In this document: positions 1 through 64,000 of the stretch, piece after piece
Layout: each line of letters begins with the position of its first letter
How positions within the stretch are numbered: position 1 is the first letter of the stretch
Assembly (NCBI GenBank): GCA_050176815.1
Contig: JBFXHR010000012.1
Coordinates: 15 to 64,014 of the forward strand
Reading direction: 5' to 3'
DNA length: 64,000 nt
DNA from: Kiritimatiellia bacterium
Lineage (GTDB): Bacteria > Verrucomicrobiota > Kiritimatiellia > CAIQIC01 > Lenti-01
Program-made: the position numbers and the translations under genes
The notes under the pieces: generated by a model
Told to the model about the DNA's origin: nothing
The model's input: only the letters and a program-made list of their open reading frames with translations
Database searches by the model: none

Positions 1-1062
1 CTCCGGAATTCACAAGATAATCCAGAACCGCCTGCGCGCGTCTTGCGGTGAGCTGCTTGCTGTAGCTTTCCGCGGATCTCCGCGTCTTGTCCGTGTGCCC
101 TTCGATCCTGGCGATGAGCTGAGGATCCGTCTTCAATATTTCCACGATCTCGTCAAGTTGGGAATGCGTTTCGACGCCGATATCGGCCTTGTCGCTCTCA
201 AACGGGATATGCAGCTCAACGGTTTTGACGGTTTCGACAGAAGCAACCGGGATTTCGTTCGTTGAACTCGCCTCAACAGGTACCGGCAGTCTGGCCAATA
301 TCTCGCGCACAAGGGGATCCTTCTCGTTATGCAACCGTTTCATTATGTCCGGCGTTTGGAGATCCGGATCCTTTTCCACCATTGTCGCCACATACAGATG
401 CGCCCACCATTCGGACCGCTCGGCAAGAGACTGCAAGGCTGCCTTCGGATCGACTTTGAGCTTATCGGCAAGTTCCGTTTCGACGGCCTTGTCGCCGTAC
501 ACACGAGACATGGATAACACCGCCGCCTGTGAATTACGTCCGTACATGTAGCGAATGAGGCCTTGCGACGGATTCTGTTTCTTCTCACGCAAGACGCCTT
601 CGTACCGGCTAAAGTCTACACCGCCATTGGGAACATGGTCTGCACGGGTAAGCCAGTTAGTGGCGAGACCGCGCGTAGATTCGTCTTCGGAGTCAAGCAA
701 GGGGAGACAGACTTCAGCGAAAACAGCATTCGGGATAGCGAGTTGTTCAAGGATGAACCCAGGAAGCATGACTTGCTCCATGCCACTGGCATGGTCAGAA
801 AAGTAGAGCAACTGCAACACCATGCCTTTGTCTCCACCGGCCATTTTCTGAATATCGGCCAACTTTTGCCGCAATTCTTCCTCTGTCCCTGTGGAAAATA
901 GTATCTGTCGCTCCTGCACATTCGTCGAACTCAAGGCACGTAGAAACGATTGAACTTCTTCGCTCGGTTCGATGGGGATGTCCTTGGTTTGCTGTTGGGC
1001 GTTCGCAATGCCTAACAGGGATGCAAGAATGACCCCCGATAAAGTGATTCGACGGAACATGT
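1..1062 (-). CDS. OmpA-family outer-membrane/peptidoglycan-associated protein. 5' part with signal peptide is in the window; 3' end runs off the window start.
   Basis: Reverse-strand translation from ATG at 1062 reads MFRRITLSGVILASLLGIANAQQQTKD... without stops through position 1. It ends in an OmpA-like motif (...ARIEGHTDKTRRSAESYSKQLTARRAQAVLDYLVNSG). It is absent from the ORF track because no stop falls in the window. About 50% GC against about 70% for the rest. Confidence 0.6.
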
Positions 1063-1633
1063 GTAGTTACCTCCTCATACTATCTTGGCGCCGAAATAAT
1101 ACCATTTCTGATTTCGTTGATCGCAGGGGCATGTTCATCTATCTCCCCGTGCCGTATCGTCTGTCCGCCCGCATCAACATTAACTGCAGCAGGATCCCCG
1201 GGGGCAGGATCATTTATTGGCCCTCCATGAAAGGGGTCAGTTTCATATTTTAATACTTCGCAGCTTTCTCAATTCTTCATACCCCGGCGTTCCCGGGCGG
1301 CTGTCTTCCAATTTTATTCAGCAGCTCCGATAAGTTGGTGCCCGTGCCCATGTACAAACGGCGTTTGATCCAGCCCGTTTTTACGCTCGTCCTGTTTCGT
1401 GTTATCAGTTCTTTAAAATGAAGTTAACCGGTCGATGCATGGCTCATTCGGTCATTGGAACGGGAGGATGAGGGAGGTGGGAGATTATGGCAAGCCGGGA
1501 ACGAAGAGGTTAGCCTTGCCCCCCTGCGCGGGACGGAAGCCCCGCGCCACGAAACCCGGAAACCGCGCCGAGTGCAAACGCCCGATTTTAGACGTTTCCT
1601 TTCCGGGGGGTTTCCGCCAAAATGGATTTCCAT

Positions 1634-3971
1634 GGAAACAGCGACGCATGTCCCCGGCCCGCCGGCCCTGCCGGGCTACGAGATCCAGAGCCTGCTCGGC
1701 TCCGGCGGCACGTCCACCGTTTGGCTGGCCAAGCAACTCTCCCTCGACCGCGTCGTCGCCATCAAAATCCTGTCGCCGAAACTGCTGACCGATCCCGCCG
1801 CGCGCGAGCAGTTCCAGCAGGAAGCCCGCGCCGCCGCCCGCCTGGCCCATCCCGCCATGGTCGGCATCGTCGATTTCGGCGAACACGACGGCACGCCCTA
1901 CTACGTCATGGAATACGTGGCCGGGACCAATCTCGCCGGCTGGCTCGCCGAGAACCAGCGCATGGCCCACGGCCAGGTGCTCAAGCTGGCCGAGATCGTC
2001 GCCGGCGCCCTCGACGCCGTCTGGCGCGAAGCGTCGCTGATCCACTGCGACGTCAAGCCCGGCAACATTCTTCTCGGCGCCGACGGCGCCGTGAAGATCA
2101 CCGACCTCGGCCTGGCCCGCATCGCCGGGTCCGCCGCGACCCGCGAACCCTCCGCCTGCATCGAAGGCACCCCCACCTACATCGCCCCCGAGCAGATCGA
2201 AGGCCTCCAGCCCGATTGCCGCACCGACATCTATTCGCTCGGCCTGACCCTCTACCACCTCCTCACCGGCAAGCCCCCCTTCGAGGGCCGCTCCCTCGAC
2301 GCCATCCTCGAAGCCCAGCAAACCGATTTCCTTCCCGACCCCTGCGAAATCCTGCCGCACCTCCCCGTCTCCTACGGCTGGCTCCTCGCCAAAATGACCG
2401 CGAAGGATCCGGCGAAACGCCCCGCCTCCTGGGCCGACGTGCTCAGGGACATCCGCCAGATCAAGACCGGCAAATCGCCGCTGCCGCCCTTTCCCGCCGA
2501 CGACGAGAGCACCATCCTGCTCAATCCGCGCCACCGGCCCGGCGCGCGCGCCCACACCATCAATCTTTCCGCCGCCGCGAAAAAGGCCATCGCGCTCTCC
2601 GGCTCCGAGTCCCTCATTGGCAAGCAGAAACGCGGTTCCGCGGCCGCCGCCGCATCCTCCGGCGGCGGCGGATTCCTGCGTTTTCTCTTCTTCCTGCTTT
2701 TCCTCGGCGGCGTCTTCTACGCCATCTGGTTCTTCGGGTTCAAGGACCACCCCGAACGCATCGCGCAGCTCAAGGCCGGGCTCAAGGGAGAACGCATTCC
2801 GCCTCCCTCGCAAAAGCCCAACGTCGCCGTCGGCGGCACGTTCCGCAACGCCGGCGAAAAATCCTCCGCCGCGGTTCCGGCGCCGGAAACCTCCGCATCC
2901 GCCGCCGCCGAACTTTCCGCCTTGGCCACCGAGCCGGCGCCCTTCTCCGCCGGCACCCCGTCCGTGACTCCGGGGGCATGGAACCATCCCGGCTTCATCC
3001 AAGCCGCCAATCAATTCAACTCCGCCCTGGCCGCCTACCAAGCGCACCTCAAGAAGCCCGATCCGCAGGACCCCGCCCTCGTCGGCATCGTCTCCGACGC
3101 CCAATACGCCGCGCTCCTCTTCGAAACCATCCGGCCCGACGCCCCCGCCGACGTCCCCGTCACCCAATACGCCAACCAGTGCTACCAGCTCGTCAACGAC
3201 GCCCGCCGCGCCCGCCTCGACCGCGCCGCCAAGAAAAACCTCTTTGCCCTCGCCCCCAAAATGCGCAATGCCGCGCTCTGCCCCCATCCCACGCCCCCTC
3301 CCGATCCGACCGACGCCTTCGCGCCGCGCTTCATGCAGTTCGGCTACGCCTGGGAAACCCTCCCCGCCCCCGTCGACCGCCCCGAAACCGCGGAATTCGT
3401 CATGCTCCTCGCCACCGTCGCCGAAGCCGCCGCCGATGCTCGCGCACAGGCCGGCCTGTTCATCCACGGCCCTTTCACCTGGCTCATGCCGTTGACCAAC
3501 GCCTGCCGCGCCCTCGGCGTCAAGAAACCCGAACCCCGCATTCCCATCGAAGGCGCCCCTTTCCCCTACGGCGGGTTCTTCATGCATACCTTCAACGCCG
3601 GACGCTACGGCGCCCTCGGCCCCGGCCAGCCCCCCTATCCCACCCTCCGCCTCATCACCGACAGCGAGGACCAGCTCGTGGCCATCCAGCTCGTCGATGA
3701 AAAGCCCGCCCCGCCCCTCCAGAATTCGCCCATGACTTTCTCCACCGCCACCAAAATCCTGGATTTCGTCACCGGCCGCGCCATCTCGGAAAAAGGCGAC
3801 GTGCGCGTCGTCCACCGCACCCTCAAGGGCGAGGGCACCCTGCGCATCGACTCCGAAGCCGCCGACTTCATCGAAGGCCCCGACGGCGCGCCCCTTTTCC
3901 GCTCCGTCCTCCTCCTCCCCCAGACCGTCGCCAATTCCCTCCTCTACCACCTCCTCGGCTCCGCCAACTGA
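1634..3971 (+). CDS. Hanks-type Ser/Thr protein kinase with one TM segment and a long C-terminal domain
   Basis: YEIQSLLGSGGTSTVWLAK...AIKIL, HCDVKPGNILL, DLGLAR, GTPTYIAPEQ kinase subdomains. Hydrophobic FLRFLFFLLFLGGVFYAIWFF segment. Start chosen at METATHV (1634) rather than the ORF-track upstream M. Confidence 0.8.
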
Positions 3972-4067
3972 CGCCTGTCCGACCGCCCTCTCGCGCCATG
4001 TCGCAGGAGGGAACCGCTTGCAAAAAAACCGCCCGGCAAGGGCACCGGGCCTACAACTTGCGGTGCC

Positions 4068-4124
4068 CCGCGTGGGGGAAAATGCCTCTCGCTGTAGGCC
4101 GCGTGCCCCCACGCGGCGGGTTTT
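4068..4124 (+). terminator. Possible intrinsic terminator downstream of the kinase: 11-bp perfect inverted repeat ccgcgtggggg/cccccacgcgg plus a T-run
   Basis: Inverted repeat at 4068-4078 and 4106-4116, followed by cgggtttt. A second hairpin (gcccggcaagggcaccgggc, about 4030-4050) preceded by an A7 run would be a terminator on the opposite strand. Confidence 0.3.
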
Positions 4125-4329
4125 CCGACTTCTGCCAATGGACCGAGGGGCAAAAAATCCCGGGATTGCCCTCCATATTTCGTTGACCTTTCCCCGAATC
4201 CAAATCTTAATGCAATCGTAACAATCCGGCGCGGCAAAAGATCGCGATCGCTTGTTGTAAAATGGCGAGCGTGCAATTGCCGCGATAGAATAAAAGCAGG
4301 GAAAGCGCAGAGAGTTCCAGAGGCCCGTC

Positions 4330-5709
4330 ATGATTCAGGACCGTAAAACAACCACTGCGGCGCAAGAATCCTCCCCGAAACCCGGCCGGAGAAAATCCGC
4401 CGGGCCGAAAGCGCGCTACGCCGACCTCTTCAACCGGGCTCCCGCAGGATATTGCACTCTCGACGCAGACGGGCGGATCCTCGAGGCCAATCCCGCCCTC
4501 TCCTCCCTCCTCGGCGCCCCCCCCGCCGCGCTGCTCCGGGAATCTTTTTCCCAATTCGTTTTTCCGGAAGACCAGGCCATCTTCGACCGGCTTCGCCAGG
4601 AGCTCGCCGGCTCCGGCGACTTCCAGGCGTGCGAACTGCGCCTGGAAAAGAAAAACGGGACGGTTCTCTGGGCGCATCTGGCCGCGATCCTCGTCCCGGA
4701 AGCCGGCGGCGCGCCGACGTGCCGCATCGCCGCAAGCGACATTTCCCCGTTCGTGCAAATGGAGCGTTCCCTCCGGCGCCTCTACGTCGTCCTCGCCCAG
4801 ATCAACCAGGCCCTCGTCCACTTCCAGAAGCGCGACGAACTGCTTCGCGAAATCTGCCGCATCGCCGTCGGATTCGGCGGCTTTCGCATGGCCTGGATCG
4901 GGCTGGTGGACCCGGCGACCCGCCAGTTGAAACCGATCGCCCACGACGGCCACGAAGAGGGCTTCCTGAAATCGATCCACGTCAACGTCAACCCGGACAG
5001 CGCGTTCAGCCAAGGTCCCATCGGCCAGGCCTTCCTCCGGAACCAAGTCGTCGCCAGCAACGAATCCGATCCCTCCTTTCAACGCTCGCCGTGGCGGAAC
5101 GAAATGCTCAAGCGCGGCTACCGCGCCTTGGCCGCCGTGCCCTTCCGCCTGAACAACGAGGCGATCGGCACCTTGAACCTCTACCTCGACGCGCCGCGGG
5201 CCTTCTCCGAAGAGGAACGGGACGTGCTGAAGCGGATCGGCGGCACCCTTTCCTTCGCGCTGGATTGCCTCGAAATCGAAAAATCCCGCCAGCGCGCCGA
5301 AGCGGCCCTGCGGGAAAGCGAAGCGCAGAACCGCGCCTTCATCCACGCCATTCCCGATCTCGTTTTCATGAACAAGCGGGACGGCGAATATCTGGCCGTC
5401 CATGCGCCGGACCCCGGCCTGCTTGCCGCGCCCCCCGATGCCGTTCTCCACCGCAAGATCGGCGAGCTCCTGCCGAAATCCATCGCGGACCGTTGCCTCC
5501 ACGCCATCGCCGCCGCCCTGGATTCGCGCACGCTCCAGAAACTGACCTACGTGCTCCCGCTCGACGGCCGGAAACGGCGCTTCGAGGCCCGCATCGCCCC
5601 CTGCACTCCCGACACGGTCCTCACCATCGTACGCGACATCACCGAACTCCAGCCGATCGGAAAAGCGGCGCGTGGAAAAAAAACGCGCCGCCCGAACGCC
5701 CCCGCATAA
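4330..5709 (+). CDS. PAS-GAF-PAS sensor protein with no recognisable output domain
   Basis: Two PAS-like segments (NRAPAGYCTLDADGRILEANPA...; NRAFIHAIPDLVFMNKRDGEYL...) flank a GAF-like core (FRMAWIGLVDPATRQL...NLYLDAPRAFSEEE). No HisKA/HATPase motifs. Confidence 0.65.
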   Translation: MIQDRKTTTAAQESSPKPGRRKSAGPKARYADLFNRAPAGYCTLDADGRILEANPALSSLLGAPPAALLRESFSQFVFPEDQAIFDRLRQELAGSGDFQACELRLEKKNGTVLWAHLAAILVPEAGGAPTCRIAASDISPFVQMERSLRRLYVVLAQINQALVHFQKRDELLREICRIAVGFGGFRMAWIGLVDPATRQLKPIAHDGHEEGFLKSIHVNVNPDSAFSQGPIGQAFLRNQVVASNESDPSFQRSPWRNEMLKRGYRALAAVPFRLNNEAIGTLNLYLDAPRAFSEEERDVLKRIGGTLSFALDCLEIEKSRQRAEAALRESEAQNRAFIHAIPDLVFMNKRDGEYLAVHAPDPGLLAAPPDAVLHRKIGELLPKSIADRCLHAIAAALDSRTLQKLTYVLPLDGRKRRFEARIAPCTPDTVLTIVRDITELQPIGKAARGKKTRRPNAPA

Positions 5710-5734
5710 CTGGTTTTTACGTAAAACGCCGGGG

Positions 5735-7354
5735 TCACGGCGCCGGATCTTCCGCGGGCACGGCCCCCGGCGCGACAAGCGGCGGCATGGGCACGACGGG
5801 CTCCAATGCGGCGTTGCGGACGACGATGATTTCGTGCCCAGCGTACTCGGCGATGGAGCGGACCTCCAGGCCCTGCAGGAATTCCCGGCAGCCGCCGCCG
5901 ACGAGAACGCCGGCGTAGCTCGCGCCAGGCGCGACGGGCCGCTGCGAGAACAGCCGCAACTGCTCGCTGTTCCGGCGCGCGTAGAACATCAGCGAATTCA
6001 GCGGGTAGTGCCGGAAATTGACGATCATCGGCCCGGGCACGTCCCCGGCCGACGGCAGGAGCTCCGCGAGACGGCGCATCGGTTCCGAGTCCCGCGCGCG
6101 ATGCATGTTGACGTACGGATTGGCGACCGACAGCCCCCCGCCGGCCAAGGCCAGCGCCAGACCGACGGCGAAAACGCCGCCCCCCGTTCGCCGCAACTTC
6201 TCTCCGCGCGCCAGCCCCAGCGCGGCGGCGAGGATCGCGGCGGCCAGGACCCCCCCCGGGAGCGCCGGCGGCCCGGCGTAGACGCCCGGGAGAAACGTTC
6301 CCGCCGCCAGCAGGACGCACGGCGCCAGCCGCAGCGCCAAAGGAGCCCCGCCCTGGACCAGCCCGACCAAGATCCGCGCGGCGAACAGAGCCATGGGAAC
6401 GACGGCGGGCAGCATGTACCAGGGCATCTGCTGGCGCACCGTGGAGACCATCGCGAGCGGAACGAGCCCGACCAGCGCGATCAGAATCGCCTCGCGCCGG
6501 CCCGCCTTCGTTCCCGGCAAGCCCCACGCCAGGAACGGCGCGGCCGCGAGGAAGGGCGCCAGGGCGCCCCACGAGGCCCAGAGGTAGCGCAGCGACTTGA
6601 GGTAGAGCGCCGTGTCCCGCCACGAGTGCTTGAGGCGATAGCCCACCATGTCCTCGAAATGCGGCTTGAGAAAGATGTCGGTGTGCATGGCAAACTGGCT
6701 CCCGAACCAAACGCCGGCGACGACCGCCGCCCAACACAGCCCGGCATAAAACAGCGGATCGCGGAACGCCTTCCGGCGGACCGCCAGCAAATACAGCAGC
6801 GAGGCGGGGAGAATCGGGACCGCCCCCTCGCCTTTCGTCAACAGGGCCAACCCGCAGCACAGTCCCCATCCCAAGTAGCAGCGGGGGCGTTCCTCCGCGC
6901 GCAGCAGGAACCACGCGGCGCCCAGCGAGAACGCGATCATGGTCGTGTCCATCATGCCGACGCACGACTGCGAAGCCAGCGTCGGGTGGAGGGCCGCGAA
7001 CAGCGCGGCGACCAGGCCCGTCCAGGGATCGAAGACGCGCCGGCCCATGGCGTAGGCCAAGGCCAGCACGCACAGGAACAACGCCATCGAAGGCAGGCGC
7101 AGGGCCCATTCCCCCACGCCGAGGATCCGGTAGCCCGCCGCGACCAGCCAGTAGTACAGCGGCGGTTTGTGGACGTCCGGTTCCCCGTTCCAGTAGGGCG
7201 TCCAGCCGCGCCCCTGTTCCATCAGCCCCAGGGAGCGCAGCGCGGTCAGCGCCTCGTCGCCGGTGGCGATCCCGGGATGGAAGAGTTGGATGCAGCGCAG
7301 GCCCGCGCCCAGCAGCAGCAAGACCAGCAGAAAGAGAGGCAGTTTTTCCCGCAT
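5735..7354 (-). CDS. GT-C glycosyltransferase, ArnT/PMT_2 (GT83/GT39-like) family polytopic membrane protein
   Basis: MREKLPLFLLVLLLLGAGL..., then GDEALTALRSLGLMEQG...VHKPPLYYWLVAAGY, typical of undecaprenyl-phosphate-sugar-dependent GT-C transferases. Many TM helices. Confidence 0.75.
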   Translation of the reverse strand: MREKLPLFLLVLLLLGAGLRCIQLFHPGIATGDEALTALRSLGLMEQGRGWTPYWNGEPDVHKPPLYYWLVAAGYRILGVGEWALRLPSMALFLCVLALAYAMGRRVFDPWTGLVAALFAALHPTLASQSCVGMMDTTMIAFSLGAAWFLLRAEERPRCYLGWGLCCGLALLTKGEGAVPILPASLLYLLAVRRKAFRDPLFYAGLCWAAVVAGVWFGSQFAMHTDIFLKPHFEDMVGYRLKHSWRDTALYLKSLRYLWASWGALAPFLAAAPFLAWGLPGTKAGRREAILIALVGLVPLAMVSTVRQQMPWYMLPAVVPMALFAARILVGLVQGGAPLALRLAPCVLLAAGTFLPGVYAGPPALPGGVLAAAILAAALGLARGEKLRRTGGGVFAVGLALALAGGGLSVANPYVNMHRARDSEPMRRLAELLPSAGDVPGPMIVNFRHYPLNSLMFYARRNSEQLRLFSQRPVAPGASYAGVLVGGGCREFLQGLEVRSIAEYAGHEIIVVRNAALEPVVPMPPLVAPGAVPAEDPAP

Positions 7355-7361
7355 GGCGTTC

Positions 7362-9263
7362 CTAGAGATCCCACGGTTCCCCGCGGCGGACGAAATCGGC
7401 GCGCAGCACCCACAGTTCCGCGCGGCGGCCGACCACCACCGTCTCGACTTTGGACGCGGCCGGCAGCGAAAAGGCCACCCGCTGCGACCGCAGGGCGTAC
7501 GGACCGCAGCCGACGGGCTCGATGTCGGCCTCCGCGAGCGGAGGTTCCCGGCCGGCCAGCCGGACCTGCAGCGTGCCCCACGAATCCATTCCGCCGTCGT
7601 CCGGCGTCCGCGCGGCGAACAGGAAGACCGCCTCGTAGTCGCCGGGTTCCAGCTCGTTGGGCCACGCCGCGACCATCGGCTGGATCTTCCCGCGCGAAGA
7701 GCCCGCCCAGTGCCGCGTCGTGATCGGCAGTTCGGCGTTGGACAGGCCGGTCTTGGCGTATTCCGCCCCGGACAGCACGCGCCGCAGGGCATCGAGCACG
7801 AGGGAATTCGACGCGGGATCCGCGCCGCGTTTCAAGACGACGTTGATCCCGTCGAAAAACACCACGCCGAAGGTGCCGTCTTCCAGCCAGCCCCGGTATC
7901 CCATCCCCCGGTCGTCCACGTACTTCAATTCGCTGAACATGAGATCCACCCGGTGGCGCTGGGGATCGTAGTGGCGCCAGTCGACGACGTCCTTCCGGTT
8001 GGCGCAGAAGCCGGCCAAGCGGGCGGGACAGAGCAGCACGCCCTCGCGGGGTATGTGCCGGGCGGCGCGCAGGATGCGGAAGCCGGCCGCGTGCGGCCGG
8101 ACGTAGCAGGCCATCCGCTGGGCGGCGCCGGGCAAGAACCCCCGGGCCCAGCAGGACGCCGCCGTGATCAGCAAAAGGCCGATCGCCGCGGCCAGCGCCC
8201 CATGTCCAGAACCCGCGGCGCCGCGGTCTCCGCGGGCCTCGGCGGCGCGCGAGAGCGCTTCAAGCATCGCAACGGCCAGACAGGCCATGATCGGCGCCGC
8301 GTAGTGCAGGGCGAGCGAATATTGGTACTGCGTTCCGCCGCCCATCGCCTGGACCAGGGCCAGCGACGGAAAGACGAGCAGCGGGATCCAGCCCTTTTTC
8401 CAAACGAACGGCACCGCCGGCAGCGCGACCCAGCACAGCGCCCCCGCCCGGATGCGCAGGGTTTCCGGATTCAGCAGATGCGCGAGGGGATTGTCGCCCA
8501 GATCCGCGTGGCGGCGGGCCATGAGGCTCAGGCCGGTCAGCAGCGGATACAGCGTCGTCGTCGCCAAAACCACGTAGGCGATCGACAAGGCCGCATAGAC
8601 GTAGCCGGCCCGCCAGCGGTCCCGGATGGCGAAGTACAGCAGCAGGGGCAGCACCGCCGCCGCGGCGTCCTCGCGCATGCCGAGGACCAGCAGCCACGGC
8701 AGCCAGACCCACCGCCGGCGGAACTTCAGGCAGAGGTACAGCCACGGCACCAGCAGCAGGTAGAGGCTCACGCCGTGGAACTCGCTCAACAGCGTTTGCT
8801 GCGTGAAATGGTACCCGACGAAAAACGCCGCGACGGCGGCCGCCGCCGCCGGCGCAACGCGAAGCCGGACCGCCGTCCGGACCAGCACGCCCGCGCCCGC
8901 GACGAGGATCAGCCACTGCGCCGTCCAGAGCATGAACGGATGGTCCCATATGAAAAACAGGGGGCCCAGCAAGGCCAGCGTGAACGACAAGTGCGTGGCC
9001 AGATAGGAGCGGTCCAGCAGGCAGCGGAACAGGTCGCCGTGCCCGCTGTTCCAAATCATGTTCGTGTAGACCCCGTAGTCGAACATCGTGAACTTGCGCC
9101 ACGTGAACGCGGAGAATCCGGCATAGGCCAAACCGGCCAGGATCAGCACGGCCCACACGCCCCCCCCCCAGGTCGCGGCCGTCTGGACGCAATGGAAACG
9201 CGATCGGGGTCCGGGCGACGCGGCCGCAGGCCCGCCCCGGCCGGTCTGAATCAGCGCTTTCAT
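7362..9263 (-). CDS. Polytopic membrane protein (DUF2079-like / putative GT-C superfamily) with a C-terminal extracytoplasmic domain
   Basis: About 8-10 predicted TM helices in the N-terminal 400 aa, followed by a soluble domain of about 230 aa. 7-nt gap to the upstream gene. Confidence 0.55.
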   Translation of the reverse strand: MKALIQTGRGGPAAASPGPRSRFHCVQTAATWGGGVWAVLILAGLAYAGFSAFTWRKFTMFDYGVYTNMIWNSGHGDLFRCLLDRSYLATHLSFTLALLGPLFFIWDHPFMLWTAQWLILVAGAGVLVRTAVRLRVAPAAAAAVAAFFVGYHFTQQTLLSEFHGVSLYLLLVPWLYLCLKFRRRWVWLPWLLVLGMREDAAAAVLPLLLYFAIRDRWRAGYVYAALSIAYVVLATTTLYPLLTGLSLMARRHADLGDNPLAHLLNPETLRIRAGALCWVALPAVPFVWKKGWIPLLVFPSLALVQAMGGGTQYQYSLALHYAAPIMACLAVAMLEALSRAAEARGDRGAAGSGHGALAAAIGLLLITAASCWARGFLPGAAQRMACYVRPHAAGFRILRAARHIPREGVLLCPARLAGFCANRKDVVDWRHYDPQRHRVDLMFSELKYVDDRGMGYRGWLEDGTFGVVFFDGINVVLKRGADPASNSLVLDALRRVLSGAEYAKTGLSNAELPITTRHWAGSSRGKIQPMVAAWPNELEPGDYEAVFLFAARTPDDGGMDSWGTLQVRLAGREPPLAEADIEPVGCGPYALRSQRVAFSLPAASKVETVVVGRRAELWVLRADFVRRGEPWDL

Positions 9264-9347
9264 TGGGCCGAACAGTGCCGAAAGCGGACCGGAACCGCAA
9301 GAAAAACGTGCCCCGCCCGCCCCAGATATCCCGGTCCCGCGGCGGGA

Positions 9348-12347
9348 TCAGGGCACCACGGTCCACCGGCCGGGCCAGAGGGCGGCTCGGCGCTGGATGG
9401 CCGGCGCATCGCTGCGCCGGATTGGGACGCGGAATCCGCTTTGGGACTGGTAGAGGCCAACGGCGAGATCCAGCGGTCCGGGAGGCGTTCCGGCGGGAAT
9501 CGAGAGGCGGCGCGTCTCCGCGAGGCCTTCGCGGGCGACGGGCCGGAGAGAAGCGTCGCCCCACAGGAGAAACAAGCCCCGGTAGTCGTCCTGCGCCACG
9601 AGCGCGCCGCGGGAATCGCGCACGTGGATGAACGTGATTTCCTGCCCGGGCTCGAAGCCGGCGGCGGCGGACCAATGCAGGCGCACCTCGATTTCGCCTC
9701 CGGCCTTCGCGTCCACGGGCCCGGTCTCGACGCCTTCGAGCCAAATGCCGTTGGCGAATTCCGTCGCGCAGGGCTTTTCCGGAAGATCGGCGGACTCGCG
9801 GCGGACCTGGACGGCCCGCGCGCCGCCGAGCCGCGCGACGGTCTCTTCCGGCAGCGCGGCCAGCGCGGCGGGACGCCAGCGAACGACCTCCTCCAGCAGC
9901 GCTGGTTGCGTTTTGCCGGTCTCTTTTCCCGCGCAAAGGCGGCGAATCGCCTCGGCCGCGCGCGCGGAGGAGTTGCCCAGCAGCAGGGTTTCGCCCGTCC
10001 ATCGGACAGCGGGCGGCAGCCCCAGGCCATCGGCAGTCCATCCGCCGGCGTTCACGGAGAAGACGCACCACTTGTTCACCGTGTCGAACTGGAATTCCGC
10101 GCCGTGGGCCCCGAGGGCGTGGCGCATGGCGTCCTCGTAGCGGGGTTCCACGATGAACACGCCAGGCCGCTCCGCCGCCACGCTCCCGTCGCGCGCGACG
10201 TTTCCCGGAGGGAAAACCCGGGCGGCCAGGCCCGCGAGCCGCTCTTCGGGAACCCATCGGCCGGCGAGCAACTGGTTGGAAATCCAGCGCGGCGCATAGA
10301 CGGCGGTCTCCGGCGCGCGTTTGAGCAGCCATTTGCCCAGCGCCTCCACCGCCGCGCTCGTATGGCGCCGAAGCAGGCCCTCGGAGGAATCCAGCGCGAC
10401 GACTTCCGCGAGACGCCAGCCCAGGCTGCGTCCACTCGCCTGCGCGTCGAGCAAGGTGATGCGCAGCGCCTGCGCGCCGGCCGCTTCCAGGCGGAATTCC
10501 GGGCGCGCCAGGCCGGACGAAAAATAGAGGCGCGGGCCGGAGCCTTCCAGCGGATTGACCGGTTCGTCCGCGAGCAGCGTTCGCCATTCGCCGCCGATCT
10601 GGACTTCCACGCGGATGCGGAACGAAAAGGCGAACGGATCCTCCACGATCGAGTGGGCGAACGCGAGCTGGATGGAATGGACGTCCTGCGGCTGGACGAA
10701 GGTCCATTCCAACGGGACGGCCGGCGCGGCGCCGGGCGACCAGAACGTGTCGAGGTTGCGATCCATGAGCGCGGATCTCCAGTCCCGGCCCGCGCCGTCG
10801 CGAAGGCTTTCGGTGTTTTCGGCCGGAATCTCCCGCAGCGAGACCGGAGGCCGGCGCACGTTGTACAGCAGGCTCCGGCGGCCGACCGCGATGGATTCCC
10901 ATTGCGCGCCCTGCTGGACCAGGAAGGAACCCACGCCGTTGAAGTCGGACGAATACGCGGGGGCATCCGACAGCTCCGCGCGGCGCAGGATGGGTTCGTA
11001 GAATTTTTGCCGGCCGTTGGACACGGCGAAGCGCTCGTCCAGCGCGAAGTTCAGCGGGAACAGCTGGATGGGCGCCAGCAGGGCGTCCGCCCCGGCGCGG
11101 GCGAGCGCCTCGCCGATGTCGCGATAGCCCGCCAGCGTCGCCGCGGATTTATGCCCCGACGCCGCCAGGGACGAGAGCGCCAACGCCCCTTGCCCCGCCG
11201 CGAGGGCGACGAGCAGGCCCCACGCCGCCGCCCGAAACGCCCGGGATCCGGACGCCGCGCACGCCACCCCCGCCAGCACCGCCAGGGCCGGCACCAGCGG
11301 AACCCAGTAGCGCGCCGTGTGGGTCCGGGTGAAGCCGGACGTCGCGAAGACCAGCGCGAACAGCGCGCAAAAAAGGATTGCGCCGCTCCGCGCATAGTTT
11401 TCCGGAAGCGAAGCCCGGCGCCGGGAAGCCATCGCCCTAAAAACCCCGGCCCCGGCCAGCCCCAGCACGACCGCGGCCAAGACCAGCGGCAACCCCGATC
11501 CCGCCGCGTTCCGCCCCTGCTGCAGCAACAAAAAGCGGTTCCACGAGTTGGACAGCGCTTCGCGCAGCGGCGCGTGCCCGCCGATCTGCGACATCGCCAG
11601 CGACGCCCACCCGTGCCGCGCGTTCCACGCCAGCCACGGCGCGAAGCCCAGGGCGAAACCCGCCAGGCCGGACGCGATCCCCGCCGGATGCCGCCAGAAC
11701 TTCCCGCGCATGCCGTGCAGCAGCAGCAGCGCGGCCGCGCCCAGCGCCGGCGCCACGATCATGTTCGACCACGCCCCGATACCCGCCAGCAGGCCCAGCG
11801 CGAAATAGCGCCCCCCCCCGACCGCATGCCCCCCGCGCAGACGGGCCGCCATCCGCGCCGCCGCGAAAATCGCCAGCGCATCCACGAACAGCGCGACCAT
11901 GTAGCCGCCCCGCGGGGCCGCCTGGAACTGGAAATAGACCAGCGGGCCAAACAGCCCCGCCAGCACGGCCGCCAGCCCACCCCGCGGGCCGGCGGCGTCG
12001 CGCGCCCAGCGCCACAACAAGAACAGCGCCGCCGACGCGAACAGCGCCGGACCCAGATTCACCGCGAATCCGTTCGATCCCAGCAGGCCCACCATCAGCG
12101 CGCTGGCCATCGGCTCGAGGCTGCCCATATAGGCCTGGCCGTAGAAAAAGACCGGGAACTCCTTCAGCGCGGCCATGTGGCGGGCCATCAGCGCGACCAC
12201 CGTCGAATCCGGATCCCCGATGCCCCGCGCCGCCCACGCCCCCGCGACCCGGACGGCGACGCCCAGCAGCAGCAGCGCCGCCGCCAGCCGATCGGCCCAA
12301 TCCCCGCGCTTCGTCGTTTCCGTCGCGTCGCTCATCGGGTCGCTCAA
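9348..12347 (-). CDS. PMT_2/GT39-like GT-C membrane glycosyltransferase fused to a C-terminal discoidin (F5/8 type C)-like domain
   Basis: N-terminal HMAALKEFPVFFYGQAYMGSLEP... and multiple TM helices (PMT_2-like). C-terminal segment ALMDRNLDTFWSPGAAPAVPLEWTFVQPQDVHSIQLAFA resembles the discoidin NxDxxTxW motif. 999 aa. Confidence 0.65.
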   Translation of the reverse strand: MSDPMSDATETTKRGDWADRLAAALLLLGVAVRVAGAWAARGIGDPDSTVVALMARHMAALKEFPVFFYGQAYMGSLEPMASALMVGLLGSNGFAVNLGPALFASAALFLLWRWARDAAGPRGGLAAVLAGLFGPLVYFQFQAAPRGGYMVALFVDALAIFAAARMAARLRGGHAVGGGRYFALGLLAGIGAWSNMIVAPALGAAALLLLHGMRGKFWRHPAGIASGLAGFALGFAPWLAWNARHGWASLAMSQIGGHAPLREALSNSWNRFLLLQQGRNAAGSGLPLVLAAVVLGLAGAGVFRAMASRRRASLPENYARSGAILFCALFALVFATSGFTRTHTARYWVPLVPALAVLAGVACAASGSRAFRAAAWGLLVALAAGQGALALSSLAASGHKSAATLAGYRDIGEALARAGADALLAPIQLFPLNFALDERFAVSNGRQKFYEPILRRAELSDAPAYSSDFNGVGSFLVQQGAQWESIAVGRRSLLYNVRRPPVSLREIPAENTESLRDGAGRDWRSALMDRNLDTFWSPGAAPAVPLEWTFVQPQDVHSIQLAFAHSIVEDPFAFSFRIRVEVQIGGEWRTLLADEPVNPLEGSGPRLYFSSGLARPEFRLEAAGAQALRITLLDAQASGRSLGWRLAEVVALDSSEGLLRRHTSAAVEALGKWLLKRAPETAVYAPRWISNQLLAGRWVPEERLAGLAARVFPPGNVARDGSVAAERPGVFIVEPRYEDAMRHALGAHGAEFQFDTVNKWCVFSVNAGGWTADGLGLPPAVRWTGETLLLGNSSARAAEAIRRLCAGKETGKTQPALLEEVVRWRPAALAALPEETVARLGGARAVQVRRESADLPEKPCATEFANGIWLEGVETGPVDAKAGGEIEVRLHWSAAAGFEPGQEITFIHVRDSRGALVAQDDYRGLFLLWGDASLRPVAREGLAETRRLSIPAGTPPGPLDLAVGLYQSQSGFRVPIRRSDAPAIQRRAALWPGRWTVVP

Positions 12348-14455
12348 TGGTGGAACCGTCCGTCGAAATTGGGTTTCACCGGCGCCGCGGGCGGACGGTA
12401 TCCGATCTCCACGCGGCCGTGGCCGCCCGGCTGGACCGCGATGAACCGCAGGTTTTCATCCACGGCGAAGGGCCCGATGGAAGCGCCCGGCGTGCGGCAG
12501 AACAGCCCGTCGCGCCAGTTGTAGCGGATCACGACCCGGGGCGCCGACGGATCGGCGGGAAAGACCTCGATGCGATTCTCCCGGGCCTCGACCCGCCCGG
12601 TCCCTTCGAGGAAGCGCGTCGCCGGTTCGTCGCCAACCACCCGGTAGACCTCGAACTCGCGCCCCGGCATCCGCATCGATTTCACCCGTTCGAAGGCGCC
12701 GGGATGGGCCGCAAGAAAATCCTTCGCATGGGGCGACGACGCCACCCAGTGCGTAATGCCGTAGGCCCGGGAAAAGAACAGGTAGCCCTCGAGGGTGCGG
12801 CGGTAGAAGGCGGGCGGATAATTGTATTCAATCGTGCCGCGCGGAAAGCCGTAGTAGTCGTCGGCCATCATTTCGCGGCCGGCCAGGACAGGCAAATAGG
12901 CGATGTTGCCGCCGCCGTAGGAGTGGATGTTTCGCCCGGCGAAACCCAGCCGCCCTTCCACGGGCACTTCCGCGCGGATCCAGTCCGCGAACTCGCGGAT
13001 TTCGGCCGGCATCGTGCGCAGGGGCGCCGGGCCGTGGTTCGCATAGTGCATGTGCACGACGCGGAACCCGAACAGCACCGTCGCCAACGCGATGCCTTGC
13101 GCGGCGGCCCGCGCCCAGCGGCGGCCGCGCCCGGCGGCGCCCGGTTCCCCGCCGCCGAACAGGCGATCGCCCAGCGCCGCGGCCGGCAAGACCGCCGCCA
13201 CGGCCATGGGAATCGCCATGCGGTCGAGCTGGGAAAACGGCTTCCATTCGCGGCTCCAGCCGGCGATCGCGGCCAACACCCCGAACAGCGGCAGCATCCA
13301 GCGGCGCAAGCCGCGCGGGGCGGCCGCCAATCCCAGCAGGCCGAAAAACAGCAGCGCCGGATGCCATTCCTGGACGTCGATTCCCAGCCGCTTTGCGCCG
13401 TTCCACGCCAGGACGCCCCACCCCGGCCGTTCCAGCGCGGTGCCGACGTATTCCACCACGTTGCGGCAGGGGAACCACGTCGTCCAGAACCACGGCGCCA
13501 GCAAGGCCAGCGCCAGCGCCCCCGCCGCGAACACCCACCGGTTCGAGCGCCCCGACCCCGCGCGGACATTCCACAGCCAGCCCAGCGCAAGCCCCGCGGC
13601 GACGAATACGCCCGGCGTCCACAAGCACATCAGCCACGCCGAGATCCCCAGCGCCAGCGCCGTGCCGAACCCCCCGCGCCGCAACACCGCCAGCCGATAG
13701 CCCAGCGCCGCGACGGGCAACGCCGCCATCGCCGAAGCCATCGCCCCCACCGTGCCGAAATGCCACGTCCAGATGAAGGCCTCGCGGCTGGCGCCGCACA
13801 GCAGCAGGCCCGCGAACAGCGCGCCGGGCCACCCCACCCCCGCCGACCGGACCGCCGCCGCGCCGAGCCACGGAAAGGCGAACACAAACCAGAAAATGAG
13901 CGCCGCGCCATAGAACGCGTGCGGTTCCCACAGCTTCAGCAAGGGCCAAATCAGCACGCCGAACCCGTGCGCCCCGCTCGTCACGCCCACGAAATGCTCG
14001 ATGCCCGCGTTCCACCACGGGTTGTAGCCGCCGAGCGCGAACGGGAACAGATCGCCGAATTCCTTCAGGCGAAACATGAACGACGGGTGGTCGAAGCCCC
14101 ACGGCACCGTGCCGCCCGCGACGCCCCACGCCGCATGCGCAAAAACACACTGGCATCCCAGCCACAGCGCCGCCAGCACCGCCGGCCATCCCCGGCGCAG
14201 GCGCGCGCCGCCGACGAAAAACGCCGCCGCCAGCGCAACGGAAACCGCGATGAATTTGAGGCTCGTGGACGTCCACCACGGCGCCAGGAAAAACCAGGAG
14301 GGTCCCCGCTGCCCGTTCCACGCCAGCGTCTGCCCCATCCCCAGCACGTAGGCGCCCATCGCCGCCGCCAGCAGGGGCGGAATCCACCACCGGCCCGGAT
14401 TCGCTCCGCGTTCGCCCGCGATCGGTTGTCCGCCGTTCGACATGTCCCGCATCAT
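12344..14455 (-). CDS. Polytopic membrane protein (putative GT-C-like) with a C-terminal soluble domain
   Basis: 703-aa ORF. N-terminal 450 aa very hydrophobic (multiple TM). C-terminal about 230 aa soluble. The stop overlaps the downstream gene start (ATGA at 12344-12347), indicating an operon with 9348..12347. Confidence 0.55.
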   Translation of the reverse strand: MMRDMSNGGQPIAGERGANPGRWWIPPLLAAAMGAYVLGMGQTLAWNGQRGPSWFFLAPWWTSTSLKFIAVSVALAAAFFVGGARLRRGWPAVLAALWLGCQCVFAHAAWGVAGGTVPWGFDHPSFMFRLKEFGDLFPFALGGYNPWWNAGIEHFVGVTSGAHGFGVLIWPLLKLWEPHAFYGAALIFWFVFAFPWLGAAAVRSAGVGWPGALFAGLLLCGASREAFIWTWHFGTVGAMASAMAALPVAALGYRLAVLRRGGFGTALALGISAWLMCLWTPGVFVAAGLALGWLWNVRAGSGRSNRWVFAAGALALALLAPWFWTTWFPCRNVVEYVGTALERPGWGVLAWNGAKRLGIDVQEWHPALLFFGLLGLAAAPRGLRRWMLPLFGVLAAIAGWSREWKPFSQLDRMAIPMAVAAVLPAAALGDRLFGGGEPGAAGRGRRWARAAAQGIALATVLFGFRVVHMHYANHGPAPLRTMPAEIREFADWIRAEVPVEGRLGFAGRNIHSYGGGNIAYLPVLAGREMMADDYYGFPRGTIEYNYPPAFYRRTLEGYLFFSRAYGITHWVASSPHAKDFLAAHPGAFERVKSMRMPGREFEVYRVVGDEPATRFLEGTGRVEARENRIEVFPADPSAPRVVIRYNWRDGLFCRTPGASIGPFAVDENLRFIAVQPGGHGRVEIGYRPPAAPVKPNFDGRFHH

Positions 14456-14472
14456 AGCACGCCGCAGGCGCC

Positions 14473-16551
14473 CTACAATTCAAACGTGTCCACGGGGCAT
14501 TCCGGCAGCGACCGCAGGAAGACGCGCCCGTACCATTTGGCGAGGAGGCGCGAATCGAGCACCACCACGATGCCTTCGTCGGTCTGCGAGCGCAGCAGGC
14601 GCCCGAAGCCCTGCCGGAATTTCAGCACCGCCTCCGGCAACGAATAGTCCCGGAACGGGTCGCCGCCTTTTTCCTTGATGCGCTTCAGCCGCGCCGCCAC
14701 CACGGGATGGTCCGGCACGGCGAACGGCAGGCGCGTGAGAATCACGTTGCGGAGCGCGTCGCCGCGCACGTCCACGCCCATCCAGAAACTGTCCAGTCCG
14801 AACAGCACGAAGCCCTTGTCTTCCCGAAACGTCTCCAGCATCGTGCGCCGCCCCAACCCCTCGCCCTGCGCCAGCAGCGTCAATCCGGCTTTTTCCAGAG
14901 GCTCGCGCAGGGCCGCGGCCGTCCGCTTCAGCAGTTCGCCGCTGGTAAAAAGCGCGAAGGCGCGCCCGCGCGTCTTCAGCGACCAGCGCAGGACGCCTTT
15001 GGCGACGGCCTCGGCGAACGCCTCCTTGTCCTTCGGATCGGGCGCGTTGGACGCCACGTGCAGGCGCATCTGCCGCGCATGGTCGAACGGCGACCCCAGG
15101 CAAAGCAATCCGCACCCGTCCCCCGCGCCGAGCCGGTCCCGGACGTATTCCAAATGGCCGCCCACCGCCAGCGTGGCGCTGGTCAGGACCACGCAGGGCA
15201 TGGCCTCGAAGAGCGCCGCATGCAGGAGCGGCGCCACCTCGATCGGCGCCGAGTGCAACACCGGCTGGCGGCGCTTGCCCTCGCGTTCGATCCAGTACAC
15301 GTGGTCCGGCAGCGACTGCCCCAAAAACGCCGCCAGCTGGTCGCCCAGCTCCGCCCCCTGTCCCCGCAAGCCGCGCAGCTCGGTCCGCGATTCTTCGTCC
15401 TGGTCTTCCAGTTCCTCGATCAGCGTCCCGAGGCGTCCAGACAGTTCCCGCAGCAGGTCGGGCACGTCGGTTTCCACCGCCAGCGGCCCCGGCACCGTTT
15501 TCTGGTCGTCGCGCGGGCCCAGCCCCGCCGCGCGCGGCACCGCATGGAACAGTTCCGCCGCCGCGTCCCACAGGCGCGTCGCCGTCTGCGCCGCCGGTCC
15601 GGCGCGCAGATAGCCCAGCAACCCCTTGCCCGTATCCGGAGAGAACAGCCGCCGCAGCCAGTGTTCGAACGAGTGCGGCGAAAGCCGGATGCCCAGATGG
15701 TCGCTCGCGGTGTCCTCGACCGTATGCGCCTCGTCCAGCACCACGGCGGCCACGTCGGGCAAAAAGCCCGCGCCCGCGCGCCGCAGGGCCAGATCGGAAA
15801 AGAACAGGTGGTGGTTGGCCACCAGCAGGTCGGCATCGCGCATCTTGGCGCGCGCCCGCTGCAGGAAACACCGCTGCCGCTCCGGGCATTTCGTCCCCAT
15901 GCAGTTGCCGTGCTCGGCGCAGACCGCGCTCCAGGCCTCGGCCGACGGCGGCCGGCGCATTTCCTGCACGCTGCCGTCTTCCGTGCGGTCCGCCCAGGCG
16001 CGGATGCGTTCCAGTTCCTCGGCCAGGCCTTCGCCGAACAGGTCCCGCTGGTGGTGGCGGGCGCGCGCCAGCCGGCGCAGGCACAGGTAGTTCATGCGCC
16101 CCTTCACCAGCGTGGCCCGGAACGGCGTCCCCAGCCGTTCCTGCAGCAGCGGAAGATCCTTGCCGACGAGTTGTTCCTGCAGCGAAATCGTGTGCGTGGA
16201 CACCATCGCGCGCGTGCCGGAACGCTTGGCGTGCAGAATCAGCGGCACCAGATAGGCCAGGCTTTTCCCCACCCCCGTTCCCGCCTCCACGACCAGATGC
16301 CGGTGGGCATCGAGCGCGTCGGCCACCGCGCGCGCCATGTCGACCTGCTGGGGCCGCGCCTCGTATTCGAAATCCCCGATGGGGGCGTCCGCCAAGACGC
16401 CGCCGGGAGCGAACGCCGCGCAGGCGGCCTCGCGCAACGGAGGACCGACGGGCGCGGAAACGCCCTGGATCGGCGCAATCACGGAGGGGGCTTTCGGCGC
16501 CGCGGGACGGGAGCGCGGCGCTCTATTCTTCCGGCGCGGCAGCCGGCGCAT
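14473..16551 (-). CDS. dinG: DinG/Rad3-family ATP-dependent DNA helicase
   Basis: FEYEARPQQVDMARAV (Q motif), GTGVGKSLAYLVP (Walker A), VVLDEAHTVED (DEAH), 4-Cys cluster CAEHGNCMGTKCPERQRC (Fe-S). Start placed at MRRLPRR (16551). The ORF-track N-terminal basic extension is doubtful. Confidence 0.8.
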   Translation of the reverse strand: MRRLPRRKNRAPRSRPAAPKAPSVIAPIQGVSAPVGPPLREAACAAFAPGGVLADAPIGDFEYEARPQQVDMARAVADALDAHRHLVVEAGTGVGKSLAYLVPLILHAKRSGTRAMVSTHTISLQEQLVGKDLPLLQERLGTPFRATLVKGRMNYLCLRRLARARHHQRDLFGEGLAEELERIRAWADRTEDGSVQEMRRPPSAEAWSAVCAEHGNCMGTKCPERQRCFLQRARAKMRDADLLVANHHLFFSDLALRRAGAGFLPDVAAVVLDEAHTVEDTASDHLGIRLSPHSFEHWLRRLFSPDTGKGLLGYLRAGPAAQTATRLWDAAAELFHAVPRAAGLGPRDDQKTVPGPLAVETDVPDLLRELSGRLGTLIEELEDQDEESRTELRGLRGQGAELGDQLAAFLGQSLPDHVYWIEREGKRRQPVLHSAPIEVAPLLHAALFEAMPCVVLTSATLAVGGHLEYVRDRLGAGDGCGLLCLGSPFDHARQMRLHVASNAPDPKDKEAFAEAVAKGVLRWSLKTRGRAFALFTSGELLKRTAAALREPLEKAGLTLLAQGEGLGRRTMLETFREDKGFVLFGLDSFWMGVDVRGDALRNVILTRLPFAVPDHPVVAARLKRIKEKGGDPFRDYSLPEAVLKFRQGFGRLLRSQTDEGIVVVLDSRLLAKWYGRVFLRSLPECPVDTFEL

Positions 16552-17611
16552 CGGCCGCGGCTTCCGCGGGCGCCGTCTCCGGCGCGGCGGCTTTCGACGC
16601 GACCGATGGGGCGATTTCCGCCAGCGGACCGGCAAACTTGATGGTCGCCTTGTCCCGCAGTTCCCCGATGTAGTCGTTCACGATTTTCTGCTGGGCCTTG
16701 GCTTTCATCGAGGCTTCCAGCCGTCCCTTGACTTCGTCGAACGGAACGACTTTCTTTTCCTGCTCTCCCGTCGCCCGGATCACGTGGAAGCCCACGGGCG
16801 ACTCCACCACTTCGCCGATTTCGCCGATGTTCTGGCCGTAGACGGCGTCTTCGAACGCTTTGTCCTCGCGCCCCTTGGGAATCACGCCCAGCGCGCCCCC
16901 GCGGCTGCGGCTCATGCACTCCGACACCTCGCCGGCGAGTTTTCCGAAATCGGCGCCTTCCAGCAGCGCCTTGCGGATGCCTTCCGCCTTCGCGCGCAGA
17001 TCGGCCTTGGCCGCTTCGGCCGCGTCTTTCGGCACCCGGACGAGGATATGCGAAGCCAGGCGCCCTTCCGGCTGGGTGAACTCTTCCAGATGCGCATCGT
17101 AGTAGGCCTTGGCCGTTTCGTCCGTCACCTCGGCGAACGCCGATTCCAAGCGATCCCGCAGGACTTTGTTCTTGAACAGGTCCAGGCGGAGATTCATCTC
17201 CACCTCTTCCATCGGGACGTTCGCATTCGCCAGCAGCATCGTCAGCGAGCCGCCCGGCAGTCCCTTTTCGAGATCCTTCTTGCCCTGCTCGATTTCCTCC
17301 TGCGAGACCAGCACGCCCGAACGTTCCATTTCCGCCTTCACCAACTGGCGGATCACCAGGTTGTCCACCGCCTGCTGCAGCACCTTCGCCTGCGCCGCCG
17401 ACATCTGTTCCGCCGGCAGATCCTTCGGCACGCTCGCAAACAGCCGGCCGGCCTCCTGCTGGATCTGGCCGGTGGTCAAGCCCACCTGATCCACCCAGAC
17501 CGACACTTCCGAGGCCCCGCCCCGGGGCTGGACCACCTGCGCGTCCTTCTTCCCGCAGCCCGCCGCCAACACCAAAGCCGAAATCCCGATCCACCGAATG
17601 AACTGCGTCAT
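16523..17611 (-). CDS. Parvulin-type peptidyl-prolyl isomerase lipoprotein (SurA/PrsA-like)
   Basis: Signal peptide plus lipobox LAAGC. SurA-N-like chaperone region followed by a parvulin core (RLASHILVRV...GGALGVIPKGR...VVESPVGFHVIR). Confidence 0.75.
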   Translation of the reverse strand: MTQFIRWIGISALVLAAGCGKKDAQVVQPRGGASEVSVWVDQVGLTTGQIQQEAGRLFASVPKDLPAEQMSAAQAKVLQQAVDNLVIRQLVKAEMERSGVLVSQEEIEQGKKDLEKGLPGGSLTMLLANANVPMEEVEMNLRLDLFKNKVLRDRLESAFAEVTDETAKAYYDAHLEEFTQPEGRLASHILVRVPKDAAEAAKADLRAKAEGIRKALLEGADFGKLAGEVSECMSRSRGGALGVIPKGREDKAFEDAVYGQNIGEIGEVVESPVGFHVIRATGEQEKKVVPFDEVKGRLEASMKAKAQQKIVNDYIGELRDKATIKFAGPLAEIAPSVASKAAAPETAPAEAAADAPAAAPEE

Positions 17612-17792
17612 GTTCTTTTTCCTTTCGCGCTATCTAGGCAAATCTTGAAAACAGCGGCATTTTCGGCCAATCCCCTCGAAAAGCAAGCCTCAAACTGGAG
17701 GGAAGGAAAAACCGGACGCCCGAAAAATGGGGTTTCCTCCGCCGGCCAAACCTGTATGCTGCCCCCCCCAGCAACCATGGACCCCAAACGAC

Positions 17793-18503
17793 ATGGCCAC
17801 CACCCTATTCATCCCCACCCTGAACGAGCTCGAAGCCATGCGCGTCGTCCTGCCCCAGATCGACCGGTCGTGGGTGGACCAGATCCTGGTCGTCGACGGC
17901 TCGACCGACGGCACCGCCGACTACGCCCGCGAGCACGGCTGCGAGGTCGTGGTCCAAAAGGAAAAAGGCCTGCGCCATGCCTTCATCGAAGGCTTTCCCC
18001 ACGTGCGCGGCGACTGGGTCATTACGTTCAGCCCCGACGGAAATTCGCCCGTCCGCGCCATCCCTCTCCTCATCGAAGAAATGAAAAAGGGCTACGACAT
18101 GGTGATCGCGTCCCGCTACCTGCCCCCGGCCAGGAGCGACGACGACGATCCCATGACCGCCTTCGGCAACTGGCTGTTCACGCACGCGATCAACGTCCTG
18201 CATGGACACGCCTGGAACCGCCCCTACACCGACGCGATGGTGATGTACCGCATCTACCGCACGAAGCTCTTCTACGAGCTGGACCTGGACCAGGAAGAAA
18301 GCTACGCCCCGGAAAAATGGTTCGGCACCATCCTCGGCATCGAGCCGCTGCTGTCCATCCGCGCCGCCAAGAAAAGGGTCAAGATCGGGGAAATCCCGGA
18401 AGACGAGCCCGCGCGCATCGGCGGCAAGCGCAAGCTCCAGCCCTTCCGCTGGGGCGGCGCCTACATGAGCCAGGTCTGGCGCGAATTGTATTTCTGGAAA
18501 TAG
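17793..18503 (+). CDS. GT2-family glycosyltransferase (polyprenyl-phosphate sugar synthase-like)
   Basis: MATTLFIPTLNELEAM...ILVVDGSTDGTADYA...DMVIASRY. GT2 DxD-type nucleotide-sugar binding region. Start chosen at MATTLF rather than the ORF-track upstream M. Confidence 0.7.
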   Translation: MATTLFIPTLNELEAMRVVLPQIDRSWVDQILVVDGSTDGTADYAREHGCEVVVQKEKGLRHAFIEGFPHVRGDWVITFSPDGNSPVRAIPLLIEEMKKGYDMVIASRYLPPARSDDDDPMTAFGNWLFTHAINVLHGHAWNRPYTDAMVMYRIYRTKLFYELDLDQEESYAPEKWFGTILGIEPLLSIRAAKKRVKIGEIPEDEPARIGGKRKLQPFRWGGAYMSQVWRELYFWK

Positions 18504-18839
18504 CGCTTCGCCCATGGTCCGCGCGCCGACAACGCTTAGGCTGGCCGACCTGGTCCCCGCCCGCAATCCCGGAGAGCTTCGGCGTCGGGCGGTTGTCCAC
18601 AATCCGCACACGGCGTTTCGGCGCTTCGCGGAGAATTCCGGCGCCCAGGCATGGGGGGCCTTCGCGGACCCCGAAAGAGACGGGCCTCGGCGCATGGCTC
18701 GCCGCCGCCGTCCTCCGATTCTGGGCGCCGTCCGCCGGGCGGGGGATCGGATTGCTGACTTTTCCCTTTGCGCGGGGCGAGGATTCGGCAATACAAGAGG
18801 TTTTTCCATGAAGATCTTGTCCATAAAGGAATGCCCGAG

Positions 18840-19925
18840 ATGAAAATCCTGATCACCGGTGGGTGCGGCTTTGTCGGCTCCGTTCTGGCCCGCAGCCTGT
18901 TGGAAGCGCGCGCAGGCCTGGAGATCGTGGGGATGGACAACTTGATCCGCCCGGGAAGCGAGATCCATCGCAGGACCCTGAACGCCCTCGGCGTCCGGCT
19001 GGTGCATGGGGACATCCGCTCCGCAAGCGATTTCGAGGGGTTGCCAAAGCTCGATTACGTGATCGATGCCGCCGCCTTGCCCAGCGTGCTGGCCGGAGTG
19101 GATGGACAGACCAGCAGCCGGCAGCTGATGGAACACAACCTCTACGGAACGGTCAATATCCTGGAACGATGCAAACGGGATGGGGCCGGATACATCCTGT
19201 TCAATACGAGCCGCGTCTATTCGATCCCCCCCTTGGCGGCCCTGCCGCTCCAGGTAGACGCGGAGGCTTACGTTCCCGACTTCAACCTCGTCGAGATCGA
19301 GGGGATGAGCCATCGGGGACTCGACGAGCGGTTCTCGACGAACCCGCCGCTGTCCCTTTACGGGACGTCCAAGCTGACTTCGGAAATCATCGCCCTGGAA
19401 TATGGGTCGTCGTTCGGCTTCCCCGTTTGGAGCAATCGGTGCGGCGTATTGGCGGGGGGGGGGCAATTGGGCCGTCCAGACCAGGGCGTTTTTTCGTATT
19501 GGATCCACAGCTGGCGCGAACGGAAGCCGCTCCGGTACGTCGGCTTCGATGGACGCGGGCACCAGGTTCGGGATTGCCTCCATCCGCGCGACCTGGTCGA
19601 GCTGCTCTTGAAACAAATGGACTACTGCGGAAACGACAAACCCCGGGTGCAGAACCTGTCCGGCGGAATGGAATCCGCGACTTCTTTGGCGCAATTGAGC
19701 CGCTGGTGCGAAGGCCGTTTTGGAAAACACTCCGTGGGGAGCGATGCGGCCTCCCGCCCGCATGACGTGCCCTGGCTCGTCCTGGATTCCCGTCTGGCGA
19801 AAGCCCAGTGGGGGTGGGAACCGCACACGCCCAAAGAAGCCATTTTCGAAGAGATTGCCCGCCACGCGGAAGAGCATCCCGACTGGTTGTCCTTGTCCTC
19901 CACCCCCTCGAGCGGAGTCCCATGA
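18840..19925 (+). CDS. NAD-dependent epimerase/dehydratase (extended SDR)
   Basis: MKILITGGCGFVGSVLARSL Rossmann motif and a YxxxK-like catalytic region (LYGTSKL). Start at ATG 18840. Confidence 0.8.
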   Translation: MKILITGGCGFVGSVLARSLLEARAGLEIVGMDNLIRPGSEIHRRTLNALGVRLVHGDIRSASDFEGLPKLDYVIDAAALPSVLAGVDGQTSSRQLMEHNLYGTVNILERCKRDGAGYILFNTSRVYSIPPLAALPLQVDAEAYVPDFNLVEIEGMSHRGLDERFSTNPPLSLYGTSKLTSEIIALEYGSSFGFPVWSNRCGVLAGGGQLGRPDQGVFSYWIHSWRERKPLRYVGFDGRGHQVRDCLHPRDLVELLLKQMDYCGNDKPRVQNLSGGMESATSLAQLSRWCEGRFGKHSVGSDAASRPHDVPWLVLDSRLAKAQWGWEPHTPKEAIFEEIARHAEEHPDWLSLSSTPSSGVP

Positions 19926-20713
19926 AGGAGCCCCCCGCCCGCCCCGCCGCATCCGAGGAACCGCTCAAGCTCCTGTCGGTCGTCATCCCCGCGCAAGACG
20001 AGGAAGGATGCCTGGCCGAGACCCTCGGACATCTGCATTCCACCTTGACGCTCCATGGAATCCCCCATGAAATCATTGTCGTGGACGATGGCAGTGCGGA
20101 TTCGACCTGGAGCCTTCTGCAAGGATTGAGCCCCGCCCTGCCCGAACTCCGCCCGGTTCAAAACGGCGGGCCTCGTGGATTTGGATGCGCCATCCGCTGC
20201 GGGCTCGAGCAGGTGACCGGAGATGCCGTCGTCATCGTGATGGCGGACGAGTCGGACGATTGCCGAGATGTCGTGGCCTACTGGGAAACCTTGAAAAAAG
20301 GGTACGACTGCGTATTCGGCAGCCGCTTCATGAAAGGCGGCGGCACCCGGGATTATCCGCCCCTCAAATACGTGCTGAACCGCATGGCGAACGGATTCAT
20401 CCGGTTGCTCTTCGGGATCAAGCTGAATGATACCACCAATGCCTTCAAAGCCTATCGGACCCGCGTCATCCAGGGGTGCATGCCCTTGCTCTCCATGCAC
20501 TTCAACTTGACGGTCGAATTGCCGCTCAAGGCGATCTGCCGGGGATACTCCTGGACCACCATCCCCATCACCTGGCGGAATCGGCAGTCCGGGGTGGCCA
20601 AACTGAAAATCAAGGAAATGGGCAGTCGTTACTTCTTCATCGTCATGTACGTCTGGCTTGAAAAATACTTCGGCCGCAGGGAGTGCAAAATCCGGCCCGA
20701 CGAGCGGGGATAA
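19922..20713 (+). CDS. GT2 glycosyltransferase, dolichol/polyprenyl-phosphate mannosyltransferase (DPM1)-like
   Basis: LSVVIPAQDEE...IIVVDDGSADST...VVIVMADESDD...TNAFKAYRTRV, typical of Dpm1/ArnC-type polyprenyl-P-sugar synthases. ATGA overlap with the epimerase stop (19922-19925). Confidence 0.8.
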   Translation: MKEPPARPAASEEPLKLLSVVIPAQDEEGCLAETLGHLHSTLTLHGIPHEIIVVDDGSADSTWSLLQGLSPALPELRPVQNGGPRGFGCAIRCGLEQVTGDAVVIVMADESDDCRDVVAYWETLKKGYDCVFGSRFMKGGGTRDYPPLKYVLNRMANGFIRLLFGIKLNDTTNAFKAYRTRVIQGCMPLLSMHFNLTVELPLKAICRGYSWTTIPITWRNRQSGVAKLKIKEMGSRYFFIVMYVWLEKYFGRRECKIRPDERG

Positions 20714-20967
20714 AACCCGTTCGCGCCTTCCCGGCCTCGTCGCCCATCTCATGCTGCCGCGAGATCCCGTGCGGCACTTCTGCGCCTTGGGGATGCCTCG
20801 ACCGGCCGCGGCCGGCCCGGCTTTGCCGAGGACATAGCCGCCCCCACCTTGTTTTCCGCCGGATCCATATCCTCCGGGAAAAGACCATGGAGGTACGGCG
20901 ATCGCGCGACCATCCAATTTTGGCCTTGTCGAAATCCAGAAAGCCTTCCAGATTGGATGGAAACGAG

Positions 20968-21133
20968 CCTCCCCGATGGCCACCCCCCTTTTCATCCCCA
21001 CCCTGAACGAGCTCGAAGCCATGCGCGTCGTCCGGCCCCAGATCGACCGCTCGCGGGTGGACCGGATTCTGGGGGTGGGCGGTTCGACCGACGCCGCCGC
21101 CGGGCATGTCCGCGAGACCGGGTTCCGGAATTA
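20968..21133 (+). pseudogene. Duplicated 5' fragment of the GT2 gene at 17793 (54-codon remnant ORF) immediately upstream of a TMTC-like gene
   Basis: 20965-21080 is about 85-90% identical to 17790-17905 (MATPLFIPTLNELEAMRVVRPQIDR... versus MATTLFIPTLNELEAMRVVLPQIDR...), then diverges and stops at TAG 21131-21133. Confidence 0.5.
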
Positions 21134-21145
21134 GATTTCTCCGCC

Positions 21146-23212
21146 ATGCAAGCCCAGGTCGCATCCCAACCGCGGTCGGCGCCCCACCCCCCGGCCGGCC
21201 GACGGCGGGTTTGGTTGCTTCCGGCTCTGTTGGCGTTGGTTCTGTTTGCCCCGGCCGTCGGATTCGATTTCATCAACTACGACGACGACCGCTACGTCTA
21301 CGACAATCCCCGCGTCACGGGCGGACCGACCGTGGAGAATCTGCGATGGGCGTTCACGGCCGTCCACGAGGACTGGTGGCTGCCGGTCCTGTGGATTTCC
21401 TACATGCTCGATTCGGCCCTGCTGGGCAAGGCTCCGGGGGGCTATCACCTGGTGAACGTGCTGTTGCACGCCGCGAATGCGGGCCTGCTCGGCTGGACGC
21501 TCTATCGCCTGACCCGCGCCCGCTGGCGCAGTCTCGCGGTGGCCGCGCTGTGGGCCGCGCATCCGCTGCGCATCGAATCCGTCGCCTGGATCACCGAACG
21601 CAAGGACGTGCTGAGCGGACTGTTCTTCTTTCTCGCGCTGCTCGCCTACGTCCGCCACGTCGAACGACCGTCCGCCGTTCGTTTCGGCCTCGTGTTCGGC
21701 GCCATGCTTCTCGGCCTGGCATCCAAGGCCTCGGTCATCGTCCTGCCGATTCTCCTCCTGTTGCTGGATTTCTGGCCCCTGCGCCGCGCCGAGCTCCCGT
21801 GGACGTCCGGCGCGGGAAAACCGTGGCGGCGCCTCGTCGCGGAAAAAATCCCGCTGTTTGCGCTGGCCGCGGTCTTTGCGGCCATCAATCTGCGCACGCA
21901 CGCCGGCGGAACCGGGCTCGGGTTGGATTACTCTTGGAGCCAGCGGGTCGCGTTGATTCCCGGCAACGTCTGGACCTACCTGCGGCTCGTGGCCTGGCCC
22001 GCGCATCTTTCCGTCTTCTATCCCGAAAACGATGCCGTGCCGATCGGCTCCGCGCTGGTCGCCCTGGCGGGACTGGCCGGGCTGACCGGCTGGTTCGCCC
22101 GACAAGCCCGGCGGCGCCCCCATTGGCCGGTCGGCTGGCTTTGGTTTCTCGTCGCGCTCCTGCCGATTCTCCGCGGCGTCCGCCTCGGAAACGCGGCCTA
22201 TGCCGACCGCTTCACGTATCTCCCTTCCATCGGGTTGACCCTGGCCGTCGTCTGGCAAGCGATGGGCGGCGCGGAGCGGAGCGCCGCCGCCCGCAGGGCA
22301 GGAGCGGGAGTCCTCGCGCTCCTGCTGGCCGCGTGCGTGGGCCAGACGGCCGCGGTTCTGCCGGCGTGGCGCCATTCGATTGGGCTTTATGAATACGCCC
22401 TGCGCTCGGAACCGGCCAACCCCGTTCTGCTCAACAATCTCGGAACCGCCCTGATGCTGGAGCAACGCAACGAAGAGGCCCTCGATCATTTCCGGCGCTC
22501 CCTCGCCGCCAATCCGGCCTATCTGCCCGCCCGGGCCAACCAGGCGCTGGTCCTGCATCGACTCGGCCGCCTCGCGGAAAGCCGGGCCGCGGCGGACCAA
22601 GGCCTCGACTGGGAACAGAATTCGCCGCCCCTCAACCACATGCTGGCCTCGCTTCTGCTGGGCGAAACGCCGCCGGAACCTCGGGCCGCGTTGCCGGATT
22701 CCCTCTCCCCCCGGGATCTGGGCCGACTGCTGGAACGCGGCTCCCTTCCGGCCGTGCTGGAGTTCCGCGATCTCTACCGCCGGCCGGCGCCCGCGCTCCT
22801 CGCGGAAATCCGGTCCGTCCAACTGGACTACGTCCGGCTGTGGCGCAGCGGCCGGAAGGACCGGGCCTGGCGTTTTTTCCTCTTTGCGCTGGCCGCCAAT
22901 CCGCACGACGTGTCCCTGCTCAACGATGCCGCCTGGCTGCTGGCCACCGATTCCGCGCCGCCCGCCGATGCGCGGCGCGCCCTCCTCCTGGCCCGGCGGG
23001 CCCATCGCCTCGCCGCGCCCCATCTCCAGGCTTCCATCCTCGACACGCTCGCCGCCGCGCTCGCCGCCGCCGGCCACTTCGACGAAGCGCAACGTGCCGC
23101 GCAAGAGGCCATCGGCTTGGCCACGCAAGCCGGCGACGCCCGCGCCGCCGACCAGATTTCCGCGCGCCTCGAAACCTATCGCAACCGCAAACCGTGGCGA
23201 GACGCCCCGTGA
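21146..23212 (+). CDS. TPR-repeat protein with N-terminal GT-C (PMT/TMTC-like, DUF1736-type) membrane domain. Putative protein O-mannosyl/glycosyltransferase, paralog 1.
   Basis: N-terminus FDFINYDDDRYVYDNPRV...HLVNVLLHAANAGLL...WAAHPLRIESVAWITERKDVLSGLFF, a signature shared with eukaryotic TMTC and bacterial DUF1736 proteins. C-terminal half is TPR-like repeats. Confidence 0.75.
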   Translation: MQAQVASQPRSAPHPPAGRRRVWLLPALLALVLFAPAVGFDFINYDDDRYVYDNPRVTGGPTVENLRWAFTAVHEDWWLPVLWISYMLDSALLGKAPGGYHLVNVLLHAANAGLLGWTLYRLTRARWRSLAVAALWAAHPLRIESVAWITERKDVLSGLFFFLALLAYVRHVERPSAVRFGLVFGAMLLGLASKASVIVLPILLLLLDFWPLRRAELPWTSGAGKPWRRLVAEKIPLFALAAVFAAINLRTHAGGTGLGLDYSWSQRVALIPGNVWTYLRLVAWPAHLSVFYPENDAVPIGSALVALAGLAGLTGWFARQARRRPHWPVGWLWFLVALLPILRGVRLGNAAYADRFTYLPSIGLTLAVVWQAMGGAERSAAARRAGAGVLALLLAACVGQTAAVLPAWRHSIGLYEYALRSEPANPVLLNNLGTALMLEQRNEEALDHFRRSLAANPAYLPARANQALVLHRLGRLAESRAAADQGLDWEQNSPPLNHMLASLLLGETPPEPRAALPDSLSPRDLGRLLERGSLPAVLEFRDLYRRPAPALLAEIRSVQLDYVRLWRSGRKDRAWRFFLFALAANPHDVSLLNDAAWLLATDSAPPADARRALLLARRAHRLAAPHLQASILDTLAAALAAAGHFDEAQRAAQEAIGLATQAGDARAADQISARLETYRNRKPWRDAP

Positions 23213-23458
23213 GTCCCCGCGCCGGACTTTCCGCCCCCACGCCTTTTTCCGCCTTTTTCCAAGGCCGTGTTTTTCGCCGATCTTTCGGCGGACGCGGCAT
23301 TTCCGCCGCATTTCTTCGGGTAAAACGATGCTGATTTATTTTTCACTTTTTGCATTGCCAGACCTTGCGCACCCGTGGTAAAAACAAAACCAAGATTGGA
23401 AAGGGTTTTTTCTTTCCACCGACAGTTTAAAAAGAAACGAATACCAAAGGAGAACACG

Positions 23459-24184
23459 ATGAAGAAATTGGCAATTGGTTTGACGATCGCCCTGGTGGCG
23501 GGAATGGCCTCGGCCGCGATTCTCGGATCGGACGACTTTAGCTATACCGGCGCGTTGACCGCCAATGGCTGGGTCGCCTACAGCGGCACGGACGGCAGCG
23601 TCACCGCCAACGGCAGCGTGGCCGCGGTCGGTTCGGGCGCGGAAGACATCCGCATGACGGCGTTTGGCGATCAGGGCAGCGGGACGGTCTATGCGTCCTT
23701 CACCCTGAACCTGCTTTCGGCCGCCACGGGCAGCGCCTACACGTTCGGCTTCATCGATGGTGCGACCATGGAAAGCCGCTGGGGCTTCACCGCCACCGCC
23801 TCGGACTACAGCATGGCCTCCTACGGCACGGGCACCGCCGTTATCGGCAACTCGTCCGCGATGTCCTTCTCGACGGACTACCTGATCACGATGAGCTACA
23901 ACGCCACGACGTTCACCCACAGCCTGTGGATCAACTCCGACGGCACCGATGAAGCCACCCCCGACATGACCCTCTCCGCGGGGACCAACACGGGCATCGA
24001 CAGCTTCTTCATCCGCCAGGCGACTCCGTTCGGCGCGGGCAGCGCGTCCTACACGGTGGACAGCCTGGTGGTCGGCTCGACGTTCGCGGACGTTACTCCG
24101 GCCGCCGTTCCCGAGCCCGCCACGATGGGCCTCCTCGGCCTCGGCGCCCTCGCGATGGTCCTCCGCCGCAAGATGAGCAAGTAA
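23459..24184 (+). CDS. PEP-CTERM sorting-domain secreted protein
   Basis: Signal peptide MKKLAIGLTIALVAGMASA. C-terminus VPEPATMGLLGLGALAMVLRRKMSK (PEP motif, TM helix, basic tail). Ser/Thr/Gly/Asn-rich body. Shine-Dalgarno aaggag 7 nt upstream of the ATG. Confidence 0.8.
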   Translation: MKKLAIGLTIALVAGMASAAILGSDDFSYTGALTANGWVAYSGTDGSVTANGSVAAVGSGAEDIRMTAFGDQGSGTVYASFTLNLLSAATGSAYTFGFIDGATMESRWGFTATASDYSMASYGTGTAVIGNSSAMSFSTDYLITMSYNATTFTHSLWINSDGTDEATPDMTLSAGTNTGIDSFFIRQATPFGAGSASYTVDSLVVGSTFADVTPAAVPEPATMGLLGLGALAMVLRRKMSK

Positions 24185-24207
24185 TTCCGATCTGATCGGA
24201 AACAAAA

Positions 24208-24234
24208 CCGCCGGGTTCGCCCGGCGGTTTTTTC
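24208..24234 (+). terminator. Intrinsic terminator after the PEP-CTERM gene
   Basis: GC hairpin ccgccgggttcgcccggcgg followed by tttttt. Confidence 0.55.
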
Positions 24235-24246
24235 GTGCCCTCTCTT

Positions 24247-24330
24247 CGGCGGTTCAGGTAGGGACGGCTCTCCGAGCCGTCCGTTTTCTTGCATATTCGG
24301 ACATCTCTTAGAGATGTCCCTACCACATCG
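24247..24330. repeat. REP-like compound palindromic element (GGTAGGGACG...hairpin...hairpin...CGTCCCTACC), copy 1, at the 3' end of the RAYT gene
   Basis: ggtaggGACGGCTCtccGAGCCGTCcgttttcttgcatattcGGACATCTCttaGAGATGTCCctacc. Its GTAGGGAC arm overlaps the RAYT stop codon. Confidence 0.6.
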
Positions 24331-24781
24331 GCGTCGGGACCTCCCACACGTGCGGCCAGTCCTCTGCTCGTGCAGTCAGCCCTTTGCGCACCGGATTCTG
24401 CCGGACGTAAAACGCCTTCTCTTCGTATTCCGTCGCGTGGCGGATGCGATGGTCGAAGAAATCCCGCGGCCATTCGATTCCCAACGTCCGCGCCGTCCAG
24501 CGCTTCCATTCCCTCATCACGGCCTTCATGCCGGGATTTTCCGGGAAACTGGCCATCAGATGCACGTGGTCGGGCATAACCAGAAACAGGCGCACCCACC
24601 AGCGGCCGGCCTCCATTTGCCGGCGGGCGTTCTCCCACAGCCGCCGGGGGCAGTCCATTTCCAGCAAGGGCGAACCGCCGCGCGATTTCGCGTTCAGGGT
24701 AATGAAAAACACCGCGCCGGCGGCGACCCACGGCGGCACCTCGTGCGGCAATCGCTTCCGCTGTGGAAGGAAATCGTTCAT
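24320..24781 (-). CDS. REP-associated tyrosine transposase (RAYT; IS200/IS605 Y1-HUH family, TnpA_REP-like)
   Basis: 153-aa product from MNDFLPQRKRLPH... with HUH motif MPDHVHLM. Flanked on both sides by the same palindromic repeat family. The ORF-track upstream extension is rejected. Confidence 0.7.
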   Translation of the reverse strand: MNDFLPQRKRLPHEVPPWVAAGAVFFITLNAKSRGGSPLLEMDCPRRLWENARRQMEAGRWWVRLFLVMPDHVHLMASFPENPGMKAVMREWKRWTARTLGIEWPRDFFDHRIRHATEYEEKAFYVRQNPVRKGLTARAEDWPHVWEVPTPMW

Positions 24782-24839
24782 CGTCGAAAAACGTATTTCC
24801 CCTGCGCCCGGCGAGCCGAAAGCTTTGAAGGCTGTTTGG

Positions 24840-24915
24840 CCGGAAGGTAGGGACGCTTCCACGAAGCGTCCGCGCTCTTCCCCAAACGGACGCCTCGCAG
24901 AGGCGTCCCTACCAT
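24840..24915. repeat. REP-like compound palindromic element, copy 2, just upstream of the RAYT start
   Basis: ggtaggGACGCTTCcacGAAGCGTCcgcgctcttccccaaacGGACGCCTCgcaGAGGCGTCCctacc. Same architecture as copy 1. Confidence 0.6.
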
Positions 24916-27023
24916 CCCTCCCGGTAGGCCTTTCCCTCCCGATACAGCGCCAGCCGCTTTTCGATTTCCCGCGCCAGCGCTTCATCCTTCGCCAACGCCA
25001 GCGCCTGCTCGCCGGCTTCCACGGCGCCCGCGTAATCTCCGGCCGCCGCCCGCGCGACGCCCAGCGTGTCCAGCACCGTTCCGGATTTCCATTGCGTTGC
25101 TTCCACGGCCCGTTCGGCCAAGCCCACCGCCCGCGCGACGATGTCCGGCGGCGTGCGTTCGTCCGTCGCCGCCAGCCAAGCCACGTTGTTCAGCAACTGG
25201 ACGTTCTGGCCCCACTCCGATTCAAGCAACCGATCGAAGTACCGCCAGGCGTAGGCCCGACCGCCCATCTGCCATTGAACCACGTAGTGCGGAAACAGCG
25301 ATTCATAGGCGGGCTGAATCGTCCCGCCCGCCCGGCGCGCGGATTCCACCAGCCGCCGGGCCTCGCTGGAACGTCCGGCCTCCAGATAGGCCCGGAGAAG
25401 TTCGTTGAGAATCCTCGCGTCGGCCGGCCGTCGCCGCCGCGCATCCTGCAGATGCGGAATCGCCTCCCCCGGGCGGCCTTCATGGAGCAGGGACATTCCC
25501 CAGGCGGTGGGGACCATCCAATATGCAGAGGGATCGTTCTGCCAAGACCGCAACACTTCGCGCGCCTCCTCGGTCCGGCCTTGCAGGACTTGGACGTATC
25601 CCAGATTGCCGGCGCAAATCGAGCGCTCCGCCTGATTTTGCACCTGAAGATCCAGCACCCGCTCGAAATGGCTTTCCGCTTCCTCCACGTCCCCCCGGGA
25701 AAAATGCCAGACCCCGGAGTTCATCAAAGCAATCGGCTGCCCGGGCGAAATCGCCAGCGCCCGCTCCAGCAAAGCGCCCGAGTCTTTCCAGACCGGCAAT
25801 TGCCGACGGGTCCATCCGGCCGCCACCGCCAAGGACAATCCCCCCGCCACGATCCACGCCCGGGTCCGCCCTCCCGCCGTTGCCAGCCATCCGGCTACGG
25901 CCAAAGACAGACCCATGGCCGGCAAGTAGGCGTAGCGGTCCGCGCGGCTCTGCGCGCCAAACGCCACGATGCCGCTCACCGGCAGCAGCGCCAAGACGAA
26001 CCACAGCCAGCCGACCAGTCCGGCCGGCCGGGTCCGCCGTCCATGTCCAACCGCCCACGTCCCCGCCGCGATCAGCGCCGCCGCGACCGCCACGCGCGTG
26101 GCGGTCAGCCCCGCATCGGCATACAGCACCGCCAGATTCCGGGGAACCAGCGTCCGCCACAGGTAGAAAACGATGTGGAGCGGCACGCGCGCCAGCCGCG
26201 CGCCAAGGCTTTCCGGATGCAGGCTTCCGGCCGCTTCGTGTCCCAGCACCGACAAGGCCGCCGAGGCGGCGGCCAGCCCCCAGAACAGCCATTTTTCCGC
26301 GATCAGACCGGGCCACTTCCGCAGATCCTGAGCCGTCCACTTCACCCGGCCCAACGGCCAAACATCCAATAGGAGCAGCAAGCCCGGCACGACCATCAGG
26401 GTCGATTTAGACATCAGACCCAACGCGAGCAACCCCGCCGCAGCGTAGAACCAGCCCCGCGCGCGGCGCGTTCCCGAACGGCTTTGGACATAGGCTCCAA
26501 GGCACAGGAGAAAAAACAGGCCGCTCAGCACGTCCTTGCGGCAGGAAACCCACGCAACGGCCTCCACCCGCAACGGATGCCACGCCCAGAACAGCGCGGC
26601 CCAGCAGGCCGCCCAGCGGTTCCCGGTCCAGCGGCGCAGCAGCCCAAACAACAGCACGGCATTCAGGGCGTGCAGCAGAACGTTGGTGAAGTGAAACGGA
26701 AACGGCCGGCGCCCGCCCCATTCCACGTCCAGCGCGTAGGACAAGCCCGTCAGCGGAATCCACAGGTTTTCCTGCATCGTCCCGAAAATCGTCCGCACCC
26801 CTTCCCCCGTGAAGCCGTTGGCCACCGCGGGATTGTCGACGACGTAGCGGTCGTCGTCCAGCAAGACGAAGTCGTAGCCCGTCGCCGGCCAAAAGACCGC
26901 CAAGGTTGAAGCCAAAATCAACAGCCCCAGGAATACATCAACGTGGCGGCGGAAAAAGCCGGTTGGCAGCGGAGATTTCACGCTGGTCTTCCTAGCCGAT
27001 TGGCAAACCGAAAACCAGTTCAA
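24909..27023 (-). CDS. TPR-repeat / GT-C (TMTC/PMT-like) membrane glycosyltransferase, paralog 2
   Basis: YDFVLLDDDRYVVDNPAV...HFTNVLLHALNAVLL...WAWHPLRVEAVAWVSCRKDVLSGLFF. C-terminal TPR repeats. Same domain order as 21146..23212. Confidence 0.75.
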   Translation of the reverse strand: MNWFSVCQSARKTSVKSPLPTGFFRRHVDVFLGLLILASTLAVFWPATGYDFVLLDDDRYVVDNPAVANGFTGEGVRTIFGTMQENLWIPLTGLSYALDVEWGGRRPFPFHFTNVLLHALNAVLLFGLLRRWTGNRWAACWAALFWAWHPLRVEAVAWVSCRKDVLSGLFFLLCLGAYVQSRSGTRRARGWFYAAAGLLALGLMSKSTLMVVPGLLLLLDVWPLGRVKWTAQDLRKWPGLIAEKWLFWGLAAASAALSVLGHEAAGSLHPESLGARLARVPLHIVFYLWRTLVPRNLAVLYADAGLTATRVAVAAALIAAGTWAVGHGRRTRPAGLVGWLWFVLALLPVSGIVAFGAQSRADRYAYLPAMGLSLAVAGWLATAGGRTRAWIVAGGLSLAVAAGWTRRQLPVWKDSGALLERALAISPGQPIALMNSGVWHFSRGDVEEAESHFERVLDLQVQNQAERSICAGNLGYVQVLQGRTEEAREVLRSWQNDPSAYWMVPTAWGMSLLHEGRPGEAIPHLQDARRRRPADARILNELLRAYLEAGRSSEARRLVESARRAGGTIQPAYESLFPHYVVQWQMGGRAYAWRYFDRLLESEWGQNVQLLNNVAWLAATDERTPPDIVARAVGLAERAVEATQWKSGTVLDTLGVARAAAGDYAGAVEAGEQALALAKDEALAREIEKRLALYREGKAYREGW

Positions 27024-27051
27024 ATCCGGCGCCGGCCGTTTTCGCAGGCAA

Positions 27052-28878
27052 CTATTCGCGATAGGGCGTTCCGGATCGATACAGATCCAGACGCTTCCGG
27101 ATCGCTTTCGCCTCTACCGGATCCGTTGTCAACGCCAATGCTTGCTCGCCGGCTTCGACGGCCCCCGCGAAATCCCCGGCGGCCGCGCGGGCCACGCCCA
27201 AGGTGTCCAGCATCGGCGCGAATTTTCCGTGGGTCCAAGCCACCGCGCGCTCCGCGTGTTCGGTTGCGCGCGCGCCCACTTCCGGCGTCGCCTCCGGATC
27301 CGTGGCCAGCAACCAGGCCAGATTGTTCAAGGCCCGCGCGGACAGCAAATCTTCTGCAACCGCCGCTTGGTAATGCCGGACGGCCTCTTTCTTGCGCCCC
27401 GCCGCGACCAGGGCGTTGGCGAGATTGACGCGCGCCTTGTTGCGCTTGGGCTGGATTTCGAGACTGCGCTGCAGATGGATTTCGGCTTCCGGCCAGCGGC
27501 CCTGCTCCATGTACCACATCCCCAGATTCCCGTGGGCAAGCGCATTGCGCTCCACAACGGAAATCACCTGCTGGAACAGGGTCTCCGTCGTCCGCCACAC
27601 GGCCGTCTGCCCGCGCGAAACCACCGCCAGCGCAATCGCCAGTACCGTCGCGGATGCCAGGAGGTAGGGACGCCTCTCCGAGGCGTCCGTTGACCTGCTT
27701 TGCCGGACGCCTTGGCAAGGCGTCCCTACCTGCCGGTCCCGGATTTTCCCCGCCCCCCAAACCGCCGCCACGATCAAACCAATATGCGGCAAATAGGTGT
27801 AGCGATCCGCCCAGGCCTGGCTCCCCACCTGCACCAGCCCGATCATCGGCACCAGCGCCCCTAAAAACCAGAACCAACCCACGGTCAACCAAGGCCGGCG
27901 GCGGAACTGGCCGGCCGCCCCCGCCGTCAAAACGGCCACCAACGCCAGCGAAACAGCCATCCGAAGCAGGGAATGGCCTCCGATCGGATGGGGATAGAAG
28001 GCGGCCAGGCCCGTTGGCCAAACCAGCATCCGCACGTACTCCGAATAGGCCACGCCCGCGTGGACGATACGCGTGGCCAACGGCAACACGTCCAATGCGC
28101 CAACGGCTCCGCCTTTCCCCTGCGCCCAAACCGTCGCGGCGCACGACCCGGCCGCCAGCGCGAACAACGGCCATTTTTCCGCCGCCAGTTTCCGCCACGG
28201 TTCCGCCGGCCAACGGCCCAGCGGCCAGACGTCCAGCAGCAGCAGCAGAAACGGAAGCGTCACCCAGGTCGGCTTGGCCATCAGGCTCAAGGCAAAAAAC
28301 ACCGCCACCGGGCCAATTCGAAACGTTGTAGGCCGGGTGCCCCCACCCGGCGCATTCCGTCCATGCATCCCCACCGCCAGCAGTCCGAACAGCATCGCCA
28401 ACACGTCCTTGCGCTCCGAAATCCAGACGACCGATTCCACGCGCAGCGGATGCACCGCCCACAGCGCCGCCGCCATCCACGACAACCCCGCGCGTCGCGT
28501 CATCCGGCGCAATGCCCAAAACAGCAAGATCGCGTTGGCCGCGTGCAGCAGCAGGTTCGTGAGATGGTGCCCGGCCGGATTCAAGCCGTACAGTTCCACG
28601 TCCGCCATGTGCGACAGCCAGGCTAGCGGGTGCCAGTTGGAGGCATGCCCCGTCGTCAAGGCCCAGCGAACGGCGGCGATCGTCAGCCCCTGCGCCACCT
28701 GCGGATTCTCGGTCACGTACACGTCGTCGTCGAACCGCACGAATCCGCATTCCAGCGCCCCGCCGAACGCGAAGAACACCAGCGCCGCCAGGCCCGCGGC
28801 GGCGACGGCCCCCCGCGCCCGCCGGGCCCTTTCCGGGAACGCCGTTTCCCCCAGCATCTCCTCGTTTCTTGCCGCCAT
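27052..28878 (-). CDS. TPR-repeat / GT-C (TMTC/PMT-like) membrane glycosyltransferase, paralog 3, carrying an in-frame REP insertion
   Basis: FVRFDDDVYVTENPQV...HLTNLLLHAANAILL...WAVHPLRVESVVWISERKDVLAMLF. C-terminal TPR repeats. Contains the extra loop segment ...VGTPCQGVRQSRSTDASERRPY... encoded by a REP element. Confidence 0.7.
   Translation of the reverse strand: MAARNEEMLGETAFPERARRARGAVAAAGLAALVFFAFGGALECGFVRFDDDVYVTENPQVAQGLTIAAVRWALTTGHASNWHPLAWLSHMADVELYGLNPAGHHLTNLLLHAANAILLFWALRRMTRRAGLSWMAAALWAVHPLRVESVVWISERKDVLAMLFGLLAVGMHGRNAPGGGTRPTTFRIGPVAVFFALSLMAKPTWVTLPFLLLLLDVWPLGRWPAEPWRKLAAEKWPLFALAAGSCAATVWAQGKGGAVGALDVLPLATRIVHAGVAYSEYVRMLVWPTGLAAFYPHPIGGHSLLRMAVSLALVAVLTAGAAGQFRRRPWLTVGWFWFLGALVPMIGLVQVGSQAWADRYTYLPHIGLIVAAVWGAGKIRDRQVGTPCQGVRQSRSTDASERRPYLLASATVLAIALAVVSRGQTAVWRTTETLFQQVISVVERNALAHGNLGMWYMEQGRWPEAEIHLQRSLEIQPKRNKARVNLANALVAAGRKKEAVRHYQAAVAEDLLSARALNNLAWLLATDPEATPEVGARATEHAERAVAWTHGKFAPMLDTLGVARAAAGDFAGAVEAGEQALALTTDPVEAKAIRKRLDLYRSGTPYRE
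27660..27728. repeat. REP-like compound palindromic element, copy 3, located inside CDS 27052..28878 and translated in-frame
   Basis: ggtaggGACGCCTCtccGAGGCGTCcgttgacctgctttgccGGACGCCTTGgcaAGGCGTCCctacc. The reverse complement translates in the gene frame as QVGTPCQGVRQSRSTDASERRPYLL. Confidence 0.6.
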
Positions 28879-29055
28879 GCCCCCTATTGATGGCAGGAGC
28901 GCCAGCCGGATGCAAGTCCCGCCCGGCCCGGGCGCCCCCGCCGGTCCACGGACGTCGCCTTCGGGAATGGCGCGCCCGGAACCCGAAACGAGCCCTTGAC
29001 TTTTTAATCCAATGTTGTACTATCCGATATCGAATCATTGATTGGACCCCACGAG

Positions 29056-29553
29056 ATGACCCAGCCCAAGCCCCATCCCGATCCGCGGTTTCGCCGCGAC
29101 TGCGCCCATCTGGACCGCGTGCCCGCCGGCAGCATGCTGCCGTTGTGGCGGCGCGTCCACCAGGAGCTGATGATCCGCGGCCAGAAATGGAAGCTGCCCG
29201 CCAACGTGGCCCTGGTTCTCGTCCATCTGCATCTCCATCCCGAGGATTCCGAGCCGGCCTCCATGGCCGCCGCCAACTATTTTCCCCGCCAAACCATCAC
29301 CTTCATCCTCGACGCCCTGGAACGGGAAGGCCTGGCCACCCGCCAACCCCACCCCAACGACCGGCGCCGCAAACTCGTCGCGCTGACGCCCAAGGGTAAG
29401 AAAAAGGCCGAGGAGATGGTCCAAGACATGATCCGCTTCGAGTCCGCCGCCCTCCGCACCATCGAAGACGTGGATATCCCGCGCCTCCAATCCTTCCTCG
29501 CCCGCTATGCCGACGCCTTGGCCGCCCAAAACGACCGCGATTTCAAGCCTTGA
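29056..29553 (+). CDS. MarR-family transcriptional regulator
   Basis: Winged-helix region LPANVALVLVHLHLHPEDSEPASMAAANYFPRQTITFILDALEREGLATRQPHPNDRRRKLVALTPKG. The stop overlaps the next gene start. Confidence 0.7.
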   Translation: MTQPKPHPDPRFRRDCAHLDRVPAGSMLPLWRRVHQELMIRGQKWKLPANVALVLVHLHLHPEDSEPASMAAANYFPRQTITFILDALEREGLATRQPHPNDRRRKLVALTPKGKKKAEEMVQDMIRFESAALRTIEDVDIPRLQSFLARYADALAAQNDRDFKP

Positions 29554-30947
29554 AAGGAATGTCCATGCGTTTTCCCTCCATCGTCCTTCCGGCCGCCGGC
29601 CTGCTTCTGTCCGGATGGCTGGCGTCCGGCTGCCGCAGCTTCGAGCCGGAGCGCGCCCGCCGCGAGCAAACCGAGGCGTTCGCCTCGAATCTCGCCGTCC
29701 TCGCCGAGGCCGAACTGGCCAAGCCCCTCTCGCTCGACGACTGCATCCGCATCGCCATGACCAACAACTACGCGGTGCGCAAGGCCGACCTCGACCGCGA
29801 ACTCTACCGCATCGGCAAAAACGTCGCCTTCACCGCCTTCCTGCCGAACGTCGCCGTTTCCGCCGGATATAGTTCCTACGACAAGGAAGTGCCGCAGCAG
29901 CACGAAAAACGGTTTGGCACCGCCGACCTCGCGGCCAGCATGCCGATTTTCATGCCGTCCACCTGGTTCCTCTACGCGGCCGCCCGCCACGGCTACGCCG
30001 CCGCCGGCGTCGCCGCCCACTACGTGCGCCAAGGCATCGTCCTGCAAACCAGCATCGATTACTACAACGTCCTCGTCCAGCGGGACACCATCGCCGCGCT
30101 GGAAAGCCAGCTCGAAGCCGCGCGCGAAACCGCCGGCCGCGTGTCCGGCCTCGCCGACGAAGGTCTCGTGGCGAAGTGGGAGGGCGACCAGGCGGTCTTC
30201 GCCGCCGAACTGCGCGAAACCGAGCTGAACCGCGCCCGCCGCCAGCTCGCCGTCCTCCGCGGCGAACTGCTCCAGGGCCTGGGCCTCTCCCCCGACGCTC
30301 CCCTCGAGCTGTCCGGCGAAAGCGGCGAAAAATCCATGCCCGAAGGCTCCGTCGAGGATCTCGTCTTGAAGGCCCTCGAAATCCATCCCGAACTGGCCAT
30401 CGCCGACCGGCAGGTCGTCATCCAGGACCACCAGGTGCGACAGGCGTTCTGCAACTTCCTGCCGACGATCTCCCTCTTCTCCACCGGCTCGTGGACGGGA
30501 AACGACCTGGCCACCCACGCCGAAAACTGGGTCTCCGGATTCAGCGGCGCGTGGACGCTCTTCGACGGCCTCGCCAACGTCGCGCGCTACCGGGCCGCCA
30601 AGGTCGAACGGCAGCAGACGAAGCTCGAACGCGAGAACGCCTTTCTCTCCGTCATGGTCGGCGTCGTCGCCGCCGAGGCCGCCGCGCGCGACGCCGCCGA
30701 AGGCGCCCGCGTCCGCCGGCGCGCCTACGACGTCGCCGCCGCCAAATGGGCGGACTACGACGCCAAGGCCCGCGAAGGCCTCATTCCCCTTGGCGACGCG
30801 CTCGACGCGCGCGGCGCCATGGACCTCGCGCAGGTCGCGCTCGTCCAAAGCCGATATCAGGAAAAAATCGCCATCGCCAACCTCGAACTGGCCATGGGCC
30901 TCACCCTCGTCCCCGAACCCCGGAATGCAACGAAAGCAGAGAAGTAA
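29550..30947 (+). CDS. TolC-like outer-membrane efflux factor lipoprotein
   Basis: Signal peptide plus lipobox LASGC. Two-repeat OEP architecture with coiled-coil segments. 465 aa. Confidence 0.7.
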   Translation: MKGMSMRFPSIVLPAAGLLLSGWLASGCRSFEPERARREQTEAFASNLAVLAEAELAKPLSLDDCIRIAMTNNYAVRKADLDRELYRIGKNVAFTAFLPNVAVSAGYSSYDKEVPQQHEKRFGTADLAASMPIFMPSTWFLYAAARHGYAAAGVAAHYVRQGIVLQTSIDYYNVLVQRDTIAALESQLEAARETAGRVSGLADEGLVAKWEGDQAVFAAELRETELNRARRQLAVLRGELLQGLGLSPDAPLELSGESGEKSMPEGSVEDLVLKALEIHPELAIADRQVVIQDHQVRQAFCNFLPTISLFSTGSWTGNDLATHAENWVSGFSGAWTLFDGLANVARYRAAKVERQQTKLERENAFLSVMVGVVAAEAAARDAAEGARVRRRAYDVAAAKWADYDAKAREGLIPLGDALDARGAMDLAQVALVQSRYQEKIAIANLELAMGLTLVPEPRNATKAEK

Positions 30948-30948
30948 C

Positions 30949-32118
30949 ATGAAACCCAACCGCATCGCCCTTGCCCTCCTCGCCGCCGCGCTGTCCGCCG
31001 CCGTCCTCGCGGCCGGCTGCGGAAAAACGGAATCCGCCGCCGCAACGGAAGAAACCGTCCGCGCCCTGGCCGTCCGCGCCCAAGCCGTCGCCCCGCGCGA
31101 TTTCGAGCGCCGATTGACCGTGCAGGGCACGCTCGAAGCCGAAAACTTCGCCCACGTGGCTTCCCGCGCCGACGGCAACCTCGACGCCATCTGGGTGGAC
31201 GAAGGCGACGCCGTCGTCGCCGGCGAGACCGCCCTCTTCCAGGTCGATGCCGCCAACCGCGAAAACGCCGTGGCCATCGCCCGGCAGGATCTCGCCGTCG
31301 CCCAGGCTTCCCTCGCGGTCTCCCAGGCCTCCGCCGCCAAGGTCGAAGCCGAATCCCGCAAGGCCACGCTCGATTTCGAGCGCTACGAACGCCTGCACAA
31401 GGACGGCAAAGTCAGTCCCAACGAATTCGAAGCCGCCCAAGTCGCCCGCGCCCAGGCCCAGGCCGGCATCGCCGTCGCCGAGGCGCAGGTGGATCTCGCC
31501 GAGCGCCAGGTCAAGCAGGCCGAGGCCTCCCTGGCCATCGCGGAGAAAAACCTCGCCGACACGAAGATCGTTGCGCCGATCTCGGGCGTGGTCAGCTCCC
31601 GCACCGCCGAGCCCGGCGAGCAGATGTCCGTCGGCAAGGTCCTCCTGCGCATCGACGATCTCGCCAGGGTCGAAGCCGCCGCCTACCTCCCCGCGCAATA
31701 CTATCCCGACGTGGCGCCCGGCCAAACCATGTTCCGCCTCGGCGTCGGCGGCCGCGAAGCCGGCACGCACGTGGTCACCTACCGCAGCCCCACCATCGAC
31801 CCCACCCTGCGCACCTTCGAAATCAAAGGGCTCGTCGAAAACGCCGGCGGCCTCGCCGTCCCCGGCCAAATGGCCGACGTGACCCTCGTCTTCGAAACCC
31901 GCAAGGGCCTGGCCGTGCCGTCCGCCGCCGTCCTCGTCCGCGCCGGCCAAACGGTCGCCTTCGTCGCGCAAGACGGCCGGGCCGTCGCCCGCCCCGTCGA
32001 AACCGGCCTCCAAAACGACGGCTGGACCGAAATCCGTTCGGGCCTCGAACCCGGCGAAACCGTCGTCGTCGAAGGCCAAACCCAGCTGCACGACGGCATG
32101 GCCGTCGACGTGCTTTGA
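30949..32118 (+). CDS. RND efflux membrane fusion protein (periplasmic adaptor, AcrA/HlyD family)
   Basis: Lipoprotein signal LAAGC. Coiled-coil hairpin (LAVAQASLAVSQASAAKVEAE...), lipoyl and beta-barrel domains. Start at ATG 30949. Confidence 0.8.
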   Translation: MKPNRIALALLAAALSAAVLAAGCGKTESAAATEETVRALAVRAQAVAPRDFERRLTVQGTLEAENFAHVASRADGNLDAIWVDEGDAVVAGETALFQVDAANRENAVAIARQDLAVAQASLAVSQASAAKVEAESRKATLDFERYERLHKDGKVSPNEFEAAQVARAQAQAGIAVAEAQVDLAERQVKQAEASLAIAEKNLADTKIVAPISGVVSSRTAEPGEQMSVGKVLLRIDDLARVEAAAYLPAQYYPDVAPGQTMFRLGVGGREAGTHVVTYRSPTIDPTLRTFEIKGLVENAGGLAVPGQMADVTLVFETRKGLAVPSAAVLVRAGQTVAFVAQDGRAVARPVETGLQNDGWTEIRSGLEPGETVVVEGQTQLHDGMAVDVL

Positions 32119-32287
32119 GAAAACTGCCATGAACAGCCATTCCTCTCACGGAGATGCACAGAGGTTCACGGAGGAGGGCATCTTGTCGGCTTCGCTCCGT
32201 AAACCTCTGTGGTCCTCTGCGAGAGAAAACTCTTTGGGCGGTTTGTTTTTTGATTTTGCCGCCATCCATTAATTAGGAGCCCCCCCC

Positions 32288-35200
32288 ATGTTCCTCGCCA
32301 ACGCCTCCACCAAACGCCCGATCGCGATGGGCTGCCTGCTCATCGCCCTCATCGGGCTCGGCCTCAATTCGTTCCGCAAGATTCCCATCGAAAACATGCC
32401 CGCGGTGGACATCCCCTACGTCGCCGTCGTCACCACCTGGGTCGGCGCCTCGCCCGAGGACGTCGAAAAGGACGTCACCAAGCCCATCGAAGACGCCGTC
32501 TCCGGCATCGACGGCCTCAAGCACATCGAATCGTCCAGCATGGACAACGTCTCGCAGGTCGTCCTCGAGTTCAACCTCGCGGTCGACGTCGACGTCGCCG
32601 CGCAGGACGTCCGCGAAAAAATCGATTTCGTCCTCAGCAAGCTGCCGGAAGACGCGGACCGCCCGGCGATCATGAAAATCAACATCAACGCGTCGCCCAT
32701 CGCCAACGTGTTCCTCTCCGGCGATGCGCCCCTCGACGATTTGTACGACTACGCCGACAACGTCGTCGCCGACCGCTTCGCCACCGTGCCCGGCGTGGGC
32801 GAAGTCCAGATCATCGGCGGCAACGAGCGCGAGGTGTGGGTCGAGCTCGACCGCGACGCCCTCGGCGCCGCCGGCCTGACCACCGCCGACGTCGTCGGCG
32901 CGCTCCAGGGCGGCATCCTCAACCTCCCCGGCGGCCGCATCCGCGAAGCCGGCAGCGAATATTTCATCCGCTTCGACGCCGAATACGAAAACGCCGCCGA
33001 CATCGCCGATCTCGAAGTCGCCAACCGCGACGGCGCCCGCCGCCGCCTCGGCGACCTGGGCACCGTCCGTTTCGCCACCGAAGAAGTCCGCCAGCGCGCC
33101 ATCCTCGACGGCCAGCAGGGCATCGTGCTCAAGATCGTCAAGAAAGCCGACGCCAACATCGTCGCGCTCGTCCGCGAAATCCAAAAGCGCTACGAAGACA
33201 TCCGCCCCACCCTGCCCGGCGGCATGGAACTGACGTGGATCTCCGACGAATCGGCCACCATCCGCGAATCGGTGGCTTCCGCCGTCTCCGCGGTCTGGCA
33301 GGCCGTGCTGATCTGCGCCATCGTCCTGTTCGTGTTCCTCGTCAACGTCCGCACCACCATCATCGTGGCCATCACGATGCCGGTCACCATCGTCGTCAGC
33401 CTCTTCTTCATGCAGCTCGCCGGCCAGACCCTGAACATGCCCACCCTGATGGCCATCGGGCTGTCCACCGGCGTGCTGGTGTCCAACTCCATCGTCGTGC
33501 TGGAAAACATCGTCGAAAAATTCGAGACGATGGACAACCACTGGGAGGCCGCGCGCATCGGCACGTCCGAAGTCGCCGTGGCCGTGCTGGCCTCCGCCGG
33601 CACCAACGTCATCGTGATGTTCCCCATCGCCATGATGTCCAGCCTCGCCGGCCGCATGCTGGCGCCCTTCGCCATCGCCACGCTCATCGTCAATGCCGTC
33701 TCCATTTTGACCAGCTTCACCCTCACCCCCATCCTCGCCGCCCTGCTGCTCGAGCCCGCCTCCCGGCGCCGCGACAACGCCTTCGTCCGCTTCGGCCGGC
33801 GCTGGAGCGGCGGCTTCGACCGCTTCGGCCGCGGCTTCACCGGCGTCATGCGCCGCATCGCCGCCCATAAGCGCTACAACCTCCCCGTCGTCCTCGGCTT
33901 CGTCGCCCTCTTCTTCTTCACCATGAAAGTCGGCGGCGGCCGCCTCGGCTTCAGCTTCTTCGAAACCGCCGACGAAGGACGCGTCTTCATCCGCGTCGAA
34001 CTCCCGCCCTACTACGACCTGGAGCAGACCGTCGCGCGCATCGAAAAGATCCAGGCGCGCCTCGGGGAATTTTCCGACATCGAGCACGTCCTTACCACCG
34101 CCGGCAAAGCCGAATCCATGAGCGGCCAGGCCAGCGAAGGCGTCTACATGGGCCAGATCGAGCTGATGTTCAAATCCAAGCTCGAGCGCGACTGGAAGAT
34201 CCAGGACCGCCTGTCCGAAATCCGCGCGCTCCTGAGCGACGAGACCGACTGCATGATTTCCGCCTCCGTCCCCGGCCACATGGGCGGGCAGTCGTTCCAG
34301 ATCGACCAGAACCTCGTCGGCGAAGATCTCGACGTGCTCGACGCCACCGCGCTGGCCATCCAGGCCGCGGCCCGCGACATCCCCGGCGTGGACCAGCTCC
34401 AAACCACCGTGCGCGACACCAAGCCCGAAATCCGCGTGGTGCCCAAGCGCACCGTGCTCTCCGATCTCGGCCTGCCGGCCGCCCGCCTCGCCGCCATCGT
34501 CCGCGGCAACGTCGAAGGCATCGAAGCCGCCGACTTCAAGCGCGGCGACCGCACCTACGACGTCCGCGTCAAGCTCGCCGAACGGCCCGGCAAGGACCAG
34601 ATCCGCCAGTTCCTCCTGCCCGGCGCCGACGGCCGCCCCATTCCGCTGGAAACCGTCGCCGACGTCGTGGACGACCGCGCCAAGATCCAGATCTACCGCG
34701 TGGACAAGCAGCGCACCGTCAAGATCCTCGGCGACATCCAGGAAGGCTACACCATGTCCGGCATCGGCAACGAAATCGAGCGCGCCATCGCCGACCAGGC
34801 GCTCCTGCCCGCCGGCTACACCTTCACAAGTTCCGGCATGAGCGAAATGCTCGGCGAAGTCGTCGCCGACTTCGGCGAGGCCATCCTGCTGGCCACCTTC
34901 CTCACCCTGTTGACCCTCTCCGCCATCCTCGAATCGTGGAGCCGTCCCGGCTTCGTGCTGCTCACCCTGCCCATGGCCCTGATCGGCGTCGTCGGGGCCT
35001 TGGCCATCGGCCAGTTCGCCCTGACCATTTTCGCCCTGCTCGGCATCCTGATGCTGATCGGCATCGTCGTGAACCCCGCCATTCTCATCGTGGACAAGAT
35101 GGCCCAGCACATCCGCGAAGGCACCTGCCGCCGCGAGGCCATGCTGACCGCCATGGCCGAGCAGTTCCGCCCCGTCCTGATGGTGATCCTGGCCTCCGGT

Positions 35201-35395
35201 CTCGGCATGCTGCCGATGGCCATCAGCCGCGGCATCGGCTCCGAAAACCGCGCCGGCATCGGCACCGCCTCCGTCGCCGGCGTCCTCGTCGCCGGCGCCC
35301 TCACCATGCTCGTCCTGCCGCTGATCTACACCCTCTTCACCGGCAAACCCAAAGCCACCCGACCGGACGACGCCAAGGAACCTTGCAAAGATTGA
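32288..35395 (+). CDS. RND-family efflux transporter permease (HAE1/AcrB-like)
   Basis: 1035 aa, 12-TM plus two large periplasmic loops. Conserved N-terminus MFLANASTKRPIAMGCLLIALIGLGLNSF typical of AcrB/CzcA-type pumps. Confidence 0.9.
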   Translation: MFLANASTKRPIAMGCLLIALIGLGLNSFRKIPIENMPAVDIPYVAVVTTWVGASPEDVEKDVTKPIEDAVSGIDGLKHIESSSMDNVSQVVLEFNLAVDVDVAAQDVREKIDFVLSKLPEDADRPAIMKININASPIANVFLSGDAPLDDLYDYADNVVADRFATVPGVGEVQIIGGNEREVWVELDRDALGAAGLTTADVVGALQGGILNLPGGRIREAGSEYFIRFDAEYENAADIADLEVANRDGARRRLGDLGTVRFATEEVRQRAILDGQQGIVLKIVKKADANIVALVREIQKRYEDIRPTLPGGMELTWISDESATIRESVASAVSAVWQAVLICAIVLFVFLVNVRTTIIVAITMPVTIVVSLFFMQLAGQTLNMPTLMAIGLSTGVLVSNSIVVLENIVEKFETMDNHWEAARIGTSEVAVAVLASAGTNVIVMFPIAMMSSLAGRMLAPFAIATLIVNAVSILTSFTLTPILAALLLEPASRRRDNAFVRFGRRWSGGFDRFGRGFTGVMRRIAAHKRYNLPVVLGFVALFFFTMKVGGGRLGFSFFETADEGRVFIRVELPPYYDLEQTVARIEKIQARLGEFSDIEHVLTTAGKAESMSGQASEGVYMGQIELMFKSKLERDWKIQDRLSEIRALLSDETDCMISASVPGHMGGQSFQIDQNLVGEDLDVLDATALAIQAAARDIPGVDQLQTTVRDTKPEIRVVPKRTVLSDLGLPAARLAAIVRGNVEGIEAADFKRGDRTYDVRVKLAERPGKDQIRQFLLPGADGRPIPLETVADVVDDRAKIQIYRVDKQRTVKILGDIQEGYTMSGIGNEIERAIADQALLPAGYTFTSSGMSEMLGEVVADFGEAILLATFLTLLTLSAILESWSRPGFVLLTLPMALIGVVGALAIGQFALTIFALLGILMLIGIVVNPAILIVDKMAQHIREGTCRREAMLTAMAEQFRPVLMVILASGLGMLPMAISRGIGSENRAGIGTASVAGVLVAGALTMLVLPLIYTLFTGKPKATRPDDAKEPCKD

Positions 35396-35417
35396 ATCCC
35401 GGCATATTCTACCTCCC

Positions 35418-36563
35418 ATGCGCATCCTGCATCTCGTCAGCAACTTCCGGTGGACTGAACGCATCGAGCCTGCGGCCGATCTGGCGATTGCCCAACGCCA
35501 GCTCGGCCACGACGTGCGCTACGCCTGCGGACACAACAAGGGCGCGCCGCCCGAGGACTGCATCCAGGGCCGCGCCGCCCGCAAGGGACTCGTTTTCGAC
35601 GACCGCTTCGTTTTCGACAAGCACTTCCGCCCCCTGTCGGCATGGAAGGACCTGGCCCGGCTTAACCAGTACATCGCCGATTTCAGGCCCGACGTCGTCC
35701 ATTGCCATCTGCCCAACGACCACATGCTCGCGGCCCTGGCCATCCGCCACACGTCGCCCCGGCCGCTCCTCGTGCGGACGCTCTACGAGCCGGACGGCCC
35801 GCAGTGGCCCCTGCGGTACAAATTCATCAGCAGCCCGCCCACGGACGGCCTGATCCTCGTGACGGAGCAAACCCGCCCCCGGACGGGCCCGCGCTTTGCC
35901 GAACGTCCGGATCGCGTCGCGGTTCTGGTGCCCGGCATCGACGTCGACGAATTCGACGGACGCCGCGACCTGGGCAAGCTGGACCACGTCGCGGGGCCGG
36001 CCGGCTCGTTCGTCGCCGGCATGGTTACCTCGATCAACCAGCGCCGGCGCGTGGATCTGGCGCTGGAGGCCGTCGCCCTGCTGGCGCCCCGCCATCCCCG
36101 CCTGCGCCTGCTCATCGCCGGCCGCGGCAAAGTCGACGTCTTCGTTTGGGAACCCGCCCGCCGCCTCGGCATCGCCGACCGGATCCTTCTCCCCGGCTAT
36201 TGCCGGAACGACGACCTCGTCAGGGCCTACCACACGATGGATGCCCTCCTCTATCCCTTCCACGGCACCGACCAGTCCTGCCGGACCGTGCGCGAAGCGT
36301 TGGCGTCCGGCTTTCCCGTCGTCGCCTCGGCCCTCGGCATCGTGCCGGATCTCGTGAAAGACGGCGAAACGGGATTCCTGTCCGAATTCAACGCCCCCGC
36401 CCTGGCCGGCGCGCTGGAAAAACTGCTGCGTCTCGATCCCGCGCGGCGGGCCCGAATGGCCGCGCAGGCCACCGCCGACGCCCGCGCGCGGTTCAGCCGA
36501 ACCACGCAAGCCCGGTTGGTTCTCGAGTTCTACGAAAGGCTGCGCCGGTTGAGAACCGCCTGA
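35418..36563 (+). CDS. GT4-family glycosyltransferase (glycosyl transferase group 1)
   Basis: MRILHLVSNFRWTERIEP... N-terminal GT-B domain. C-terminal EX7E-like region (LYPFHGTDQSCRTVREALASGFPVVASALGIVPDLVKDGETGFL). Confidence 0.7.
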   Translation: MRILHLVSNFRWTERIEPAADLAIAQRQLGHDVRYACGHNKGAPPEDCIQGRAARKGLVFDDRFVFDKHFRPLSAWKDLARLNQYIADFRPDVVHCHLPNDHMLAALAIRHTSPRPLLVRTLYEPDGPQWPLRYKFISSPPTDGLILVTEQTRPRTGPRFAERPDRVAVLVPGIDVDEFDGRRDLGKLDHVAGPAGSFVAGMVTSINQRRRVDLALEAVALLAPRHPRLRLLIAGRGKVDVFVWEPARRLGIADRILLPGYCRNDDLVRAYHTMDALLYPFHGTDQSCRTVREALASGFPVVASALGIVPDLVKDGETGFLSEFNAPALAGALEKLLRLDPARRARMAAQATADARARFSRTTQARLVLEFYERLRRLRTA

Positions 36564-36580
36564 CCGGACCGGATGCCTCC

Positions 36581-37135
36581 ATGATCCGCACGACGGTTCC
36601 CGTTGCCGCACTGGCCTTGTTGCTGAATGCCGCTCCGGCGGCGGCCGCGCGAACATGGTTCGCCGAGGACGATCCGCCCCTCCTTTCCCTCGGCATCGGC
36701 GCCGCCCAGATTTTCGACGGCCACCAGGAAATCTTCTGGGGTGTCGAATACCGCCCCGCCTTCCGGTTTTTCCACGTCGGTCCCTGGTTCCTGTTCGGCA
36801 CCGGCAAAAACGACGAATTTTACGCGGCCGTCGGCATGCTGGCGGACGTTGAACTCGGCCGCGGCTGGGTGCTCACGCCAAGCTTCGGCGCCGGCTACTA
36901 CAACGCCTCCAGCGGCCTCGATCTGGGGTTCAACGCCGAATTCCGAACCGCCATCGAAATCGCCAGGCGCTTTGGCCACGGCCAGCGGATCGGCCTTTGC
37001 TTCGCCCATCTCTCCAACGGTTCGCTCAGCGACAAGAATCCCGGCACTGAAACCCTGGGAATCTCCTACTCGTTCCCAATCGATTTTTTGTTCCGCCGCG
37101 CGCCGACCGCCGCCATCCCGAACCGGACGGAATGA
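36581..37135 (+). CDS. PagL-like lipid A 3-O-deacylase family outer-membrane protein
   Basis: Signal peptide. Small beta-barrel size (184 aa). Conserved His/Ser segment GLCFAHLSNGSL matching the PagL HxSN catalytic motif. Terminal aromatic-rich strands. Confidence 0.55.
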   Translation: MIRTTVPVAALALLLNAAPAAAARTWFAEDDPPLLSLGIGAAQIFDGHQEIFWGVEYRPAFRFFHVGPWFLFGTGKNDEFYAAVGMLADVELGRGWVLTPSFGAGYYNASSGLDLGFNAEFRTAIEIARRFGHGQRIGLCFAHLSNGSLSDKNPGTETLGISYSFPIDFLFRRAPTAAIPNRTE

Positions 37136-37183
37136 ACGGACGGCTTTGCCTCGACGGGCGGACCGGGGTATAGTGGGCGTCTC

Positions 37184-38125
37184 ATGGTGTTCTTCTTCCA
37201 GATTCTCTGCGTGCTCGGCCTCGTCGGCGCGGGCTTCTTCGCGCGGCGCCGCGGCATGCTCTCCGCGCACGGCACCAACGACCTCGCCCACGTCGCCTTG
37301 TCCCTCGTCTATCCCGCGCTCATCTTTGTCTCGATCCTCGAGCTGTCCTTCGCCGACCTGCGCGCGAACCTGGCGCTGCCGCTCCTCGTGATGGCCATCG
37401 CGCTCGTCGGTTTCGGCCTCGGCCTGCTGGCCGTCCGGTTCCTCGGCCACGTCCCGCCGGAAACCTCCCGCGCGTTCCTCTTCCACTGCCTCATCAACAA
37501 CTACTCGTTCCTGCCCCTGCCCCTCGTCCTCTTCCGCTACGGCGACGCCGGCGTCGCCCTGCTCGTCTTTTCCTCCGTCGGCTACGAGCTCCTGCTGTGG
37601 TCGCTCGGCGTCATGCTCTTCACCCGCGCCGAACGCAAGCGCGACCGCCTCAAATCCCTCTTCAGCCCCCCGTTCGTCACGCTGCTGGCCAGCCTCGCCT
37701 TCGTCGCCGCGCGCGATCTGCTGCCCTGGCCCGAACCGCCGCCTTGGCTGGCGCAGGCGGCCGGCACGTTCCGCGGCGGCCTCAAGACCCTCGGCGCCGC
37801 CACCATCGCCCTCTCGATGCTCGTCGCCGGCAGCCGCTTCGCCACGCTGAAATTCGAAACCATGCTGGGCTGGCGCATCTGGTTCGTCTCCGTCCTCCGT
37901 TTGGTCGCCGTCCCCCTCGTCATGATTCCGATCTTCGGCCTGATTCCCATGGACCCCGTCGCCCGCGGCATCCTCTACATCGTCTCCGTCATGCCCTCCG
38001 CCATGGTCAGCGTCCTCTTCTCCGAACGCTACGGCGGCGACACGGATTTCATCGCCGGCGCCCTGTTGCTCACCCACCTCTGGGCGCTTGTCACCGTCCC
38101 CCTCTTCCTCGCCTGGGCGTTCTGA
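37184..38125 (+). CDS. AEC-family (auxin efflux carrier-like) membrane transporter
   Basis: 313 aa, about 10 TM helices in two homologous halves, typical of the AEC/malate permease family. Confidence 0.65.
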   Translation: MVFFFQILCVLGLVGAGFFARRRGMLSAHGTNDLAHVALSLVYPALIFVSILELSFADLRANLALPLLVMAIALVGFGLGLLAVRFLGHVPPETSRAFLFHCLINNYSFLPLPLVLFRYGDAGVALLVFSSVGYELLLWSLGVMLFTRAERKRDRLKSLFSPPFVTLLASLAFVAARDLLPWPEPPPWLAQAAGTFRGGLKTLGAATIALSMLVAGSRFATLKFETMLGWRIWFVSVLRLVAVPLVMIPIFGLIPMDPVARGILYIVSVMPSAMVSVLFSERYGGDTDFIAGALLLTHLWALVTVPLFLAWAF

Positions 38126-38147
38126 TCCGCCCCGGCGGCCTTGCGGT

Positions 38148-39122
38148 TCAATACAAGTGGCACCAGACGCGATGGCCGTCCACCTCGCGGCAGGCGGGCG
38201 CTTCCTTGCGGCAAATGGGCAGGGCGTTCGGACAGCGCGGATGGAACGGACATCCCGGCGGCGGGTTCGCCGCCGACGGCGGCTCGCCGGGCAACGCCTT
38301 GCGCTTCCGCTTCACGCCCGGCATCGGCACGGCCGCCACCAGCGCCTGGGCGTAGGGATGCTTCGGGGCCTCCACCATGGCCTCCGCCGGTCCCACCTCC
38401 GCCAGCCGACCCAGATACATCACCGCGATGCGGTGCGACACGTGGCGCAGCACGCTCAAGTCGTGGGCGATCATCAGGTACGCCAGCCCGCGCTTCTTCC
38501 GAAGGTCCACCAGCAAGTTGATCACCTGCGCCTGCACGCTGACGTCGAGCGCGCTGACCACCTCGTCGCCAACCACGATATCCGGATCCAGCGACAGGGC
38601 GCGGGCGATGCAAATGCGCTGCCGCTGGCCGCCCGAAAACTCGAACGGATATTTCCAGAGCGCGGATTCGTCCAGCCCCACTTCCCCCAGCAGGCGCGCC
38701 GCGACCGCCTCGCGCGGCTCGCCCCGCAGCAGGCGATGCTCGGCCATTCCCTCCGTCAGCAGGTCGCAGATGGCCATGCGCGGATTCAACGACGCCATCG
38801 GATCCTGGAAGACCATCTGGATGCGGCGGCGCTGGTCCTTCGTCGGCGGCTTGCGGCGCGTCGGCGAAAACAGGATTTCGCCGTCCATTTTCACGGTTCC
38901 CGCCGTCGGCTTTTCCAACCCCGCCAGCACGCGGCCCAGCGTCGTCTTGCCGCAACCGGACTCTCCCGCCAGCCCCAGCGTTTCCCCGCGCGCGACGTCC
39001 AGCGACACCCCGCCGACGGCGTGGACAAAGCCTTTCGTCCGCGCCAGCACCCCGCGCCGGATCGGAAAGCGCACCTCCACCCCTTCCATCGAAATCCATG
39101 GCGTTGCCGGAGTCCCAGTCAT
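38148..39122 (-). CDS. Oligopeptide/dipeptide ABC transporter ATP-binding protein (OppF/DppF-type)
   Basis: Walker A GESGCGKTT, signature FSGGQRQR, Walker B IVVGDEVVSALD, and a C-terminal oligopeptide-ABC Cys-rich tail (GCPFHPRCPNALPICRKEAPACRE). Confidence 0.8.
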   Translation of the reverse strand: MTGTPATPWISMEGVEVRFPIRRGVLARTKGFVHAVGGVSLDVARGETLGLAGESGCGKTTLGRVLAGLEKPTAGTVKMDGEILFSPTRRKPPTKDQRRRIQMVFQDPMASLNPRMAICDLLTEGMAEHRLLRGEPREAVAARLLGEVGLDESALWKYPFEFSGGQRQRICIARALSLDPDIVVGDEVVSALDVSVQAQVINLLVDLRKKRGLAYLMIAHDLSVLRHVSHRIAVMYLGRLAEVGPAEAMVEAPKHPYAQALVAAVPMPGVKRKRKALPGEPPSAANPPPGCPFHPRCPNALPICRKEAPACREVDGHRVWCHLY

Positions 39123-39141
39123 GCCCGCACCCTACCCGGAT

Positions 39142-40011
39142 TCACGGCGAAAGAAAATCGCGCAGTTGGTCCGCGCAGGCGGCCGCGTCGGCATAGCCGT
39201 TCCGGTAGAGGCGCTCGAGTTCCGCGCGATCTTGGCTGTAGCGCCCCACGGCCAAAGGCTTCGAAGGCCGGACGACCCGCAGCCTTCCGGCGGCCTCTTC
39301 CGCTTCCAGTTCGCCGATTTCCCGGTTGTAGGTCTCGTGCTGGCGCAGCACCGCTTCGGCCAACGCCGGGAAATGCCGGTACTTCAGCCGGATCGCCGCG
39401 CGCATCGCGGCGCGGGGCGCATGCTTGCGGAATCCCTGGTTGCGCGTCAGCACCACGACGCGCCGCGGATATCCGTCCGCCGCCGCCTGACCGAACGGGA
39501 TGGGATCCGAAATGCCCCCGTCGAGGTAGAGCCGCCCGTTCACCCGCGCCATCCGCCCCACCATCGGCAGCGACGAACTCGCGATCAGGGCCTCCGTCAT
39601 CGGGGCGTCGGCCTTGTCGAAGAAAACCGCCCGGCCCGTCCGGCAATCCGTCGCGCCGATCCGGAACCGGACCGGAGAGGCCTGGAACGCGGCGAAATCG
39701 AACGGCACGTACGCCGGAATTTCCCGGTAGATGAAATCCATGCCGAACGGATTGCCCTTCCGCGGCCAGTTCCGCCACGAGAAGTAGCGCGGATCGCCCG
39801 CGAACCGCGTGAAAACCTCCCGGTTGCGCCCGTACTGTCCCGCCACGTACGACGCCGCGTTGCTGATGCCCGCCGACACTCCGATCACGTACGGAAAGCG
39901 AAGGCCGGCCTTCAAAAAGAAATCCATCGCCCCCGACGCGTATTGCGCGCGCATGCCGCCGCCTTCCAGCACCAGCGCCGCGTCGTTCCGAACTCGGGAG
40001 ACCGCCGTCAC
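39142..40011 (-). CDS. Patatin-like phospholipase
   Basis: GGGMRAQY oxyanion motif, GVSAGI (GxSxG nucleophile) and DGG catalytic Asp motif. Confidence 0.75.
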   Translation of the reverse strand: MTAVSRVRNDAALVLEGGGMRAQYASGAMDFFLKAGLRFPYVIGVSAGISNAASYVAGQYGRNREVFTRFAGDPRYFSWRNWPRKGNPFGMDFIYREIPAYVPFDFAAFQASPVRFRIGATDCRTGRAVFFDKADAPMTEALIASSSLPMVGRMARVNGRLYLDGGISDPIPFGQAAADGYPRRVVVLTRNQGFRKHAPRAAMRAAIRLKYRHFPALAEAVLRQHETYNREIGELEAEEAAGRLRVVRPSKPLAVGRYSQDRAELERLYRNGYADAAACADQLRDFLSP

Positions 40012-40018
40012 GCGGGCC

Positions 40019-40648
40019 TCACAGCGCGTTCACGTAGCCGCCCGTCTTGCCTGCTTCGCGGACGAATCCGTTCCGGGAAAAATATCTCGGCTGGGAGGGA
40101 TGCCGCGCCACCGCGTGGAAGCGCTTGATGCCCTGCTCCTTGAAAAACATCCGCTTGGTCCGGTAGAGATAGCGCCCCGCCTTGAAATCGCGGTATTCCG
40201 GGATCATGAAATCGATGACGATATCCGCGTCCGGCCCCGCCGGCCGGTACGAGAACAGGCCCACCGGCAGCATGTTCCGGAACAAGATGCACGTGTGCGC
40301 CTCCAGCAGGTCTTCGAGCGTCAGTCCCGGAGCGAATTTCAACAGCTCCCGTTCGTTGAACAGGAAAAACCGCTTGAGATATTCCGGCCCCAGGCTCGAC
40401 GCCGGCGCCAAATCGTAGAACGCGCTGTAGCGCATCGATCGCAGCAGGTACCACCCGTCGATCCCCACGATCACCAGATTGATCAGGCATACCGGCCACG
40501 ATCCGATGAGCCATCCGTACCCGCTGAACAGGATCGACCCGCCCAGATTGATCAACCGCAGCCGAAACACGTTGGTCATCAGCAGCGAAACCAGAATGAT
40601 CAGCGACGCCGCGTAGCCGATCCCTTCCTTTGCCAAATCGAAATTCAT
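40019..40648 (-). CDS. Hypothetical membrane-anchored protein (2-3 N-terminal TM helices plus a cytoplasmic domain)
   Basis: 209-aa ORF tightly packed between fmt and the patatin gene (7-17 nt gaps). No confident family assignment. Confidence 0.4.
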   Translation of the reverse strand: MNFDLAKEGIGYAASLIILVSLLMTNVFRLRLINLGGSILFSGYGWLIGSWPVCLINLVIVGIDGWYLLRSMRYSAFYDLAPASSLGPEYLKRFFLFNERELLKFAPGLTLEDLLEAHTCILFRNMLPVGLFSYRPAGPDADIVIDFMIPEYRDFKAGRYLYRTKRMFFKEQGIKRFHAVARHPSQPRYFSRNGFVREAGKTGGYVNAL

Positions 40649-40664
40649 GCCGTTTCCTTTGGGT

Positions 40665-41609
40665 TCATGCGCCCAGCCGTTCGCCGACGCGCAGCCGGTG
40701 TCCGCACAGGAACGCCGCGCCGGACATCGACTTTTTGCCCGCCGGTTGCACCTGCGTCAACCGCAAGGCGCCCCCGCCCGTCGCCACCAGCGGGCCGGCG
40801 CCCGCCGCTTCCAAAACCGTCCCCGGCGCCGCCGGCGCGCCGACTTCCGCGTTCGCTTCGTGGATTTTCAGCGACCATCCTCCCGGCAAAAACGTAAAAG
40901 CCCCCGGCCACGGCGCAAATCCCCGCAGTCGGTTCCGAATCGCCTCCGCCGGCAAGCTCCAATCCACAAGACCGTCTTCCTTGGCCAGCTTCCGCGCAAA
41001 GGTCGCTTGCGACTCGTCCTGCGGAATTCCCCGCGTTTTCCCCGCGCGGAAATCGTCCAAGGTCCGCACCAGCAGCGCCGCGCCCCGCGCCGCCAATTTC
41101 GGCTCCAGCGTGCATGCGGTGTCCTCCGGCGCAACCGGGACGCTCTCCTGCGCCAAGAGATCCCCCGCATCCATCTTCGGCGTCACGTAGAGCACGCTCA
41201 CCCCCGTTTCCGTTTCGCCGTTCGCCAGCGCCCACTGGATGGGGCTCGCGCCCCGATACTTCGGCAGCAGCGACGGATGCACGTTGATCGTCCCCAGCCG
41301 AGGCACCGCCAGCAGATGGGCCTTCAGGAACTGCCCGAAACACGCCACCACGACCACGTCCGGCGCCAGCGCCGCCAGTTGCGAAACGAACCCCTCTTCG
41401 CTCGCGTCTTCGGGCGCGAACGTCGGCAAACCGCGTTCCCGCGCCAACGTCTTCAGCGCGCAGGGCATGCATTGCAGTCCCCGCCCGCCGGCCCGGTCCG
41501 GCTGCGTAGCCACGGCCACGAGATCGTCCCGCCCCGCCGCGAGAATGCCCTCCAGCAGCGGACATGCCAGCGCGCCCGACCCCATCAAAATGACCTTCAA
41601 CCTGTCCAC
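40665..41609 (-). CDS. fmt: Methionyl-tRNA formyltransferase
   Basis: LKVILMGSGALACPLLEGI...NVHPSLLPKYRGASPIQWALANGETETGVSV (formyltransferase SLLP motif) plus a C-terminal Fmt domain. Confidence 0.85.
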   Translation of the reverse strand: MDRLKVILMGSGALACPLLEGILAAGRDDLVAVATQPDRAGGRGLQCMPCALKTLARERGLPTFAPEDASEEGFVSQLAALAPDVVVVACFGQFLKAHLLAVPRLGTINVHPSLLPKYRGASPIQWALANGETETGVSVLYVTPKMDAGDLLAQESVPVAPEDTACTLEPKLAARGAALLVRTLDDFRAGKTRGIPQDESQATFARKLAKEDGLVDWSLPAEAIRNRLRGFAPWPGAFTFLPGGWSLKIHEANAEVGAPAAPGTVLEAAGAGPLVATGGGALRLTQVQPAGKKSMSGAAFLCGHRLRVGERLGA

Positions 41610-41773
41610 GCCCGTACGCTAGAGTTCCGCCCCCCCGCCGTCAAAGCAAAACCCGCGCCGCCCGCCCGCGAATTCGGACCGATCGCAGATTGGGCTTTCC
41701 TTTTCCGGGCGGTATGGAAAAATCCACCCCGCATTTTCCGCCGTGTGGAAAAAACCAGATCAGGAGCCTTTTC

Positions 41774-44413
41774 ATGATGACCTCGTCCGAAATCCGCCAG
41801 TCGTTCCTCGACTTTTTCGCCTCGAAAGGGCACGAGATCGTCCCCTCGTCCCCCGTCGTCCTCCCGACCGACCCCACCCTCCTCTTCGCCAACGCCGGCA
41901 TGAACCAGTTCAAGGAAATCTTCCTCGGCGCCCGCAAGTCGTCCTACCGCCGCGTCGCCGACACCCAGAAGTGCATCCGCGTCTCCGGCAAGCACAACGA
42001 CCTCGAGGAAGTCGGCCGCGACACCTACCACCACACCTTCTTCGAAATGCTCGGCAACTGGTCCTTCGGCGACTACTACAAGCGCGAGGCCATTTCCTGG
42101 GCCTGGGAACTGCTCACCGACGTCTGGAAGCTCCCCAAGAACCGCCTCTGGGTCACCGTCTATACCACCGACGACGAAGCCGCCGAGATCTGGCGCACCT
42201 GCACCGACGTCGATCCGAACCATATCCTGCGCTTCGGCGAAAAGGACAACTTCTGGGAAATGGGCGAAACCGGCCCGTGCGGCCCCTGCTCGGAAATCCA
42301 TTTCGACCTCACCCCCAACGGCTGCACGCCGGACCTGGTCAACGCCGGCACCCCCCAGGTCATCGAGATCTGGAACAACGTCTTCATGCAGTACAACCGC
42401 AAGTCCGACGGCACCCTCGACGACCTGCCGGCCAAGTGCGTGGACACGGGCATGGGCTTCGAACGCGTCGTCGCCGTCATCCAGGGCAAGACGTCCAACT
42501 ACGACACCGACGTCTTCATGCCGCTCATCGAAGCCGTCGCCAAGCTTTCCGGCAAGCCGTACGTCGAGGACGAAACCGCCGTCGCCATGCGGGTCATCGC
42601 CGACCACCTGCGCGCGCTGTCCTTCGCCATCGCCGACGGCGTCATGCCCTCCAACGACGGCCGCGGCTACGTCCTGCGCCGCCTGCTGCGCCGCGCCGCC
42701 CGCTACGGCCGCAACATCGGCCTCGTGAAGCCCTTCCTCTGCAAGCTCTTCCCCGTCCTCGAAAAGCAGATGGGCGGCTTCTTCCCCGAGCTGACCGCCC
42801 GGCGCGAGGAAATCATCCGCGCCCTGCGCGCCGAAGAAGAATCCTTCGCCGCCACCCTCGATCGCGGCATCGCCCACTTCGACGCCACCGTCGCCGAACT
42901 CAAGAAGACCGACGCCACCGTCTTCCCCGGCGACCAAGCCTTTAAGCTCTACGACACCTACGGCTTCCCGCTCGACCTCACCGTCCTCATGGCCGCCGAG
43001 AAGAGCCTCGACGTCGACCAGCCCGCGTTCGACCGCTGCATGGACGAGCAGCGCGCCCGCGCGCGCGCCGCCCGCAAGGACGGCTCCGGCGCCGAAAACG
43101 ACCTCGTCGCCCATTTCATCGAACAAGGCCTCCAATCCACGTTCACCGGCTATGCGTCGCTATCCACCGGCACCGAAATCCTCGCCATTCTTTCCAGCGG
43201 CCAACTCGTCGACTCGCTCGCCGAGGGCCAGAGCGGAGAAATCCTGCTGAAACAAACGCCCTTCTACGCCGAGTCCGGCGGCCAAGTCGGCGACACCGGC
43301 ATCCTCACGACCGACTCCGGTGCGCGGTTCGAAGTGCAGGACACCCAGAAGCCCGCGCAGGGCATCCTCCTCCACAAGGGCAAGCTCGCGCAAGGTGCGC
43401 TGGCCAAAGGCGCCGCCGTCGTCGCGTCCGTGGACGCTGCCCGCCGCGCCGCCATCCGCCGCCACCACACCGCCACGCATCTGCTCAACGCCGCGCTGCG
43501 CAAGGTGCTCGGCACCGATTCCATCAAGCAGGCCGGCTCCTACGTCTCCCCCGACCGCCTGCGCTTCGACTTCACCTGGTTCGAGGCCCTCACCGCCGAG
43601 CAACTCGCCGCCATCGAACGCCTCGTCACCGAGTACGTCGTCGCCAACGTGCCCGTCCAGACCTACGAGATGGCCCTCAAGGACGTCCCCGGCTCCGGCA
43701 TCATCGCCGTCTTCGACGAGAAATACGGCGATACGGTGCGCGTCGTGGACACCGAAGGCATCTCGCGCGAGCTCTGCGGCGGCACCCACGTTTCCCGCAG
43801 CGGCGACATCGGTCCTTTCCGCATCCTCGCCGAAACCTCCATCGCCGCCGGCGTCCGGCGCATCGAGGCCCAGACCGGCCTCGTCGCCTGCGACCACACC
43901 GCGCAGGAACACGCCATCCTGGCTTCCCTCGCCCAACGCCTGTCCATCGGTTCCGAAGCCCTCCCCGCGCGCATCGAAGCCCTGCTCGAGCAAACCCAGA
44001 AGCTGGAGAAGGAACTCAAGGCCGCCGCCGAGAAGAGCGCCCTTGAAAAAGGCGCGGCGCTGGCCGGAAAATTCGCGCCGATCGGCGGCCTCCCCGTCCT
44101 GATCGAATCCGTCGGCGAATTGGCCGCCGACCCCCTGCGCGCCCTCGTTGAAAGCCTGCGCAAGCAGACCCCCGAGAGCGTGATTCTGTTGGCGGCCGTC
44201 GCGGACGGCAAGATCACCTTTATTTTGAACGCCGGCCCCGCGGCGCAGGCCAAGGGCATCCACGCCGGCAAGCTCGTCGGCGCCATCGCCAAGCTCGCGG
44301 GCGGCGGCGGCGGCGGCAAGTCCGACAAGGCCCAGGCCGGCGGCAAGGATCCCGACAAGCTGCCCGACGCCCTCGCCGCCGCGCGCGAGATGCTGGCCAA
44401 GGCTCTGGCTTGA
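41774..44413 (+). CDS. alaS: Alanine--tRNA ligase
   Basis: MMTSSEIRQSFLDFFASKGHEIVPSSP..., catalytic core, HxxxH-type editing motif region (HTATHLLNAAL), and a C-terminal DHHA1-like tail. 879 aa from the MMTSS start. Confidence 0.9.
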   Translation: MMTSSEIRQSFLDFFASKGHEIVPSSPVVLPTDPTLLFANAGMNQFKEIFLGARKSSYRRVADTQKCIRVSGKHNDLEEVGRDTYHHTFFEMLGNWSFGDYYKREAISWAWELLTDVWKLPKNRLWVTVYTTDDEAAEIWRTCTDVDPNHILRFGEKDNFWEMGETGPCGPCSEIHFDLTPNGCTPDLVNAGTPQVIEIWNNVFMQYNRKSDGTLDDLPAKCVDTGMGFERVVAVIQGKTSNYDTDVFMPLIEAVAKLSGKPYVEDETAVAMRVIADHLRALSFAIADGVMPSNDGRGYVLRRLLRRAARYGRNIGLVKPFLCKLFPVLEKQMGGFFPELTARREEIIRALRAEEESFAATLDRGIAHFDATVAELKKTDATVFPGDQAFKLYDTYGFPLDLTVLMAAEKSLDVDQPAFDRCMDEQRARARAARKDGSGAENDLVAHFIEQGLQSTFTGYASLSTGTEILAILSSGQLVDSLAEGQSGEILLKQTPFYAESGGQVGDTGILTTDSGARFEVQDTQKPAQGILLHKGKLAQGALAKGAAVVASVDAARRAAIRRHHTATHLLNAALRKVLGTDSIKQAGSYVSPDRLRFDFTWFEALTAEQLAAIERLVTEYVVANVPVQTYEMALKDVPGSGIIAVFDEKYGDTVRVVDTEGISRELCGGTHVSRSGDIGPFRILAETSIAAGVRRIEAQTGLVACDHTAQEHAILASLAQRLSIGSEALPARIEALLEQTQKLEKELKAAAEKSALEKGAALAGKFAPIGGLPVLIESVGELAADPLRALVESLRKQTPESVILLAAVADGKITFILNAGPAAQAKGIHAGKLVGAIAKLAGGGGGGKSDKAQAGGKDPDKLPDALAAAREMLAKALA

Positions 44414-44438
44414 TATTCGAACGCCCGGCCGCCGCAGG

Positions 44439-46412
44439 TCAGGGCGCGGGCGGGGACGAAGCGGCCGCCGCCGCTTCCTTGGCCAATTTGCGTTCCAGCG
44501 ACCGGATGTTCAGCGCGCTGACCCCGCCGGCAACCTTGTCTTCCACGTTCTTCCGGAAAATGTCCAGCGCTTCTGGATCGCGCCCCATTTGGCGCAACTG
44601 GACGCCCAGTTGCTCCCGATAGAAAACGTGCCGGTGCTGATAGGTCGCCGCGCGCCGGAAATGTTCCAGCGCCCCGTCCCGGTCGCCCATCGCGTTGAGC
44701 GCCCGCGCCCAGCCGAATTCGATTTCCATGTCGCGGGAATTCCTCGCCTTCGCCTCCCGGAAATGCCCCGCCGCTTCCTCCGCCAGCCGCTTCCGGATTT
44801 CCTTCTCCGCCGCCGGATCCGGATCCCGGAGCCACACGGCTTGCGTCGCCTTCAGATTGCCCAAGCCCAAATGCGGCTTCCAGTTCCACCCGTCCCAGCG
44901 AATGGCTTTTCGGTAGGCGCGCTCGACCTTTTCGTAATCCATCTTTTCCCGCGCCATTTCGGCTTTCAGATTCCAGCCGTAGGACATGCCGCCCGACAGC
45001 GCGAGCCATGCGCCGATTCCGCACGCCGCCGCCCCCGCCGCGGAAATCCCCAGGCGGACCCGGCGGGCGCGGCCTTCGGGAATATCCCGCCCCTGCTCCC
45101 GGGCGAACCAAACGCCCCAAGCCGCCCCGCCCATCCAAACCAACGCGTGCGGATTGGGAAAGATGTGGAAATTGAAATCGAAAACCGCGTGGACCAGCGA
45201 GGCCGCCAAAGCCCCGCCCGCGCCGGCCAGCAGAAACGCGCCCTCCCGGGAGCGGGACCGCAACACGCCCCGCGCCAGGCCCCAGGCGACGGCCAGCAGC
45301 CCCGCCAGCGCCAAGGTCCCTCCGAACGCGCCGTATTCCAGCAGGATCTGGATGTACTCGTTGTGGGGATAATCGTAGTTCAGGTGCTCGTCCACGTAGG
45401 CCTGGTAAGGCGGATAGACCCAAACGTAGGATCCGCCGCCGAATCCCCGCCAGGGGCGGTCTCGAAACATGGCCGGCGCATCGCGCCACATCGCCAGCCG
45501 AACGCCGCCGGCCTTGACCGGATCCTCCCAAACCACCCCGAACCGGGCCTTGACCGCCGGAAGGGTATGCCACGCCGTCCAGCCGATGGCGGCCGCCAGC
45601 AGCGGCAGCGCCACCAGGGCCGCCAGCAGCCCGGCGCGGCTTCGGCGCCACGCCAGCAGCAGCGCGGACGTTCCCAGCCCGGCCATGGCCCCCATCCAGC
45701 CGCTGCGCGACTGCGTCCAGTACAACACGGGCGCCGACACCCCGAGAAAGTAGAGCGACATCAGCCGCAGCGGGAATCCGGCCTCCGGCAACAGCGCCAG
45801 CACCACGGCCACGGGAAACGCCATGGCCAGCACGTTGGCGAAATGATTGGGGCAAAGATAGGTCCCGCTGGCGCGCAGGCCGTATTGCGCCGGGCGCGCC
45901 AACCAGAGAACGCGGGGCGATCCGTTCACCTGCTGGACGATCGCATACAGGCTGTCCAGCGTCGCGACCAGCAACAGGACGCCCAGCAGCCATTTCCAGC
46001 GGTGGGCGCGCATCCCCGCCTGCGTCCATGCGAAAGCCGCCGCCAGCAGGCAAACCCACTTCAGCGCTTCCCATCTCGCCGCGTAGGGAACGGCCGCCCC
46101 GGAAACGCCGGCCACGACGTAGGCCGTTAAAAGGGCGAAAACCCAGAATCCGGACGGAACGCGCCAGCGCGGAGTGGACGGGAAAACCAGCGGCCGCGCC
46201 AGCACCAGCATGGACCCCAGAAAGGAGAGAACCAGACCGAAAGCGTATCCCCACGTGCGGGTGGACCCCAGCAGCCACATGCCCCCGGTCGCCGGCCACG
46301 CCAAGGCCAGCAGGGACAGGCCGTCGTAGAACCGTTCGGACCGGGATACCCGTTCGGCGCCCTCTCCGCCCCAATCGTCTCGGAATCGCATGGGGCCCCC
46401 GGCGCCTACCAC
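44439..46412 (-). CDS. O-antigen ligase/polymerase-like (Wzy_C/WaaL family) membrane protein with a C-terminal TPR-like domain
   Basis: Polytopic N-terminus with the Wzy_C-type loop (LYWTQSRSGWMGAMAGLG...). C-terminal soluble helical repeat region. Start position uncertain. Confidence 0.65.
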   Translation of the reverse strand: MVGAGGPMRFRDDWGGEGAERVSRSERFYDGLSLLALAWPATGGMWLLGSTRTWGYAFGLVLSFLGSMLVLARPLVFPSTPRWRVPSGFWVFALLTAYVVAGVSGAAVPYAARWEALKWVCLLAAAFAWTQAGMRAHRWKWLLGVLLLVATLDSLYAIVQQVNGSPRVLWLARPAQYGLRASGTYLCPNHFANVLAMAFPVAVVLALLPEAGFPLRLMSLYFLGVSAPVLYWTQSRSGWMGAMAGLGTSALLLAWRRSRAGLLAALVALPLLAAAIGWTAWHTLPAVKARFGVVWEDPVKAGGVRLAMWRDAPAMFRDRPWRGFGGGSYVWVYPPYQAYVDEHLNYDYPHNEYIQILLEYGAFGGTLALAGLLAVAWGLARGVLRSRSREGAFLLAGAGGALAASLVHAVFDFNFHIFPNPHALVWMGGAAWGVWFAREQGRDIPEGRARRVRLGISAAGAAACGIGAWLALSGGMSYGWNLKAEMAREKMDYEKVERAYRKAIRWDGWNWKPHLGLGNLKATQAVWLRDPDPAAEKEIRKRLAEEAAGHFREAKARNSRDMEIEFGWARALNAMGDRDGALEHFRRAATYQHRHVFYREQLGVQLRQMGRDPEALDIFRKNVEDKVAGGVSALNIRSLERKLAKEAAAAASSPPAP

Positions 46413-47344
46413 AAGCTCCGCTTCACCTCGATGATGTCATCCGGCTCCAGCAGGATGTCATCTTCCGGCGTTCGCTCCAGCCGCCGCGCATTCCGGATGG
46501 TCTTGGCGATTTTCCCGCCCCGCTTGACCACCACTTGTCCGCTGGCAAATTCGCTGTAGCCGCCCGCCCCGGCGATGGCCTGCGACACCCGCATCGCGGC
46601 AATCAACTGGAACCGGCCCGGTGCGCGGACTTCGCCCTGGACGAAATAGGAGCGCATCGGCACGACGACGTTCACGGAGATGTTCTGGTAGATGCCTTGC
46701 TCCAGATAGATGCTCCGGATGCTCCGGGCCAGCTCGGACGCCGTCAGTCCGGACGCCATGACCTCGTTGATGAACGGCAGGGACACCCGGCCGTTCTCGT
46801 CGACGACGGCTTCGATGATTTCGGCGTTGGGAATGCCCCGCAAGAAAATCTGCACCGCGTCGCTCGGCTTGAGCACGTAGGCGACTCCGTCGGAAGAAGG
46901 CGGCGCTTCGGAATCCGGAACCGGAATCCCCGCCGGCGGCGGAAGCTCGGCGGGCCGCGGAACGGCAGGCGTTGAAACGCGGGCGGCGGGGGCCGACGGT
47001 GGGGGCGCGGACGGAGGAACGGCCGCGGGCCGTGCGGCCGGAGCGGCCGCCGGGGGGGGCATCACCTTCACCGGGGCGGGGGTGGCGGGCGCGCGCGGCT
47101 CCGCCGGAATCGCCCGCGCGGAAGGGCGCGCCACGGGGGCGGCCGGTTGGGCCATCGGCGTCTGCGGGGCCGTCGCGGCCGCCGCCGTCGGCGCCGGTTT
47201 GAATTCCGCCGCCCGGCTCCGCTGGGCCACCAACTCCGCATAGCGGTCGTAGACCTTCCGGTTCCGCGGCGCCGGCGACATGCAGCCCGCCAGCAGGCCC
47301 GCCGCCAAGACCGCCGTCCATCCCAACTGAATTGCCTTAACCAT
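46406..47344 (-). CDS. Polysaccharide export outer-membrane lipoprotein (Wza-like, SLBB domain)
   Basis: Lipobox LLAGC. Pro/Ala-rich linker, then PES/SLBB-like region (YVLKPSDAVQIFLRG...VVVPMRSYFVQGEVRAPGRFQL...). 312 aa. Start at ATG 47344. Confidence 0.7.
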   Translation of the reverse strand: MVKAIQLGWTAVLAAGLLAGCMSPAPRNRKVYDRYAELVAQRSRAAEFKPAPTAAAATAPQTPMAQPAAPVARPSARAIPAEPRAPATPAPVKVMPPPAAAPAARPAAVPPSAPPPSAPAARVSTPAVPRPAELPPPAGIPVPDSEAPPSSDGVAYVLKPSDAVQIFLRGIPNAEIIEAVVDENGRVSLPFINEVMASGLTASELARSIRSIYLEQGIYQNISVNVVVPMRSYFVQGEVRAPGRFQLIAAMRVSQAIAGAGGYSEFASGQVVVKRGGKIAKTIRNARRLERTPEDDILLEPDDIIEVKRSLW

Positions 47345-47349
47345 CGATT

Positions 47350-49470
47350 TCACGTTTGGGCTTCCGCCGCGTCCTCGTCTTTTTCGTGACGGGTGCTTCC
47401 GTAATATTTCTTGGTCGTGTAGTGGTAGTAGTAGTAGTAGTCGTCGCGCATGATGTTGATGTTGTTGAGCACGGCGCCCATCAGATGCCCGCCGGCGTTT
47501 TCGATCATGCGCTTCGCGCGCAGGGAAATGATCTTCGGATATTTCCGGTATTGCACCACCAGCAGAACGCCGTCGGCCTCGCCGGCCAGGATGGCCGCGT
47601 CCGTCACGCCGAGAATCGGGGGGGAATCCAGCAGGATGTAGTCGAACTTCTCCTTCAGGGTATCCAGGACCGCCCGCAGGCGCGGGCTGTTCATGATGCC
47701 CAGCGATCCCCGGCGCAGGCGCCCGCTGGCCATCATCCACAGGTTCGGCACGCCGGTTTCCTGGATGGCCGCGTCGACCGTCAGCTCGCCGGTCAGCACG
47801 TTGACCAGTCCCGTGCGGTTGGCCAGCCCCACCATCTTGTGCTGCACCGGCCGGCGAAGGTCCGAGTCGATGATCAGCACCTTGCTGCCTTGCTCCGCGC
47901 ACACGTAGGCCAAATTGAACAGCGTGGTGGACTTGCCCTCGCCGACGCCGCCGCTGATCACGGTGAACGACTTCTGCTTGCCTTCGCGCGCCAGCAGCGC
48001 CAAGCTCGTGCGCAGGGCCCGGTAGGCCTCGCCCTGCCCGCTCGACTGTCCCGCTTCGGTCAGCGGACGGGACTGCTGGGGGATCACCGCCAGCACCGGC
48101 AACCCGAGATACTTCTCGACTTCGTCCACCGTCTTGATCGAAACGTCCAGATACTCCACGAAGAACGCCAGCCCGACGCCGGCCAGCAGGCCCAGCACCA
48201 CGCTCAGGAAAATGTTCAGCACCACCAGGGGGCTCGACGGGCGGTCCGCCGGCTCGGCTTCTTCGACGATCTCCACGGTCGTGCGCGGCACTTCCACTTC
48301 GATGCCGGTCTGCGTGATGCGCGCCCGCAGCGCCGTCAGGATGTCCCGCTGGACGGCCACGTTCCGTTCCGCGCGGTCGAACGGCAGGTAGTTTTCCCCT
48401 TCCGATTCGATGTCCAGCGCCTTGATTTTCGCCAGTTCCTCGTCGAGGGCCTCGTACTTCTGAAGAGCCACCTGGTAGTCCGCGCGCAAGCCGGCCTTGA
48501 GCCCGTCCAGCGCCGAATTCAATTGGCGGCGCAATTCCTCCACGGCGCCCTTCAGCCGCAGCACGTCGGGATGGTTTTCCCCGTACACGCCGTTTTTCAG
48601 CATGAGCTGCAGGCTGACTTCGCTGTCGATCAGCTGCTGGCGGATGCCCAGCAAGGTCGCGTCCGTCACGATGTAGGCCGCCGCGTCCATCAGCCGGTCG
48701 CCTTCCAGCCCCTCCAGCTGGTCCAGCCGGGCCTTGCGCACCAGCATTTCCACGCGGGCGGAGCTGCGTTCGCCTTCCAGCATGTTCAGGCGCGTGGCCT
48801 CCACGCGGATGCTCATGCCGCCCCGCCCGATGAGGGAAATGCCCCGCTCCTGGCGGATTTTCTCCAGCTCGGCCTCGGCCTCTTCGACCCGCTCCTGCTG
48901 CTTGCGCACCTGGTTGCTCATCGCGTCGATGGCCCGCTGAATCTCCCGCCGCTTGGCGTTCAGCCGCCGGTCGCGGTACACGTTGGCGATTTCGTTCGCG
49001 ATTTCCGCCGACCGCTTCGGGTCTTCGCTGACCACGCTGACGTTCATCAGCGTCGTGTCCCGGTCCTGCTCCACGCGCAGGCTCCGCGACAGGATTTGCA
49101 GCGCCAGTTCGGGCGTCACGGGCGATTTGTCCTCGTTGAGTTCCACGCCCCAGGTCCGCTGCAGGTTCAGGTTGCGGATCACCTCCATGAGCACGGGGCG
49201 CGACCGCATGATCTTTTCCTGCGTCATCAGGAAGAAGGGATTGTAGCCCATGCGGCTCGACTGGCGCTCGTAGAACGGATCCACGTCCATCGCGTCCTCG
49301 CGCACCTCCAGCTGCGTCGTCGCCGTGAATTTCTTCGGCATCATCAGCGTGTAGGCCGTCCCCGTCACGATGGTCAGCAGCGCCACCGCCAGGATGACCT
49401 CCTTGCGATCGCGGATCACCCGCCAATAGTCGAGAAAATGGAGGGCGCTGCTTTGGGATTCTTCTGCCAT
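47350..49470 (-). CDS. Polysaccharide co-polymerase / tyrosine autokinase (Wzc/EpsB/GumC family)
   Basis: N-terminal Wzz-like TM, periplasmic coiled coil and second TM. C-terminal BY-kinase with Walker A GGVGEGKST, DSDLRRP, and a terminal Tyr cluster DYYYYYHYTTKKYY. Confidence 0.8.
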   Translation of the reverse strand: MAEESQSSALHFLDYWRVIRDRKEVILAVALLTIVTGTAYTLMMPKKFTATTQLEVREDAMDVDPFYERQSSRMGYNPFFLMTQEKIMRSRPVLMEVIRNLNLQRTWGVELNEDKSPVTPELALQILSRSLRVEQDRDTTLMNVSVVSEDPKRSAEIANEIANVYRDRRLNAKRREIQRAIDAMSNQVRKQQERVEEAEAELEKIRQERGISLIGRGGMSIRVEATRLNMLEGERSSARVEMLVRKARLDQLEGLEGDRLMDAAAYIVTDATLLGIRQQLIDSEVSLQLMLKNGVYGENHPDVLRLKGAVEELRRQLNSALDGLKAGLRADYQVALQKYEALDEELAKIKALDIESEGENYLPFDRAERNVAVQRDILTALRARITQTGIEVEVPRTTVEIVEEAEPADRPSSPLVVLNIFLSVVLGLLAGVGLAFFVEYLDVSIKTVDEVEKYLGLPVLAVIPQQSRPLTEAGQSSGQGEAYRALRTSLALLAREGKQKSFTVISGGVGEGKSTTLFNLAYVCAEQGSKVLIIDSDLRRPVQHKMVGLANRTGLVNVLTGELTVDAAIQETGVPNLWMMASGRLRRGSLGIMNSPRLRAVLDTLKEKFDYILLDSPPILGVTDAAILAGEADGVLLVVQYRKYPKIISLRAKRMIENAGGHLMGAVLNNINIMRDDYYYYYHYTTKKYYGSTRHEKDEDAAEAQT

Positions 49471-49583
49471 GGGTTTTCGTCCTGAAATTCCGGCGGGGCC
49501 GTTTCAACCCCGCCGGTTGCGCTTAGCCTCGCCCGGCAGGCAAAAGGCGGCCGTTGCCGGTCGCCTTCCCGCCCGCCGCCGGA

Positions 49584-50771
49584 CTAGAAGAGCTGGATCT
49601 TCCAGCCAACGTCGATCCGGTTGCGCTCGTAGCTTTCGCGGCCCGAGACGTCGCTGTCGAACATGACGTACTGGTAGCCGGCTTCGATCCAGTTGATGCG
49701 GTTCACGCGATAGGTCGCGCGCGCGCTGACCAGATAGGACGTCTCGTCGGCGTCTTCCAGCCCCTCGTCCAGCGCGTAGTCCGCCTCGTAGGCGTTGAAG
49801 GCGAATCCGCTGCTGAGGTAGACGCTCAGCTTCGTCGTGAAGTCGTGGGCGAAGCTCAGGGACAGGTAGGTCCGGTTGGCGCTCAGGTATTCCGCGACGT
49901 CCGATTCGTAGATCGAGTAGGACGCCGCCCCCGTGATCCGGGTGGCCGGGGTCGGCAGGAAGGTCATCGACAGCTCGCCGTAGGGCTGGGCGTTGTCGTC
50001 GTAGTAGTCGTCGTCGTACGTCCGGTTTTCCACGCCGGCGCGCAGGCTGCCGATCAGCTGCGGGCTGAACGTCTGCTCCAGGCCGAGGCCCGCGAACAGC
50101 GTTTCCGCGTCGCGGTTGTGCTCGTCGTCCGCGTCGTTGTAGACCAGCGTCTGGTAGCGGCCGTCGGCCATGACGGTCGTGCGGCTGGCCAGCTGCTGGC
50201 GCAGCGTCAACCCGCCGACCACGCTGTAGTAGTTGTTGTTGTCGTTCTCGTCCTCGTTGTAGGCCAGCATGATGTGGCGGCCCGACACGTCGATGCGCGT
50301 CTCCGGGCGAAGGTTGTAGGACAGCGTTCCGATCGCCGAATTGTAGACGTTGTCGTCTTCCTGGCGGACGATGTAGCCGTCGTCCTGCAGCTCGGGCAAT
50401 TGGCCCGCCCGCAGGGTGTCGTTGAGCGACAGCGACAGGACCGGGCTGAAGGTGTGGATGAAGTTCAAGTCCAGGTCGTGCAACACGTCGGTGTCGTCCG
50501 GCTCGCGGTCCTGGTACCAGAGCAGGGACGGCCGGTAGCGCAGGCCCAGATAGGTCCGTTCCATGTTCAGGTTCGCCAGCACTTCGATTTCCTCGACGAT
50601 GCGCGTGCTGCTGTCGGGATCGTGGTCGCTGTCTTCCTGGTAGACGTTGTCGTCGTAGCCCAGGCGCAGGCGGTTGTTCATGTGGAGGGGCGACGAGGCG
50701 GACGCCGCCATGGCGGGAACCGCCAGCGCGAGCAACAGCCCGGCAACGATGAAAAGACGAATGTGTTTCAT
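49584..50771 (-). CDS. Outer-membrane beta-barrel protein (possibly EPS/PEP-CTERM-locus associated)
   Basis: Signal peptide MKHIRLFIVAGLLLALAVPAMA. Alternating amphipathic strands. C-terminal ...VGWKIQLF ending in Phe. Asp/Asn-rich loops. Confidence 0.5.
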   Translation of the reverse strand: MKHIRLFIVAGLLLALAVPAMAASASSPLHMNNRLRLGYDDNVYQEDSDHDPDSSTRIVEEIEVLANLNMERTYLGLRYRPSLLWYQDREPDDTDVLHDLDLNFIHTFSPVLSLSLNDTLRAGQLPELQDDGYIVRQEDDNVYNSAIGTLSYNLRPETRIDVSGRHIMLAYNEDENDNNNYYSVVGGLTLRQQLASRTTVMADGRYQTLVYNDADDEHNRDAETLFAGLGLEQTFSPQLIGSLRAGVENRTYDDDYYDDNAQPYGELSMTFLPTPATRITGAASYSIYESDVAEYLSANRTYLSLSFAHDFTTKLSVYLSSGFAFNAYEADYALDEGLEDADETSYLVSARATYRVNRINWIEAGYQYVMFDSDVSGRESYERNRIDVGWKIQLF

Positions 50772-50817
50772 GCTTGTTTTCCTCTGTGTGTGGTCGTTCC
50801 TGTCCGTTGCTAAATCG

Positions 50818-51411
50818 TCAATGGGGCGTCGGGGGGATCGGCTGGAACTCGCCGCTGATCATTTCGATCTCGCTGAACACCCGGGTCACCATGTCCAGAT
50901 CCACGGTGTACTGGACGCTGTCCGACGTCGCGAAAGCCACTTCGTAGATCAGCGGGTCGGTCGACTGCATCGTCGCGTCCTGGCCCATCGCTTCCGGCAA
51001 GGCCTCCACCGACTGGACCGTCTCGCTCAGGCGGTCGAGGGAAATGCCCAGTTCCTTCAGCACGTTGATCCACGCCTGCGGATCGTTCGGGTTTTCCACC
51101 TGGTCTTCCTTGCGCAGCGCCTGCACGATCACGCGCGACAAGTCCGCCTTCGTCACCACCGCGTCCAGCTTCCAGCCGTCCTGCGGGCTGATGCCGTTCT
51201 GCATCAGCACGTCGAACATCTGCTGGGCCGACGGGGCGTTGGGCAGAAACCGCACCAGCCCCAGCGCCTTGACCATGATCTCGGCCAGCTGGGCATGCGT
51301 CACCGGCTGGGACGCCTGGGACTTCTTGGACGACTCCTTGCCTCCCTGGGCCAAGGCGACCGGCGCGGCTATCATCAGCCCCATCAATGCGAACGCGAGG
51401 ATTCTCTTCAT
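50818..51411 (-). CDS. Secreted hypothetical protein
   Basis: 197 aa with a cleavable signal peptide (MKRILAFALMGLMIAAPVALAQG). No recognisable domain. Confidence 0.45.
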   Translation of the reverse strand: MKRILAFALMGLMIAAPVALAQGGKESSKKSQASQPVTHAQLAEIMVKALGLVRFLPNAPSAQQMFDVLMQNGISPQDGWKLDAVVTKADLSRVIVQALRKEDQVENPNDPQAWINVLKELGISLDRLSETVQSVEALPEAMGQDATMQSTDPLIYEVAFATSDSVQYTVDLDMVTRVFSEIEMISGEFQPIPPTPH

Positions 51412-51628
51412 GATCTGATCTCCTTGCCCGAAGGCGACGAACTACCGACACCATGGCCCATCCAAAGGACCATTTTTCAACTGGGCGGAATAATGCTTCA
51501 CTTGCCCTCCGGCGTCAACAGAAAATCTCCGGCGAATTGCGGCATCTTTAGGGTTGCCTTTCTCCCCCCGCCGGGGCAAGATGATTTTCCATATTGACGG
51601 TGTCATCAAAGGGAAACGGAGAGCTTCC

Positions 51629-52123
51629 ATGGCCAAACTCATCGGCATGTCCGGCGACTTCAAAGGTCGCGAATACCCCATCGAACAGGGCGAAACCTCC
51701 ATCGGGCGCAAGGCCGACAACGCGATTCTCCTCGACAATCCCACCATTTCCAGCCACCACTGCCTCATCGCGCGCAGCGGCGACAACTGCGTCCTGCGCG
51801 ACTTGGATTCCACCAACGGCACCCGCGTGAACTCGCGCGACGCCAAGGAATCCGCCCTCCGCCACAAGGATTTGATCCAGCTCGGATCCATCGAGTTCCT
51901 GTTCGACGCCCCCGAACTGGCCTCCGCCGGCGCCCGGTACACCGATGCCGACGCCGAAATGGCCACCGGCGCCATGTCCGCCCCCCAGGATTTCGCCAGC
52001 ATCTCGCCCTTCGGCGCCCCGCCCAAGGAACGGCGCGGCACCTGGTATTTCGTCCTCGCCATCACCGGCGCCGTGGCCTTGCTGGCCGTCTTCTTCTTCT
52101 TTTTCCTCCTGTTGAGCGCATAA
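51629..52123 (+). CDS. FHA-domain protein with a C-terminal TM anchor
   Basis: FHA core GR..DNAILLDNPTISSHHCLIARSGDNCVLRDLDSTNGTRVN. C-terminal hydrophobic tail WYFVLAITGAVALLAVFFFFFLLL. Start at MAKLIGM with ggaga upstream. Confidence 0.7.
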   Translation: MAKLIGMSGDFKGREYPIEQGETSIGRKADNAILLDNPTISSHHCLIARSGDNCVLRDLDSTNGTRVNSRDAKESALRHKDLIQLGSIEFLFDAPELASAGARYTDADAEMATGAMSAPQDFASISPFGAPPKERRGTWYFVLAITGAVALLAVFFFFFLLLSA

Positions 52124-52150
52124 CCCCGCGCCCCCTCCGGCCGCTCTCCC

Positions 52151-52864
52151 ATGCATCCGGCCCCCGCCAAAATCCGATGCGCCGGGTTCACGCTCGTGGA
52201 ATTGCTCCTCGCGCTGGTCTTGGGCGCGCTCGTGGCCGCCATCCTGGCCCTCCTCGCGCACGGACTTCTTTTCGCCGGCGAAGCCCAATCCCGGCGGCTC
52301 CAAGGACCCTTCGCCGCCCGCGCCGCCCTCCGCGCCATGTCCCGCGAACTGGCCTGCGCCTTTCCCCCGCCCGTCGCCGATCTCGTCCCCCTGCAGCTGG
52401 CCACCTCCACGGAACCCGGGCAGCCGGACGTCTGGCTCTCCTTCTACGCCCCCGTCCCCGCCGAACCGCGCTCCGCGCGCTTTTACGACGTCGAGCAGGT
52501 GTCCTACGCCGTCCGCGCCGACGGACAAGGCGTCCGCGAACTCCTGCGCGTCTCCGCCCCCTGCTCCGGGCCCCGCACCAATGCCCCCGCCACCAACCTT
52601 CTGCTGCGCGGACGCTTCACCCTGGCCGTCGAAGCCCTCGCCGGCGGCGTCGCCCTCCCGGAATGGCCGCCGCCAATCTCCGGCGACGATAAACCCGGCC
52701 TGCCCACCTCCGTCCGCCTCTCGCTGGCTTTCCCCGGCGAAGACCCCATCCGGACCGAAACCCTCGTCCAAGCCGCCTCCGGCATCCGTTCCCCCATCGA
52801 GCGCGAACCCGCCGGACCCAACGAATCCGGCCCTCCGCCGCCCCCGCCCCATCCCCCGTTGTAA
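52151..52864 (+). CDS. Prepilin-type N-terminal cleavage/methylation domain protein (type II secretion/type IV pseudopilin-like)
   Basis: N-terminus ...AGFTLVELLLALVLGALVAA (class III signal with G/F/T-L-x-E). Pro-rich C-terminus. Confidence 0.65.
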   Translation: MHPAPAKIRCAGFTLVELLLALVLGALVAAILALLAHGLLFAGEAQSRRLQGPFAARAALRAMSRELACAFPPPVADLVPLQLATSTEPGQPDVWLSFYAPVPAEPRSARFYDVEQVSYAVRADGQGVRELLRVSAPCSGPRTNAPATNLLLRGRFTLAVEALAGGVALPEWPPPISGDDKPGLPTSVRLSLAFPGEDPIRTETLVQAASGIRSPIEREPAGPNESGPPPPPPHPPL

Positions 52865-52959
52865 GTTCCGTTGCAAGTTCCGCCGAAAACGCTTGCGGCC
52901 CCCGCGGCCGATGGCGTATCTTCCACGCCCATCGACCACGAGGTCATCCCTCTCCCGGT

Positions 52960-53043
<84 letters not shown>

Positions 53044-53063
53044 TTTCCGAACCGTTCGGCGGC

Positions 53064-55502
53064 TCAGTAGGTGTAGCCGATCGAGAAGCTGAAGCGGCCG
53101 CCGTCGCCCAGCAGGTCGTCCGTGTTGACCGGCCAGGCGTAGTCGAGCTGGATCGGGAACTGCGGGAAATCGAAGCGGATGCCCAGGCCGTAGCCGTCGT
53201 ACAGTTCCCCGTCGCCCACGATGACGTCTTCTTCCTCGCCTTCGGGATAGACGGAACCCTTTTCGTACAGGTCTTCCCACACGATGCCCGCGTCGTAGAA
53301 GAACGCCAGGCGCACCCGTTCCACCAGCGGAATCGTGTATTCGGCCGTCGCCGTCGCCGCGGAACGGCCGCCCAGCGGCTCCTTGTCGTCGTTTTTCGGC
53401 CCGACCTTGCGGTACTTGAACGCGCGCACGTTCCGCGGCCCGCCGAGGAACAGGCGGTCGAAAATCGGCACCCAATCCGAATCGCCGTATTCCTCGACCA
53501 TCGACGTCCAGCCCCGCAGGCACAGCACGTGGTCGAACCACAGCGGGACGTATTGCGCCAGGCGCAGGTTGAACTGGTACGTGTCGGTTTCCCCGCCGAA
53601 CGGCCCGCCCGCCAGCGTGGCCGAGGCCGATCCGCGGAATCCGCGCGTCGCCACGAACGTGCTGTTGCGCGTATCGCGGATCAGCTCCATCGTCCCGTGG
53701 CTTTTCAGGCGCGCGCCGTCCCCCGTCTGGACCCACGCGTTGGTCGTGGCCAACACCCGTTCGCCGTCTTCGTTCTCGACCCACTCCTCGACGCCGGTCT
53801 CCCAAGTCTGCCCCGCCTCGCGGTGGATCCAGTCGCTGGCGTCGTCGTCCACGTCGCGGATTTCGATGTTCTCCAGCCCGTAGATCCAGTTGACGCGGTT
53901 GAAGGCGAAGAACGGCTTGCCCAGCGTGAGCGTTCCGCCCGTGTCCACCTGGTCGTAGTCGCTGCTCAGGTTCTTCACGTCGTGCCGGAACAGGTCCAGC
54001 CCCAGCGAGAGGCGCCGGTTCAGGAACCACGGCTCGATCAGCGACATTTCCATGTCCGTGCGCGATTCGCCGACCGTCGCGCGCAGCTTCAGCTTCTGGC
54101 CGCCGCCGGTCAGGTGCGGCCATCCGAACAGGTCGAAATTGCCCTGCGTCAGCTCCACGAACCCGAGGACGTTGTCCACGCTCGAGAAGCCCGCGCCGAC
54201 CATGAACTGGCCCGTCCGCTGCTCTTCCACGTCGAAGACCACGTTGTACCGGTTGGAAACCGCCGTCGACTCCGGATAGGTGCCGACGTAGGAAAAGTAG
54301 TTCAGGTTGCGCACGCGGTTTTCGCTGGAGCGCACGCGAACCTCGTTGTAGACCTCGCCCGGCGCCACGCCGATCTCGCGGCGGATCACCTTGTCCTTCG
54401 TCTGCGAGTTGCCGCGGATTTCGACGTTCTGGATGTAGGCCAGCGTGCCCTCGGCCACGCGGTAGGCCACCTTCGCCGTCGCCGCGTTCGTGTCCAGCGA
54501 AACGACCGGCTCGACGTCCGTGTGGATGTAGCCGCGCGAGCCGTAGAAATCGCCCACGTTCTGCGCGCCGCGCCGGATGGCTTCCAGGCCCGCCGTCTGG
54601 CCCGACGCCGCCACCACGCCGCGCGCCGCCTCGTTGGTCGGAAACGCCGACATGCCCTCGATCCGCCAGTCGGCCAGCGTGTAGAGCGGACCCTCGACCA
54701 CGTCGAACGCCACGTCGATCTTCTTGCGCCCCACGTAGGCGTAGGTCGGCTCGCCCACCTCGGCGCCGAGATAGCCCTGGTCCATGAACGCCTTGCGGAT
54801 CGCCTCGCGGTCGGCCAGCAGGTTGCCCGGCTCGTAGACGCCGTCGTTGTTCATCCAGCTCAGCCACGACGACTGCTTCTGCGCCATGACCTTGCGCAAA
54901 TCCTTGGCGCGCACGTGGCGGTTGCCCTTGAACGTGATCCGGCGGACGACCGCCCGCCGCCCCTCTTCCACCTGGATGTCCACGTCGGCGAACGCCGGAT
55001 CGTCCGCCACCGGCCGGAAGTTCCACGCCAGTTTCGCCTCGGGGAAAAAGTCCTTGCGGTAGTGGTCGCGGACCTTCTGGGCCTTCTCCCCCAGCACGGC
55101 CGCGTCCGCCCGGTCGCCGGAACCGATTTCCAGCAGCGTGCGGATTTTCTTGTTCCCGAGATACTCCGCCCCCGACACCGACAGATTGCGGATTTTGGGC
55201 CGGCCGGCCACGCGGATCCACAGGATTACCCCGCCGTCCGCCTGCGGCTCCAGCCGCGTTTCCGCGTACGAATAGGCCCCGGACCGCTGCAGGGCGCGGA
55301 CGTCCTCCGACAGCGCCGCGCGGTCCAGCTCCCGGCCCACCTTCGCGCCGATCTGCGCCAGCACCTGCTCGGCGCTGACCGGCACGTCGCCGATGGGCGC
55401 CACGCGGACGTCGCGGACCGTCGCCGCCCCCGCGGAGGCCGCGAAAAACGCCGCCGCCGCTCCCAGAATCCACCGCTTGGCCATGGCCGCCCTCCCGCTC
55501 AT
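53064..55502 (-). CDS. bamA: Outer-membrane protein assembly factor BamA (Omp85/D15)
   Basis: Signal peptide, five POTRA-like repeats, C-terminal 16-strand barrel ending ...[10 protein letters not shown] (aromatic terminal motif). Start [11 protein letters not shown] overlaps the dnaB stop (ATGA). Confidence 0.85.
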
Positions 55503-56911
55503 TTCTCTTCCCCGGAATCCATTCCTTCTTTCCGGCTGTCGAACCGGGTGAACCGCCCGTCGAAATCCAGCCGGACCTCGCCCGTCGGCCCGTTGCGGTG
55601 CTTGGCGATGTCCAGGATCGCCAGCCGCAGGTCCTCGTGCTCCTTGTCGTCCTTGTACATGCACGGGCGCCGCAGCAGCATCACCACGTCCGCGTCCTGC
55701 TCGATCGCGCCCGAGTCGCGCAGGTCCGACAGCTTCGGCACCGCGGTCTTTTCGCGCGTTTCCGGCGCGCGGCTCAACTGGCTCAGCACCAGCACCGGCA
55801 CCTTCAGCTCCTTCGCCATGGCCTTCAGCGACTGGGAGATCGCCGCCGTTTCGCGCTGGCGGTTTTCGCCCGCGAACTTCGAAAAATTCATCAGCTGCAG
55901 ATAGTCCACCACGACGAACTGCACGTCGTATTTGCGCTTCAGCCGGCGCGCCCGCGCCCGCAAATCCATCGCCTCCAGGCTCGCCGTGTCGTCCACGAAG
56001 ATCGGCGCGGCGCGCAGCGCGTCCGCCGCCGAAATCAGCTTCCGGTGCTCCGCCTGGCCCACGAGGCCCGACGACAGGCTCTGCGCCGACACTTCCGCGC
56101 GGCAGCAGATCATGCGGCGCACGAGCGATTCCGCCGACATTTCCAGGCTGAAGACCGCCACGGGCCGGGACGGCTGGCCCCGCGCCCCCATCGCCACGTG
56201 CTCCGCGATGTTGAGCGCCAGCGAGGTTTTGCCCATCGACGGCCGCGCCGCCAGCACGATCAAATCCCCCCCCTGCATCCCCAGCAGCATCCGGTCGATG
56301 TCCGCATATCCCGTCGATACGCCCGTGATGCCCTTCTTTTCGGAAATCAGCGTTTCGACTTCCTTCATTTCCGCGTTGACCAGGCTGCCCCAGGTCCGCT
56401 CGGACGCGATCCGCTGTTCGCTGAGCGCGTAGAAGGCTTCCTCGGCGGCGCCGAGCTGCGACTCCGGCTCCACGTCCCCCTTGTAGCAGTTTTCCGTCAC
56501 CCCGCGGGCGGCCTCGATGATGCGCCGCAGCAGGTGGTTTTCGTAGACGCGCTGCACGTAGTATTCGGCGTGCGCCGTGGTCGGCGTCCCGTCGATCAGC
56601 CGCGCCAATTCCTCTTCGCCCCCCACGCCGTCGAGCAGCTGCGTCTCGCGCAGGCGGTCGACCACCGTCACGAAATCGACCGGCTTGCGCTCCGCGTGCA
56701 GCGCCAGCATCGTCTCGTAGAGGCACTGGTGCCGCTGGACGTAGAACGACTCGGGCGAAATCTGCCGCTCGATGCACAGGTCCAGGATGCGGGCCGCGTC
56801 CTGCAGCGCGCAGCCCAGCACGGCCCGCTCGGCGTCTTCGCTGTGCGGCGGGACGCGCTCGCCGGAACGGAGCGCCCGGGCGCCCGGACCCGACTCACCC
56901 GTTCCGGCCAT
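55499..56911 (-). CDS. dnaB: Replicative DNA helicase DnaB
   Basis: N-terminal DnaB domain (HSEDAERAVLGCAL...), Walker A ARPSMGKTSLALNIA, Walker B FVVVDYLQLM, RecA-fold arginine finger region. Confidence 0.9.
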   Translation of the reverse strand: MAGTGESGPGARALRSGERVPPHSEDAERAVLGCALQDAARILDLCIERQISPESFYVQRHQCLYETMLALHAERKPVDFVTVVDRLRETQLLDGVGGEEELARLIDGTPTTAHAEYYVQRVYENHLLRRIIEAARGVTENCYKGDVEPESQLGAAEEAFYALSEQRIASERTWGSLVNAEMKEVETLISEKKGITGVSTGYADIDRMLLGMQGGDLIVLAARPSMGKTSLALNIAEHVAMGARGQPSRPVAVFSLEMSAESLVRRMICCRAEVSAQSLSSGLVGQAEHRKLISAADALRAAPIFVDDTASLEAMDLRARARRLKRKYDVQFVVVDYLQLMNFSKFAGENRQRETAAISQSLKAMAKELKVPVLVLSQLSRAPETREKTAVPKLSDLRDSGAIEQDADVVMLLRRPCMYKDDKEHEDLRLAILDIAKHRNGPTGEVRLDFDGRFTRFDSRKEGMDSGEEK

Positions 56912-56921
56912 GGCCCGCCCC

Positions 56922-57410
56922 CTACTCCGCGTCCGCGGACGCCCCGGCCATCTTCTCCGCCACGACCTTCACCTTCAGCCGGCCCTTCACCTCGGGATGG
57001 AGGTGCAGCGCCGCCTCGTGGTCGCCCAGCGCCTTGAAGGCCTCGTACATCGCCAGCTGCTTCTTCGGCAGCGCGATCCCGTGGTCCGCCGCCAGCTTCG
57101 CCAGCACGTCCGCCGCGCTCACGGAGCCGAACAGCCGCCCGTCGGCGTTCGCCTTCACGGAGCAGACCACCGTCAGCTTCTCGAGCTTCTGCAGCAGGAC
57201 GTCGGCTTCGTCCTTTTCCTTCGCCAGGCGGATCGCCGCCTCGGCGCGCTTCTTCTCGATCAGCCGCTTGGTCCCGGCCGTCATCGTGACGGCGAGTTTC
57301 TTCGGGAAAAGGAAATTGCGCGCGTAGCCCGAGCGCACGCGGCAAGCGTCGCCGGAGCGGCCCAGCTCCGGAACGTCGTCCAGCAAAATCACTTCAATGG
57401 ATTTACCCAT
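56922..57410 (-). CDS. rplI: 50S ribosomal protein L9
   Basis: MGKSIEVILLDDVPELGRSGDACRVRSGYARNFLFPKKLA... canonical L9 N-domain. Confidence 0.85.
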   Translation of the reverse strand: MGKSIEVILLDDVPELGRSGDACRVRSGYARNFLFPKKLAVTMTAGTKRLIEKKRAEAAIRLAKEKDEADVLLQKLEKLTVVCSVKANADGRLFGSVSAADVLAKLAADHGIALPKKQLAMYEAFKALGDHEAALHLHPEVKGRLKVKVVAEKMAGASADAE

Positions 57411-57432
57411 GGCACACCTGTCTTTCCGCCGC

Positions 57433-57675
57433 CTACGGCAGCAATCCCATCGTCCGCGCCCGCCGCACGGCCCGTTTCACCTGGCGCTGCTGTTTCGAGT
57501 TCGCGCCCGTGATGCGGCCCGGCAGGATCTTGCCGCGTTCCGTCATGAACTTGCGCAGGAACTCGTAGTCCCGGTAGTCCACCACCTGGTCGGCCTTCAG
57601 CAGGCGCGTGCGCGTCCGCGCCAATTCGTCCGTCTTGTCGCGGCGGGGCGCCCGTTTCGTCTTTTTCTTGATCAT
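57433..57675 (-). CDS. rpsR: 30S ribosomal protein S18
   Basis: ...DYRDYEFLRKFMTERGKILPGRITGANSKQQRQVKRAVRRARTMGLLP. Confidence 0.9.
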   Translation of the reverse strand: MIKKKTKRAPRRDKTDELARTRTRLLKADQVVDYRDYEFLRKFMTERGKILPGRITGANSKQQRQVKRAVRRARTMGLLP

Positions 57676-57693
57676 ATGCTTGTTGCTCCGTGT

Positions 57694-58146
57694 TTAAAAG
57701 GGAATTTCCTCGTCGTCCGCCGGTTTCGACAGCGGCTCATCGAACGCCGCGGGGGCGGCGGCCGCCGCCGCGGGCCCCGGCGCCGCCGCGTCGCGCACCG
57801 CGCCGTCGCGGCGCGGGCCGCTCAGGAACTGGACGCGGTCCGCGCGCACCTTCAGGCGCGAGCGCTTCTGGCCGGTTTCCTTGTCGTCCCACTGGTCCAT
57901 TTGCAGGCGGCCTTCCACGAAGACCGGCGAGCCCTTGGAGAGGTACTGCTGGCAGGTTTCCGCCTGGCGGTCCCACACGTCCACGTCGAGGAACACCGTC
58001 CGTTCCACGCGTTCGCCGCTCTTGTTCTGGAACGACTCGCTCACCGCCAGCCGCAGCGTGGAGACCGCCGTGCCCGACGGAATCCGGCGCAGCTCGGGAT
58101 CCTGGGTCAGGTTCCCGATCAGCAGCACTTTATTCAGCGACGCCAT
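57694..58146 (-). CDS. ssb: Single-stranded DNA-binding protein
   Basis: MASLNKVLLIGNLTQDPELRRIPSGTAVSTLRLAVSE... OB fold. Acidic tail ...DDEEIPF. Confidence 0.9.
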   Translation of the reverse strand: MASLNKVLLIGNLTQDPELRRIPSGTAVSTLRLAVSESFQNKSGERVERTVFLDVDVWDRQAETCQQYLSKGSPVFVEGRLQMDQWDDKETGQKRSRLKVRADRVQFLSGPRRDGAVRDAAAPGPAAAAAAPAAFDEPLSKPADDEEIPF

Positions 58147-58465
58147 CGCCCGTTCCCTTCTTCTTCGCCAGGGGCACCACGGCCGGGGCCGAGACCACCT
58201 GCACGCGGAACACCTGGTCGTTCAGCTTCAGCCGCGCCAGCAGCGCCGCCACCTTGTCGCCCGCCAGCTGGAAGGCCACCAGGCCGTAGTGCCCGCTGGT
58301 CTGCTTCTGCATCGGCCGCGCGAACTCCCGCTTGCCCAGCCGCGTGCTGCTCGTCATCTTGCCGTCCAGCTTCTCGATTTCCGCGCGGACCGCCTCGACG
58401 GCGCCGTCCCATTCCGTATCCTTCAGGGATTCCCGAAAGATGACCATTGCCTCGTATTTATTCAC
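58130..58465 (-). CDS. rpsF: 30S ribosomal protein S6, GTG start
   Basis: MNKYEAMVIFRES... aligns to the S6 N-terminus (MRHYEIVFMV...). GTG start preceded by aggagg at a 6-nt spacing. The 3' end overlaps the ssb start by 17 nt. Confidence 0.75.
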   Translation of the reverse strand: MNKYEAMVIFRESLKDTEWDGAVEAVRAEIEKLDGKMTSSTRLGKREFARPMQKQTSGHYGLVAFQLAGDKVAALLARLKLNDQVFRVQVVSAPAVVPLAKKKGTGDGVAE

Positions 58466-58476
58466 CTCATGCCTCC

Positions 58477-59040
58477 TCAATTGTATTCGTTCATCGCGAC
58501 GTCCACGCCGCGGACCAGAACGCACTCCAGGGCATCCGCCGCCCGCGCCGCCGCTTCCGCCAGCGCCCGGCGATCCCCGGAATCCATCCGCTCCAGCACG
58601 TGATCTTTCAAACTCTTTCCTTCTTCCTGCTCTCCGACGCCCACGCGGACCCGGACGAACGCTTCGGACCCGATCCGCTCGATCACCGACTTCAGCCCGT
58701 TGTGGCCGCCCGCGCCGCCCTGGGCGCGGATCCGCAACTTGCCCAGCGGCAGGTTGACGTCGTCGGCCACGACGATCAAGTCCTTTGCGGCCAGCCCCGC
58801 GGGGCGCATCAGCGCCGGCAGGACGTTCCCGCTCAGGTTCATGTACGTCGTCGGCTTCGCCAGCAGCAGGTTTCCGGCGCCGTCCAGCGCGGCCTTGGCG
58901 GTCTGGACCGGGCGGCACCACGAGCGGCGGAACGCCGCCCCGCGGCGCCGCGCAAACTCGTCGAGGACCTGCCACCCGGCATTGTGCCGGGTATGCTCGT
59001 AGGCCCGTCCGGGATTGCCCAGTCCCACCACCAGTTTCAT
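58477..59040 (-). CDS. pth: Peptidyl-tRNA hydrolase
   Basis: MKLVVGLGNPGRAYEHTRHNAGW...VVADDVNLPLGKLRIRAQGGAGGHNGLKS. Confidence 0.9.
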   Translation of the reverse strand: MKLVVGLGNPGRAYEHTRHNAGWQVLDEFARRRGAAFRRSWCRPVQTAKAALDGAGNLLLAKPTTYMNLSGNVLPALMRPAGLAAKDLIVVADDVNLPLGKLRIRAQGGAGGHNGLKSVIERIGSEAFVRVRVGVGEQEEGKSLKDHVLERMDSGDRRALAEAAARAADALECVLVRGVDVAMNEYN

Positions 59041-59072
59041 GCGCGCAACGCGTCTCCCGCCGCTTCAGGCGG

Positions 59073-59822
59073 CTACTTCTTCTCCTTCTTCTTCTCTTCC
59101 TTGGCGGCTTCCTTGGCGGCCGGGGCGCCCTTGGCTTCCTTGCCCTTCTCCGCGCCCTCCGCGCCTTCTTCCTCTTCCTTCTTCTCCGTCAGCACTTCCG
59201 GTCCGCCGGCGGCGGTCGCGGCCTCGGCGTCCGTCTCGGCCTTCTCTTCTTCCTCCGTGCGCGGCGCGGCGACGGCGGCGACCACCTGGTCGGGGTCGTC
59301 CTTCACCTTGTACTTCTCCGCGTCGATCGGCACGTCGCGCACGCGCAGCGTCTTGCCGATGGAGAGGCCGGACACGTCCAGGGCCACTTCCTCGATCAGG
59401 TCGGCCGGCAGGCACTGCACCGTCAGGGCGCGCAGCACGTGTTCCAGGATGCCGCCTTCGTTGGCGACGCCCGTCGGAATGCCCGTGAGCTTGACCGGCA
59501 CTTCGATCTCGATCTTGCGGGTCATGGAAATCTCGTAGAAGTCCACGTGGATGACCCGGCCCGTGATCGGGTGGTGCTGCATCGCCTTGAGCATGACCTT
59601 GTAGGGTTTCTCCGCGCCTTCCACCGCCAGATCCACGATCATGTTCTCGCTGCGGTGGCTCCGCAGCATCATCACGAAATCGTGCTCGTTGAGCTGGATG
59701 TCCAGGCCGGGGCGCCCTTCGCCGTACACCACCGCCGGGAAAAACCCCGTGCGGCGGAGGCGTCCCGCCGCCGAGCTGCCCTTGCAGGCGCGGGTCTGGG
59801 CTGTCAGTTTCGTCTCTTTCAT
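59073..59822 (-). CDS. rplY: 50S ribosomal protein L25 / general stress protein Ctc form
   Basis: MKETKLTAQTR...GFFPAVVYGEG...HPITGRVIHVDFYEI, with a Lys/Glu-rich acidic/basic tail. Start at ATG 59822. Confidence 0.85.
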   Translation of the reverse strand: MKETKLTAQTRACKGSSAAGRLRRTGFFPAVVYGEGRPGLDIQLNEHDFVMMLRSHRSENMIVDLAVEGAEKPYKVMLKAMQHHPITGRVIHVDFYEISMTRKIEIEVPVKLTGIPTGVANEGGILEHVLRALTVQCLPADLIEEVALDVSGLSIGKTLRVRDVPIDAEKYKVKDDPDQVVAAVAAPRTEEEEKAETDAEAATAAGGPEVLTEKKEEEEGAEGAEKGKEAKGAPAAKEAAKEEKKKEKK

Positions 59823-60781
59823 TGCGTTCTCCCTTGATGAATCTCGAACAGCTTGGAGACCGATTCGTCCCCGTAAATCCTTTTGATCGCGTCCCCGAGC
59901 AGGTCCGCCACCGTCAGCACCGTCAGCGGATATCCGTCCCAGCCCGGCTGCGGCGGAATCGTGTCCGTCGTGATCAGCTCTTCGATGGCCGATTCCTTCA
60001 GCCGCTGGATGCCCAGCGCGGTGATCGGGCAATGGCTCACCACCGCCCGCACCGATCTCGCCCCGTGGTCCTTCGCCATCTTGGCCGCCGCGCACAGCGT
60101 CCCCGCCGTCGTCGTCATGTCGTCGGTCAGGACGCAATCCTTCCCCTTCACGTCGCCCACCAGTTCGATCGCCTCGACTTCCGTCGCGGACGTCCGGTGT
60201 TTGCCCGCCAGCGCCAGCCCCGCGTCCAGCATCTGGGAATAGGAATAGGCCATTTTGAGCCCGCCCGGATCCGGCGCCACCACCACGCGGTTTTTCGCCG
60301 GCAGTTTTCCGCGCAGGTAGCGCACGATCAGCGGCGCCGCGTAGAGATGGTCCACGGGAATGTCGAAAAAGCCCTGGATCTGGGGCGAATGCAAATCGAT
60401 CGTCAGGACGCGGTTCACCCCCGCCGCCACCAGGAGGTTGGCCACCAGTTTCGCGGAAATCGGCACGCGGGAGCGGTCCTTGCGGTCCTGCCGCGCGTAC
60501 GCGAAGAACGGCATCACCGCCGTGATCCGCTTGGCCGACGCCCGCCGCGCCGCGTCCGCCATGATCAGCAGTTCCATCAGGAATTCGTTCGGCTGCATCC
60601 CCGTCGGCTGCACGATGAACACGTCGCGCCCCCGCACCGTTTCCTCGTAGGTCACGGAAATCTCGCCGTCGGGGAACCGCCCGATGCTCGCCACGCTCAA
60701 CGGAATGCCGACCCGCGCCGCGATCTTCTCCGCCAGCGGCCGGTTCGCATTTCCCGCGAAAATCTTGATGTGGTTTTCCAT
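59819..60781 (-). CDS. prs: Ribose-phosphate pyrophosphokinase
   Basis: MENHIKIFAGNANRPLAEKIA...GEISV...DLHSPQIQGFFDIPVDHL...VLTDDMTTTAGTL (PRPP-binding loop). Start at ATG 60781. 4-nt overlap with the rplY start. Confidence 0.9.
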   Translation of the reverse strand: MENHIKIFAGNANRPLAEKIAARVGIPLSVASIGRFPDGEISVTYEETVRGRDVFIVQPTGMQPNEFLMELLIMADAARRASAKRITAVMPFFAYARQDRKDRSRVPISAKLVANLLVAAGVNRVLTIDLHSPQIQGFFDIPVDHLYAAPLIVRYLRGKLPAKNRVVVAPDPGGLKMAYSYSQMLDAGLALAGKHRTSATEVEAIELVGDVKGKDCVLTDDMTTTAGTLCAAAKMAKDHGARSVRAVVSHCPITALGIQRLKESAIEELITTDTIPPQPGWDGYPLTVLTVADLLGDAIKRIYGDESVSKLFEIHQGRTQ

Positions 60782-60819
60782 GTTCGTCCAGCTCCGTCCG
60801 TTTCTTCTCTCCGGCGCAA

Positions 60820-60893
60820 TGGTTGCCCGACAAGGATTCGAACCTTGACTCTGGCCTCCAAAGGGCCGTGTGCTGCCATTACACCATCGGGCA
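60820..60893 (-). tRNA. tRNA-Gln (anticodon TTG)
   Basis: Reverse complement TGCCCGA-TG-GTGT-AATGGCA-GCAC-A-CGGCC-CTTTGGA-GGCCA-GAGTC-AAGG-TTCGAAT-CCTTG-TCGGGCA-A-CCA. Cloverleaf with anticodon loop cuUUGga. Sits directly upstream of prs. Confidence 0.7.
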
Positions 60894-61099
60894 ATGCGTT
60901 CGATGGCATTCCTCGATCGCGCGACGGCAGCCCCACCGGGCGCCGCGCCCGACCGCGACAAAGATCAAAACGGTTCCGCCCCTCGGCGGATTCCTTCCAA
61001 AAACCCGCGCACCATACCCATCCCCCTTTTAAAAGTCAACCCCCCCGTTCCCGCCGACCAAAACGAACGGCGCATCGGTTCCCCGGAGGGAAGCCATCC

Positions 61100-61182
61100 G
61101 GATTCATGGCAGGGACGGATCTCCGAGCCGTCCGGGCTGTTGGATTGGATTCGGACGCCTCGGAGAGGCATCCCTACCTGTA
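61100..61182. repeat. Degenerate copy of the REP-like palindromic element family
   Basis: ggcaggGACGGATCtccGAGCCGTCCgggctgttggattggattcGGACGCCTCggaGAGGCATCCctacc. Same two-hairpin architecture with a few mismatches. Confidence 0.45.
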
Positions 61183-61414
61183 AATCCAGTCCGGGCGGGA
61201 CGACCTCATGCGATTCGGCGCCATTCCGGAACTGGAGGGGCAACCTCCGTGTTGCCCGCCTGGGAACCGGCCGCCCCCCGTACGTAGTCCACGCTTTAGC
61301 GTGCGGCTCAAAACGCCAGCGGCGGCCCGAAACCGGCCGCCCGCCAGTTTTCTCTTGCTCCCCGCCGCGGACCGACTATAGTCCCCCTGTTTTGTCGCCT
61401 AAGGCGGACGAGAC

Positions 61415-61491
61415 CGGGGCGTGGCTCAGCCTGGTAGAGCGCTTGGTTCGGGACCAAGAAGTCGCTGGTTCAAATCCAGTCGCCCCGACCA
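61415..61491 (+). tRNA. tRNA-Pro (anticodon CGG), CCA encoded
   Basis: CGGGGCG acceptor, GCTCAGCCTGGTAGAGC D-arm, anticodon arm CTTGG-TTCGGGA-CCAAG (anticodon CGG), T-arm GCTGG-TTCAAAT-CCAGT. Closely resembles E. coli proK. Confidence 0.85.
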
Positions 61492-61702
61492 TTTTTCCGA
61501 ACGCGGAATTATGGCCCACATTTTCCACGGGCCGATGAATTCCACTCGCAGGCGCGGCGGCAGGTTTCCTCTATTGCTCACCCGATGCGGCCACCACTTT
61601 TCCACGGCGGACAGATCGGGGGCGGCGCTCCTGCCTTTGGCTGGGCAAGCGGTTTCGGGCGCGGCGCGACGGATGCGGGCGGCGCGATTTGTGCGGCTGG
61701 CG

Positions 61703-61848
61703 TCCAACGAGTTGCAAAACGGCGCACCCCTACGGATTTCCGAGGTCGGCGGCGGGGTCGGGAGGTCGGCGCGAGCGGCAAGGCCGCCGCGCCGAGCGGC
61801 AGGGTCGGCTTTCTGGCCCGCTGGTTCCAAAGGGGGGGGCATCTCTGC
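61703..61848. repeat. Left copy of an inverted repeat of at least 140 bp (partner at 63858..64000)
   Basis: The reverse complement of 61703-61848 matches 63858-64000 with about 1 mismatch. The peptide MPPPLEPAGQKADPAARRGGLAARADLPTPPPTSEIRRGAPF is encoded by both copies on opposite strands. Confidence 0.7.
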
Positions 61849-62154
61849 GCGCTTCGCTTGCCGCCGTCGGTAGCGTCAAAGCCGCCCCACTTCCCGCCCT
61901 TGGCGTTCGTTCCTCACACGCGGGCGGGAGCGGTGCTGACCTTGCCGCCTTCCCTGATCTACTCATAAAAATGGGCGGAATGATGCAGCATAAAGGCATC
62001 TTTGAATAAGCCCCAAATGATTCCACCCATTTTTACCGGGGGCGCGACGATTCCAGCGCATCTGCGTCGTTGCGAAAGGCTCGCAGTAGTGATCTACAGC
62101 ATCGCTTTCGACGCCTCGCATCTACGCCGGACTTATCGCGTGCCTAGATCAGGG

Positions 62155-62412
62155 CTAAAAGCCCGCTTCCCTGATTACATCGCTGGCGCGACACCCCAGG
62201 GCTTCCCCGAATCTGGCGACCATTTCCACCGTTACATTGTATTCCCCGCGCTCGACGAGGCCGACATAGTTGCGGTGACAGTCGATTTTCTCGGCCAGCT
62301 CTTCTTGTGAAAACCCGAGGGCTTCCCGCTTCTTGCGCAGGGCCATGCCTAGCTTGAGCCGATGGGCTTTGTTTGCCTTGGTGGTTTTCACACTTGCAAG
62401 AACAGCATACAT
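62155..62412 (-). CDS. XRE-family helix-turn-helix transcriptional regulator (Cro/CI-like)
   Basis: LKLGMALRKKREALGFSQEELAEKIDCHRNYVGLVERGEYNVTVEMVARFGEALG, a canonical HTH_XRE. Divergent from the recombinase gene with a 48-bp AT-richer spacer. Confidence 0.7.
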   Translation of the reverse strand: MYAVLASVKTTKANKAHRLKLGMALRKKREALGFSQEELAEKIDCHRNYVGLVERGEYNVTVEMVARFGEALGCRASDVIREAGF

Positions 62413-62460
62413 GTGCGCAAATATCTACATAGTATTCATGTGCTCACAAGAGGGGTGAAA

Positions 62461-64000
62461 ATGAAAGTGTTTCTTTACGCGCGGAAAAGCACGGACGACG
62501 AAGAGCGGCAGATCCTTTCGATTGATGCGCAGCGAAACGAACTGCGCGAATACGCCGCCAAGCAGGGGCTTGAAATCGTCTTTGAATTCGTGGAATCCAT
62601 GACCGCCAAGGAGCCGGGGCGACCGATCTTCAACGATATGCTTTCGAGGGTGGAGAAGGGCGAAGCGGAGGCACTTTTGGCGTGGCATCCCGACCGCCTC
62701 GCGCGCAATAGCGTGGACGGCGGGAAAATCATCTGGCTGGTGGACACGGGCAAACTGACGGCTCTAAAATTTCCCGCGTTTTGGTTTGAGAATACGCCGC
62801 AGGGAAAATTTGTTCTCAATATGGCGTTCGGTCAGTCGAAATATTATGTGGATGCGCTCTCGGAGAATGTGCGGCGCGGCATGCGGGAAAAGATACGGCG
62901 GGGCGTCTATCCGCACAAGCCACCCCTGGGCTATGTGAACGAGCCGCGCCTGCGTACCATCGAAATCCACCAGCAGAAAGCCCCGCTGGTCCGGCGAATG
63001 TTCGAGACCTACGCGACGGGACGGCAAAACTTCGACCAGATGACCGACCTTGCCGCGCAGTGGGGGCTTTTAAGCCATCAGGAAAGGCCGCTGGCCCGCA
63101 GCATGATTCCGATTATTCTCTCGGATCGGTTTTACATCGGGTTTTTCAAGTGGCGGGGCGACGAATACGAAGGGAAGCACGAGCCCTTGGTTTCCGTGGA
63201 TCTGTTCGAGCGCGTGCAACGGGTTTTGGGGGATCGGGGCCGGGGCCGCTACAAAACCAAGGATGTCCCGCGCGAATTGGCCTTCATGGGCTTTGTGCGT
63301 TGCGACGAATGCGGCGCCAGCGTGACGGCGGAGCGGCAGAAGGGACTGCATTACTACCGCTGCACCAAGAAACTCGGTGCCTGCAGGCTTACGGGGTATA
63401 TCCGCGAGGAATATCTTGCGGGACTGATGCGCGAGAAAATCCGCACGGTCGCCATTTCCGACGAGTGGGCCGAGTTGATGCTGGCTCAAATCGAAGTTTG
63501 GCAGCGCGAGGGTGCCGACCGCGTTGCAGTGGCGGGGCAACGCCACCGCAACCGCCTTGCAGAGATTGAAACGAAGGTCAAACGCCTGCTGGATGTATTC
63601 CTGGAGGGGACCATCACGCGGGAGGATTATGCCGCGCGAAAGGCCGAATTTTTCACCGAGAAAGCCGTTTTGCGCGAAAAAATCGCTCAAATCGAGTCCA
63701 CGGGAGGGTTCTGGCTCGAACCTCTCGAAAATTTCGTGAAAACCGCGAATTTGGCCGAAAAAACGGCATTTTCGGACGATTTTTCAAAAATTCGCGCGTT
63801 TTTTGAAAAAATCGGCTCGAACCTCTTCCTCTACCAGCCGAAAACGGACGAAAACGAAGCCGAAAACCGGATGCCCCCCCCTTTGGAACCAGCGGGCCAG
63901 AAAGCCGACCCTGCCGCTCGGCGCGGCGGCCTTGCCGCACGCGCCGACCTCCCGACCCCGCCGCCGACCTCGGAAATCCGTAGGGGTGCGCCGTTTTGCA
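62461..64000 (+). CDS. Large serine recombinase (resolvase/invertase N-domain, recombinase domain, zinc-ribbon). 3' end is beyond the window.
   Basis: MKVFLYARKSTDDEERQILSIDAQRNEL... (catalytic Ser in YARKST), ...LLAWHPDRLARN (conserved R), recombinase-domain and Cys cluster CDECGASVTAERQKGLHYYRCTKKLGAC. The open frame continues to position 64000. It is not in the ORF track because no stop falls in the window. Confidence 0.85.
   Translation, partial: MKVFLYARKSTDDEERQILSIDAQRNELREYAAKQGLEIVFEFVESMTAKEPGRPIFNDMLSRVEKGEAEALLAWHPDRLARNSVDGGKIIWLVDTGKLTALKFPAFWFENTPQGKFVLNMAFGQSKYYVDALSENVRRGMREKIRRGVYPHKPPLGYVNEPRLRTIEIHQQKAPLVRRMFETYATGRQNFDQMTDLAAQWGLLSHQERPLARSMIPIILSDRFYIGFFKWRGDEYEGKHEPLVSVDLFERVQRVLGDRGRGRYKTKDVPRELAFMGFVRCDECGASVTAERQKGLHYYRCTKKLGACRLTGYIREEYLAGLMREKIRTVAISDEWAELMLAQIEVWQREGADRVAVAGQRHRNRLAEIETKVKRLLDVFLEGTITREDYAARKAEFFTEKAVLREKIAQIESTGGFWLEPLENFVKTANLAEKTAFSDDFSKIRAFFEKIGSNLFLYQPKTDENEAENRMPPPLEPAGQKADPAARRGGLAARADLPTPPPTSEIRRGAPFC
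63858..64000. repeat. Right copy of the inverted repeat of at least 140 bp (partner 61703..61848). Lies inside the recombinase 3' coding region and reaches the window edge.
   Basis: See the left copy. The repeat may extend beyond the window. Confidence 0.7.

Follow-up and report, generated by a model that had tools for sequence, protein, structure and literature searches.

REP/RAYT systems are well known in Proteobacteria, and the locus described here raises the question of whether a transposase-like gene that lies between two palindromic repeats in the genome of an uncultured Kiritimatiellia bacterium (PVC group) belongs to a system of this type. The locus was analysed within a window, i.e., the whole stretch of 64,000 nucleotides at hand, which has a G+C content of 66%. 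A first-pass annotation of this window had interpreted the locus as a REPtron, in which a RAYT gene is associated with REP elements, and this interpretation was upheld by protein profiles, by the predicted fold, and by the repeats that flank homologs of the gene in five further genomes.

The present work describes the RAYT gene, the REP doublets, and their counterparts in related genomes. The locus is very probably a REPtron, i.e., a chromosomal gene encoding a RAYT (an HUH/Y1 single-strand DNA endonuclease) that is bracketed by its cognate REPs. The anatomy of the locus, the protein family and fold, the catalytic residues, the dispersal of the repeats, the covariation of their stems, and the linkage of gene and repeats in six genomes could all be read directly from the data.

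Results

The gene between the repeats encodes a TnpA_REP homolog

The first-pass annotation had placed a 153-aa Y1-HUH homolog with an HVHLM motif between two repeat elements, which is the arrangement that the sequence displays (Table 1). An NCBI entry identical to the 153-aa protein is named 'MAG: transposase [Kiritimatiellia bacterium]'. Profile searches agreed with the proposed Y1 relationship, as the protein matched Pfam Y1_Tnp at 24.2 bits (cut-off, 23 bits) and NCBIfam NF047646 (REP_Tyr_transpos) at 78.9 bits (E 3e-22), which is 1 bit under the curated cut-off of 80 for the latter model. The same NCBIfam model was matched by 31/31 aligned RAYT homologs, with a best E value of 5e-28. At E < 1e-5, 327 homologs were detected, of which the named ones belong to Kiritimatiellia, Opitutales, "Spartobacteria", and other Verrucomicrobiota; many are called "REP element-mobilizing transposase RayT" by JGI, and the homolog of Cerasicoccus arenae is named "REP-associated tyrosine transposase" by NCBI.

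A sequence search of the PDB returned Escherichia coli TnpA_REP (4er8) as the top match (E 1.5e-9). In the alignment with 4er8, the HUH motif H72-V-H74 corresponded to E. coli H59-M60-H61, and Tyr125 and N129 corresponded to Y115 and N119, which in E. coli TnpA_REP are the nucleophile and a metal ligand, respectively (PMC3479197). The HUH motif was invariant across the 31 aligned homologs, as were Y, N, and P of the catalytic signature Y125-VRQ-N129-P130 (YVRQNP), which has the Y-x3-NP form that characterizes class-2 HUH-Y1 enzymes (PMC6006769). An AlphaFold2 model built on the 31 homologs (pLDDT 87.7, pTM 0.80) likewise retrieved 4er8_A as the top PDB match in a fold search (E 3e-8, TM 0.70, rmsd 2.3 A, 25% sequence identity), and the TnpA structures of IS608 and ISDra2 ranked behind it. 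As judged from its sequence and predicted fold, the window protein is a RAYT/TnpA_REP.

The protein carries DHVH where E. coli TnpA_REP has DHLH, and Asp in place of E100. Moreover, only about 12 residues follow DWPH, compared with about 30 after DWPF in the 4er8 alignment, so that most of the C-terminal tail, which is long and inhibitory in the E. coli enzyme and includes metal ligand E161, is missing or much shortened. A further deviation concerns position 105, which is Pro (CCG, 24467-24469) in the window protein and Gln in 30/30 aligned homologs, so that the WQ motif reads W104-P105; W104, D110, H111, and R114 are kept. The corresponding Q95 of E. coli TnpA_REP contacts, or inserts into, the bound REP DNA (PMC3479197, PMC6006769). 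The substitution at this near-invariant DNA-contact residue may have weakened the enzyme, or may reflect a consensus error in the MAG (CCG for CAG); it concerns the window copy alone and not the RAYT clade. The gene is single-copy within the 64-kb window, and a promoter scan detected no sigma-70-like sites around it.

Table 1. Coordinates of features in the window, and RAYT loci with flanking repeats in other genomes (positions in L001 are those of that locus)
Feature	Position	Strand	Description
PEP-CTERM protein gene	23375-24184	plus	Convergent with the RAYT gene; context, outside the element
Hairpin with T-run	~24209-24236		Follows the PEP-CTERM gene
REP doublet A	24257-24324		REPIN-like, 68 nt; GGTAGGGACGGCTCTCCGAGCCGTCCG - 14 nt - CGGACATCTCTTAGAGATGTCCCTACC
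Doublet A, GGTAG	24257-24261		
Doublet A, left hairpin	24262-24282		
Doublet A, spacer	24284-24297		14 nt
Doublet A, right hairpin	24299-24319		GGACATCTC-TTA-GAGATGTCC
Doublet A, CTACC	24320-24324		
RAYT/TnpA_REP gene	24320-24781	minus	153 aa; ATG at 24781, stop TAG at 24322-24320; motif DHVHLM; assigned from ORF, profiles, fold, and catalytic motifs
REP doublet B	24846-24913		68 nt, built like A; upstream of the RAYT gene
Doublet B, CTACC foot	24909-24913		
Gene for 704-aa protein	24909-27023	minus	Multi-pass membrane + TPR protein; stops at the doublet B foot
Gene for 608-aa protein	27052-28878	minus	Membrane + TPR protein, paralog of the 704-aa protein; carries doublet C
REP doublet C	27663-27730		68 nt, both arms intact; within the 608-aa ORF
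tRNA-Gln	60820-60893		
REP doublet D	61108-61178		71 nt, degenerate; intergenic, tRNA-Gln to tRNA-Pro
tRNA-Pro	61415-61491		
L001	9927-9992; 10474-10539		RAYT 65% identity; two doublets, units identical to window units
L004			RAYT 72% identity; upstream doublet; downstream doublet + tandem array
L088			RAYT 47.5% identity; found independently via the DNA pattern
L126 (Kiritimatiellae)			RAYT 54% identity; GGTAGGGACAGCAG-tccctt-GCTGTCCG
L125 (Cerasicoccus arenae isolate)			RAYT 47% identity; GTAGGGACACCGGGCTCCACC arms, foot-to-foot

The repeats are doublets of a short perfect hairpin

The REP unit of the window consists of GGTAG, a 21-nt hairpin in which a perfect stem of 9 bp (GGACG-N4) is closed by a 3-nt loop, and a subsequent G. 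Two such units in inverted orientation, with their GTAG feet pointing outward, form a doublet, and the spacers between the units are 14-17 nt long and differ in sequence from copy to copy. Four doublets (A to D) were encountered in 64 kb, well above chance and nevertheless a modest density. Besides the pair that brackets the gene, the first-pass annotation had reported a further copy near 27660 and a degenerate one near 61100, which were recovered as doublets C and D, so that the repeats are not unique to the RAYT locus. Its description of how the elements are built was accurate as well; the length of 70-80 nt that it gave was not, being 68 nt for doublets A-C and 71 nt for doublet D.

In all eight units of the window, a 3-nt loop closes a stem of nine Watson-Crick or G-T pairs, and six of the units combine a perfect GTAG foot with a perfect 9-bp stem, which leaves three of the four doublets with perfect stems. 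The six units of doublets A-C represent five stem variants, each perfectly paired, in one of which both bases of stem position 5 have changed, from G:C to A:T. In doublet D, both units deviate: the left foot reads GGCAG (a GCAG foot) with a mismatch in the left stem, the other unit has an intact GTAG and a G-T pair at stem position 4 (GGAT; right arm GGCATCC), and the spacer measures 17 nt. The sequence GTAGGGACG occurs 5 times in the window versus 0.22 expected, a count that was reached in 0/100 shuffles, and single-stranded DNA folding was more stable than that of shuffled sequences for each of the doublets (z = -5.2, -6.5, -7.3, and -2.4 for A, B, C, and D, respectively). An Rfam scan of the window detected three tRNAs only, and the repeats matched no family. 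A T-rich stretch comes after one arm of doublet A, and this arm received a terminator-like flag. As had been noticed in the first-pass annotation, a recurring EASLP/GEASLP peptide marks the family, and EASLP-type peptides are present in the ORF translations that cross the repeats.

Doublets donate stop codons and persist inside a gene

Three of the four doublets are extragenic, and two of these have a 5-nt overlap with a stop codon. The RAYT gene takes its TAG stop (TGG TAG) from the GGTAG foot of doublet A, a doublet that is located between this stop and the terminator belonging to the convergent gene for the PEP-CTERM protein. The RAYT stop is likewise contained in a REP foot in L088 (TGG TAG) and L004 (AGG TAG), and in L001 it directly precedes the GGTAG foot instead of lying within it. 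Among the 12 closest aligned RAYT homologs (≥58% identity), 11 end in W, R, or G; these protein ends are what would be expected if the terminal xGG-TAG were a GGTAG foot. The CTACC foot of doublet B provides the 704-aa gene with its last two codon bases and a TAG stop, so that the protein ends in YREGW, compared with WRP or WRE in its orthologs and YRE in its paralog, and its C-terminus is lengthened by Gly-Trp.

Doublet C is read through in frame in the 608-aa ORF, where it encodes the peptide VGTPCQGVRQSRSTDASERRPYL in a loop that precedes the last of the predicted transmembrane helices. A homolog with 56% protein identity (L127) has a counterpart at the same in-frame site, with one foot decayed, a spacer of equal length, and one doublet arm that is near-identical to that of the window. 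At the insert site, a second homolog (L128) retains a decayed doublet remnant, a third (L129, 65% identity) carries a different GTAG-REP doublet, and L130 and other homologs of the 608-aa protein have no insert. This distribution may go back to an old insertion in frame, or else the site may be a hot spot that is hit repeatedly. Comparison of the 31-residue window REP peptide with 1.84 billion representatives yielded two unrelated tandem-repeat proteins only, the query being too short for an informative comparison.

The neighbours of the RAYT gene encode three paralogous multi-pass membrane + TPR proteins and one PEP-CTERM protein. In Pfam searches with ten neighbouring ORFs, as well as with the N-terminal membrane domain alone, only TPR, PEP-CTERM, and DinG-like helicase matches appeared, and a PDB profile search of the neighbours returned TPR proteins only. 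The designation of the surroundings as a glycosylation locus in the first-pass annotation was not confirmed, its one foothold being the name "protein O-mannosyl-transferase" that JGI gives to some homologs of the membrane + TPR proteins. A 131-nt inverted repeat at the window end contained no Pfam domain.

Gene and repeats are linked in related genomes

DNA was retrieved from five other PVC genomes around RAYT homologs (47-72% identity) that had been chosen by protein similarity alone, and each of these homologs was flanked on both sides by repeats with the GTAGGGAC foot. Together with the window, RAYT-REP adjacency was thus encountered in six genomes with differing gene neighbourhoods. The RAYT/PEP-CTERM neighbourhood of the window is common to L004 (72% protein identity), as would be expected for a vertically inherited RAYT gene. 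The syntenic relative L130, which has the MarR gene, two membrane-TPR paralogs, and the PEP-CTERM gene, contains neither the RAYT gene nor the doublets, and the RAYT-REP system therefore appears to be dispensable.

A search for the full doublet pattern in one genome for each GTDB species gave at least 120 stretches, from genomes of Verrucomicrobiota, Lentisphaerota, and Kiritimatiellia; among the matches listed were stretches from Chthoniobacterales, Opitutales, Verrucomicrobiales, Limisphaerales, Akkermansiaceae, Lentisphaerota, and Kiritimatiellae, and 24 of the listed loci bore the label of a single MAG, SMAG_U14751. Across loci, doublets are under-represented in open frames, with a long frame running through 17% of them versus 50% of random segments. 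Many of the matches stem from MAGs labelled Candidatus Acidoferrum or Luteitalea, and a spread to Acidobacteriota was considered and dropped because these labels are probably wrong: on one such contig (L098), the best named relatives of MutL (72-73%) are in Verrucomicrobiota.

A set of 309 REP units was selected on their outer bases only. All four inner stem pairs were Watson-Crick in 80% of the units, compared with 12.7% when the 3' halves were shuffled, and the inner stems comprised 28 different variants. The base after the hairpin, which was unconstrained by the search, was G in 91% of the units, and no conservation beyond the foot was found among the 309 units. By these figures, the REP stem structure is under selection and is kept by compensatory change.

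Discussion

The REPtron reading is supported by the RAYT assignment of the protein, the flanked homologs in five genomes, the spread of the doublet pattern, and the covariation of the stems. For the window system, statements on how REPs are bound, on the chemistry and site of cleavage, and on activity today are drawn by analogy from studied enzymes. As in E. coli and Stenotrophomonas, TnpA_REP would bind one REP hairpin and its 5' GTAG on single-stranded DNA and would cut nearby, at a CT dinucleotide in the enzymes studied, with Tyr125 forming a 5'-phosphotyrosine link and the HUH histidines holding the metal. Rejoining of the strands could then excise doublets or copy them to new sites, with the gene staying single-copy. 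Owing to the symmetry of the doublet, each strand begins 5' with a REP and finishes 3' with CTAC, a sequence that includes CT, and this combination could mark the boundaries of the element.

An entirely different status would apply if the locus were an autonomous insertion sequence of the IS200/IS605 type, with a classical TnpA, flanks that represent the left and right ends, and a mobile unit of 660 bp. The shared HUH/Y1 fold, the weak matches to Pfam Y1_Tnp and NCBIfam transpos_IS200, the appearance of IS608 and ISDra2 TnpA as secondary fold matches, and the hairpins that bracket the gene could be taken that way. The IS200/IS605 model NF033573 (transpos_IS200), however, scored 20 bits (cut-off, 55) against 79 for REP_Tyr_transpos, the two flanks, rather than being distinct ends, are symmetric doublets from a single repeat family, and a single gene copy in the window contrasts with doublets that occur without the gene at two other sites of the window and in at least 120 stretches elsewhere. 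Moreover, the neighbourhood held in common with L004 at 72% identity is that of a vertically inherited gene, and we consider the insertion sequence a very improbable explanation. The repeats can hardly be host regulatory hairpins either (terminators, attenuators, or protein-binding sites that lie beside a transposase-like gene by coincidence). They are GC-rich and located at gene ends, and the terminator-like flag on one arm of doublet A fits such a role, but a T-run is absent from most arms, one doublet is inside an ORF, no Rfam family was matched, and the adjacency to RAYT recurs in six genomes with different neighbourhoods. In addition, the GTAG foot is invariant and the inner stem varies with compensation, as would be expected of a repeat that a RAYT recognizes.

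A third alternative leaves the identity of the locus as a REPtron untouched and concerns its current activity only. The system might be a fossil, with an inactivated or attenuated RAYT and doublets that are immobile relics, acting now at the structural or RNA level as mRNA 3' hairpins, stop-codon donors, or a tolerated protein loop. The Q105P substitution, the degeneration of doublet D, the exact placement of doublets at the 3' ends of two genes, to which they give stop codons, and the persistence of doublet C in frame, with decayed copies at its site in homologs, are all consistent with this possibility. Conversely, the RAYT ORF is intact and full length with conserved HUH, Tyr, and N129, stems are perfect in three of the four doublets, and the lone CCG-versus-CAG difference could be an error of the MAG consensus; on balance, we regard a fossil state as unlikely, although it deserves consideration.

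Within the REPtron reading, it can be proposed tentatively, and with more doubt than conviction, that one RAYT clade and one REP design, i.e., the foot and the stem base GGTAGGGAC...GTCC(G), were co-inherited across Verrucomicrobiota, Lentisphaerota, and Kiritimatiellia. The RAYT stop codon that is locked within the REP foot, the outer bases that are fixed while the inner stem is diverse, and doublets that can be more conserved than the genes carrying them would all fit such a history. If true, the REPIN-RAYT partnership would be very old, would span phyla, and would involve active homogenisation or re-insertion, in contrast with the lineage-restricted systems described in Proteobacteria.

REPtron anatomy has been described previously (PMC3333891, PMC6006769), and the system of E. 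coli K-12, in which the TnpA_REP/RAYT gene yafM (structure 4er8; RAYT group 2, TnpAY1 subclass 2.2) is associated with BIMEs, offers a first comparison. The window system resembles it in the HUH/Y1 fold with HUH histidines, catalytic Tyr, and the Asn of Y-x3-NP, in the inverted REP pairs that flank the gene, in the GTAG located 5' of the hairpin, and in the combination of dispersed repeats with a single-copy gene (here within the 64-kb window). It differs in its host, which is a member of the Kiritimatiellia and not of the Enterobacteria, and in its perfect 9-bp stems, whereas E. coli REPs are longer, imperfect, and bulged. The REPtron Sm of Stenotrophomonas maltophilia and the REPIN-RAYT systems of Pseudomonas (RAYT group 3, subclass 2.5) offer a second comparison. 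REP_Sm has GTAG directly before a perfect palindrome of 8 bp with a 3-nt loop and is cleaved by its TnpA_REP at a CT dinucleotide (PMC8266576), and the window REP closely resembles this design (GTAG foot, short perfect palindrome of 9 bp instead of 8 bp, 3-nt loop). Further features in common are a RAYT of about 150 aa with DHxH, WQ, and YI..NP motifs and REP doublets (REPINs) as the presumed mobile unit; the window repeats differ in their stem base GGACG...CGTCC, and the host in belonging to the PVC group. The YVRQNP motif of the window protein (YIRQNP in homologs) fits subclass 2.7 (YI[LR][NQ]NP, [ND]HVH) at least as well as subclass 2.5 (YI[VI]ANP), and comparison of motifs places this RAYT provisionally between the two.

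The first-pass annotation had implied that an occurrence outside Proteobacteria is novel, which overstated the case, since GTAG-footed REPs were reported in 2013 for Opitutus terrae, a PVC bacterium, as families GTAG-17 to GTAG-20, often in the form of dimers (PMC3733652). In O. terrae, TAG stop codons are also donated by REP feet, and REP dimers that lie in frame within genes, where they encode 20-30 residues, are most numerous in this species (Di Nocera et al. 2013, PMC3733652). PVC host, GTAG feet, dimers, TAG donation, and an in-frame intragenic dimer are all found again in the window REPtron, which is not new in kind, its features having been described in O. terrae already. The encoded peptides are VGPALAAG, GTGVPPV, and GRDARAT in O. 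terrae versus GTPxxGVR...DASxRRPYL or EASLP in the window, and because of this difference, which is the sole basis of the comparison, the window repeats appear to be a different family of the same kind. A literature search on the GTAGGGAC foot returned unrelated papers only among the matches listed, and a search that combined Kiritimatiellia or Lentisphaerae with REP/RAYT found nothing relevant.

The window REPtron opens no new mechanism class; it extends a well-described system of REP/REPIN and domesticated transposase to Kiritimatiellia and points to a single REP design that is widespread in the PVC group. As a RAYT-REP pair from outside Proteobacteria with a simple perfect hairpin, it is amenable to biochemistry. 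For annotation, the 68-nt doublets matter because they give rise to spurious ORFs, EASLP-type peptides, and in-frame loops in real proteins, and they also break assemblies and donate stop codons. A parallel to doublet C is offered by the Rickettsia palindromic elements (RPE), which are CGTC-tagged, longer than the window REPs, and without an established RAYT link, and which nevertheless resemble doublet C in being in-frame palindromic inserts that are kept at ortholog sites.

REP doublets within coding sequences

The REP doublet designated C (two inverted REP units, each with a GGTAG foot and a hairpin) contributes 23 codons to a loop of the 608-aa membrane and TPR protein. At the same site, homologs of this protein with 55-65% identity carry the same doublet (locus L127), a decayed remnant (L128), or a different GTAG-REP doublet (L129), and other homologs as well as the paralog in the window have no insert there. 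Comparison of the window with L127 revealed that one doublet arm is nearly identical, whereas the host proteins share just 56% identity.

REP feet also supply stop codons. The 704-aa gene ends in ...YREGW*, for which the foot of doublet B provides the last codon bases and the TAG stop (window 24909-24914); in the orthologs and the paralog of this protein the stop lies two residues earlier. Likewise, in several genomes the REP downstream of the REP-associated tyrosine transposase (RAYT) gene has a GGTAG foot that contains the stop codon of this gene. The C-terminal residue was W, R, or G in 11 of the 12 closest aligned RAYT homologs, which fits the xGG-TAG expectation.

Coordinates of coding features, REP insertions, and other repeats
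Feature	Location	Remarks
Paralogous membrane and TPR genes (three)	20849-23212 (+); 24909-27023 (-); 27052-28878 (-)	
REP doublet C	27663-27730	inside ORF 27052-28878 (-); intact, in frame
Insert at doublet C site in homologs	L127, about 2610-2690; L128; L129	
RAYT stop within REP foot	window 24320-24324; L088 (RAYT homolog locus) 2612-2617; L004 (RAYT homolog locus) 668-672	
131-nt inverted repeat	61713-61843 and 63870-64000	arms 99% complementary
146-nt direct repeat	17793-17938 and 20976-21121	86% identity

RAYT residue 105 and gene neighbourhood

Codon CCG at window 24467-24469 encodes Pro105 of the RAYT, a position occupied by Gln (WQ motif) in 30/30 aligned homologs; in E. coli TnpA_REP the WQ-motif Gln is a DNA-contact residue. 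Pro105 may reflect a mutation that attenuates the enzyme, or else an error in the assembly.

The three membrane and TPR paralogs are grouped around a PEP-CTERM gene, and a syntenic cluster with a MarR gene was encountered in L128 and in L130, a locus encoding a homolog of the 608-aa protein. Directly after the PEP-CTERM gene, a GC-rich hairpin followed by TTTTTT (24209-24236) is a typical intrinsic terminator; it was absent from the list produced by a terminator scan. In L004, too, the PEP-CTERM gene is followed by a matching structure.

Other repeats and doublets in other genomes

The arms of the 131-nt inverted repeat are 2,026 nt apart, the second reaching the window end, and a Pfam search of the ORFs between and over them gave no match. 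Copies of the 146-nt direct repeat are 3.2 kb apart, in a region without Pfam-recognisable ORFs.

Many doublet copies were detected in SMAG_U14751, a MAG labelled Candidatus Acidoferrum (L008, L010, L011, L098, L114, and about 20 more loci). This label is probably wrong, because its MutL protein shares 72-73% sequence identity with Verrucomicrobiota proteins. MAGs that carry the labels Luteitalea and Bifidobacteriaceae gave doublet matches as well. In L004, about five REP units form a single-orientation tandem array (770-930) downstream of the RAYT homolog, with GGACGTTTCGTAGAAACGTCCCTACC plus a 10-nt linker as the unit and a period of 36 nt.

Follow-up and report, generated by a model that had tools for sequence, protein, structure and literature searches.

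GTAG-tagged hairpin repeats associated with genes for REP-associated tyrosine transposases (RAYT) have been found, for a fraction of their copies, wholly inside ORFs for known proteins (Di Nocera, De Gregorio and Rocco, 2013; BMC Genomics 14:522, PMC3733652). More than half of the intragenic GTAG inserts in that survey were dimers or groups encoding 20–30 amino acids, some ORFs had been hit twice, GTAG ends often gave TAG stop codons, and the highest count was that of Opitutus terrae, a PVC relative. In the Rickettsia palindromic elements (RPE), selfish palindromes likewise lie in frame in functional genes, where they add a peptide compatible with the protein fold (PMC3733652, PMC10969869). 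Here we describe a REP doublet (REPIN) inside a glycosyltransferase-like gene, within a 64-kb stretch of Kiritimatiellia DNA (the window). The explanation that we regard as very probable is that this REPIN lies in an intact GT-C/TPR gene and is translated as a tolerated loop, and that permissive loops of the gene family are repeatedly occupied by such elements, which then decay and recombine.

Anatomy of the REP doublet and its partner transposase

The first-pass annotation had placed a complete REP copy at 27640..27735. A REP-type mobile palindrome is enclosed by these bounds, at 27664..27729, but it is a REPIN, in which two GTAG-tagged REP hairpins form an inverted doublet, and not a single REP. 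Its left REP (27664..27688) and right, inverted REP (27705..27729) are separated by a spacer (27689..27704), giving the sequence GTAGGGACGCCTCTCCGAGGCGTCC-16 nt-GGACGCCTTGGCAAGGCGTCCCTAC. Both hairpins are perfect, with stems of 7–10 bp, and follow the form of the F1 REP family, GTAGGGACGCC-N7-GGCGTCC. The doublet is bounded on its outer sides by GTAG and CTAC, the tetranucleotide signature for which a check had been proposed; its termini pair perfectly over 12 nt, and the palindrome is one base longer on each side (GGTAGGG...CCCTACC) than previously described. The match is not due to chance: GTAGGGAC occurs six times in the window against 0.42 expected, a count reached in none of 100 shuffles, and all six copies are the ends of three 66-nt doublets. 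Folding predicts a very stable hairpin for the mRNA sense of the segment (-53 kcal/mol, z = -9.2; z = -6.7 for the DNA strand), which bears out the earlier proposal of a structured RNA within the mRNA as far as structure, though not regulation, is concerned. The doublet measures exactly 66 nt, or 22 codons, and the minus-strand frame of CDS 27052..28878 runs through it without a stop (...RDRQ VGTPCQGVRQSRSTDASERRPY LLAS..., the insert forming residues 384–405), in agreement with the in-frame read-through of about 22 amino acids first noted.

Four F1 doublets are present in the window, three of exactly 66 nt and one of 68 nt; three of the four are extragenic, and compensatory stem changes are seen among them. 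The doublet at 24258..24323 (66 nt) lies directly downstream of a RAYT gene, whose stop codon is provided by the GTAG end, and its stems show compensatory changes (GGACGGC/GCCGTCC and GGACATC/GATGTCC). A further 66-nt doublet, at 24847..24912, lies upstream of the RAYT gene, and the glycosyltransferase paralogue at 24909..27023 takes its TAG stop from the GTAG end of this doublet. The fourth, at 61110..61177 (68 nt), is intergenic between tRNA-Gln and tRNA-Pro and slightly decayed, with GCAG in place of GTAG and one stem mismatch per hairpin. A second REP family, F2, is represented by an intergenic pair at 4033..4119, in which the copy at 4094..4119 carries a compensatory stem change (GCCGCGTG...CACGCGGC).

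The RAYT gene (24320..24781, minus strand, 153 aa) is enclosed by the F1 doublets at 24258 and 24847. Its product contains an HUH motif (HVH, residues 72–74) and a catalytic tyrosine motif (YVRQNPVRKGL, residue 125), matches Pfam Y1_Tnp with 24.1 bits (cut-off 23) and NCBIfam REP_Tyr_transpos with 78.9 bits, just under the cut-off of 80, and aligns with the E. coli TnpA-REP (4ER8) over amino acids 20–144 (E = 1.6e-9). The F1 family of this genome is partnered with a RAYT of the HUH/Y1 type, encoded about 3 kb from the intragenic copy. This arrangement resembles that of described REPIN-RAYT systems (Bertels and Rainey, 2011, PMC3116915; TnpA-REP, PDB 4ER8) in the inverted doublet with a short spacer, the doublet-flanked RAYT, the HUH and tyrosine motifs and the compensatory stem changes. 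REPINs are described as overwhelmingly extragenic (PMC3116915), whereas the copy at 27664..27729 is coding.

The F1 REP is widespread in PVC bacteria, and the stretches of other genomes that contain it number at least 120. Of 134 copies sampled from other genomes, about 19 lie inside long coding-like ORFs, and a Pfam check recovered real host genes for eight of ten tested, seven of them above Pfam's own cut-off; the hosts include a kinase, LeuRS, CysRS, Ham1, PLD, MutL and a Gate-domain membrane protein. In-frame intragenic REPs had been called rare in the first-pass annotation, a description that neither this frequency nor the published record of the phenomenon since 2013 (PMC3733652) sustains. 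A search of 1.84 billion representative proteins with the 30-aa REP peptide, a query too short to be informative, returned only two junk tandem-repeat ORFs.

The host gene and its two REP-bearing loops

The host CDS (27052..28878, minus strand) encodes a 608-aa membrane glycosyltransferase of the GT-C fold with C-terminal TPR repeats, annotated at NCBI as a 'tetratricopeptide repeat protein' of a Kiritimatiellia MAG. The gene looks intact, with both its GT-C and TPR parts. Aligned with 18 homologues and the adjacent paralogue, the protein keeps every family-invariant residue, with no frameshift or stop in the gene, and the AF2 model is confident (pLDDT 83.9). The additional residues fall, in the same alignment, in the loop that precedes the final membrane helix, and the model renders the 22-residue insert as a loop with pLDDT <50; the proposed location between membrane helices at the GT-C/TPR junction is thus upheld by both. 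The insert-bearing loop, between the last two membrane helices, probably faces the cytoplasm. Directly after helix 1, in what would be the first extracytoplasmic loop, lies a putatively catalytic acidic motif, FDDDVY, with D50 and D51 invariant in 20 sequences.

Residues 1–430 match no curated Pfam or NCBIfam model, the matches in the protein being to TPR models alone, and a PDB sequence search with the membrane domain gave no match. Some JGI records label homologues as 'protein O-mannosyl-transferase'. The host protein resembles GT-C protein O-mannosyltransferases and TMTC-type GT-C+TPR enzymes in the acidic DDD motif that follows its first membrane helix and in its C-terminal TPR domain, but differs from them in that its membrane domain matches none of the Pfam PMT, PMT_2 or TMTC-specific models. 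Two paralogues are encoded in the window, the adjacent gene at 24909..27023 (minus strand, 704 aa), with which the host had originally been compared, and a third at 21146..23212 (plus strand); both loops are REP-free in each. A recent gene conversion between the host gene and the adjacent paralogue was considered and rejected, their similar C-termini being just 68.6% identical in DNA. ORF 27020..29038 (minus strand) and other long overlapping ORFs were dismissed as high-GC artefacts.

The host gene also carries a second REP, of family F2, which had been overlooked. This singlet, GTAGGCCGGGTGCCCCCACCCGGCGC, lies in frame at 28328..28353 and encodes the peptide APGGGTRPT (aa 176–184) in the loop between helices 153–174 and 188–201, where residues 179–183 have pLDDT <50 in the AF2 model. 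The two REP peptides correspond to two of the five low-confidence segments (pLDDT <50) of the model, and both lie between helices.

Recurrence and decay of inserts in homologues

In roughly two of every three close homologues, the same loop contains a REP-derived insert; these inserts are drawn from two REP families and a third candidate family and represent all stages of decay. In homologue DNA, same-loop doublets are intact in L001 and L012, partly decayed in L003, L006 and L011, and fully decayed in L005 and L008, with fold z-scores from -13.2 to -0.8 along the series; in L004, L010 and L009 the loop is filled by REPs of other families. Across 120 homologues the loop has a base length of 34–43 aa, against 54–62 aa with inserts, and the peptides that the inserts encode carry a net charge of +4.6 on average. 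F3 (GTATCCGGGGGCGTTGACCCCGG-like) has been seen in coding loops only and is therefore treated as a candidate element rather than as an established REP family. Homologues with the 22-aa segment and no palindrome had been named as the finding that would speak against a REP insertion, and L005 and L008 literally fit that description; the intermediate stages in L003, L006 and L011 nonetheless identify them as decayed REP doublets. The decay series strengthens the REP origin of the segment and makes a purely recent event less likely.

None of the REP-scan loci (L013–L132) encodes a member of the GT-C/TPR family, and tblastn matches were metagenome relatives only (L133–L147), so that the hot spot can be claimed for the close Kiritimatiellia subfamily only. 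L001 and L007, whose proteins are 90% identical, differ by the doublet, but this is not a clean insertion, because 27 nt are also replaced. For the window gene, a metagenome scan for close orthologues yielded only relatives of ≤43% identity and no empty-site allele. The positional orthologue, L009, has a palindromic insert of another kind at this point and shows no close relationship over its 3' two thirds; the insertion event in the window can therefore not be reconstructed.

The perfection of the window copy, with two perfect hairpins and matching 12-nt termini, the RAYT gene 3 kb away and a positional orthologue devoid of the F1 doublet are what would be expected of a recent, lineage-specific selfish insertion, mildly deleterious and marking the start of pseudogenisation. 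We consider this very unlikely. The same insert is retained at the same codon position across homologues of 55–60% identity, and frameshifts, stops and losses of conserved residues are all absent from a host protein with a confident model. Similar inserts, furthermore, reside in essential genes such as those for LeuRS, CysRS and MutL. The incipient pseudogenisation initially envisaged for this gene does not agree with its full set of invariant residues or with the persistence of the insert through deep divergence. Least probable by far is an artefact in which the 66 nt derive from repeat misassembly. The window gene is known from a single MAG contig, and REP repeats can mislead short-read assemblers, but the frame continues unbroken through the flanking codons, with both conserved, and the same configuration recurs in independent assemblies from other samples (L001/L002 from JGI and NCBI, L012, L003, L011 and L149–151).

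Two features of the inserts count against tolerance as a sufficient account. On the one hand, their clustering in one loop exceeds what random insertion followed by filtering obviously predicts: some two thirds of the close subfamily have an insert there, whereas no other perfect F1 doublet is present in the 20-kb flanks of L001. On the other hand, intact doublet copies are more conserved than neutral tolerance predicts: between L012 and L003, all 13 of 13 four-fold sites in the doublet are identical, against a gene-wide fraction of 0.54 (p = 3e-4), and the doublet is the most conserved stretch of this gene pair. Such synonymous-site conservation is compatible with an exaptation, in which selection would keep either the mRNA hairpin, for a translational pause or mRNA processing between domains, or the arginine-rich peptide, for membrane topology. 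Folding energies of -53 to -67 kcal/mol make for a very stable hairpin in the window copy, L001 and L012, the F2 core is 100% identical in the window, L004 and L010 while the proteins are about 64% identical, and peptide length and positive charge are retained after the palindrome has decayed. We nevertheless hold exaptation to be unlikely. L005 and L008 have lost the hairpin entirely and L011 retains a weak one (z from -0.8 to -2.3), and it is thus dispensable; persistence of the peptide in homologues with complete hairpin decay (z about -0.8) weakens the case for a possible role as regulatory RNA. With no U-tract after it, on inspection of the sequence, the hairpin of the window copy is not an intrinsic terminator. 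Close relatives such as L007 and P0025 have no insert at all, and gene conversion by other genomic REP copies also predicts nucleotide conservation of the intact ones.

Mosaic genes and comparison with known systems

The host family is mosaic, and in several homologue pairs the junction falls at or near the insert-bearing loop. In the window protein, the closest relatives are P0003 for residues 1–240 (82%), group A for residues 241–430 and P0002 for residues 431–608. Among homologues with a junction at or near the loop, the N-terminal and C-terminal parts are respectively 70% and 100% identical in P0004/P0005, 71% and 96% in P0024/P0004, 95% and 69% in P0024/P0019, 78% and 94% in P0064/P0061, and 90% and 59% in P0118/P0045. 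Upstream of the doublet, DNA identity between L003 and L149 is about 75%, with their last mismatches 2 and 11 nt into its left arm, and past this breakpoint they are 100% identical but for one mismatch over about 860 nt, to the contig end; three independent sequencing runs gave the same assembly of L149. These patterns raise the possibility of REP-mediated module shuffling, in which loop REPs would serve as shared homology or as fragile, hairpin-forming sites for a recombination that exchanges the GT-C and TPR halves of these genes among paralogues and strains, and would persist in the loop because they are located at a recombination junction. Such a process is compatible with our preferred explanation, but it gives the element a role, and we judge it improbable, if the strongest of the alternatives. 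The DNA-level breakpoint has been resolved in one case only, with L003 a single contig for which a short-read assembly chimera at the 66-nt repeat is conceivable. Furthermore, P0024 is mosaic though doublet-free, so that recombination at the loop junction does not need a REP, and domain boundaries commonly serve as recombination junctions in any paralogue family. A literature search on REP-associated recombination breakpoints returned nothing relevant. The more specific proposal that loop REPs are portable recombination sites, which reshuffle catalytic and TPR (substrate-binding) halves and are kept intact by conversion or RAYT activity, appears to us doubtful.

In the tolerated-loop explanation that we favour, a REPIN of a RAYT-partnered family occupies the short loop that joins the last two membrane helices of the host enzyme. 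With a length of 3 x 22 nt and no stop codon in the host frame, the doublet would be read through by ribosomes, and the product would be a 22-residue, positively charged and disordered loop extension that the enzyme presumably tolerates in vivo. This loop and the second, F2-bearing one would be permissive sites in the gene family, in which REPs of two families, together with the third candidate, have been fixed repeatedly, and the inserts would persist as they decay, with recombination passing them from one homologue to another. The window copy may have arrived through a RAYT-type insertion or with a recombined 3' gene segment, and the evidence favours neither route.

A permissive loop of an expanded glycosyltransferase family, occupied by REPs from pristine to fully decayed, would amount to a natural time series of the conversion of selfish DNA into ordinary coding sequence. 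The conservation of synonymous sites and the breakpoint inside a repeat raise the questions of whether REPINs promote domain shuffling and whether coding copies are homogenised by the genomic REPIN population; the portable-site proposal, if true, would constitute a prokaryotic analogue of repeat-mediated exon shuffling. For annotation purposes, it would be a mistake to take peptides of REP origin, such as VGTPxRGVR...TDASxRRPY and APGGGTRPT, for conserved protein motifs.

As a single case, the insertion is ordinary, in-frame GTAG REP dimers having been catalogued in 2013 and Rickettsia RPEs earlier. The Rickettsia elements are unrelated in sequence to F1 and F2, those of the RPE-1 type measure about 150 bp, and the short intragenic RPE-4 and RPE-6 belong to a CGTC-tagged rather than a GTAG-tagged class; here, unlike in the RPE, a partner RAYT gene is identifiable beside the elements. 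With the set of Di Nocera and colleagues (PMC3733652), the window case shares GTAG hairpins, RAYT association, a dimer coding for about 22 aa, an ORF hit twice and GTAG-derived stop codons, although the Kiritimatiellia and the GT-C/TPR family lay outside the coverage of that study. Occupation of one loop by several REP families across paralogues, a graded decay series and a breakpoint inside a REP were not reported there, and it is the recurrence of REPs in the same loop across related genes that sets the present system apart.

The REP doublet and its host gene

The segment at 27664..27729 is a REP doublet associated with a RAYT (REP-associated tyrosine transposase), carried by an intact GT-C/TPR glycosyltransferase gene that also contains a second REP. 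It consists of GTAGGGACGCCTCTCCGAGGCGTCC, a 16-nt spacer and GGACGCCTTGGCAAGGCGTCCCTAC, two GC-rich hairpins, both perfect and inverted relative to each other, that end in GTAG and its complement CTAC and together span exactly 66 nt. In the mRNA sense it folds into one long hairpin (-53 kcal/mol, z = -9.2), and it scores z = -6.7 when folded as DNA. In the window there are six copies of the octamer GTAGGGAC, where 0.42 would be expected (six or more in 0 of 100 shuffles), and all of them form the ends of three doublets, each exactly 66 nt long, at 24258..24323, 24847..24912 and, inside the host CDS, 27664..27729. A fourth, slightly decayed doublet, with GCAG for GTAG and stem mismatches, occupies the intergenic spacer between tRNA-Gln (60820..60893, minus strand) and tRNA-Pro (61415..61491, plus strand) at 61110..61177. 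Stem changes among copies of this family (F1) are compensatory, as in GGACGGC/GCCGTCC and GGACATC/GATGTCC, and such variation between copies is the usual signature of a REP family. Hairpins, GTAG/CTAC ends and octamer enrichment thus confirm the palindromic repeat that the first-pass annotation placed within the CDS as real and of REP type, but the two inverted hairpins within one long fold make it a doublet (REPIN) rather than the single copy described there.

The host CDS (27052..28878, minus strand) encodes 608 aa, identical to an NCBI-annotated protein of a Kiritimatiellia MAG contig of 64,048 bp. Since 66 is three times 22, the doublet causes no frameshift, and with three of its six orientation and frame combinations free of stops, its read-through is not improbable. 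The translation, VGTPCQGVRQSRSTDASERRPY, forms residues 384-405, and in the AlphaFold model residues 387-401 have pLDDT < 50 and lie between helices 363-384 and 405-427, the latter being the final membrane helix ahead of the TPR domain; stop-free and of low pLDDT between helices, the stretch agrees with the 22-aa in-frame loop proposed earlier. In GT-C enzymes with the PMT, PglB and ArnT topology, the C-terminal soluble domain and the catalytic loop share one side of the membrane, and by this analogy the modeled, disordered insert loop is probably cytoplasmic. Its net positive charge (+2 in the window protein, +4.6 on average over 18 homologues) fits that side. The protein keeps all 80-odd columns that are invariant in a 20-sequence alignment, including the DDD motif after helix 1, its AlphaFold model is confident (pLDDT 83.9, pTM 0.84) and its C-terminus is made of TPR repeats. 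The gene therefore looks intact, and the suggestion of incipient pseudogenisation does not stand. The label "TMTC-like" holds for architecture and fold; membership of the TMTC family is not established, since no curated PMT or TMTC model matched the membrane domain in Pfam, NCBIfam and PDB sequence searches.

Long minus-strand ORFs at 27020..29038, 21131..23311 and 29505..31367, which run across real genes in a different frame or antisense to them, were rejected as artefacts of the 66% G+C content; their codon-position GC pattern is wrong and a Pfam search returned zero matches. Adjoining the cluster of GT-C/TPR paralogues is a gene for a PEP-CTERM sorting-signal protein (23375..24184, plus strand), and a PEP-CTERM gene likewise lies beside GT-C/TPR genes at six homologous loci (L005, L008, L009, L010, L012 and L149), a neighbourhood which suggests PEP-CTERM/exosortase cargo as the substrate or partner of these glycosyltransferases.

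The RAYT gene and further REP families

The doublets at 24258 and 24847 lie on either side of a minus-strand gene of 153 codons (24320..24781). Its product scores 24.1 bits against Pfam Y1_Tnp, above the cut-off of 23, and 78.9 bits against the NCBIfam model "REP-associated tyrosine transposase", just under the cut-off of 80. It carries an HUH motif (HVH, residues 72-74) and a Tyr motif (YVRQNPVRKGL), and residues 20-144 align with E. coli TnpA-REP (PDB 4ER8, E = 1.6e-9). A RAYT with two flanking doublets corresponds to the canonical RAYT-plus-REPIN layout (Bertels and Rainey, PMC3116915). The TAG stops of the RAYT gene (24320..24323) and of the paralogue at 24909..27023 (24909..24912) are supplied by the GTAG ends of these doublets, a habit reported before (Di Nocera et al., PMC3733652). 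The paralogue ends in ...YREGW*, as against ...YRE* in its relatives, so its original stop appears to have been replaced by the REP.

A second REP, missing from the first-pass annotation, lies inside the host CDS at 28328..28353. This GTAG-tagged hairpin, GTAGGCCGGGTGCCCCCACCCGGCGC, belongs to another family (F2); its in-frame translation, APGGGTRPT (residues 176-184), falls in a separate inter-helix loop, with pLDDT < 50 at 179-183. The closest homologue, P0002, has a 100% identical core in the same loop, as does P0021 in the other loop, and in the positional orthologue P0003 the core has decayed. Intergenic F2 copies with compensatory stem changes occur in the window at 4094..4119, where the stem carries a G/C swap, and at 14142 and 14285 of homologous locus L010; the window copy is one of two F2-type REPs arranged tail to tail (CTAC...GTAG) at 4033..4119, between the genes at 1455..3971 and 4330..5709. 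A third palindromic element (F3), GTATCCGGGGGCGTTGACCCCGG-like and encoding (A)G-V/I-N-A-P-G, is found at L009 11148..11166, L003 2845..2867 and L012 588..610. No intergenic copy was present among the 1.1 Mb searched, and F3 is treated as a candidate element because it was seen only in coding sequence, in the two permissive loops of the GT-C/TPR family.

Occupation, decay and recombination of one loop

In the 120 best homologues, the residues separating YLPHIGL from QTxVW number 34-43 when no insert is present and 54-62 in many close relatives, and the extra residues are recognisable as translations of the F1 doublet (VGTPRRGVRHDKKTDASARRPY in P0007, VGTPLRGVRSNGQTDASERRPY in P0051, VGTPRRGVRPQQATILSARGPY in P0045 and, in decayed form, PPRRGGRKTKSANLAASGSH in P0006). 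Comparison of the DNA of twelve homologues reveals perfect doublets in the loop of L001 (z = -11.6) and L012 (z = -13.2), increasing decay in L003 (z = -8.9), L006 (-4.75) and L011 (-2.3), and loss of the palindrome with retention of the extra segment in L008 (z = -0.84) and L005 (z = -0.79). The same D/E-R-x codons immediately precede the insert in the window, L006, L003, L012, L011 and the decayed L005 and L008. Orthologues with the segment and no palindrome, which had been proposed as evidence against a REP, do exist in L005 and L008, but the graded series marks both as decayed doublets and the REP origin stands; judging from this series, the insertion need not be recent. The same loop holds an F2 doublet in L004, an F2 singlet in L010 and an F3 insert (R-I/V-N-A-P-G) in L009 and about six other proteins, F3 being found also in the other loop of L003 and L012. 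A REP-derived insert is present in the F1 loop of roughly 37 of about 55 proteins of the close subfamily, while the long-TPR relatives (700-960 aa) all have a 39-residue loop and no insert.

Where a coding copy is intact, its synonymous sites are conserved. L012 and L003 share 74% DNA identity and a four-fold site identity of 0.54, yet within the gene conservation is highest in the doublet (0.92-0.95), with 13 of 13 four-fold sites identical (p = 3e-4). Such a pattern would be expected from gene conversion by REP copies elsewhere in the genome, from maintenance linked to the RAYT or from selection for the hairpin, but not from neutral drift of the loop.

The family is also mosaic around the F1 loop, as seen in the identities of N- and C-terminal parts of protein pairs: 70 and 100% for P0004/P0005, 71 and 96% for P0024/P0004, 95 and 69% for P0024/P0019, 78 and 94% for P0064/P0061 (F1 against F3) and 90 and 94% for P0013/P0025 (with and without the doublet). 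In their DNA, L003 (2349..4409) and L149 (597..3477) are about 75% identical upstream of the doublet, have their last mismatches 2 and 11 nt into its left arm, and beyond this switch differ by one mismatch over about 860 nt, to the L003 contig end. As assembled, the pair gives one resolved breakpoint within an in-frame REP doublet. Three independent runs yielded the same L149 assembly; L003 is a single contig, and a chimera in it is a possible source of the switch. A role of coding REPs in promoting the exchange of catalytic and TPR halves seems rather improbable, and P0024 indicates that recombination at the loop junction does not require a REP.

The host gene is the positional orthologue of P0003, encoded at L009. 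Synteny is complete between window 29038..40011 and L009 1..9824, with a common upstream order of MarR, OEP (outer-membrane factor), MFP, a 1035-aa AcrB-type RND pump, Mem_trans, an ABC ATPase and patatin. P0003 lacks the F1 doublet, and neither a RAYT nor F1 doublets were found in the corresponding 18.7 kb of L009, a difference that resembles a lineage-specific insertion derived from the RAYT system close by. The host gene is itself a mosaic relative to that of P0003 (about 83-97% DNA identity over the first 240 codons, 36-82% over the remainder): residues 1-240 are closest to P0003 (82%), residues 241-430 to the F1-bearing group A proteins and residues 431-608 to P0002. Because the middle segment is nearest to F1-bearing proteins, the doublet may instead have arrived with a recombined gene segment. 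A metagenome scan for close orthologues found no empty-site allele of the window gene, and the doublet may have come by either route, transposition or a recombined segment.

Intragenic REPs in other genomes and in known systems

A scan of one genome per species with the pattern GTAGGGACGCC-N7-GGCGTCC returned at least 120 stretches, those listed being mostly from Opitutales, Chthoniobacterales, Verrucomicrobiae, Lentisphaerae and Kiritimatiellae, with some in Acidoferrum, Ktedonobacterales and Actinomycetota. Among the matches listed, 19 of 134 sites fall inside long ORFs with coding-like codon composition. Pfam identified real host genes for 8 of 10 ORFs tested (7 above its own cut-off); across these the REP is translated in three frames. 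F1 is read through at L044, L108, L103, L128, L068, L055 and L071 in genes for a Ser/Thr kinase, LeuRS (editing-domain region), CysRS, MutL (linker), Ham1, PLD and a Gate-domain membrane protein, from Verrucomicrobiota, Opitutales, Acidoferrum and other genomes; a GDSL-type lipase is a weaker match. The initial description of such insertions as rare cannot be maintained given these 19 sites and the publication of intragenic GTAG REPs in 2013 (Di Nocera, De Gregorio and Rocco, PMC3733652). [quoted passage not shown] What merits follow-up here is that a single loop has been occupied repeatedly throughout a gene family, together with the decay series, the conservation of synonymous sites and the breakpoint within the repeat. 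The insertion itself is of a kind already known, that of intragenic GTAG REP dimers, for whose in-frame inserts the RPEs of Rickettsia provide an older parallel (PMC3733652, PMC10969869).

What the first reader, a model, noticed from the sequence alone, without database searches (positions are those of the whole stretch)
61492..64000. tRNA-Pro-adjacent element: XRE repressor plus large serine recombinase bracketed by near-identical inverted repeats of at least 140 bp, the right one inside the recombinase ORF
Immediately 3' of tRNA-Pro(CGG), a divergent HTH-XRE/large-serine-recombinase pair is flanked by near-perfect inverted repeats (61703-61848 versus 63858-64000). The right copy reaches the window end and may extend further. 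The right repeat encodes the recombinase's Pro/Arg-rich C-terminal tail. The left repeat encodes the same peptide on the opposite strand and reads on toward the tRNA. Integration at a tRNA with a large serine recombinase is typical of prophages and ICEs, but long inverted (not direct) flanking repeats are not. This suggests an invertible segment, a nested or rearranged integration, or an unusual transposon-like element with long terminal inverted repeats. GC drops locally (61850-62460).
Basis: seen in the sequence. Interest (0 to 1): 0.7.

Follow-up and report, generated by a model that had tools for sequence, protein, structure and literature searches.

The report
tRNA-targeting recombinase island with internal inverted attachment site
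The inverted repeat is real: it is a duplicated arm of the attachment site of a widespread mobile island that a large serine recombinase inserts at the 3' ends of tRNA genes, and I found no published description of islands that keep a second, inverted copy of that site inside themselves.

Summary
The inverted repeat (IR) is confirmed at 61713-61843 versus 63870-64000: 131 nt with one mismatch, cut by the window end. In relatives the arms run about 353-356 bp and end in the last 6 nt (CGACCA) of tRNA-Pro.

The arm is the 3' end of the large serine recombinase (LSR) gene, so the attachment site lies inside the recombinase ORF.

About 65 of 80 related loci from many phyla show the same IR around the recombinase. 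At least 17 also show a second IR around the cargo. The layout is attL-cargo-[inverted intact attP]-recombinase-attR/tRNA.

The non-tRNA half of attP mimics the tRNA T-arm (GTTCGAA), 5 bp further from the core. This is the canonical LSR attP/attB offset.

An empty site in near-identical genomes shows that one complete double-IR unit (9,063 bp) inserts precisely.

Both orientations of the recombinase module occur. The window has the minority one, reading away from the tRNA, so the cargo lies beyond base 64000.

What flips the module is unresolved. For long identical arms the orientation cannot be trusted from short-read assemblies.

The closest known system is the Dehalococcoides ssrA islands (DsiB). 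I found no description of the internal inverted attP.

The parts
61415..61491 (+). tRNA-Pro(CGG). This is the host half of the attR junction. Its T-loop GGTTCAAATCC lies 17 nt from the core, the spacing of an attB-type half-site.
   Evidence: ARAGORN and Rfam tRNA at 66.5 bits. The spacing was compared across 37 site pairs.
61486..61491 (+). Core CGACCA, the last 6 nt of the tRNA including CCA. It is shared by all junction types and is the inferred crossover region.
   Evidence: The IR arms of L001 and of L013-L016 end here. The empty site of the L013 family shows a 6-bp overlap, TGGTCG.
61486..61843 (-). Recombinase-less copy of the P arm (antisense of the recombinase tail), abutting the tRNA. 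Only 61713-61843 can be verified as an IR inside the window.
   Evidence: It matches the L001 XRE-proximal arm (10370-10722) from the core (61486) to the inner arm boundary (overall match 61486-61951 at 97.6%). ORF 61426-61842 on the - strand repeats the tail peptide.
61768..61793 (.). Conserved GC-rich hairpin inside the arm, GGCGCG(A/T)GCGGCAAGGCCGCCGCGCC. The mirror copy is at 63920-63945.
   Evidence: It is invariant in 7 of the 8 arms aligned, from relatives with 73-91% identical recombinases, and variant in L102. The window's single arm mismatch is its bulged base. Its function is unknown. In CPR (Patescibacteria) relatives, arms carry a hairpin plus T-run in the tRNA-sense direction.
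61844..62154 (.). Unique spacer of lower GC content between the arm and the XRE gene. No feature was identified.
   Evidence: 61844-61951 lies within the 97.6% match to L001 (61486-61951); 61952-62157 gave no match to any relative. No Rfam hit and no promoter or terminator consensus.
62155..62412 (-). XRE-family helix-turn-helix (HTH) regulator of 85 aa, divergent from the recombinase gene.
   Evidence: Pfam HTH_3 E=8e-13 and HTH_31 E=6e-11. The exact protein occurs in 45 blocks of public assemblies, always next to the recombinase.
62413..62460 (.). 48-bp divergent intergenic region, presumed to hold the promoters and operator of the XRE and recombinase genes.
   Evidence: Inferred from gene arrangement only. 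No consensus promoter was found.
62461..64000 (+). Large serine recombinase gene, truncated by the window end. 513 aa are visible; relatives are 594-628 aa. The folded protein ends at about aa 460 (about 63840).
   Evidence: Pfam Resolvase 3-149, Recombinase 172-257 and Zn_ribbon 275-320. S10 and C281/C284/C301/C308 are invariant. The AlphaFold2 model shows a coiled coil at 334-414. The best fold matches are the SPbeta, phiC31, Bxb1 and LI integrases.
63870..64000 (+). Right IR arm: the P arm in the sense orientation, forming the recombinase 'tail'. It is expected to continue about 220 bp to the core and then into the P' half of an intact attP.
   Evidence: The continuation is inferred from L116 (the recombinase matches window 62450-63961 at 88% DNA identity; its protein P0004 is 90% identical), where the order is recombinase, P, TGGTCG, P'. 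Tail pLDDT is 33-42.

Best explanation
The window holds the tRNA-proximal end of an integrative genomic island that a large serine recombinase (LSR) moves into the 3' end of tRNA genes.

**Attachment site.** The island's attP (P-core-P') sits inside the 3' end of the recombinase gene. The ORF runs through the P arm, so the 'Pro/Arg-rich tail' is simply a translated attachment-site arm. P' mimics a tRNA T-arm plus acceptor end, with its GTTCGAA motif 5 bp further from the core than in a real tRNA. The zinc-ribbon domain can therefore read the universal T-loop as the attB half-site. Strand exchange occurs within the last ~6 nt of the tRNA, which regenerates the tRNA.

**Internal second site.** Members of this family also keep a second, complete attP in inverted orientation between the cargo and the recombinase module. 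The excised circle would carry two inverted attP junctions, the same topology as the yeast 2-micron circle or a herpes simplex genome.

**Orientation.** The recombinase module can therefore lie in either orientation. The window shows the minority state: the recombinase-less arm is next to tRNA-Pro and the recombinase gene reads away from the tRNA, towards attP and a cargo that lies beyond base 64000.

**Shown:** the IR; the family-wide architecture; the 5-bp offset; the precise empty site; both orientations; concerted evolution of the arms.

**Inferred:** strand exchange in the core, and the circular intermediate.

**Unresolved:** what flips the module. My ranking is:
- integration through either of the two indistinguishable attP sites, about 0.4;
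- host homologous recombination between the arms, about 0.3;
- LSR-catalysed attP x attR inversion, about 0.2.

Also unresolved is what the internal attP is selected for.
For: - **LSR identity:**
- **IR in the window:**
- **Arms in relatives:** 353-356 bp, ending at the tRNA's last 6 nt.
- **Tails:** homologue tails split after the residues KWS (tgg tcg = reverse complement of cgaCCA) into antisense-tRNA tails and 'native' tails.
- **Family scale:** 592 relatives in GTDB representative genomes. About 65 of the 80 loci fetched have the IR around the recombinase. In 41 of them the arm ends inside a convergent tRNA, covering 14 different amino-acid specificities.
- **Second IR:** it abuts the first at the core in 17 or more loci.
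- **5-bp offset:** the shift scan peaks at +5 (0.385 against a background of about 0.25). GTTCG lies 23-19 nt from the core in P' and 18-14 nt in the tRNA. This matches the DBD2 offset reported in PMC11722253.
- **Empty site:** L098-L100 equal L013 1-2698 joined to 11762 onward at 99.9-100% identity with a 6-bp overlap, so a 9,063-bp double-IR unit is absent.
- **Orientation variants:** L001/L002 versus L006 at the same locus. State II with diverged arms, which assemblers can resolve, is seen in L011, L033 and L044.
- **Tail is not a protein domain:** substitutions fall 10:7:10 over codon positions, with nonsynonymous far exceeding synonymous, and pLDDT is below 45.
- **Tandem arrays:** L037, L115, L026 and L073 show that an occupied site can be used as a target.
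Against: - The window ends inside the right arm, so the core, P', the cargo and attL of this particular element were never seen.
- Arms longer than sequencing reads leave the orientation of the middle segment undetermined in short-read assemblies. The window's orientation, and several 'native-tail' contigs, could be assembler choices.
- The reliable assemblies, a complete CPR (Patescibacteria) genome (L042) and a 1.8-Mb contig (L024), both show the other orientation.
- Orientation is about 41:5 among the GTDB loci, not the 1:1 expected from random use of two identical attP sites.
- The one informative case, L006, has a hybrid arm. The crossover falls in a 67-nt identical stretch, not at the core. 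That fits homologous recombination or a chimeric contig.
- Canonical LSRs do not recombine attP with attR or attL.
- No recombination directionality factor was identified.
- No function for the internal attP was demonstrated.
Confidence: 0.72

Rival explanations
1. The inverted duplication is an assembly artefact, such as a contig-end fold-back or chimera. Nothing biological is duplicated.
For: The right arm touches the window end. Many related contigs start or stop inside an arm, with overlaps of 55, 99 or 141 nt that look like k-mer lengths.
Against: The same IR, at the same place relative to the recombinase and the tRNA, occurs in about 65 of 80 loci from different assemblers and phyla. These include a complete genome (L042) and a 1.8-Mb contig (L024). 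Arms with 8% divergence (L001) cannot be collapsed k-mers. The window's own arms differ at one base. Contig breaks at the arms are what a real IR produces.
Confidence: 0.03
2. The repeat is real, but the orientation shown in the window (recombinase reading away from the tRNA) is an arbitrary or wrong assembler choice. The element actually sits in the common orientation, with the recombinase reading into tRNA-Pro.
For: The arms are at least 131 nt at 99% identity here and about 353 bp in relatives, which is longer than typical reads. The de Bruijn graph is consistent with both orientations. Reliable assemblies show the common orientation. The same recombinase (P0118) is joined to its cargo in opposite orientations in different assemblies.
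Against: The away-from-tRNA orientation exists where the arms have diverged and are resolvable: L044 at 82%, L033 at 90%, L011 at 83%. It also appears in short-arm CPR contigs (L059, L060, L090). The arm next to tRNA-Pro in the window is of the XRE-side type along its full length.
Confidence: 0.2
3. The 2.5-kb unit arm-XRE-recombinase-arm is itself an autonomous IS-like transposon with long terminal inverted repeats that inserts next to tRNA genes.
For: The layout looks like an IS: a recombinase gene whose 3' end lies in the right terminal repeat, with identical arms.
Against: The sequence outside the recombinase-less arm is not random host DNA. It is a conserved P' half-site followed by cargo. 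The unit missing from the empty sites is the whole attL-to-attR island, cargo included. Sites in inverted orientation cannot be excised by conservative recombination. I never saw the unit alone at a non-tRNA site in the 80 loci.
Confidence: 0.04
4. The arms are a neutral by-product. An ancestral inverted duplication of attP is kept identical by gene conversion, flips occasionally by RecA-dependent recombination, and has no selected function.
For: Arms evolve in concert and their lengths vary from 55 to 405 bp. L006 has a hybrid arm with its crossover inside the arm. The tail shows no coding constraint. Herpes simplex virus (HSV) tolerates loss of its internal repeats (own knowledge).
Against: The internal site is retained, with an intact GTTCGAA half-site, in recombinases only 43-50% identical across at least seven phyla. 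A neutral duplication should have been lost in many lineages. Orientation is strongly biased, about 9:1, which argues for selection on orientation.
Confidence: 0.2

Closest known systems
Dehalococcoides ssrA-specific genomic islands with the serine integrase DsiB (McMurdie et al. 2011, PMC3146451)
   Same: An LSR sits at the edge of the island. Its gene always overlaps the attachment site, and its stop codon lies beyond the island, read antisense into the t(m)RNA gene. Cargo is variable. Tandem arrays form at the same target. The authors also proposed that the C-terminus differs between the integrated and circular forms.
   Different: The target there is tmRNA, with a ~20-bp direct repeat and a crossover in the T-loop. 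Here the core is ~6 bp at the CCA end of ordinary tRNAs. DsiB islands have a six-gene integration module (DsiA, RecF-like, ParB, Mom and others) that is absent here. The paper does not mention inverted repeats or an internal inverted attP (the word 'inverted' occurs 0 times). Sequence relatedness to DsiB was not tested.
Canonical phage large serine integrases (phiC31, Bxb1, LI/A118, SPbeta)
   Same: The domain architecture and fold are the same. Sites are short and have a common core. The DBD2 motif lies about 5 bp nearer the centre in attB than in attP.
   Different: Sequence identity is only 13-18%. The target is a tRNA 3' end recognised through its T-loop. attP lies inside the integrase ORF. 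A second inverted attP is retained in the integrated element. Occupied sites appear to be usable as targets, giving tandem arrays. No recombination directionality factor was found.
Yeast 2-micron circle and herpes simplex (class E) genome architecture
   Same: Two inverted copies of one junction divide the molecule into two unique segments. Each segment is bracketed by its own inverted repeats, and this gives orientation isomers. In the 2-micron circle the recombinase is encoded in one of the segments. This comparison rests on my own knowledge, not on a tool result.
   Different: The enzymes are unrelated (FLP is a tyrosine recombinase; HSV uses replication-coupled recombination). Those are replicons, whereas no replication function was seen here. 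The resemblance is in topology only.
Hin/Gin/Cin/Pin invertible segments and shufflons
   Same: A serine recombinase gene is associated with a DNA segment found in two orientations between inverted repeats. In Hin the recombinase gene lies inside the segment.
   Different: Those systems use small serine invertases with 26-34-bp crossover sites, an enhancer and Fis, and they switch a defined host or phage gene. Here the enzyme is an LSR, the arms are 55-405 bp, the system belongs to an integrative element, and no switched gene has been identified.

Membership tests
Large serine recombinase (serine integrase) | N-terminal resolvase-type catalytic domain with a serine nucleophile | tested here: met
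   PF00239 E=1.2e-22 over residues 3-149. S10 in the YARKS motif is invariant in 28 sequences.
Large serine recombinase (serine integrase) | Recombinase domain, plus a zinc-ribbon domain with four Cys and an inserted coiled coil | tested here: met
   PF07508 and PF13408. C281, C284, C301 and C308 are invariant. The AlphaFold2 model has helices 334-382 and 387-414. The best Foldseek hits are the SPbeta, phiC31, Bxb1 and LI integrases at E=1e-16 to 1e-10.
Large serine recombinase (serine integrase) | attP and attB half-sites carry the same outer motif, offset by about 5 bp | tested here: met
   Tested in relatives, not in the window. There were 37 unique site pairs, the best shift was +5, and GTTCG lies at 23-19 nt versus 18-14 nt from the core. 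The rule is stated in PMC11722253.
Large serine recombinase (serine integrase) | Conservative, precise insertion at a short common core | tested here: met
   For the L013 relative, occupied and empty sites differ by exactly 9,063 bp, with the 6-bp core TGGTCG present at both ends. Not testable for the window's own element.
Large serine recombinase (serine integrase) | Strict attP x attB pairing, with reversal only in the presence of a directionality factor | tested here: inconclusive
   The tandem arrays (L037, L115, L026, L073) imply that attP can pair with an occupied site. No directionality factor was recognised. Biochemistry is needed.
DsiB-type t(m)RNA islands | The integrase gene overlaps the attachment site and reads antisense into the target RNA gene | tested here: met
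   Met in relatives in the common orientation (L001, L002, L013). In the window it is the recombinase-less arm ORF, 61426-61842, that does this.
DsiB-type t(m)RNA islands | Target is ssrA with a ~20-bp direct repeat, and a six-gene integration module is present | tested here: not met
   Targets are tRNAs of 14 amino-acid specificities with a 4-9-bp core. The module contains only the recombinase plus an XRE- or AbrB-like gene.
Hin/Gin-type DNA invertase switch | Small serine invertase with a C-terminal HTH, and short (~26 bp) inverted crossover sites | tested here: not met
   The enzyme is an LSR of about 600 aa. The arms are 131 bp or more. In the one informative variant the crossover lies inside the arm.
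Insertion sequence with terminal inverted repeats | The repeats mark the ends of the mobile unit, and empty sites lack exactly that unit | tested here: not met
   The empty site lacks the whole attL-to-attR island. The flank outside the recombinase-less arm is a conserved P' sequence.
Prophage | Phage structural or replication genes are present, and relatives occur in viral collections | tested here: not met
   Cargo consists of restriction-modification systems, helicases, RHS toxins, dynamin-like GTPases, kinases and enolase/CrcB. Only 5 relatives were found in IMG/VR.

The most novel reading that the evidence does not exclude
The internal inverted attP is a built-in substrate that lets the LSR act without a directionality factor. 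By pairing attP with attR, or with attL, the enzyme would flip its own gene and the cargo back and forth. Alternatively, an attP-bound dimer would unlock attL and attR for excision, acting as a DNA-encoded directionality factor. Either way this would be a self-inverting integrase module. Recognition of the universal T-loop, with only the ~6-nt core retuned, would explain how one family has colonised 14 tRNA amino-acid specificities in at least seven phyla. A more remote variant: a single-stranded circle of the element would fold into a dumbbell with one perfect double-stranded attP stem, by analogy with CTXphi and integron attC sites.
Probability: 0.25. Interest if true: 0.88.

Novelty: new variant of a known kind. 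Interest (0 to 1): 0.72.

Why it matters
- **Canonical rules.** Large serine integrases are prized as genome-engineering tools because of their simple, strictly directional attP x attB logic. A large natural family that keeps an intact attP inside the integrated element, and appears to use occupied sites, does not fit that logic. It could reveal a new way of controlling directionality or recombinase expression.
- **tRNA targeting.** The family reads the universal tRNA T-loop as its attB half-site. This could explain how serine integrases, which I do not know to use tRNA genes commonly, can target them.
- **Tool potential.** It suggests enzymes whose target exists in every genome and might be retuned by changing about 6 bp.
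- **Ecology.** These islands carry defence and metabolic cargo in poorly studied groups (CPR/Patescibacteria, the PVC superphylum including Verrucomicrobiota/Kiritimatiellae, Omnitrophota). How genes move between genomes is, to my knowledge, little understood in these groups.
- **Practical.** The double IR explains why MAG contigs so often break at these loci, and why recombinase ORFs get odd antisense-tRNA tails.

Tried and rejected
- **Which flip route?** I tried to tell apart a flip of the recombinase module alone from re-integration through the other attP. I fetched long contigs for 'native-tail' recombinases P0013, P0103, P0118, P0012, P0018, P0054 and P0004. The contigs either end inside arms or are nested arrays, so this stayed undecided.
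- **Cargo orientation.** It differs between L102/L104 and L103/L105, but the arm exceeds read length, so I did not count this as evidence.
- **Cointegrate model.** I considered a cargo circle and a recombinase circle, each with a palindromic junction, fusing into one. I rejected it because core and arms are inverted together, and cores such as CCACCA (L066) contain no palindromic dinucleotide.
- **Tail peptide as a functional domain or directionality factor.** Rejected for lack of codon bias, predicted disorder, and arms of only 25-45 codons in CPR relatives.
- **RNA structure in the arm.** RNAalifold found one invariant hairpin but no covariation (covariation term +0.6).
- **Rfam, and promoter/terminator scans of 58-64 kb.** Only the two tRNAs were found, with no enrichment of sites.
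- **P' sequence elsewhere in the window.** None found.
- **IMG/VR scan.** Five relatives, none informative.
- **Curated families.** NCBIfam gives only distant CcrB/XisF hits, far below cut-off. A PDB sequence search gives only TnpX and SPbeta, weakly.
- **Literature.** Six searches found DsiB but nothing on an internal inverted attP. The library is incomplete, so absence of a description is not proof.
- **Source contig.** I could not find it, nor the window's genome, in the collections.
Full report
**Observation**

ARAGORN and Rfam place tRNA-Pro(CGG) at 61415-61491 on the + strand. An inverted repeat (IR) joins 61713-61843 to 63870-64000: 131 nt with one mismatch. There is no match inward of 61843/63870, and the right arm is cut by the window end.

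Between the arms lie three features:
- a 311-bp spacer;
- an 85-aa XRE-type gene at 62155-62412 on the - strand (HTH_3, E=8e-13);
- 48 bp further on, a divergent large serine recombinase (LSR) gene starting at 62461, with Resolvase, Recombinase and Zn_ribbon_recom domains. 513 aa are visible.

The right arm encodes recombinase residues from about 470 onward. The left arm encodes the same peptide on the other strand, in an ORF that stops inside the tRNA. The arms have GC 0.72-0.735, the unique middle 0.49-0.62 and the host 0.65-0.70.

**What the arm is**

The exact XRE protein occurs on many metagenome contigs, always next to the recombinase gene.
- In L001 and L002 the recombinase is 608 aa. 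Its 3' end runs antisense through a 353-bp arm into a full tRNA-Pro.
- The second arm lies beyond the XRE gene. In L001 the two arms are 92% identical, and they end exactly at the last 6 nt of the tRNA, CGACCA.
- Beyond the recombinase-less arm the same reading frame continues as KWS-CFLDRARTYFEA-stop.

An alignment of 28 homologues (48-91% identity) shows that all tails run to KWS, where tgg tcg is the reverse complement of cgaCCA. After that point they split into two classes:
- antisense-tRNA read-through, such as WSGRRDLNPR...ALPGCATPR, derived from different tRNAs;
- a 'native' end, W..L...RT(Y/W/F)F(E/D).

Among 120 homologues there are roughly 55 of the first class and 30 of the second. 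The junction point is thus the tRNA's CCA end, inside the recombinase ORF. The arm is the P arm of an attachment site.

The tail is not a protein domain:
- substitutions between arms fall evenly over codon positions (10:7:10 and 23:21:21), and nonsynonymous changes far outnumber synonymous ones;
- AlphaFold2 gives a normal LSR fold up to about residue 460, including a zinc ribbon with a long coiled coil at 334-414, and pLDDT of 33-42 for residues 462-513;
- Foldseek's best matches are the SPbeta, phiC31, Bxb1 and LI integrases, at E=1e-16 to 1e-10.

**The architecture is family-wide**

A scan of one genome per GTDB species found 592 relatives, and I analysed the 80 best (43-76% identity). They come from Verrucomicrobiota, Kiritimatiellae, many CPR/Patescibacteria, Gammaproteobacteria, Omnitrophota, Planctomycetia, Nitrospirales, Ignavibacteriota and Elusimicrobiota.
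- In about 65 loci an IR of 55-160 bp, mostly 98-100% identical, has one arm at the recombinase 3' end and the other 50-300 bp upstream of the recombinase start.
- In 41 loci the 3' arm ends 4-8 nt inside a convergent tRNA gene. The tRNAs cover 14 amino-acid specificities: Pro, Ala, Ser, Asn, Gln, Leu, Tyr, Gly, Arg, Lys, Val, Glu, Asp and Thr.
- In at least 17 loci with enough context a second IR (91-405 bp) brackets a cargo segment of 0.9-7.4 kb. Its inner arm abuts the first IR at the core.

The layout is: host flank | core-P'> cargo <P'-core-<P (regulator) recombinase> P>-core | tRNA. In other words, attL, then an intact attP in inverted orientation, then attR.

Cargo is diverse. It includes type I restriction-modification systems, large helicases/ATPases, RHS toxins, dynamin-like GTPases, a protein kinase, enolase plus CrcB, and small membrane proteins. 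Only five relatives occur in IMG/VR. These are genomic islands, not phages.

**Evidence that these are LSR attachment sites**

Next to the core, P' carries GTTCGAA, the T-loop sequence of tRNAs. Over 37 unique pairs of internal site and tRNA junction, the two flanks match best when slid by +5 nt (identity 0.385 against about 0.25). GTTCG lies 23-19 nt from the core in P' and 18-14 nt in the tRNA. A DBD2 (zinc-ribbon) motif 5 bp nearer the centre in attB than in attP is the published hallmark of serine integrase sites (PMC11722253). In the window the tRNA-Pro T-loop sits at the attB spacing (17 nt). In L001 and L116, P' sits at the attP spacing (22 nt).

**Evidence that the double-IR unit is one mobile element**

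I predicted the unoccupied site of the L013 family as host flank + TGGTCG + tRNA-Pro(TGG) and searched for it in metagenome contigs. Four contigs carry it. Three of them equal L013 1-2698 joined directly to 11762 onward, at 99.9-100% identity with a 6-bp overlap. So 9,063 bp are precisely absent, comprising P', the cargo, the inverted attP, an AbrB-like gene, the recombinase and P. Joining the ends of that unit gives a second attP, so the circular form would carry two attP sites in inverted orientation. To my knowledge this is the topology of the 2-micron circle and of class E herpesvirus genomes.

**Orientation states**
- L006 carries the same tRNA-Thr/tRNA-Pro locus as L001/L002 (97% identity) but with the recombinase module inverted, as in the window.
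- Among the GTDB loci, 41 have the recombinase reading into the tRNA and five have the tRNA next to the upstream arm (L033, L044, L059, L060, L090).
- L011, L033 and L044 have diverged arms (83%, 90% and 82%), so their orientation is not an assembly ambiguity.

There is a caveat. An IR longer than the reads leaves the orientation of its middle undetermined in a de Bruijn graph, and many contigs break inside arms. The window's own orientation therefore cannot be verified. The same applies to the opposite cargo orientations seen for the identical recombinase P0118.

**What flips the module**

- *Re-integration through the other attP.* This needs no new chemistry, because the two attP sites of the circle are indistinguishable.
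- *Homologous recombination.* Two observations favour it. The arms evolve in concert. L006 has a hybrid arm whose outer ~250 nt match L001's tRNA-side arm and whose inner ~35 nt match its XRE-side arm, with the crossover in a 67-nt identical stretch. That contig could also be a chimera.
- *LSR-catalysed inversion.* Tandem arrays make this plausible. L037 and L115 read rec1-[attP]-cargo-[inverted attP]-rec2. In L026 and L073 the recombinase's P arm is joined to a heterologous P'. Both patterns imply that attP can recombine with an occupied site. In addition, the window's tRNA-side arm is of the XRE-side type right up to the core.

None of the three routes explains the roughly 9:1 orientation bias without selection. 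A plausible source of selection is that a recombinase gene convergent with the strongly transcribed tRNA is kept silent. This is inference.

**Other features of the arm**

A GC-rich hairpin, GGCGCG(A/T)GCGGCAAGGCCGCCGCGCC, is invariant in seven of the eight PVC-clade arms aligned and variant in L102. It lies at 61768-61793 and 63920-63945 in the window. CPR arms often carry a hairpin plus T-run in the tRNA-sense direction (L093, L050, L036). The arm may therefore supply a new terminator for the tRNA and, being inverted on both sides, shield the recombinase module from outside transcription. This is inferred and was not tested.

**Comparison with known systems**

The nearest described system is the set of ssrA-specific islands of Dehalococcoides. 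[quoted passage not shown] Those islands differ in several ways: they target tmRNA, have a ~20-bp repeat and a six-gene integration module, and no inverted site is described.

Curated families do not capture this recombinase. NCBIfam gives only sub-threshold CcrB/XisF hits. Six literature searches found no description of an internal inverted attP or of T-loop mimicry by an LSR. The library is incomplete.

**Verdict**

The finding is a real feature. It is one visible corner of a large and, as far as I could find, undescribed variant of LSR integrative islands.
- Firm: the identity of the parts.
- Not demonstrated: the purpose of the internal attP and the catalyst of inversion.
- Unverified: this window's own orientation, and the remainder of its element beyond base 64000.

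Noticed in passing
L001:1814-7836 (absent from L002): A separate ~6-kb island sits at the 3' end of tRNA-Thr(TGT). It carries a tyrosine-integrase-like gene, an HTH_17 excisionase-like gene and an AAA_25 gene. It is missing from the otherwise 99.5% identical L002, with a 49-bp overlap at the junction. So two different integrative elements sit back to back at the tRNA-Thr/tRNA-Pro pair.
   Followed up: partly
L001:10723-10932 and L116:1860-2114: Just past the P' half-site and the 'native' stop codon there is a run of G-rich (C-rich on the other strand) repeats of the type GCGCAAGGGGGG, spaced about 20-30 nt apart. They are conserved at 77-80% between the two elements. Their function is unknown; they could be protein-binding repeats.
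   Followed up: no
window:61099-61179, 24250-24283, 24887-24913, 27662-27689: Short (27-36 nt) intergenic repeats at 89-96% identity, one of them inverted, occur upstream of tRNA-Pro and at three other places in the window. They may be a REP-like element of the host.
   Followed up: no
window:1-2000: The first 2 kb of the window have GC 0.53-0.58 against about 0.65-0.70 elsewhere. This may be another foreign segment.
   Followed up: no
L109:258-1772: A reverse-transcriptase gene (RVT_1, 504 aa; possibly a group II intron) lies inside the recombinase module, between the upstream arm and the XRE gene.
   Followed up: no
L011:7589-8878: An IS110-family transposase lies next to a decayed upstream arm (87 bp, 83% identical) in an element that has no tRNA within 10 kb. 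This looks like a degraded element, fixed in one orientation.
   Followed up: no
P0006 versus P0019 and the window recombinase (alignment A1): P0006 has a recombinase body close to the window's clade (84% identity) but a tail identical to that of the L013 clade (73% body identity). Either recombinase modules are exchanged between elements through the shared arms, or the contig is chimeric.
   Followed up: no
L115:3958-6411 (P0054) and the homologues of 817-894 aa: The 'long' homologues carry two sets of Recombinase and Zn-ribbon domains. They appear to be read-through fusions across junctions in nested or tandem arrays rather than genuine large proteins.
   Followed up: partly
L042:11470-11560 (complete Patescibacteria genome CP174360.1): The recombinase 3' arm ends at a sequence with a normal tRNA T-arm and acceptor end (GGTTCGAATCCTGTCCGCGGAGCC), but ARAGORN calls no tRNA there. 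It may be an unusual or interrupted tRNA gene.
   Followed up: no
L041, L047, L063, L075, L078, L089 (cargo end next to the internal site): In CPR elements a 65-95-aa XRE-like gene always sits at the cargo end nearest the internal attP, divergent from the recombinase gene. The attP therefore lies in their shared regulatory region. In the window's clade the XRE gene lies inside the recombinase module instead.
   Followed up: partly
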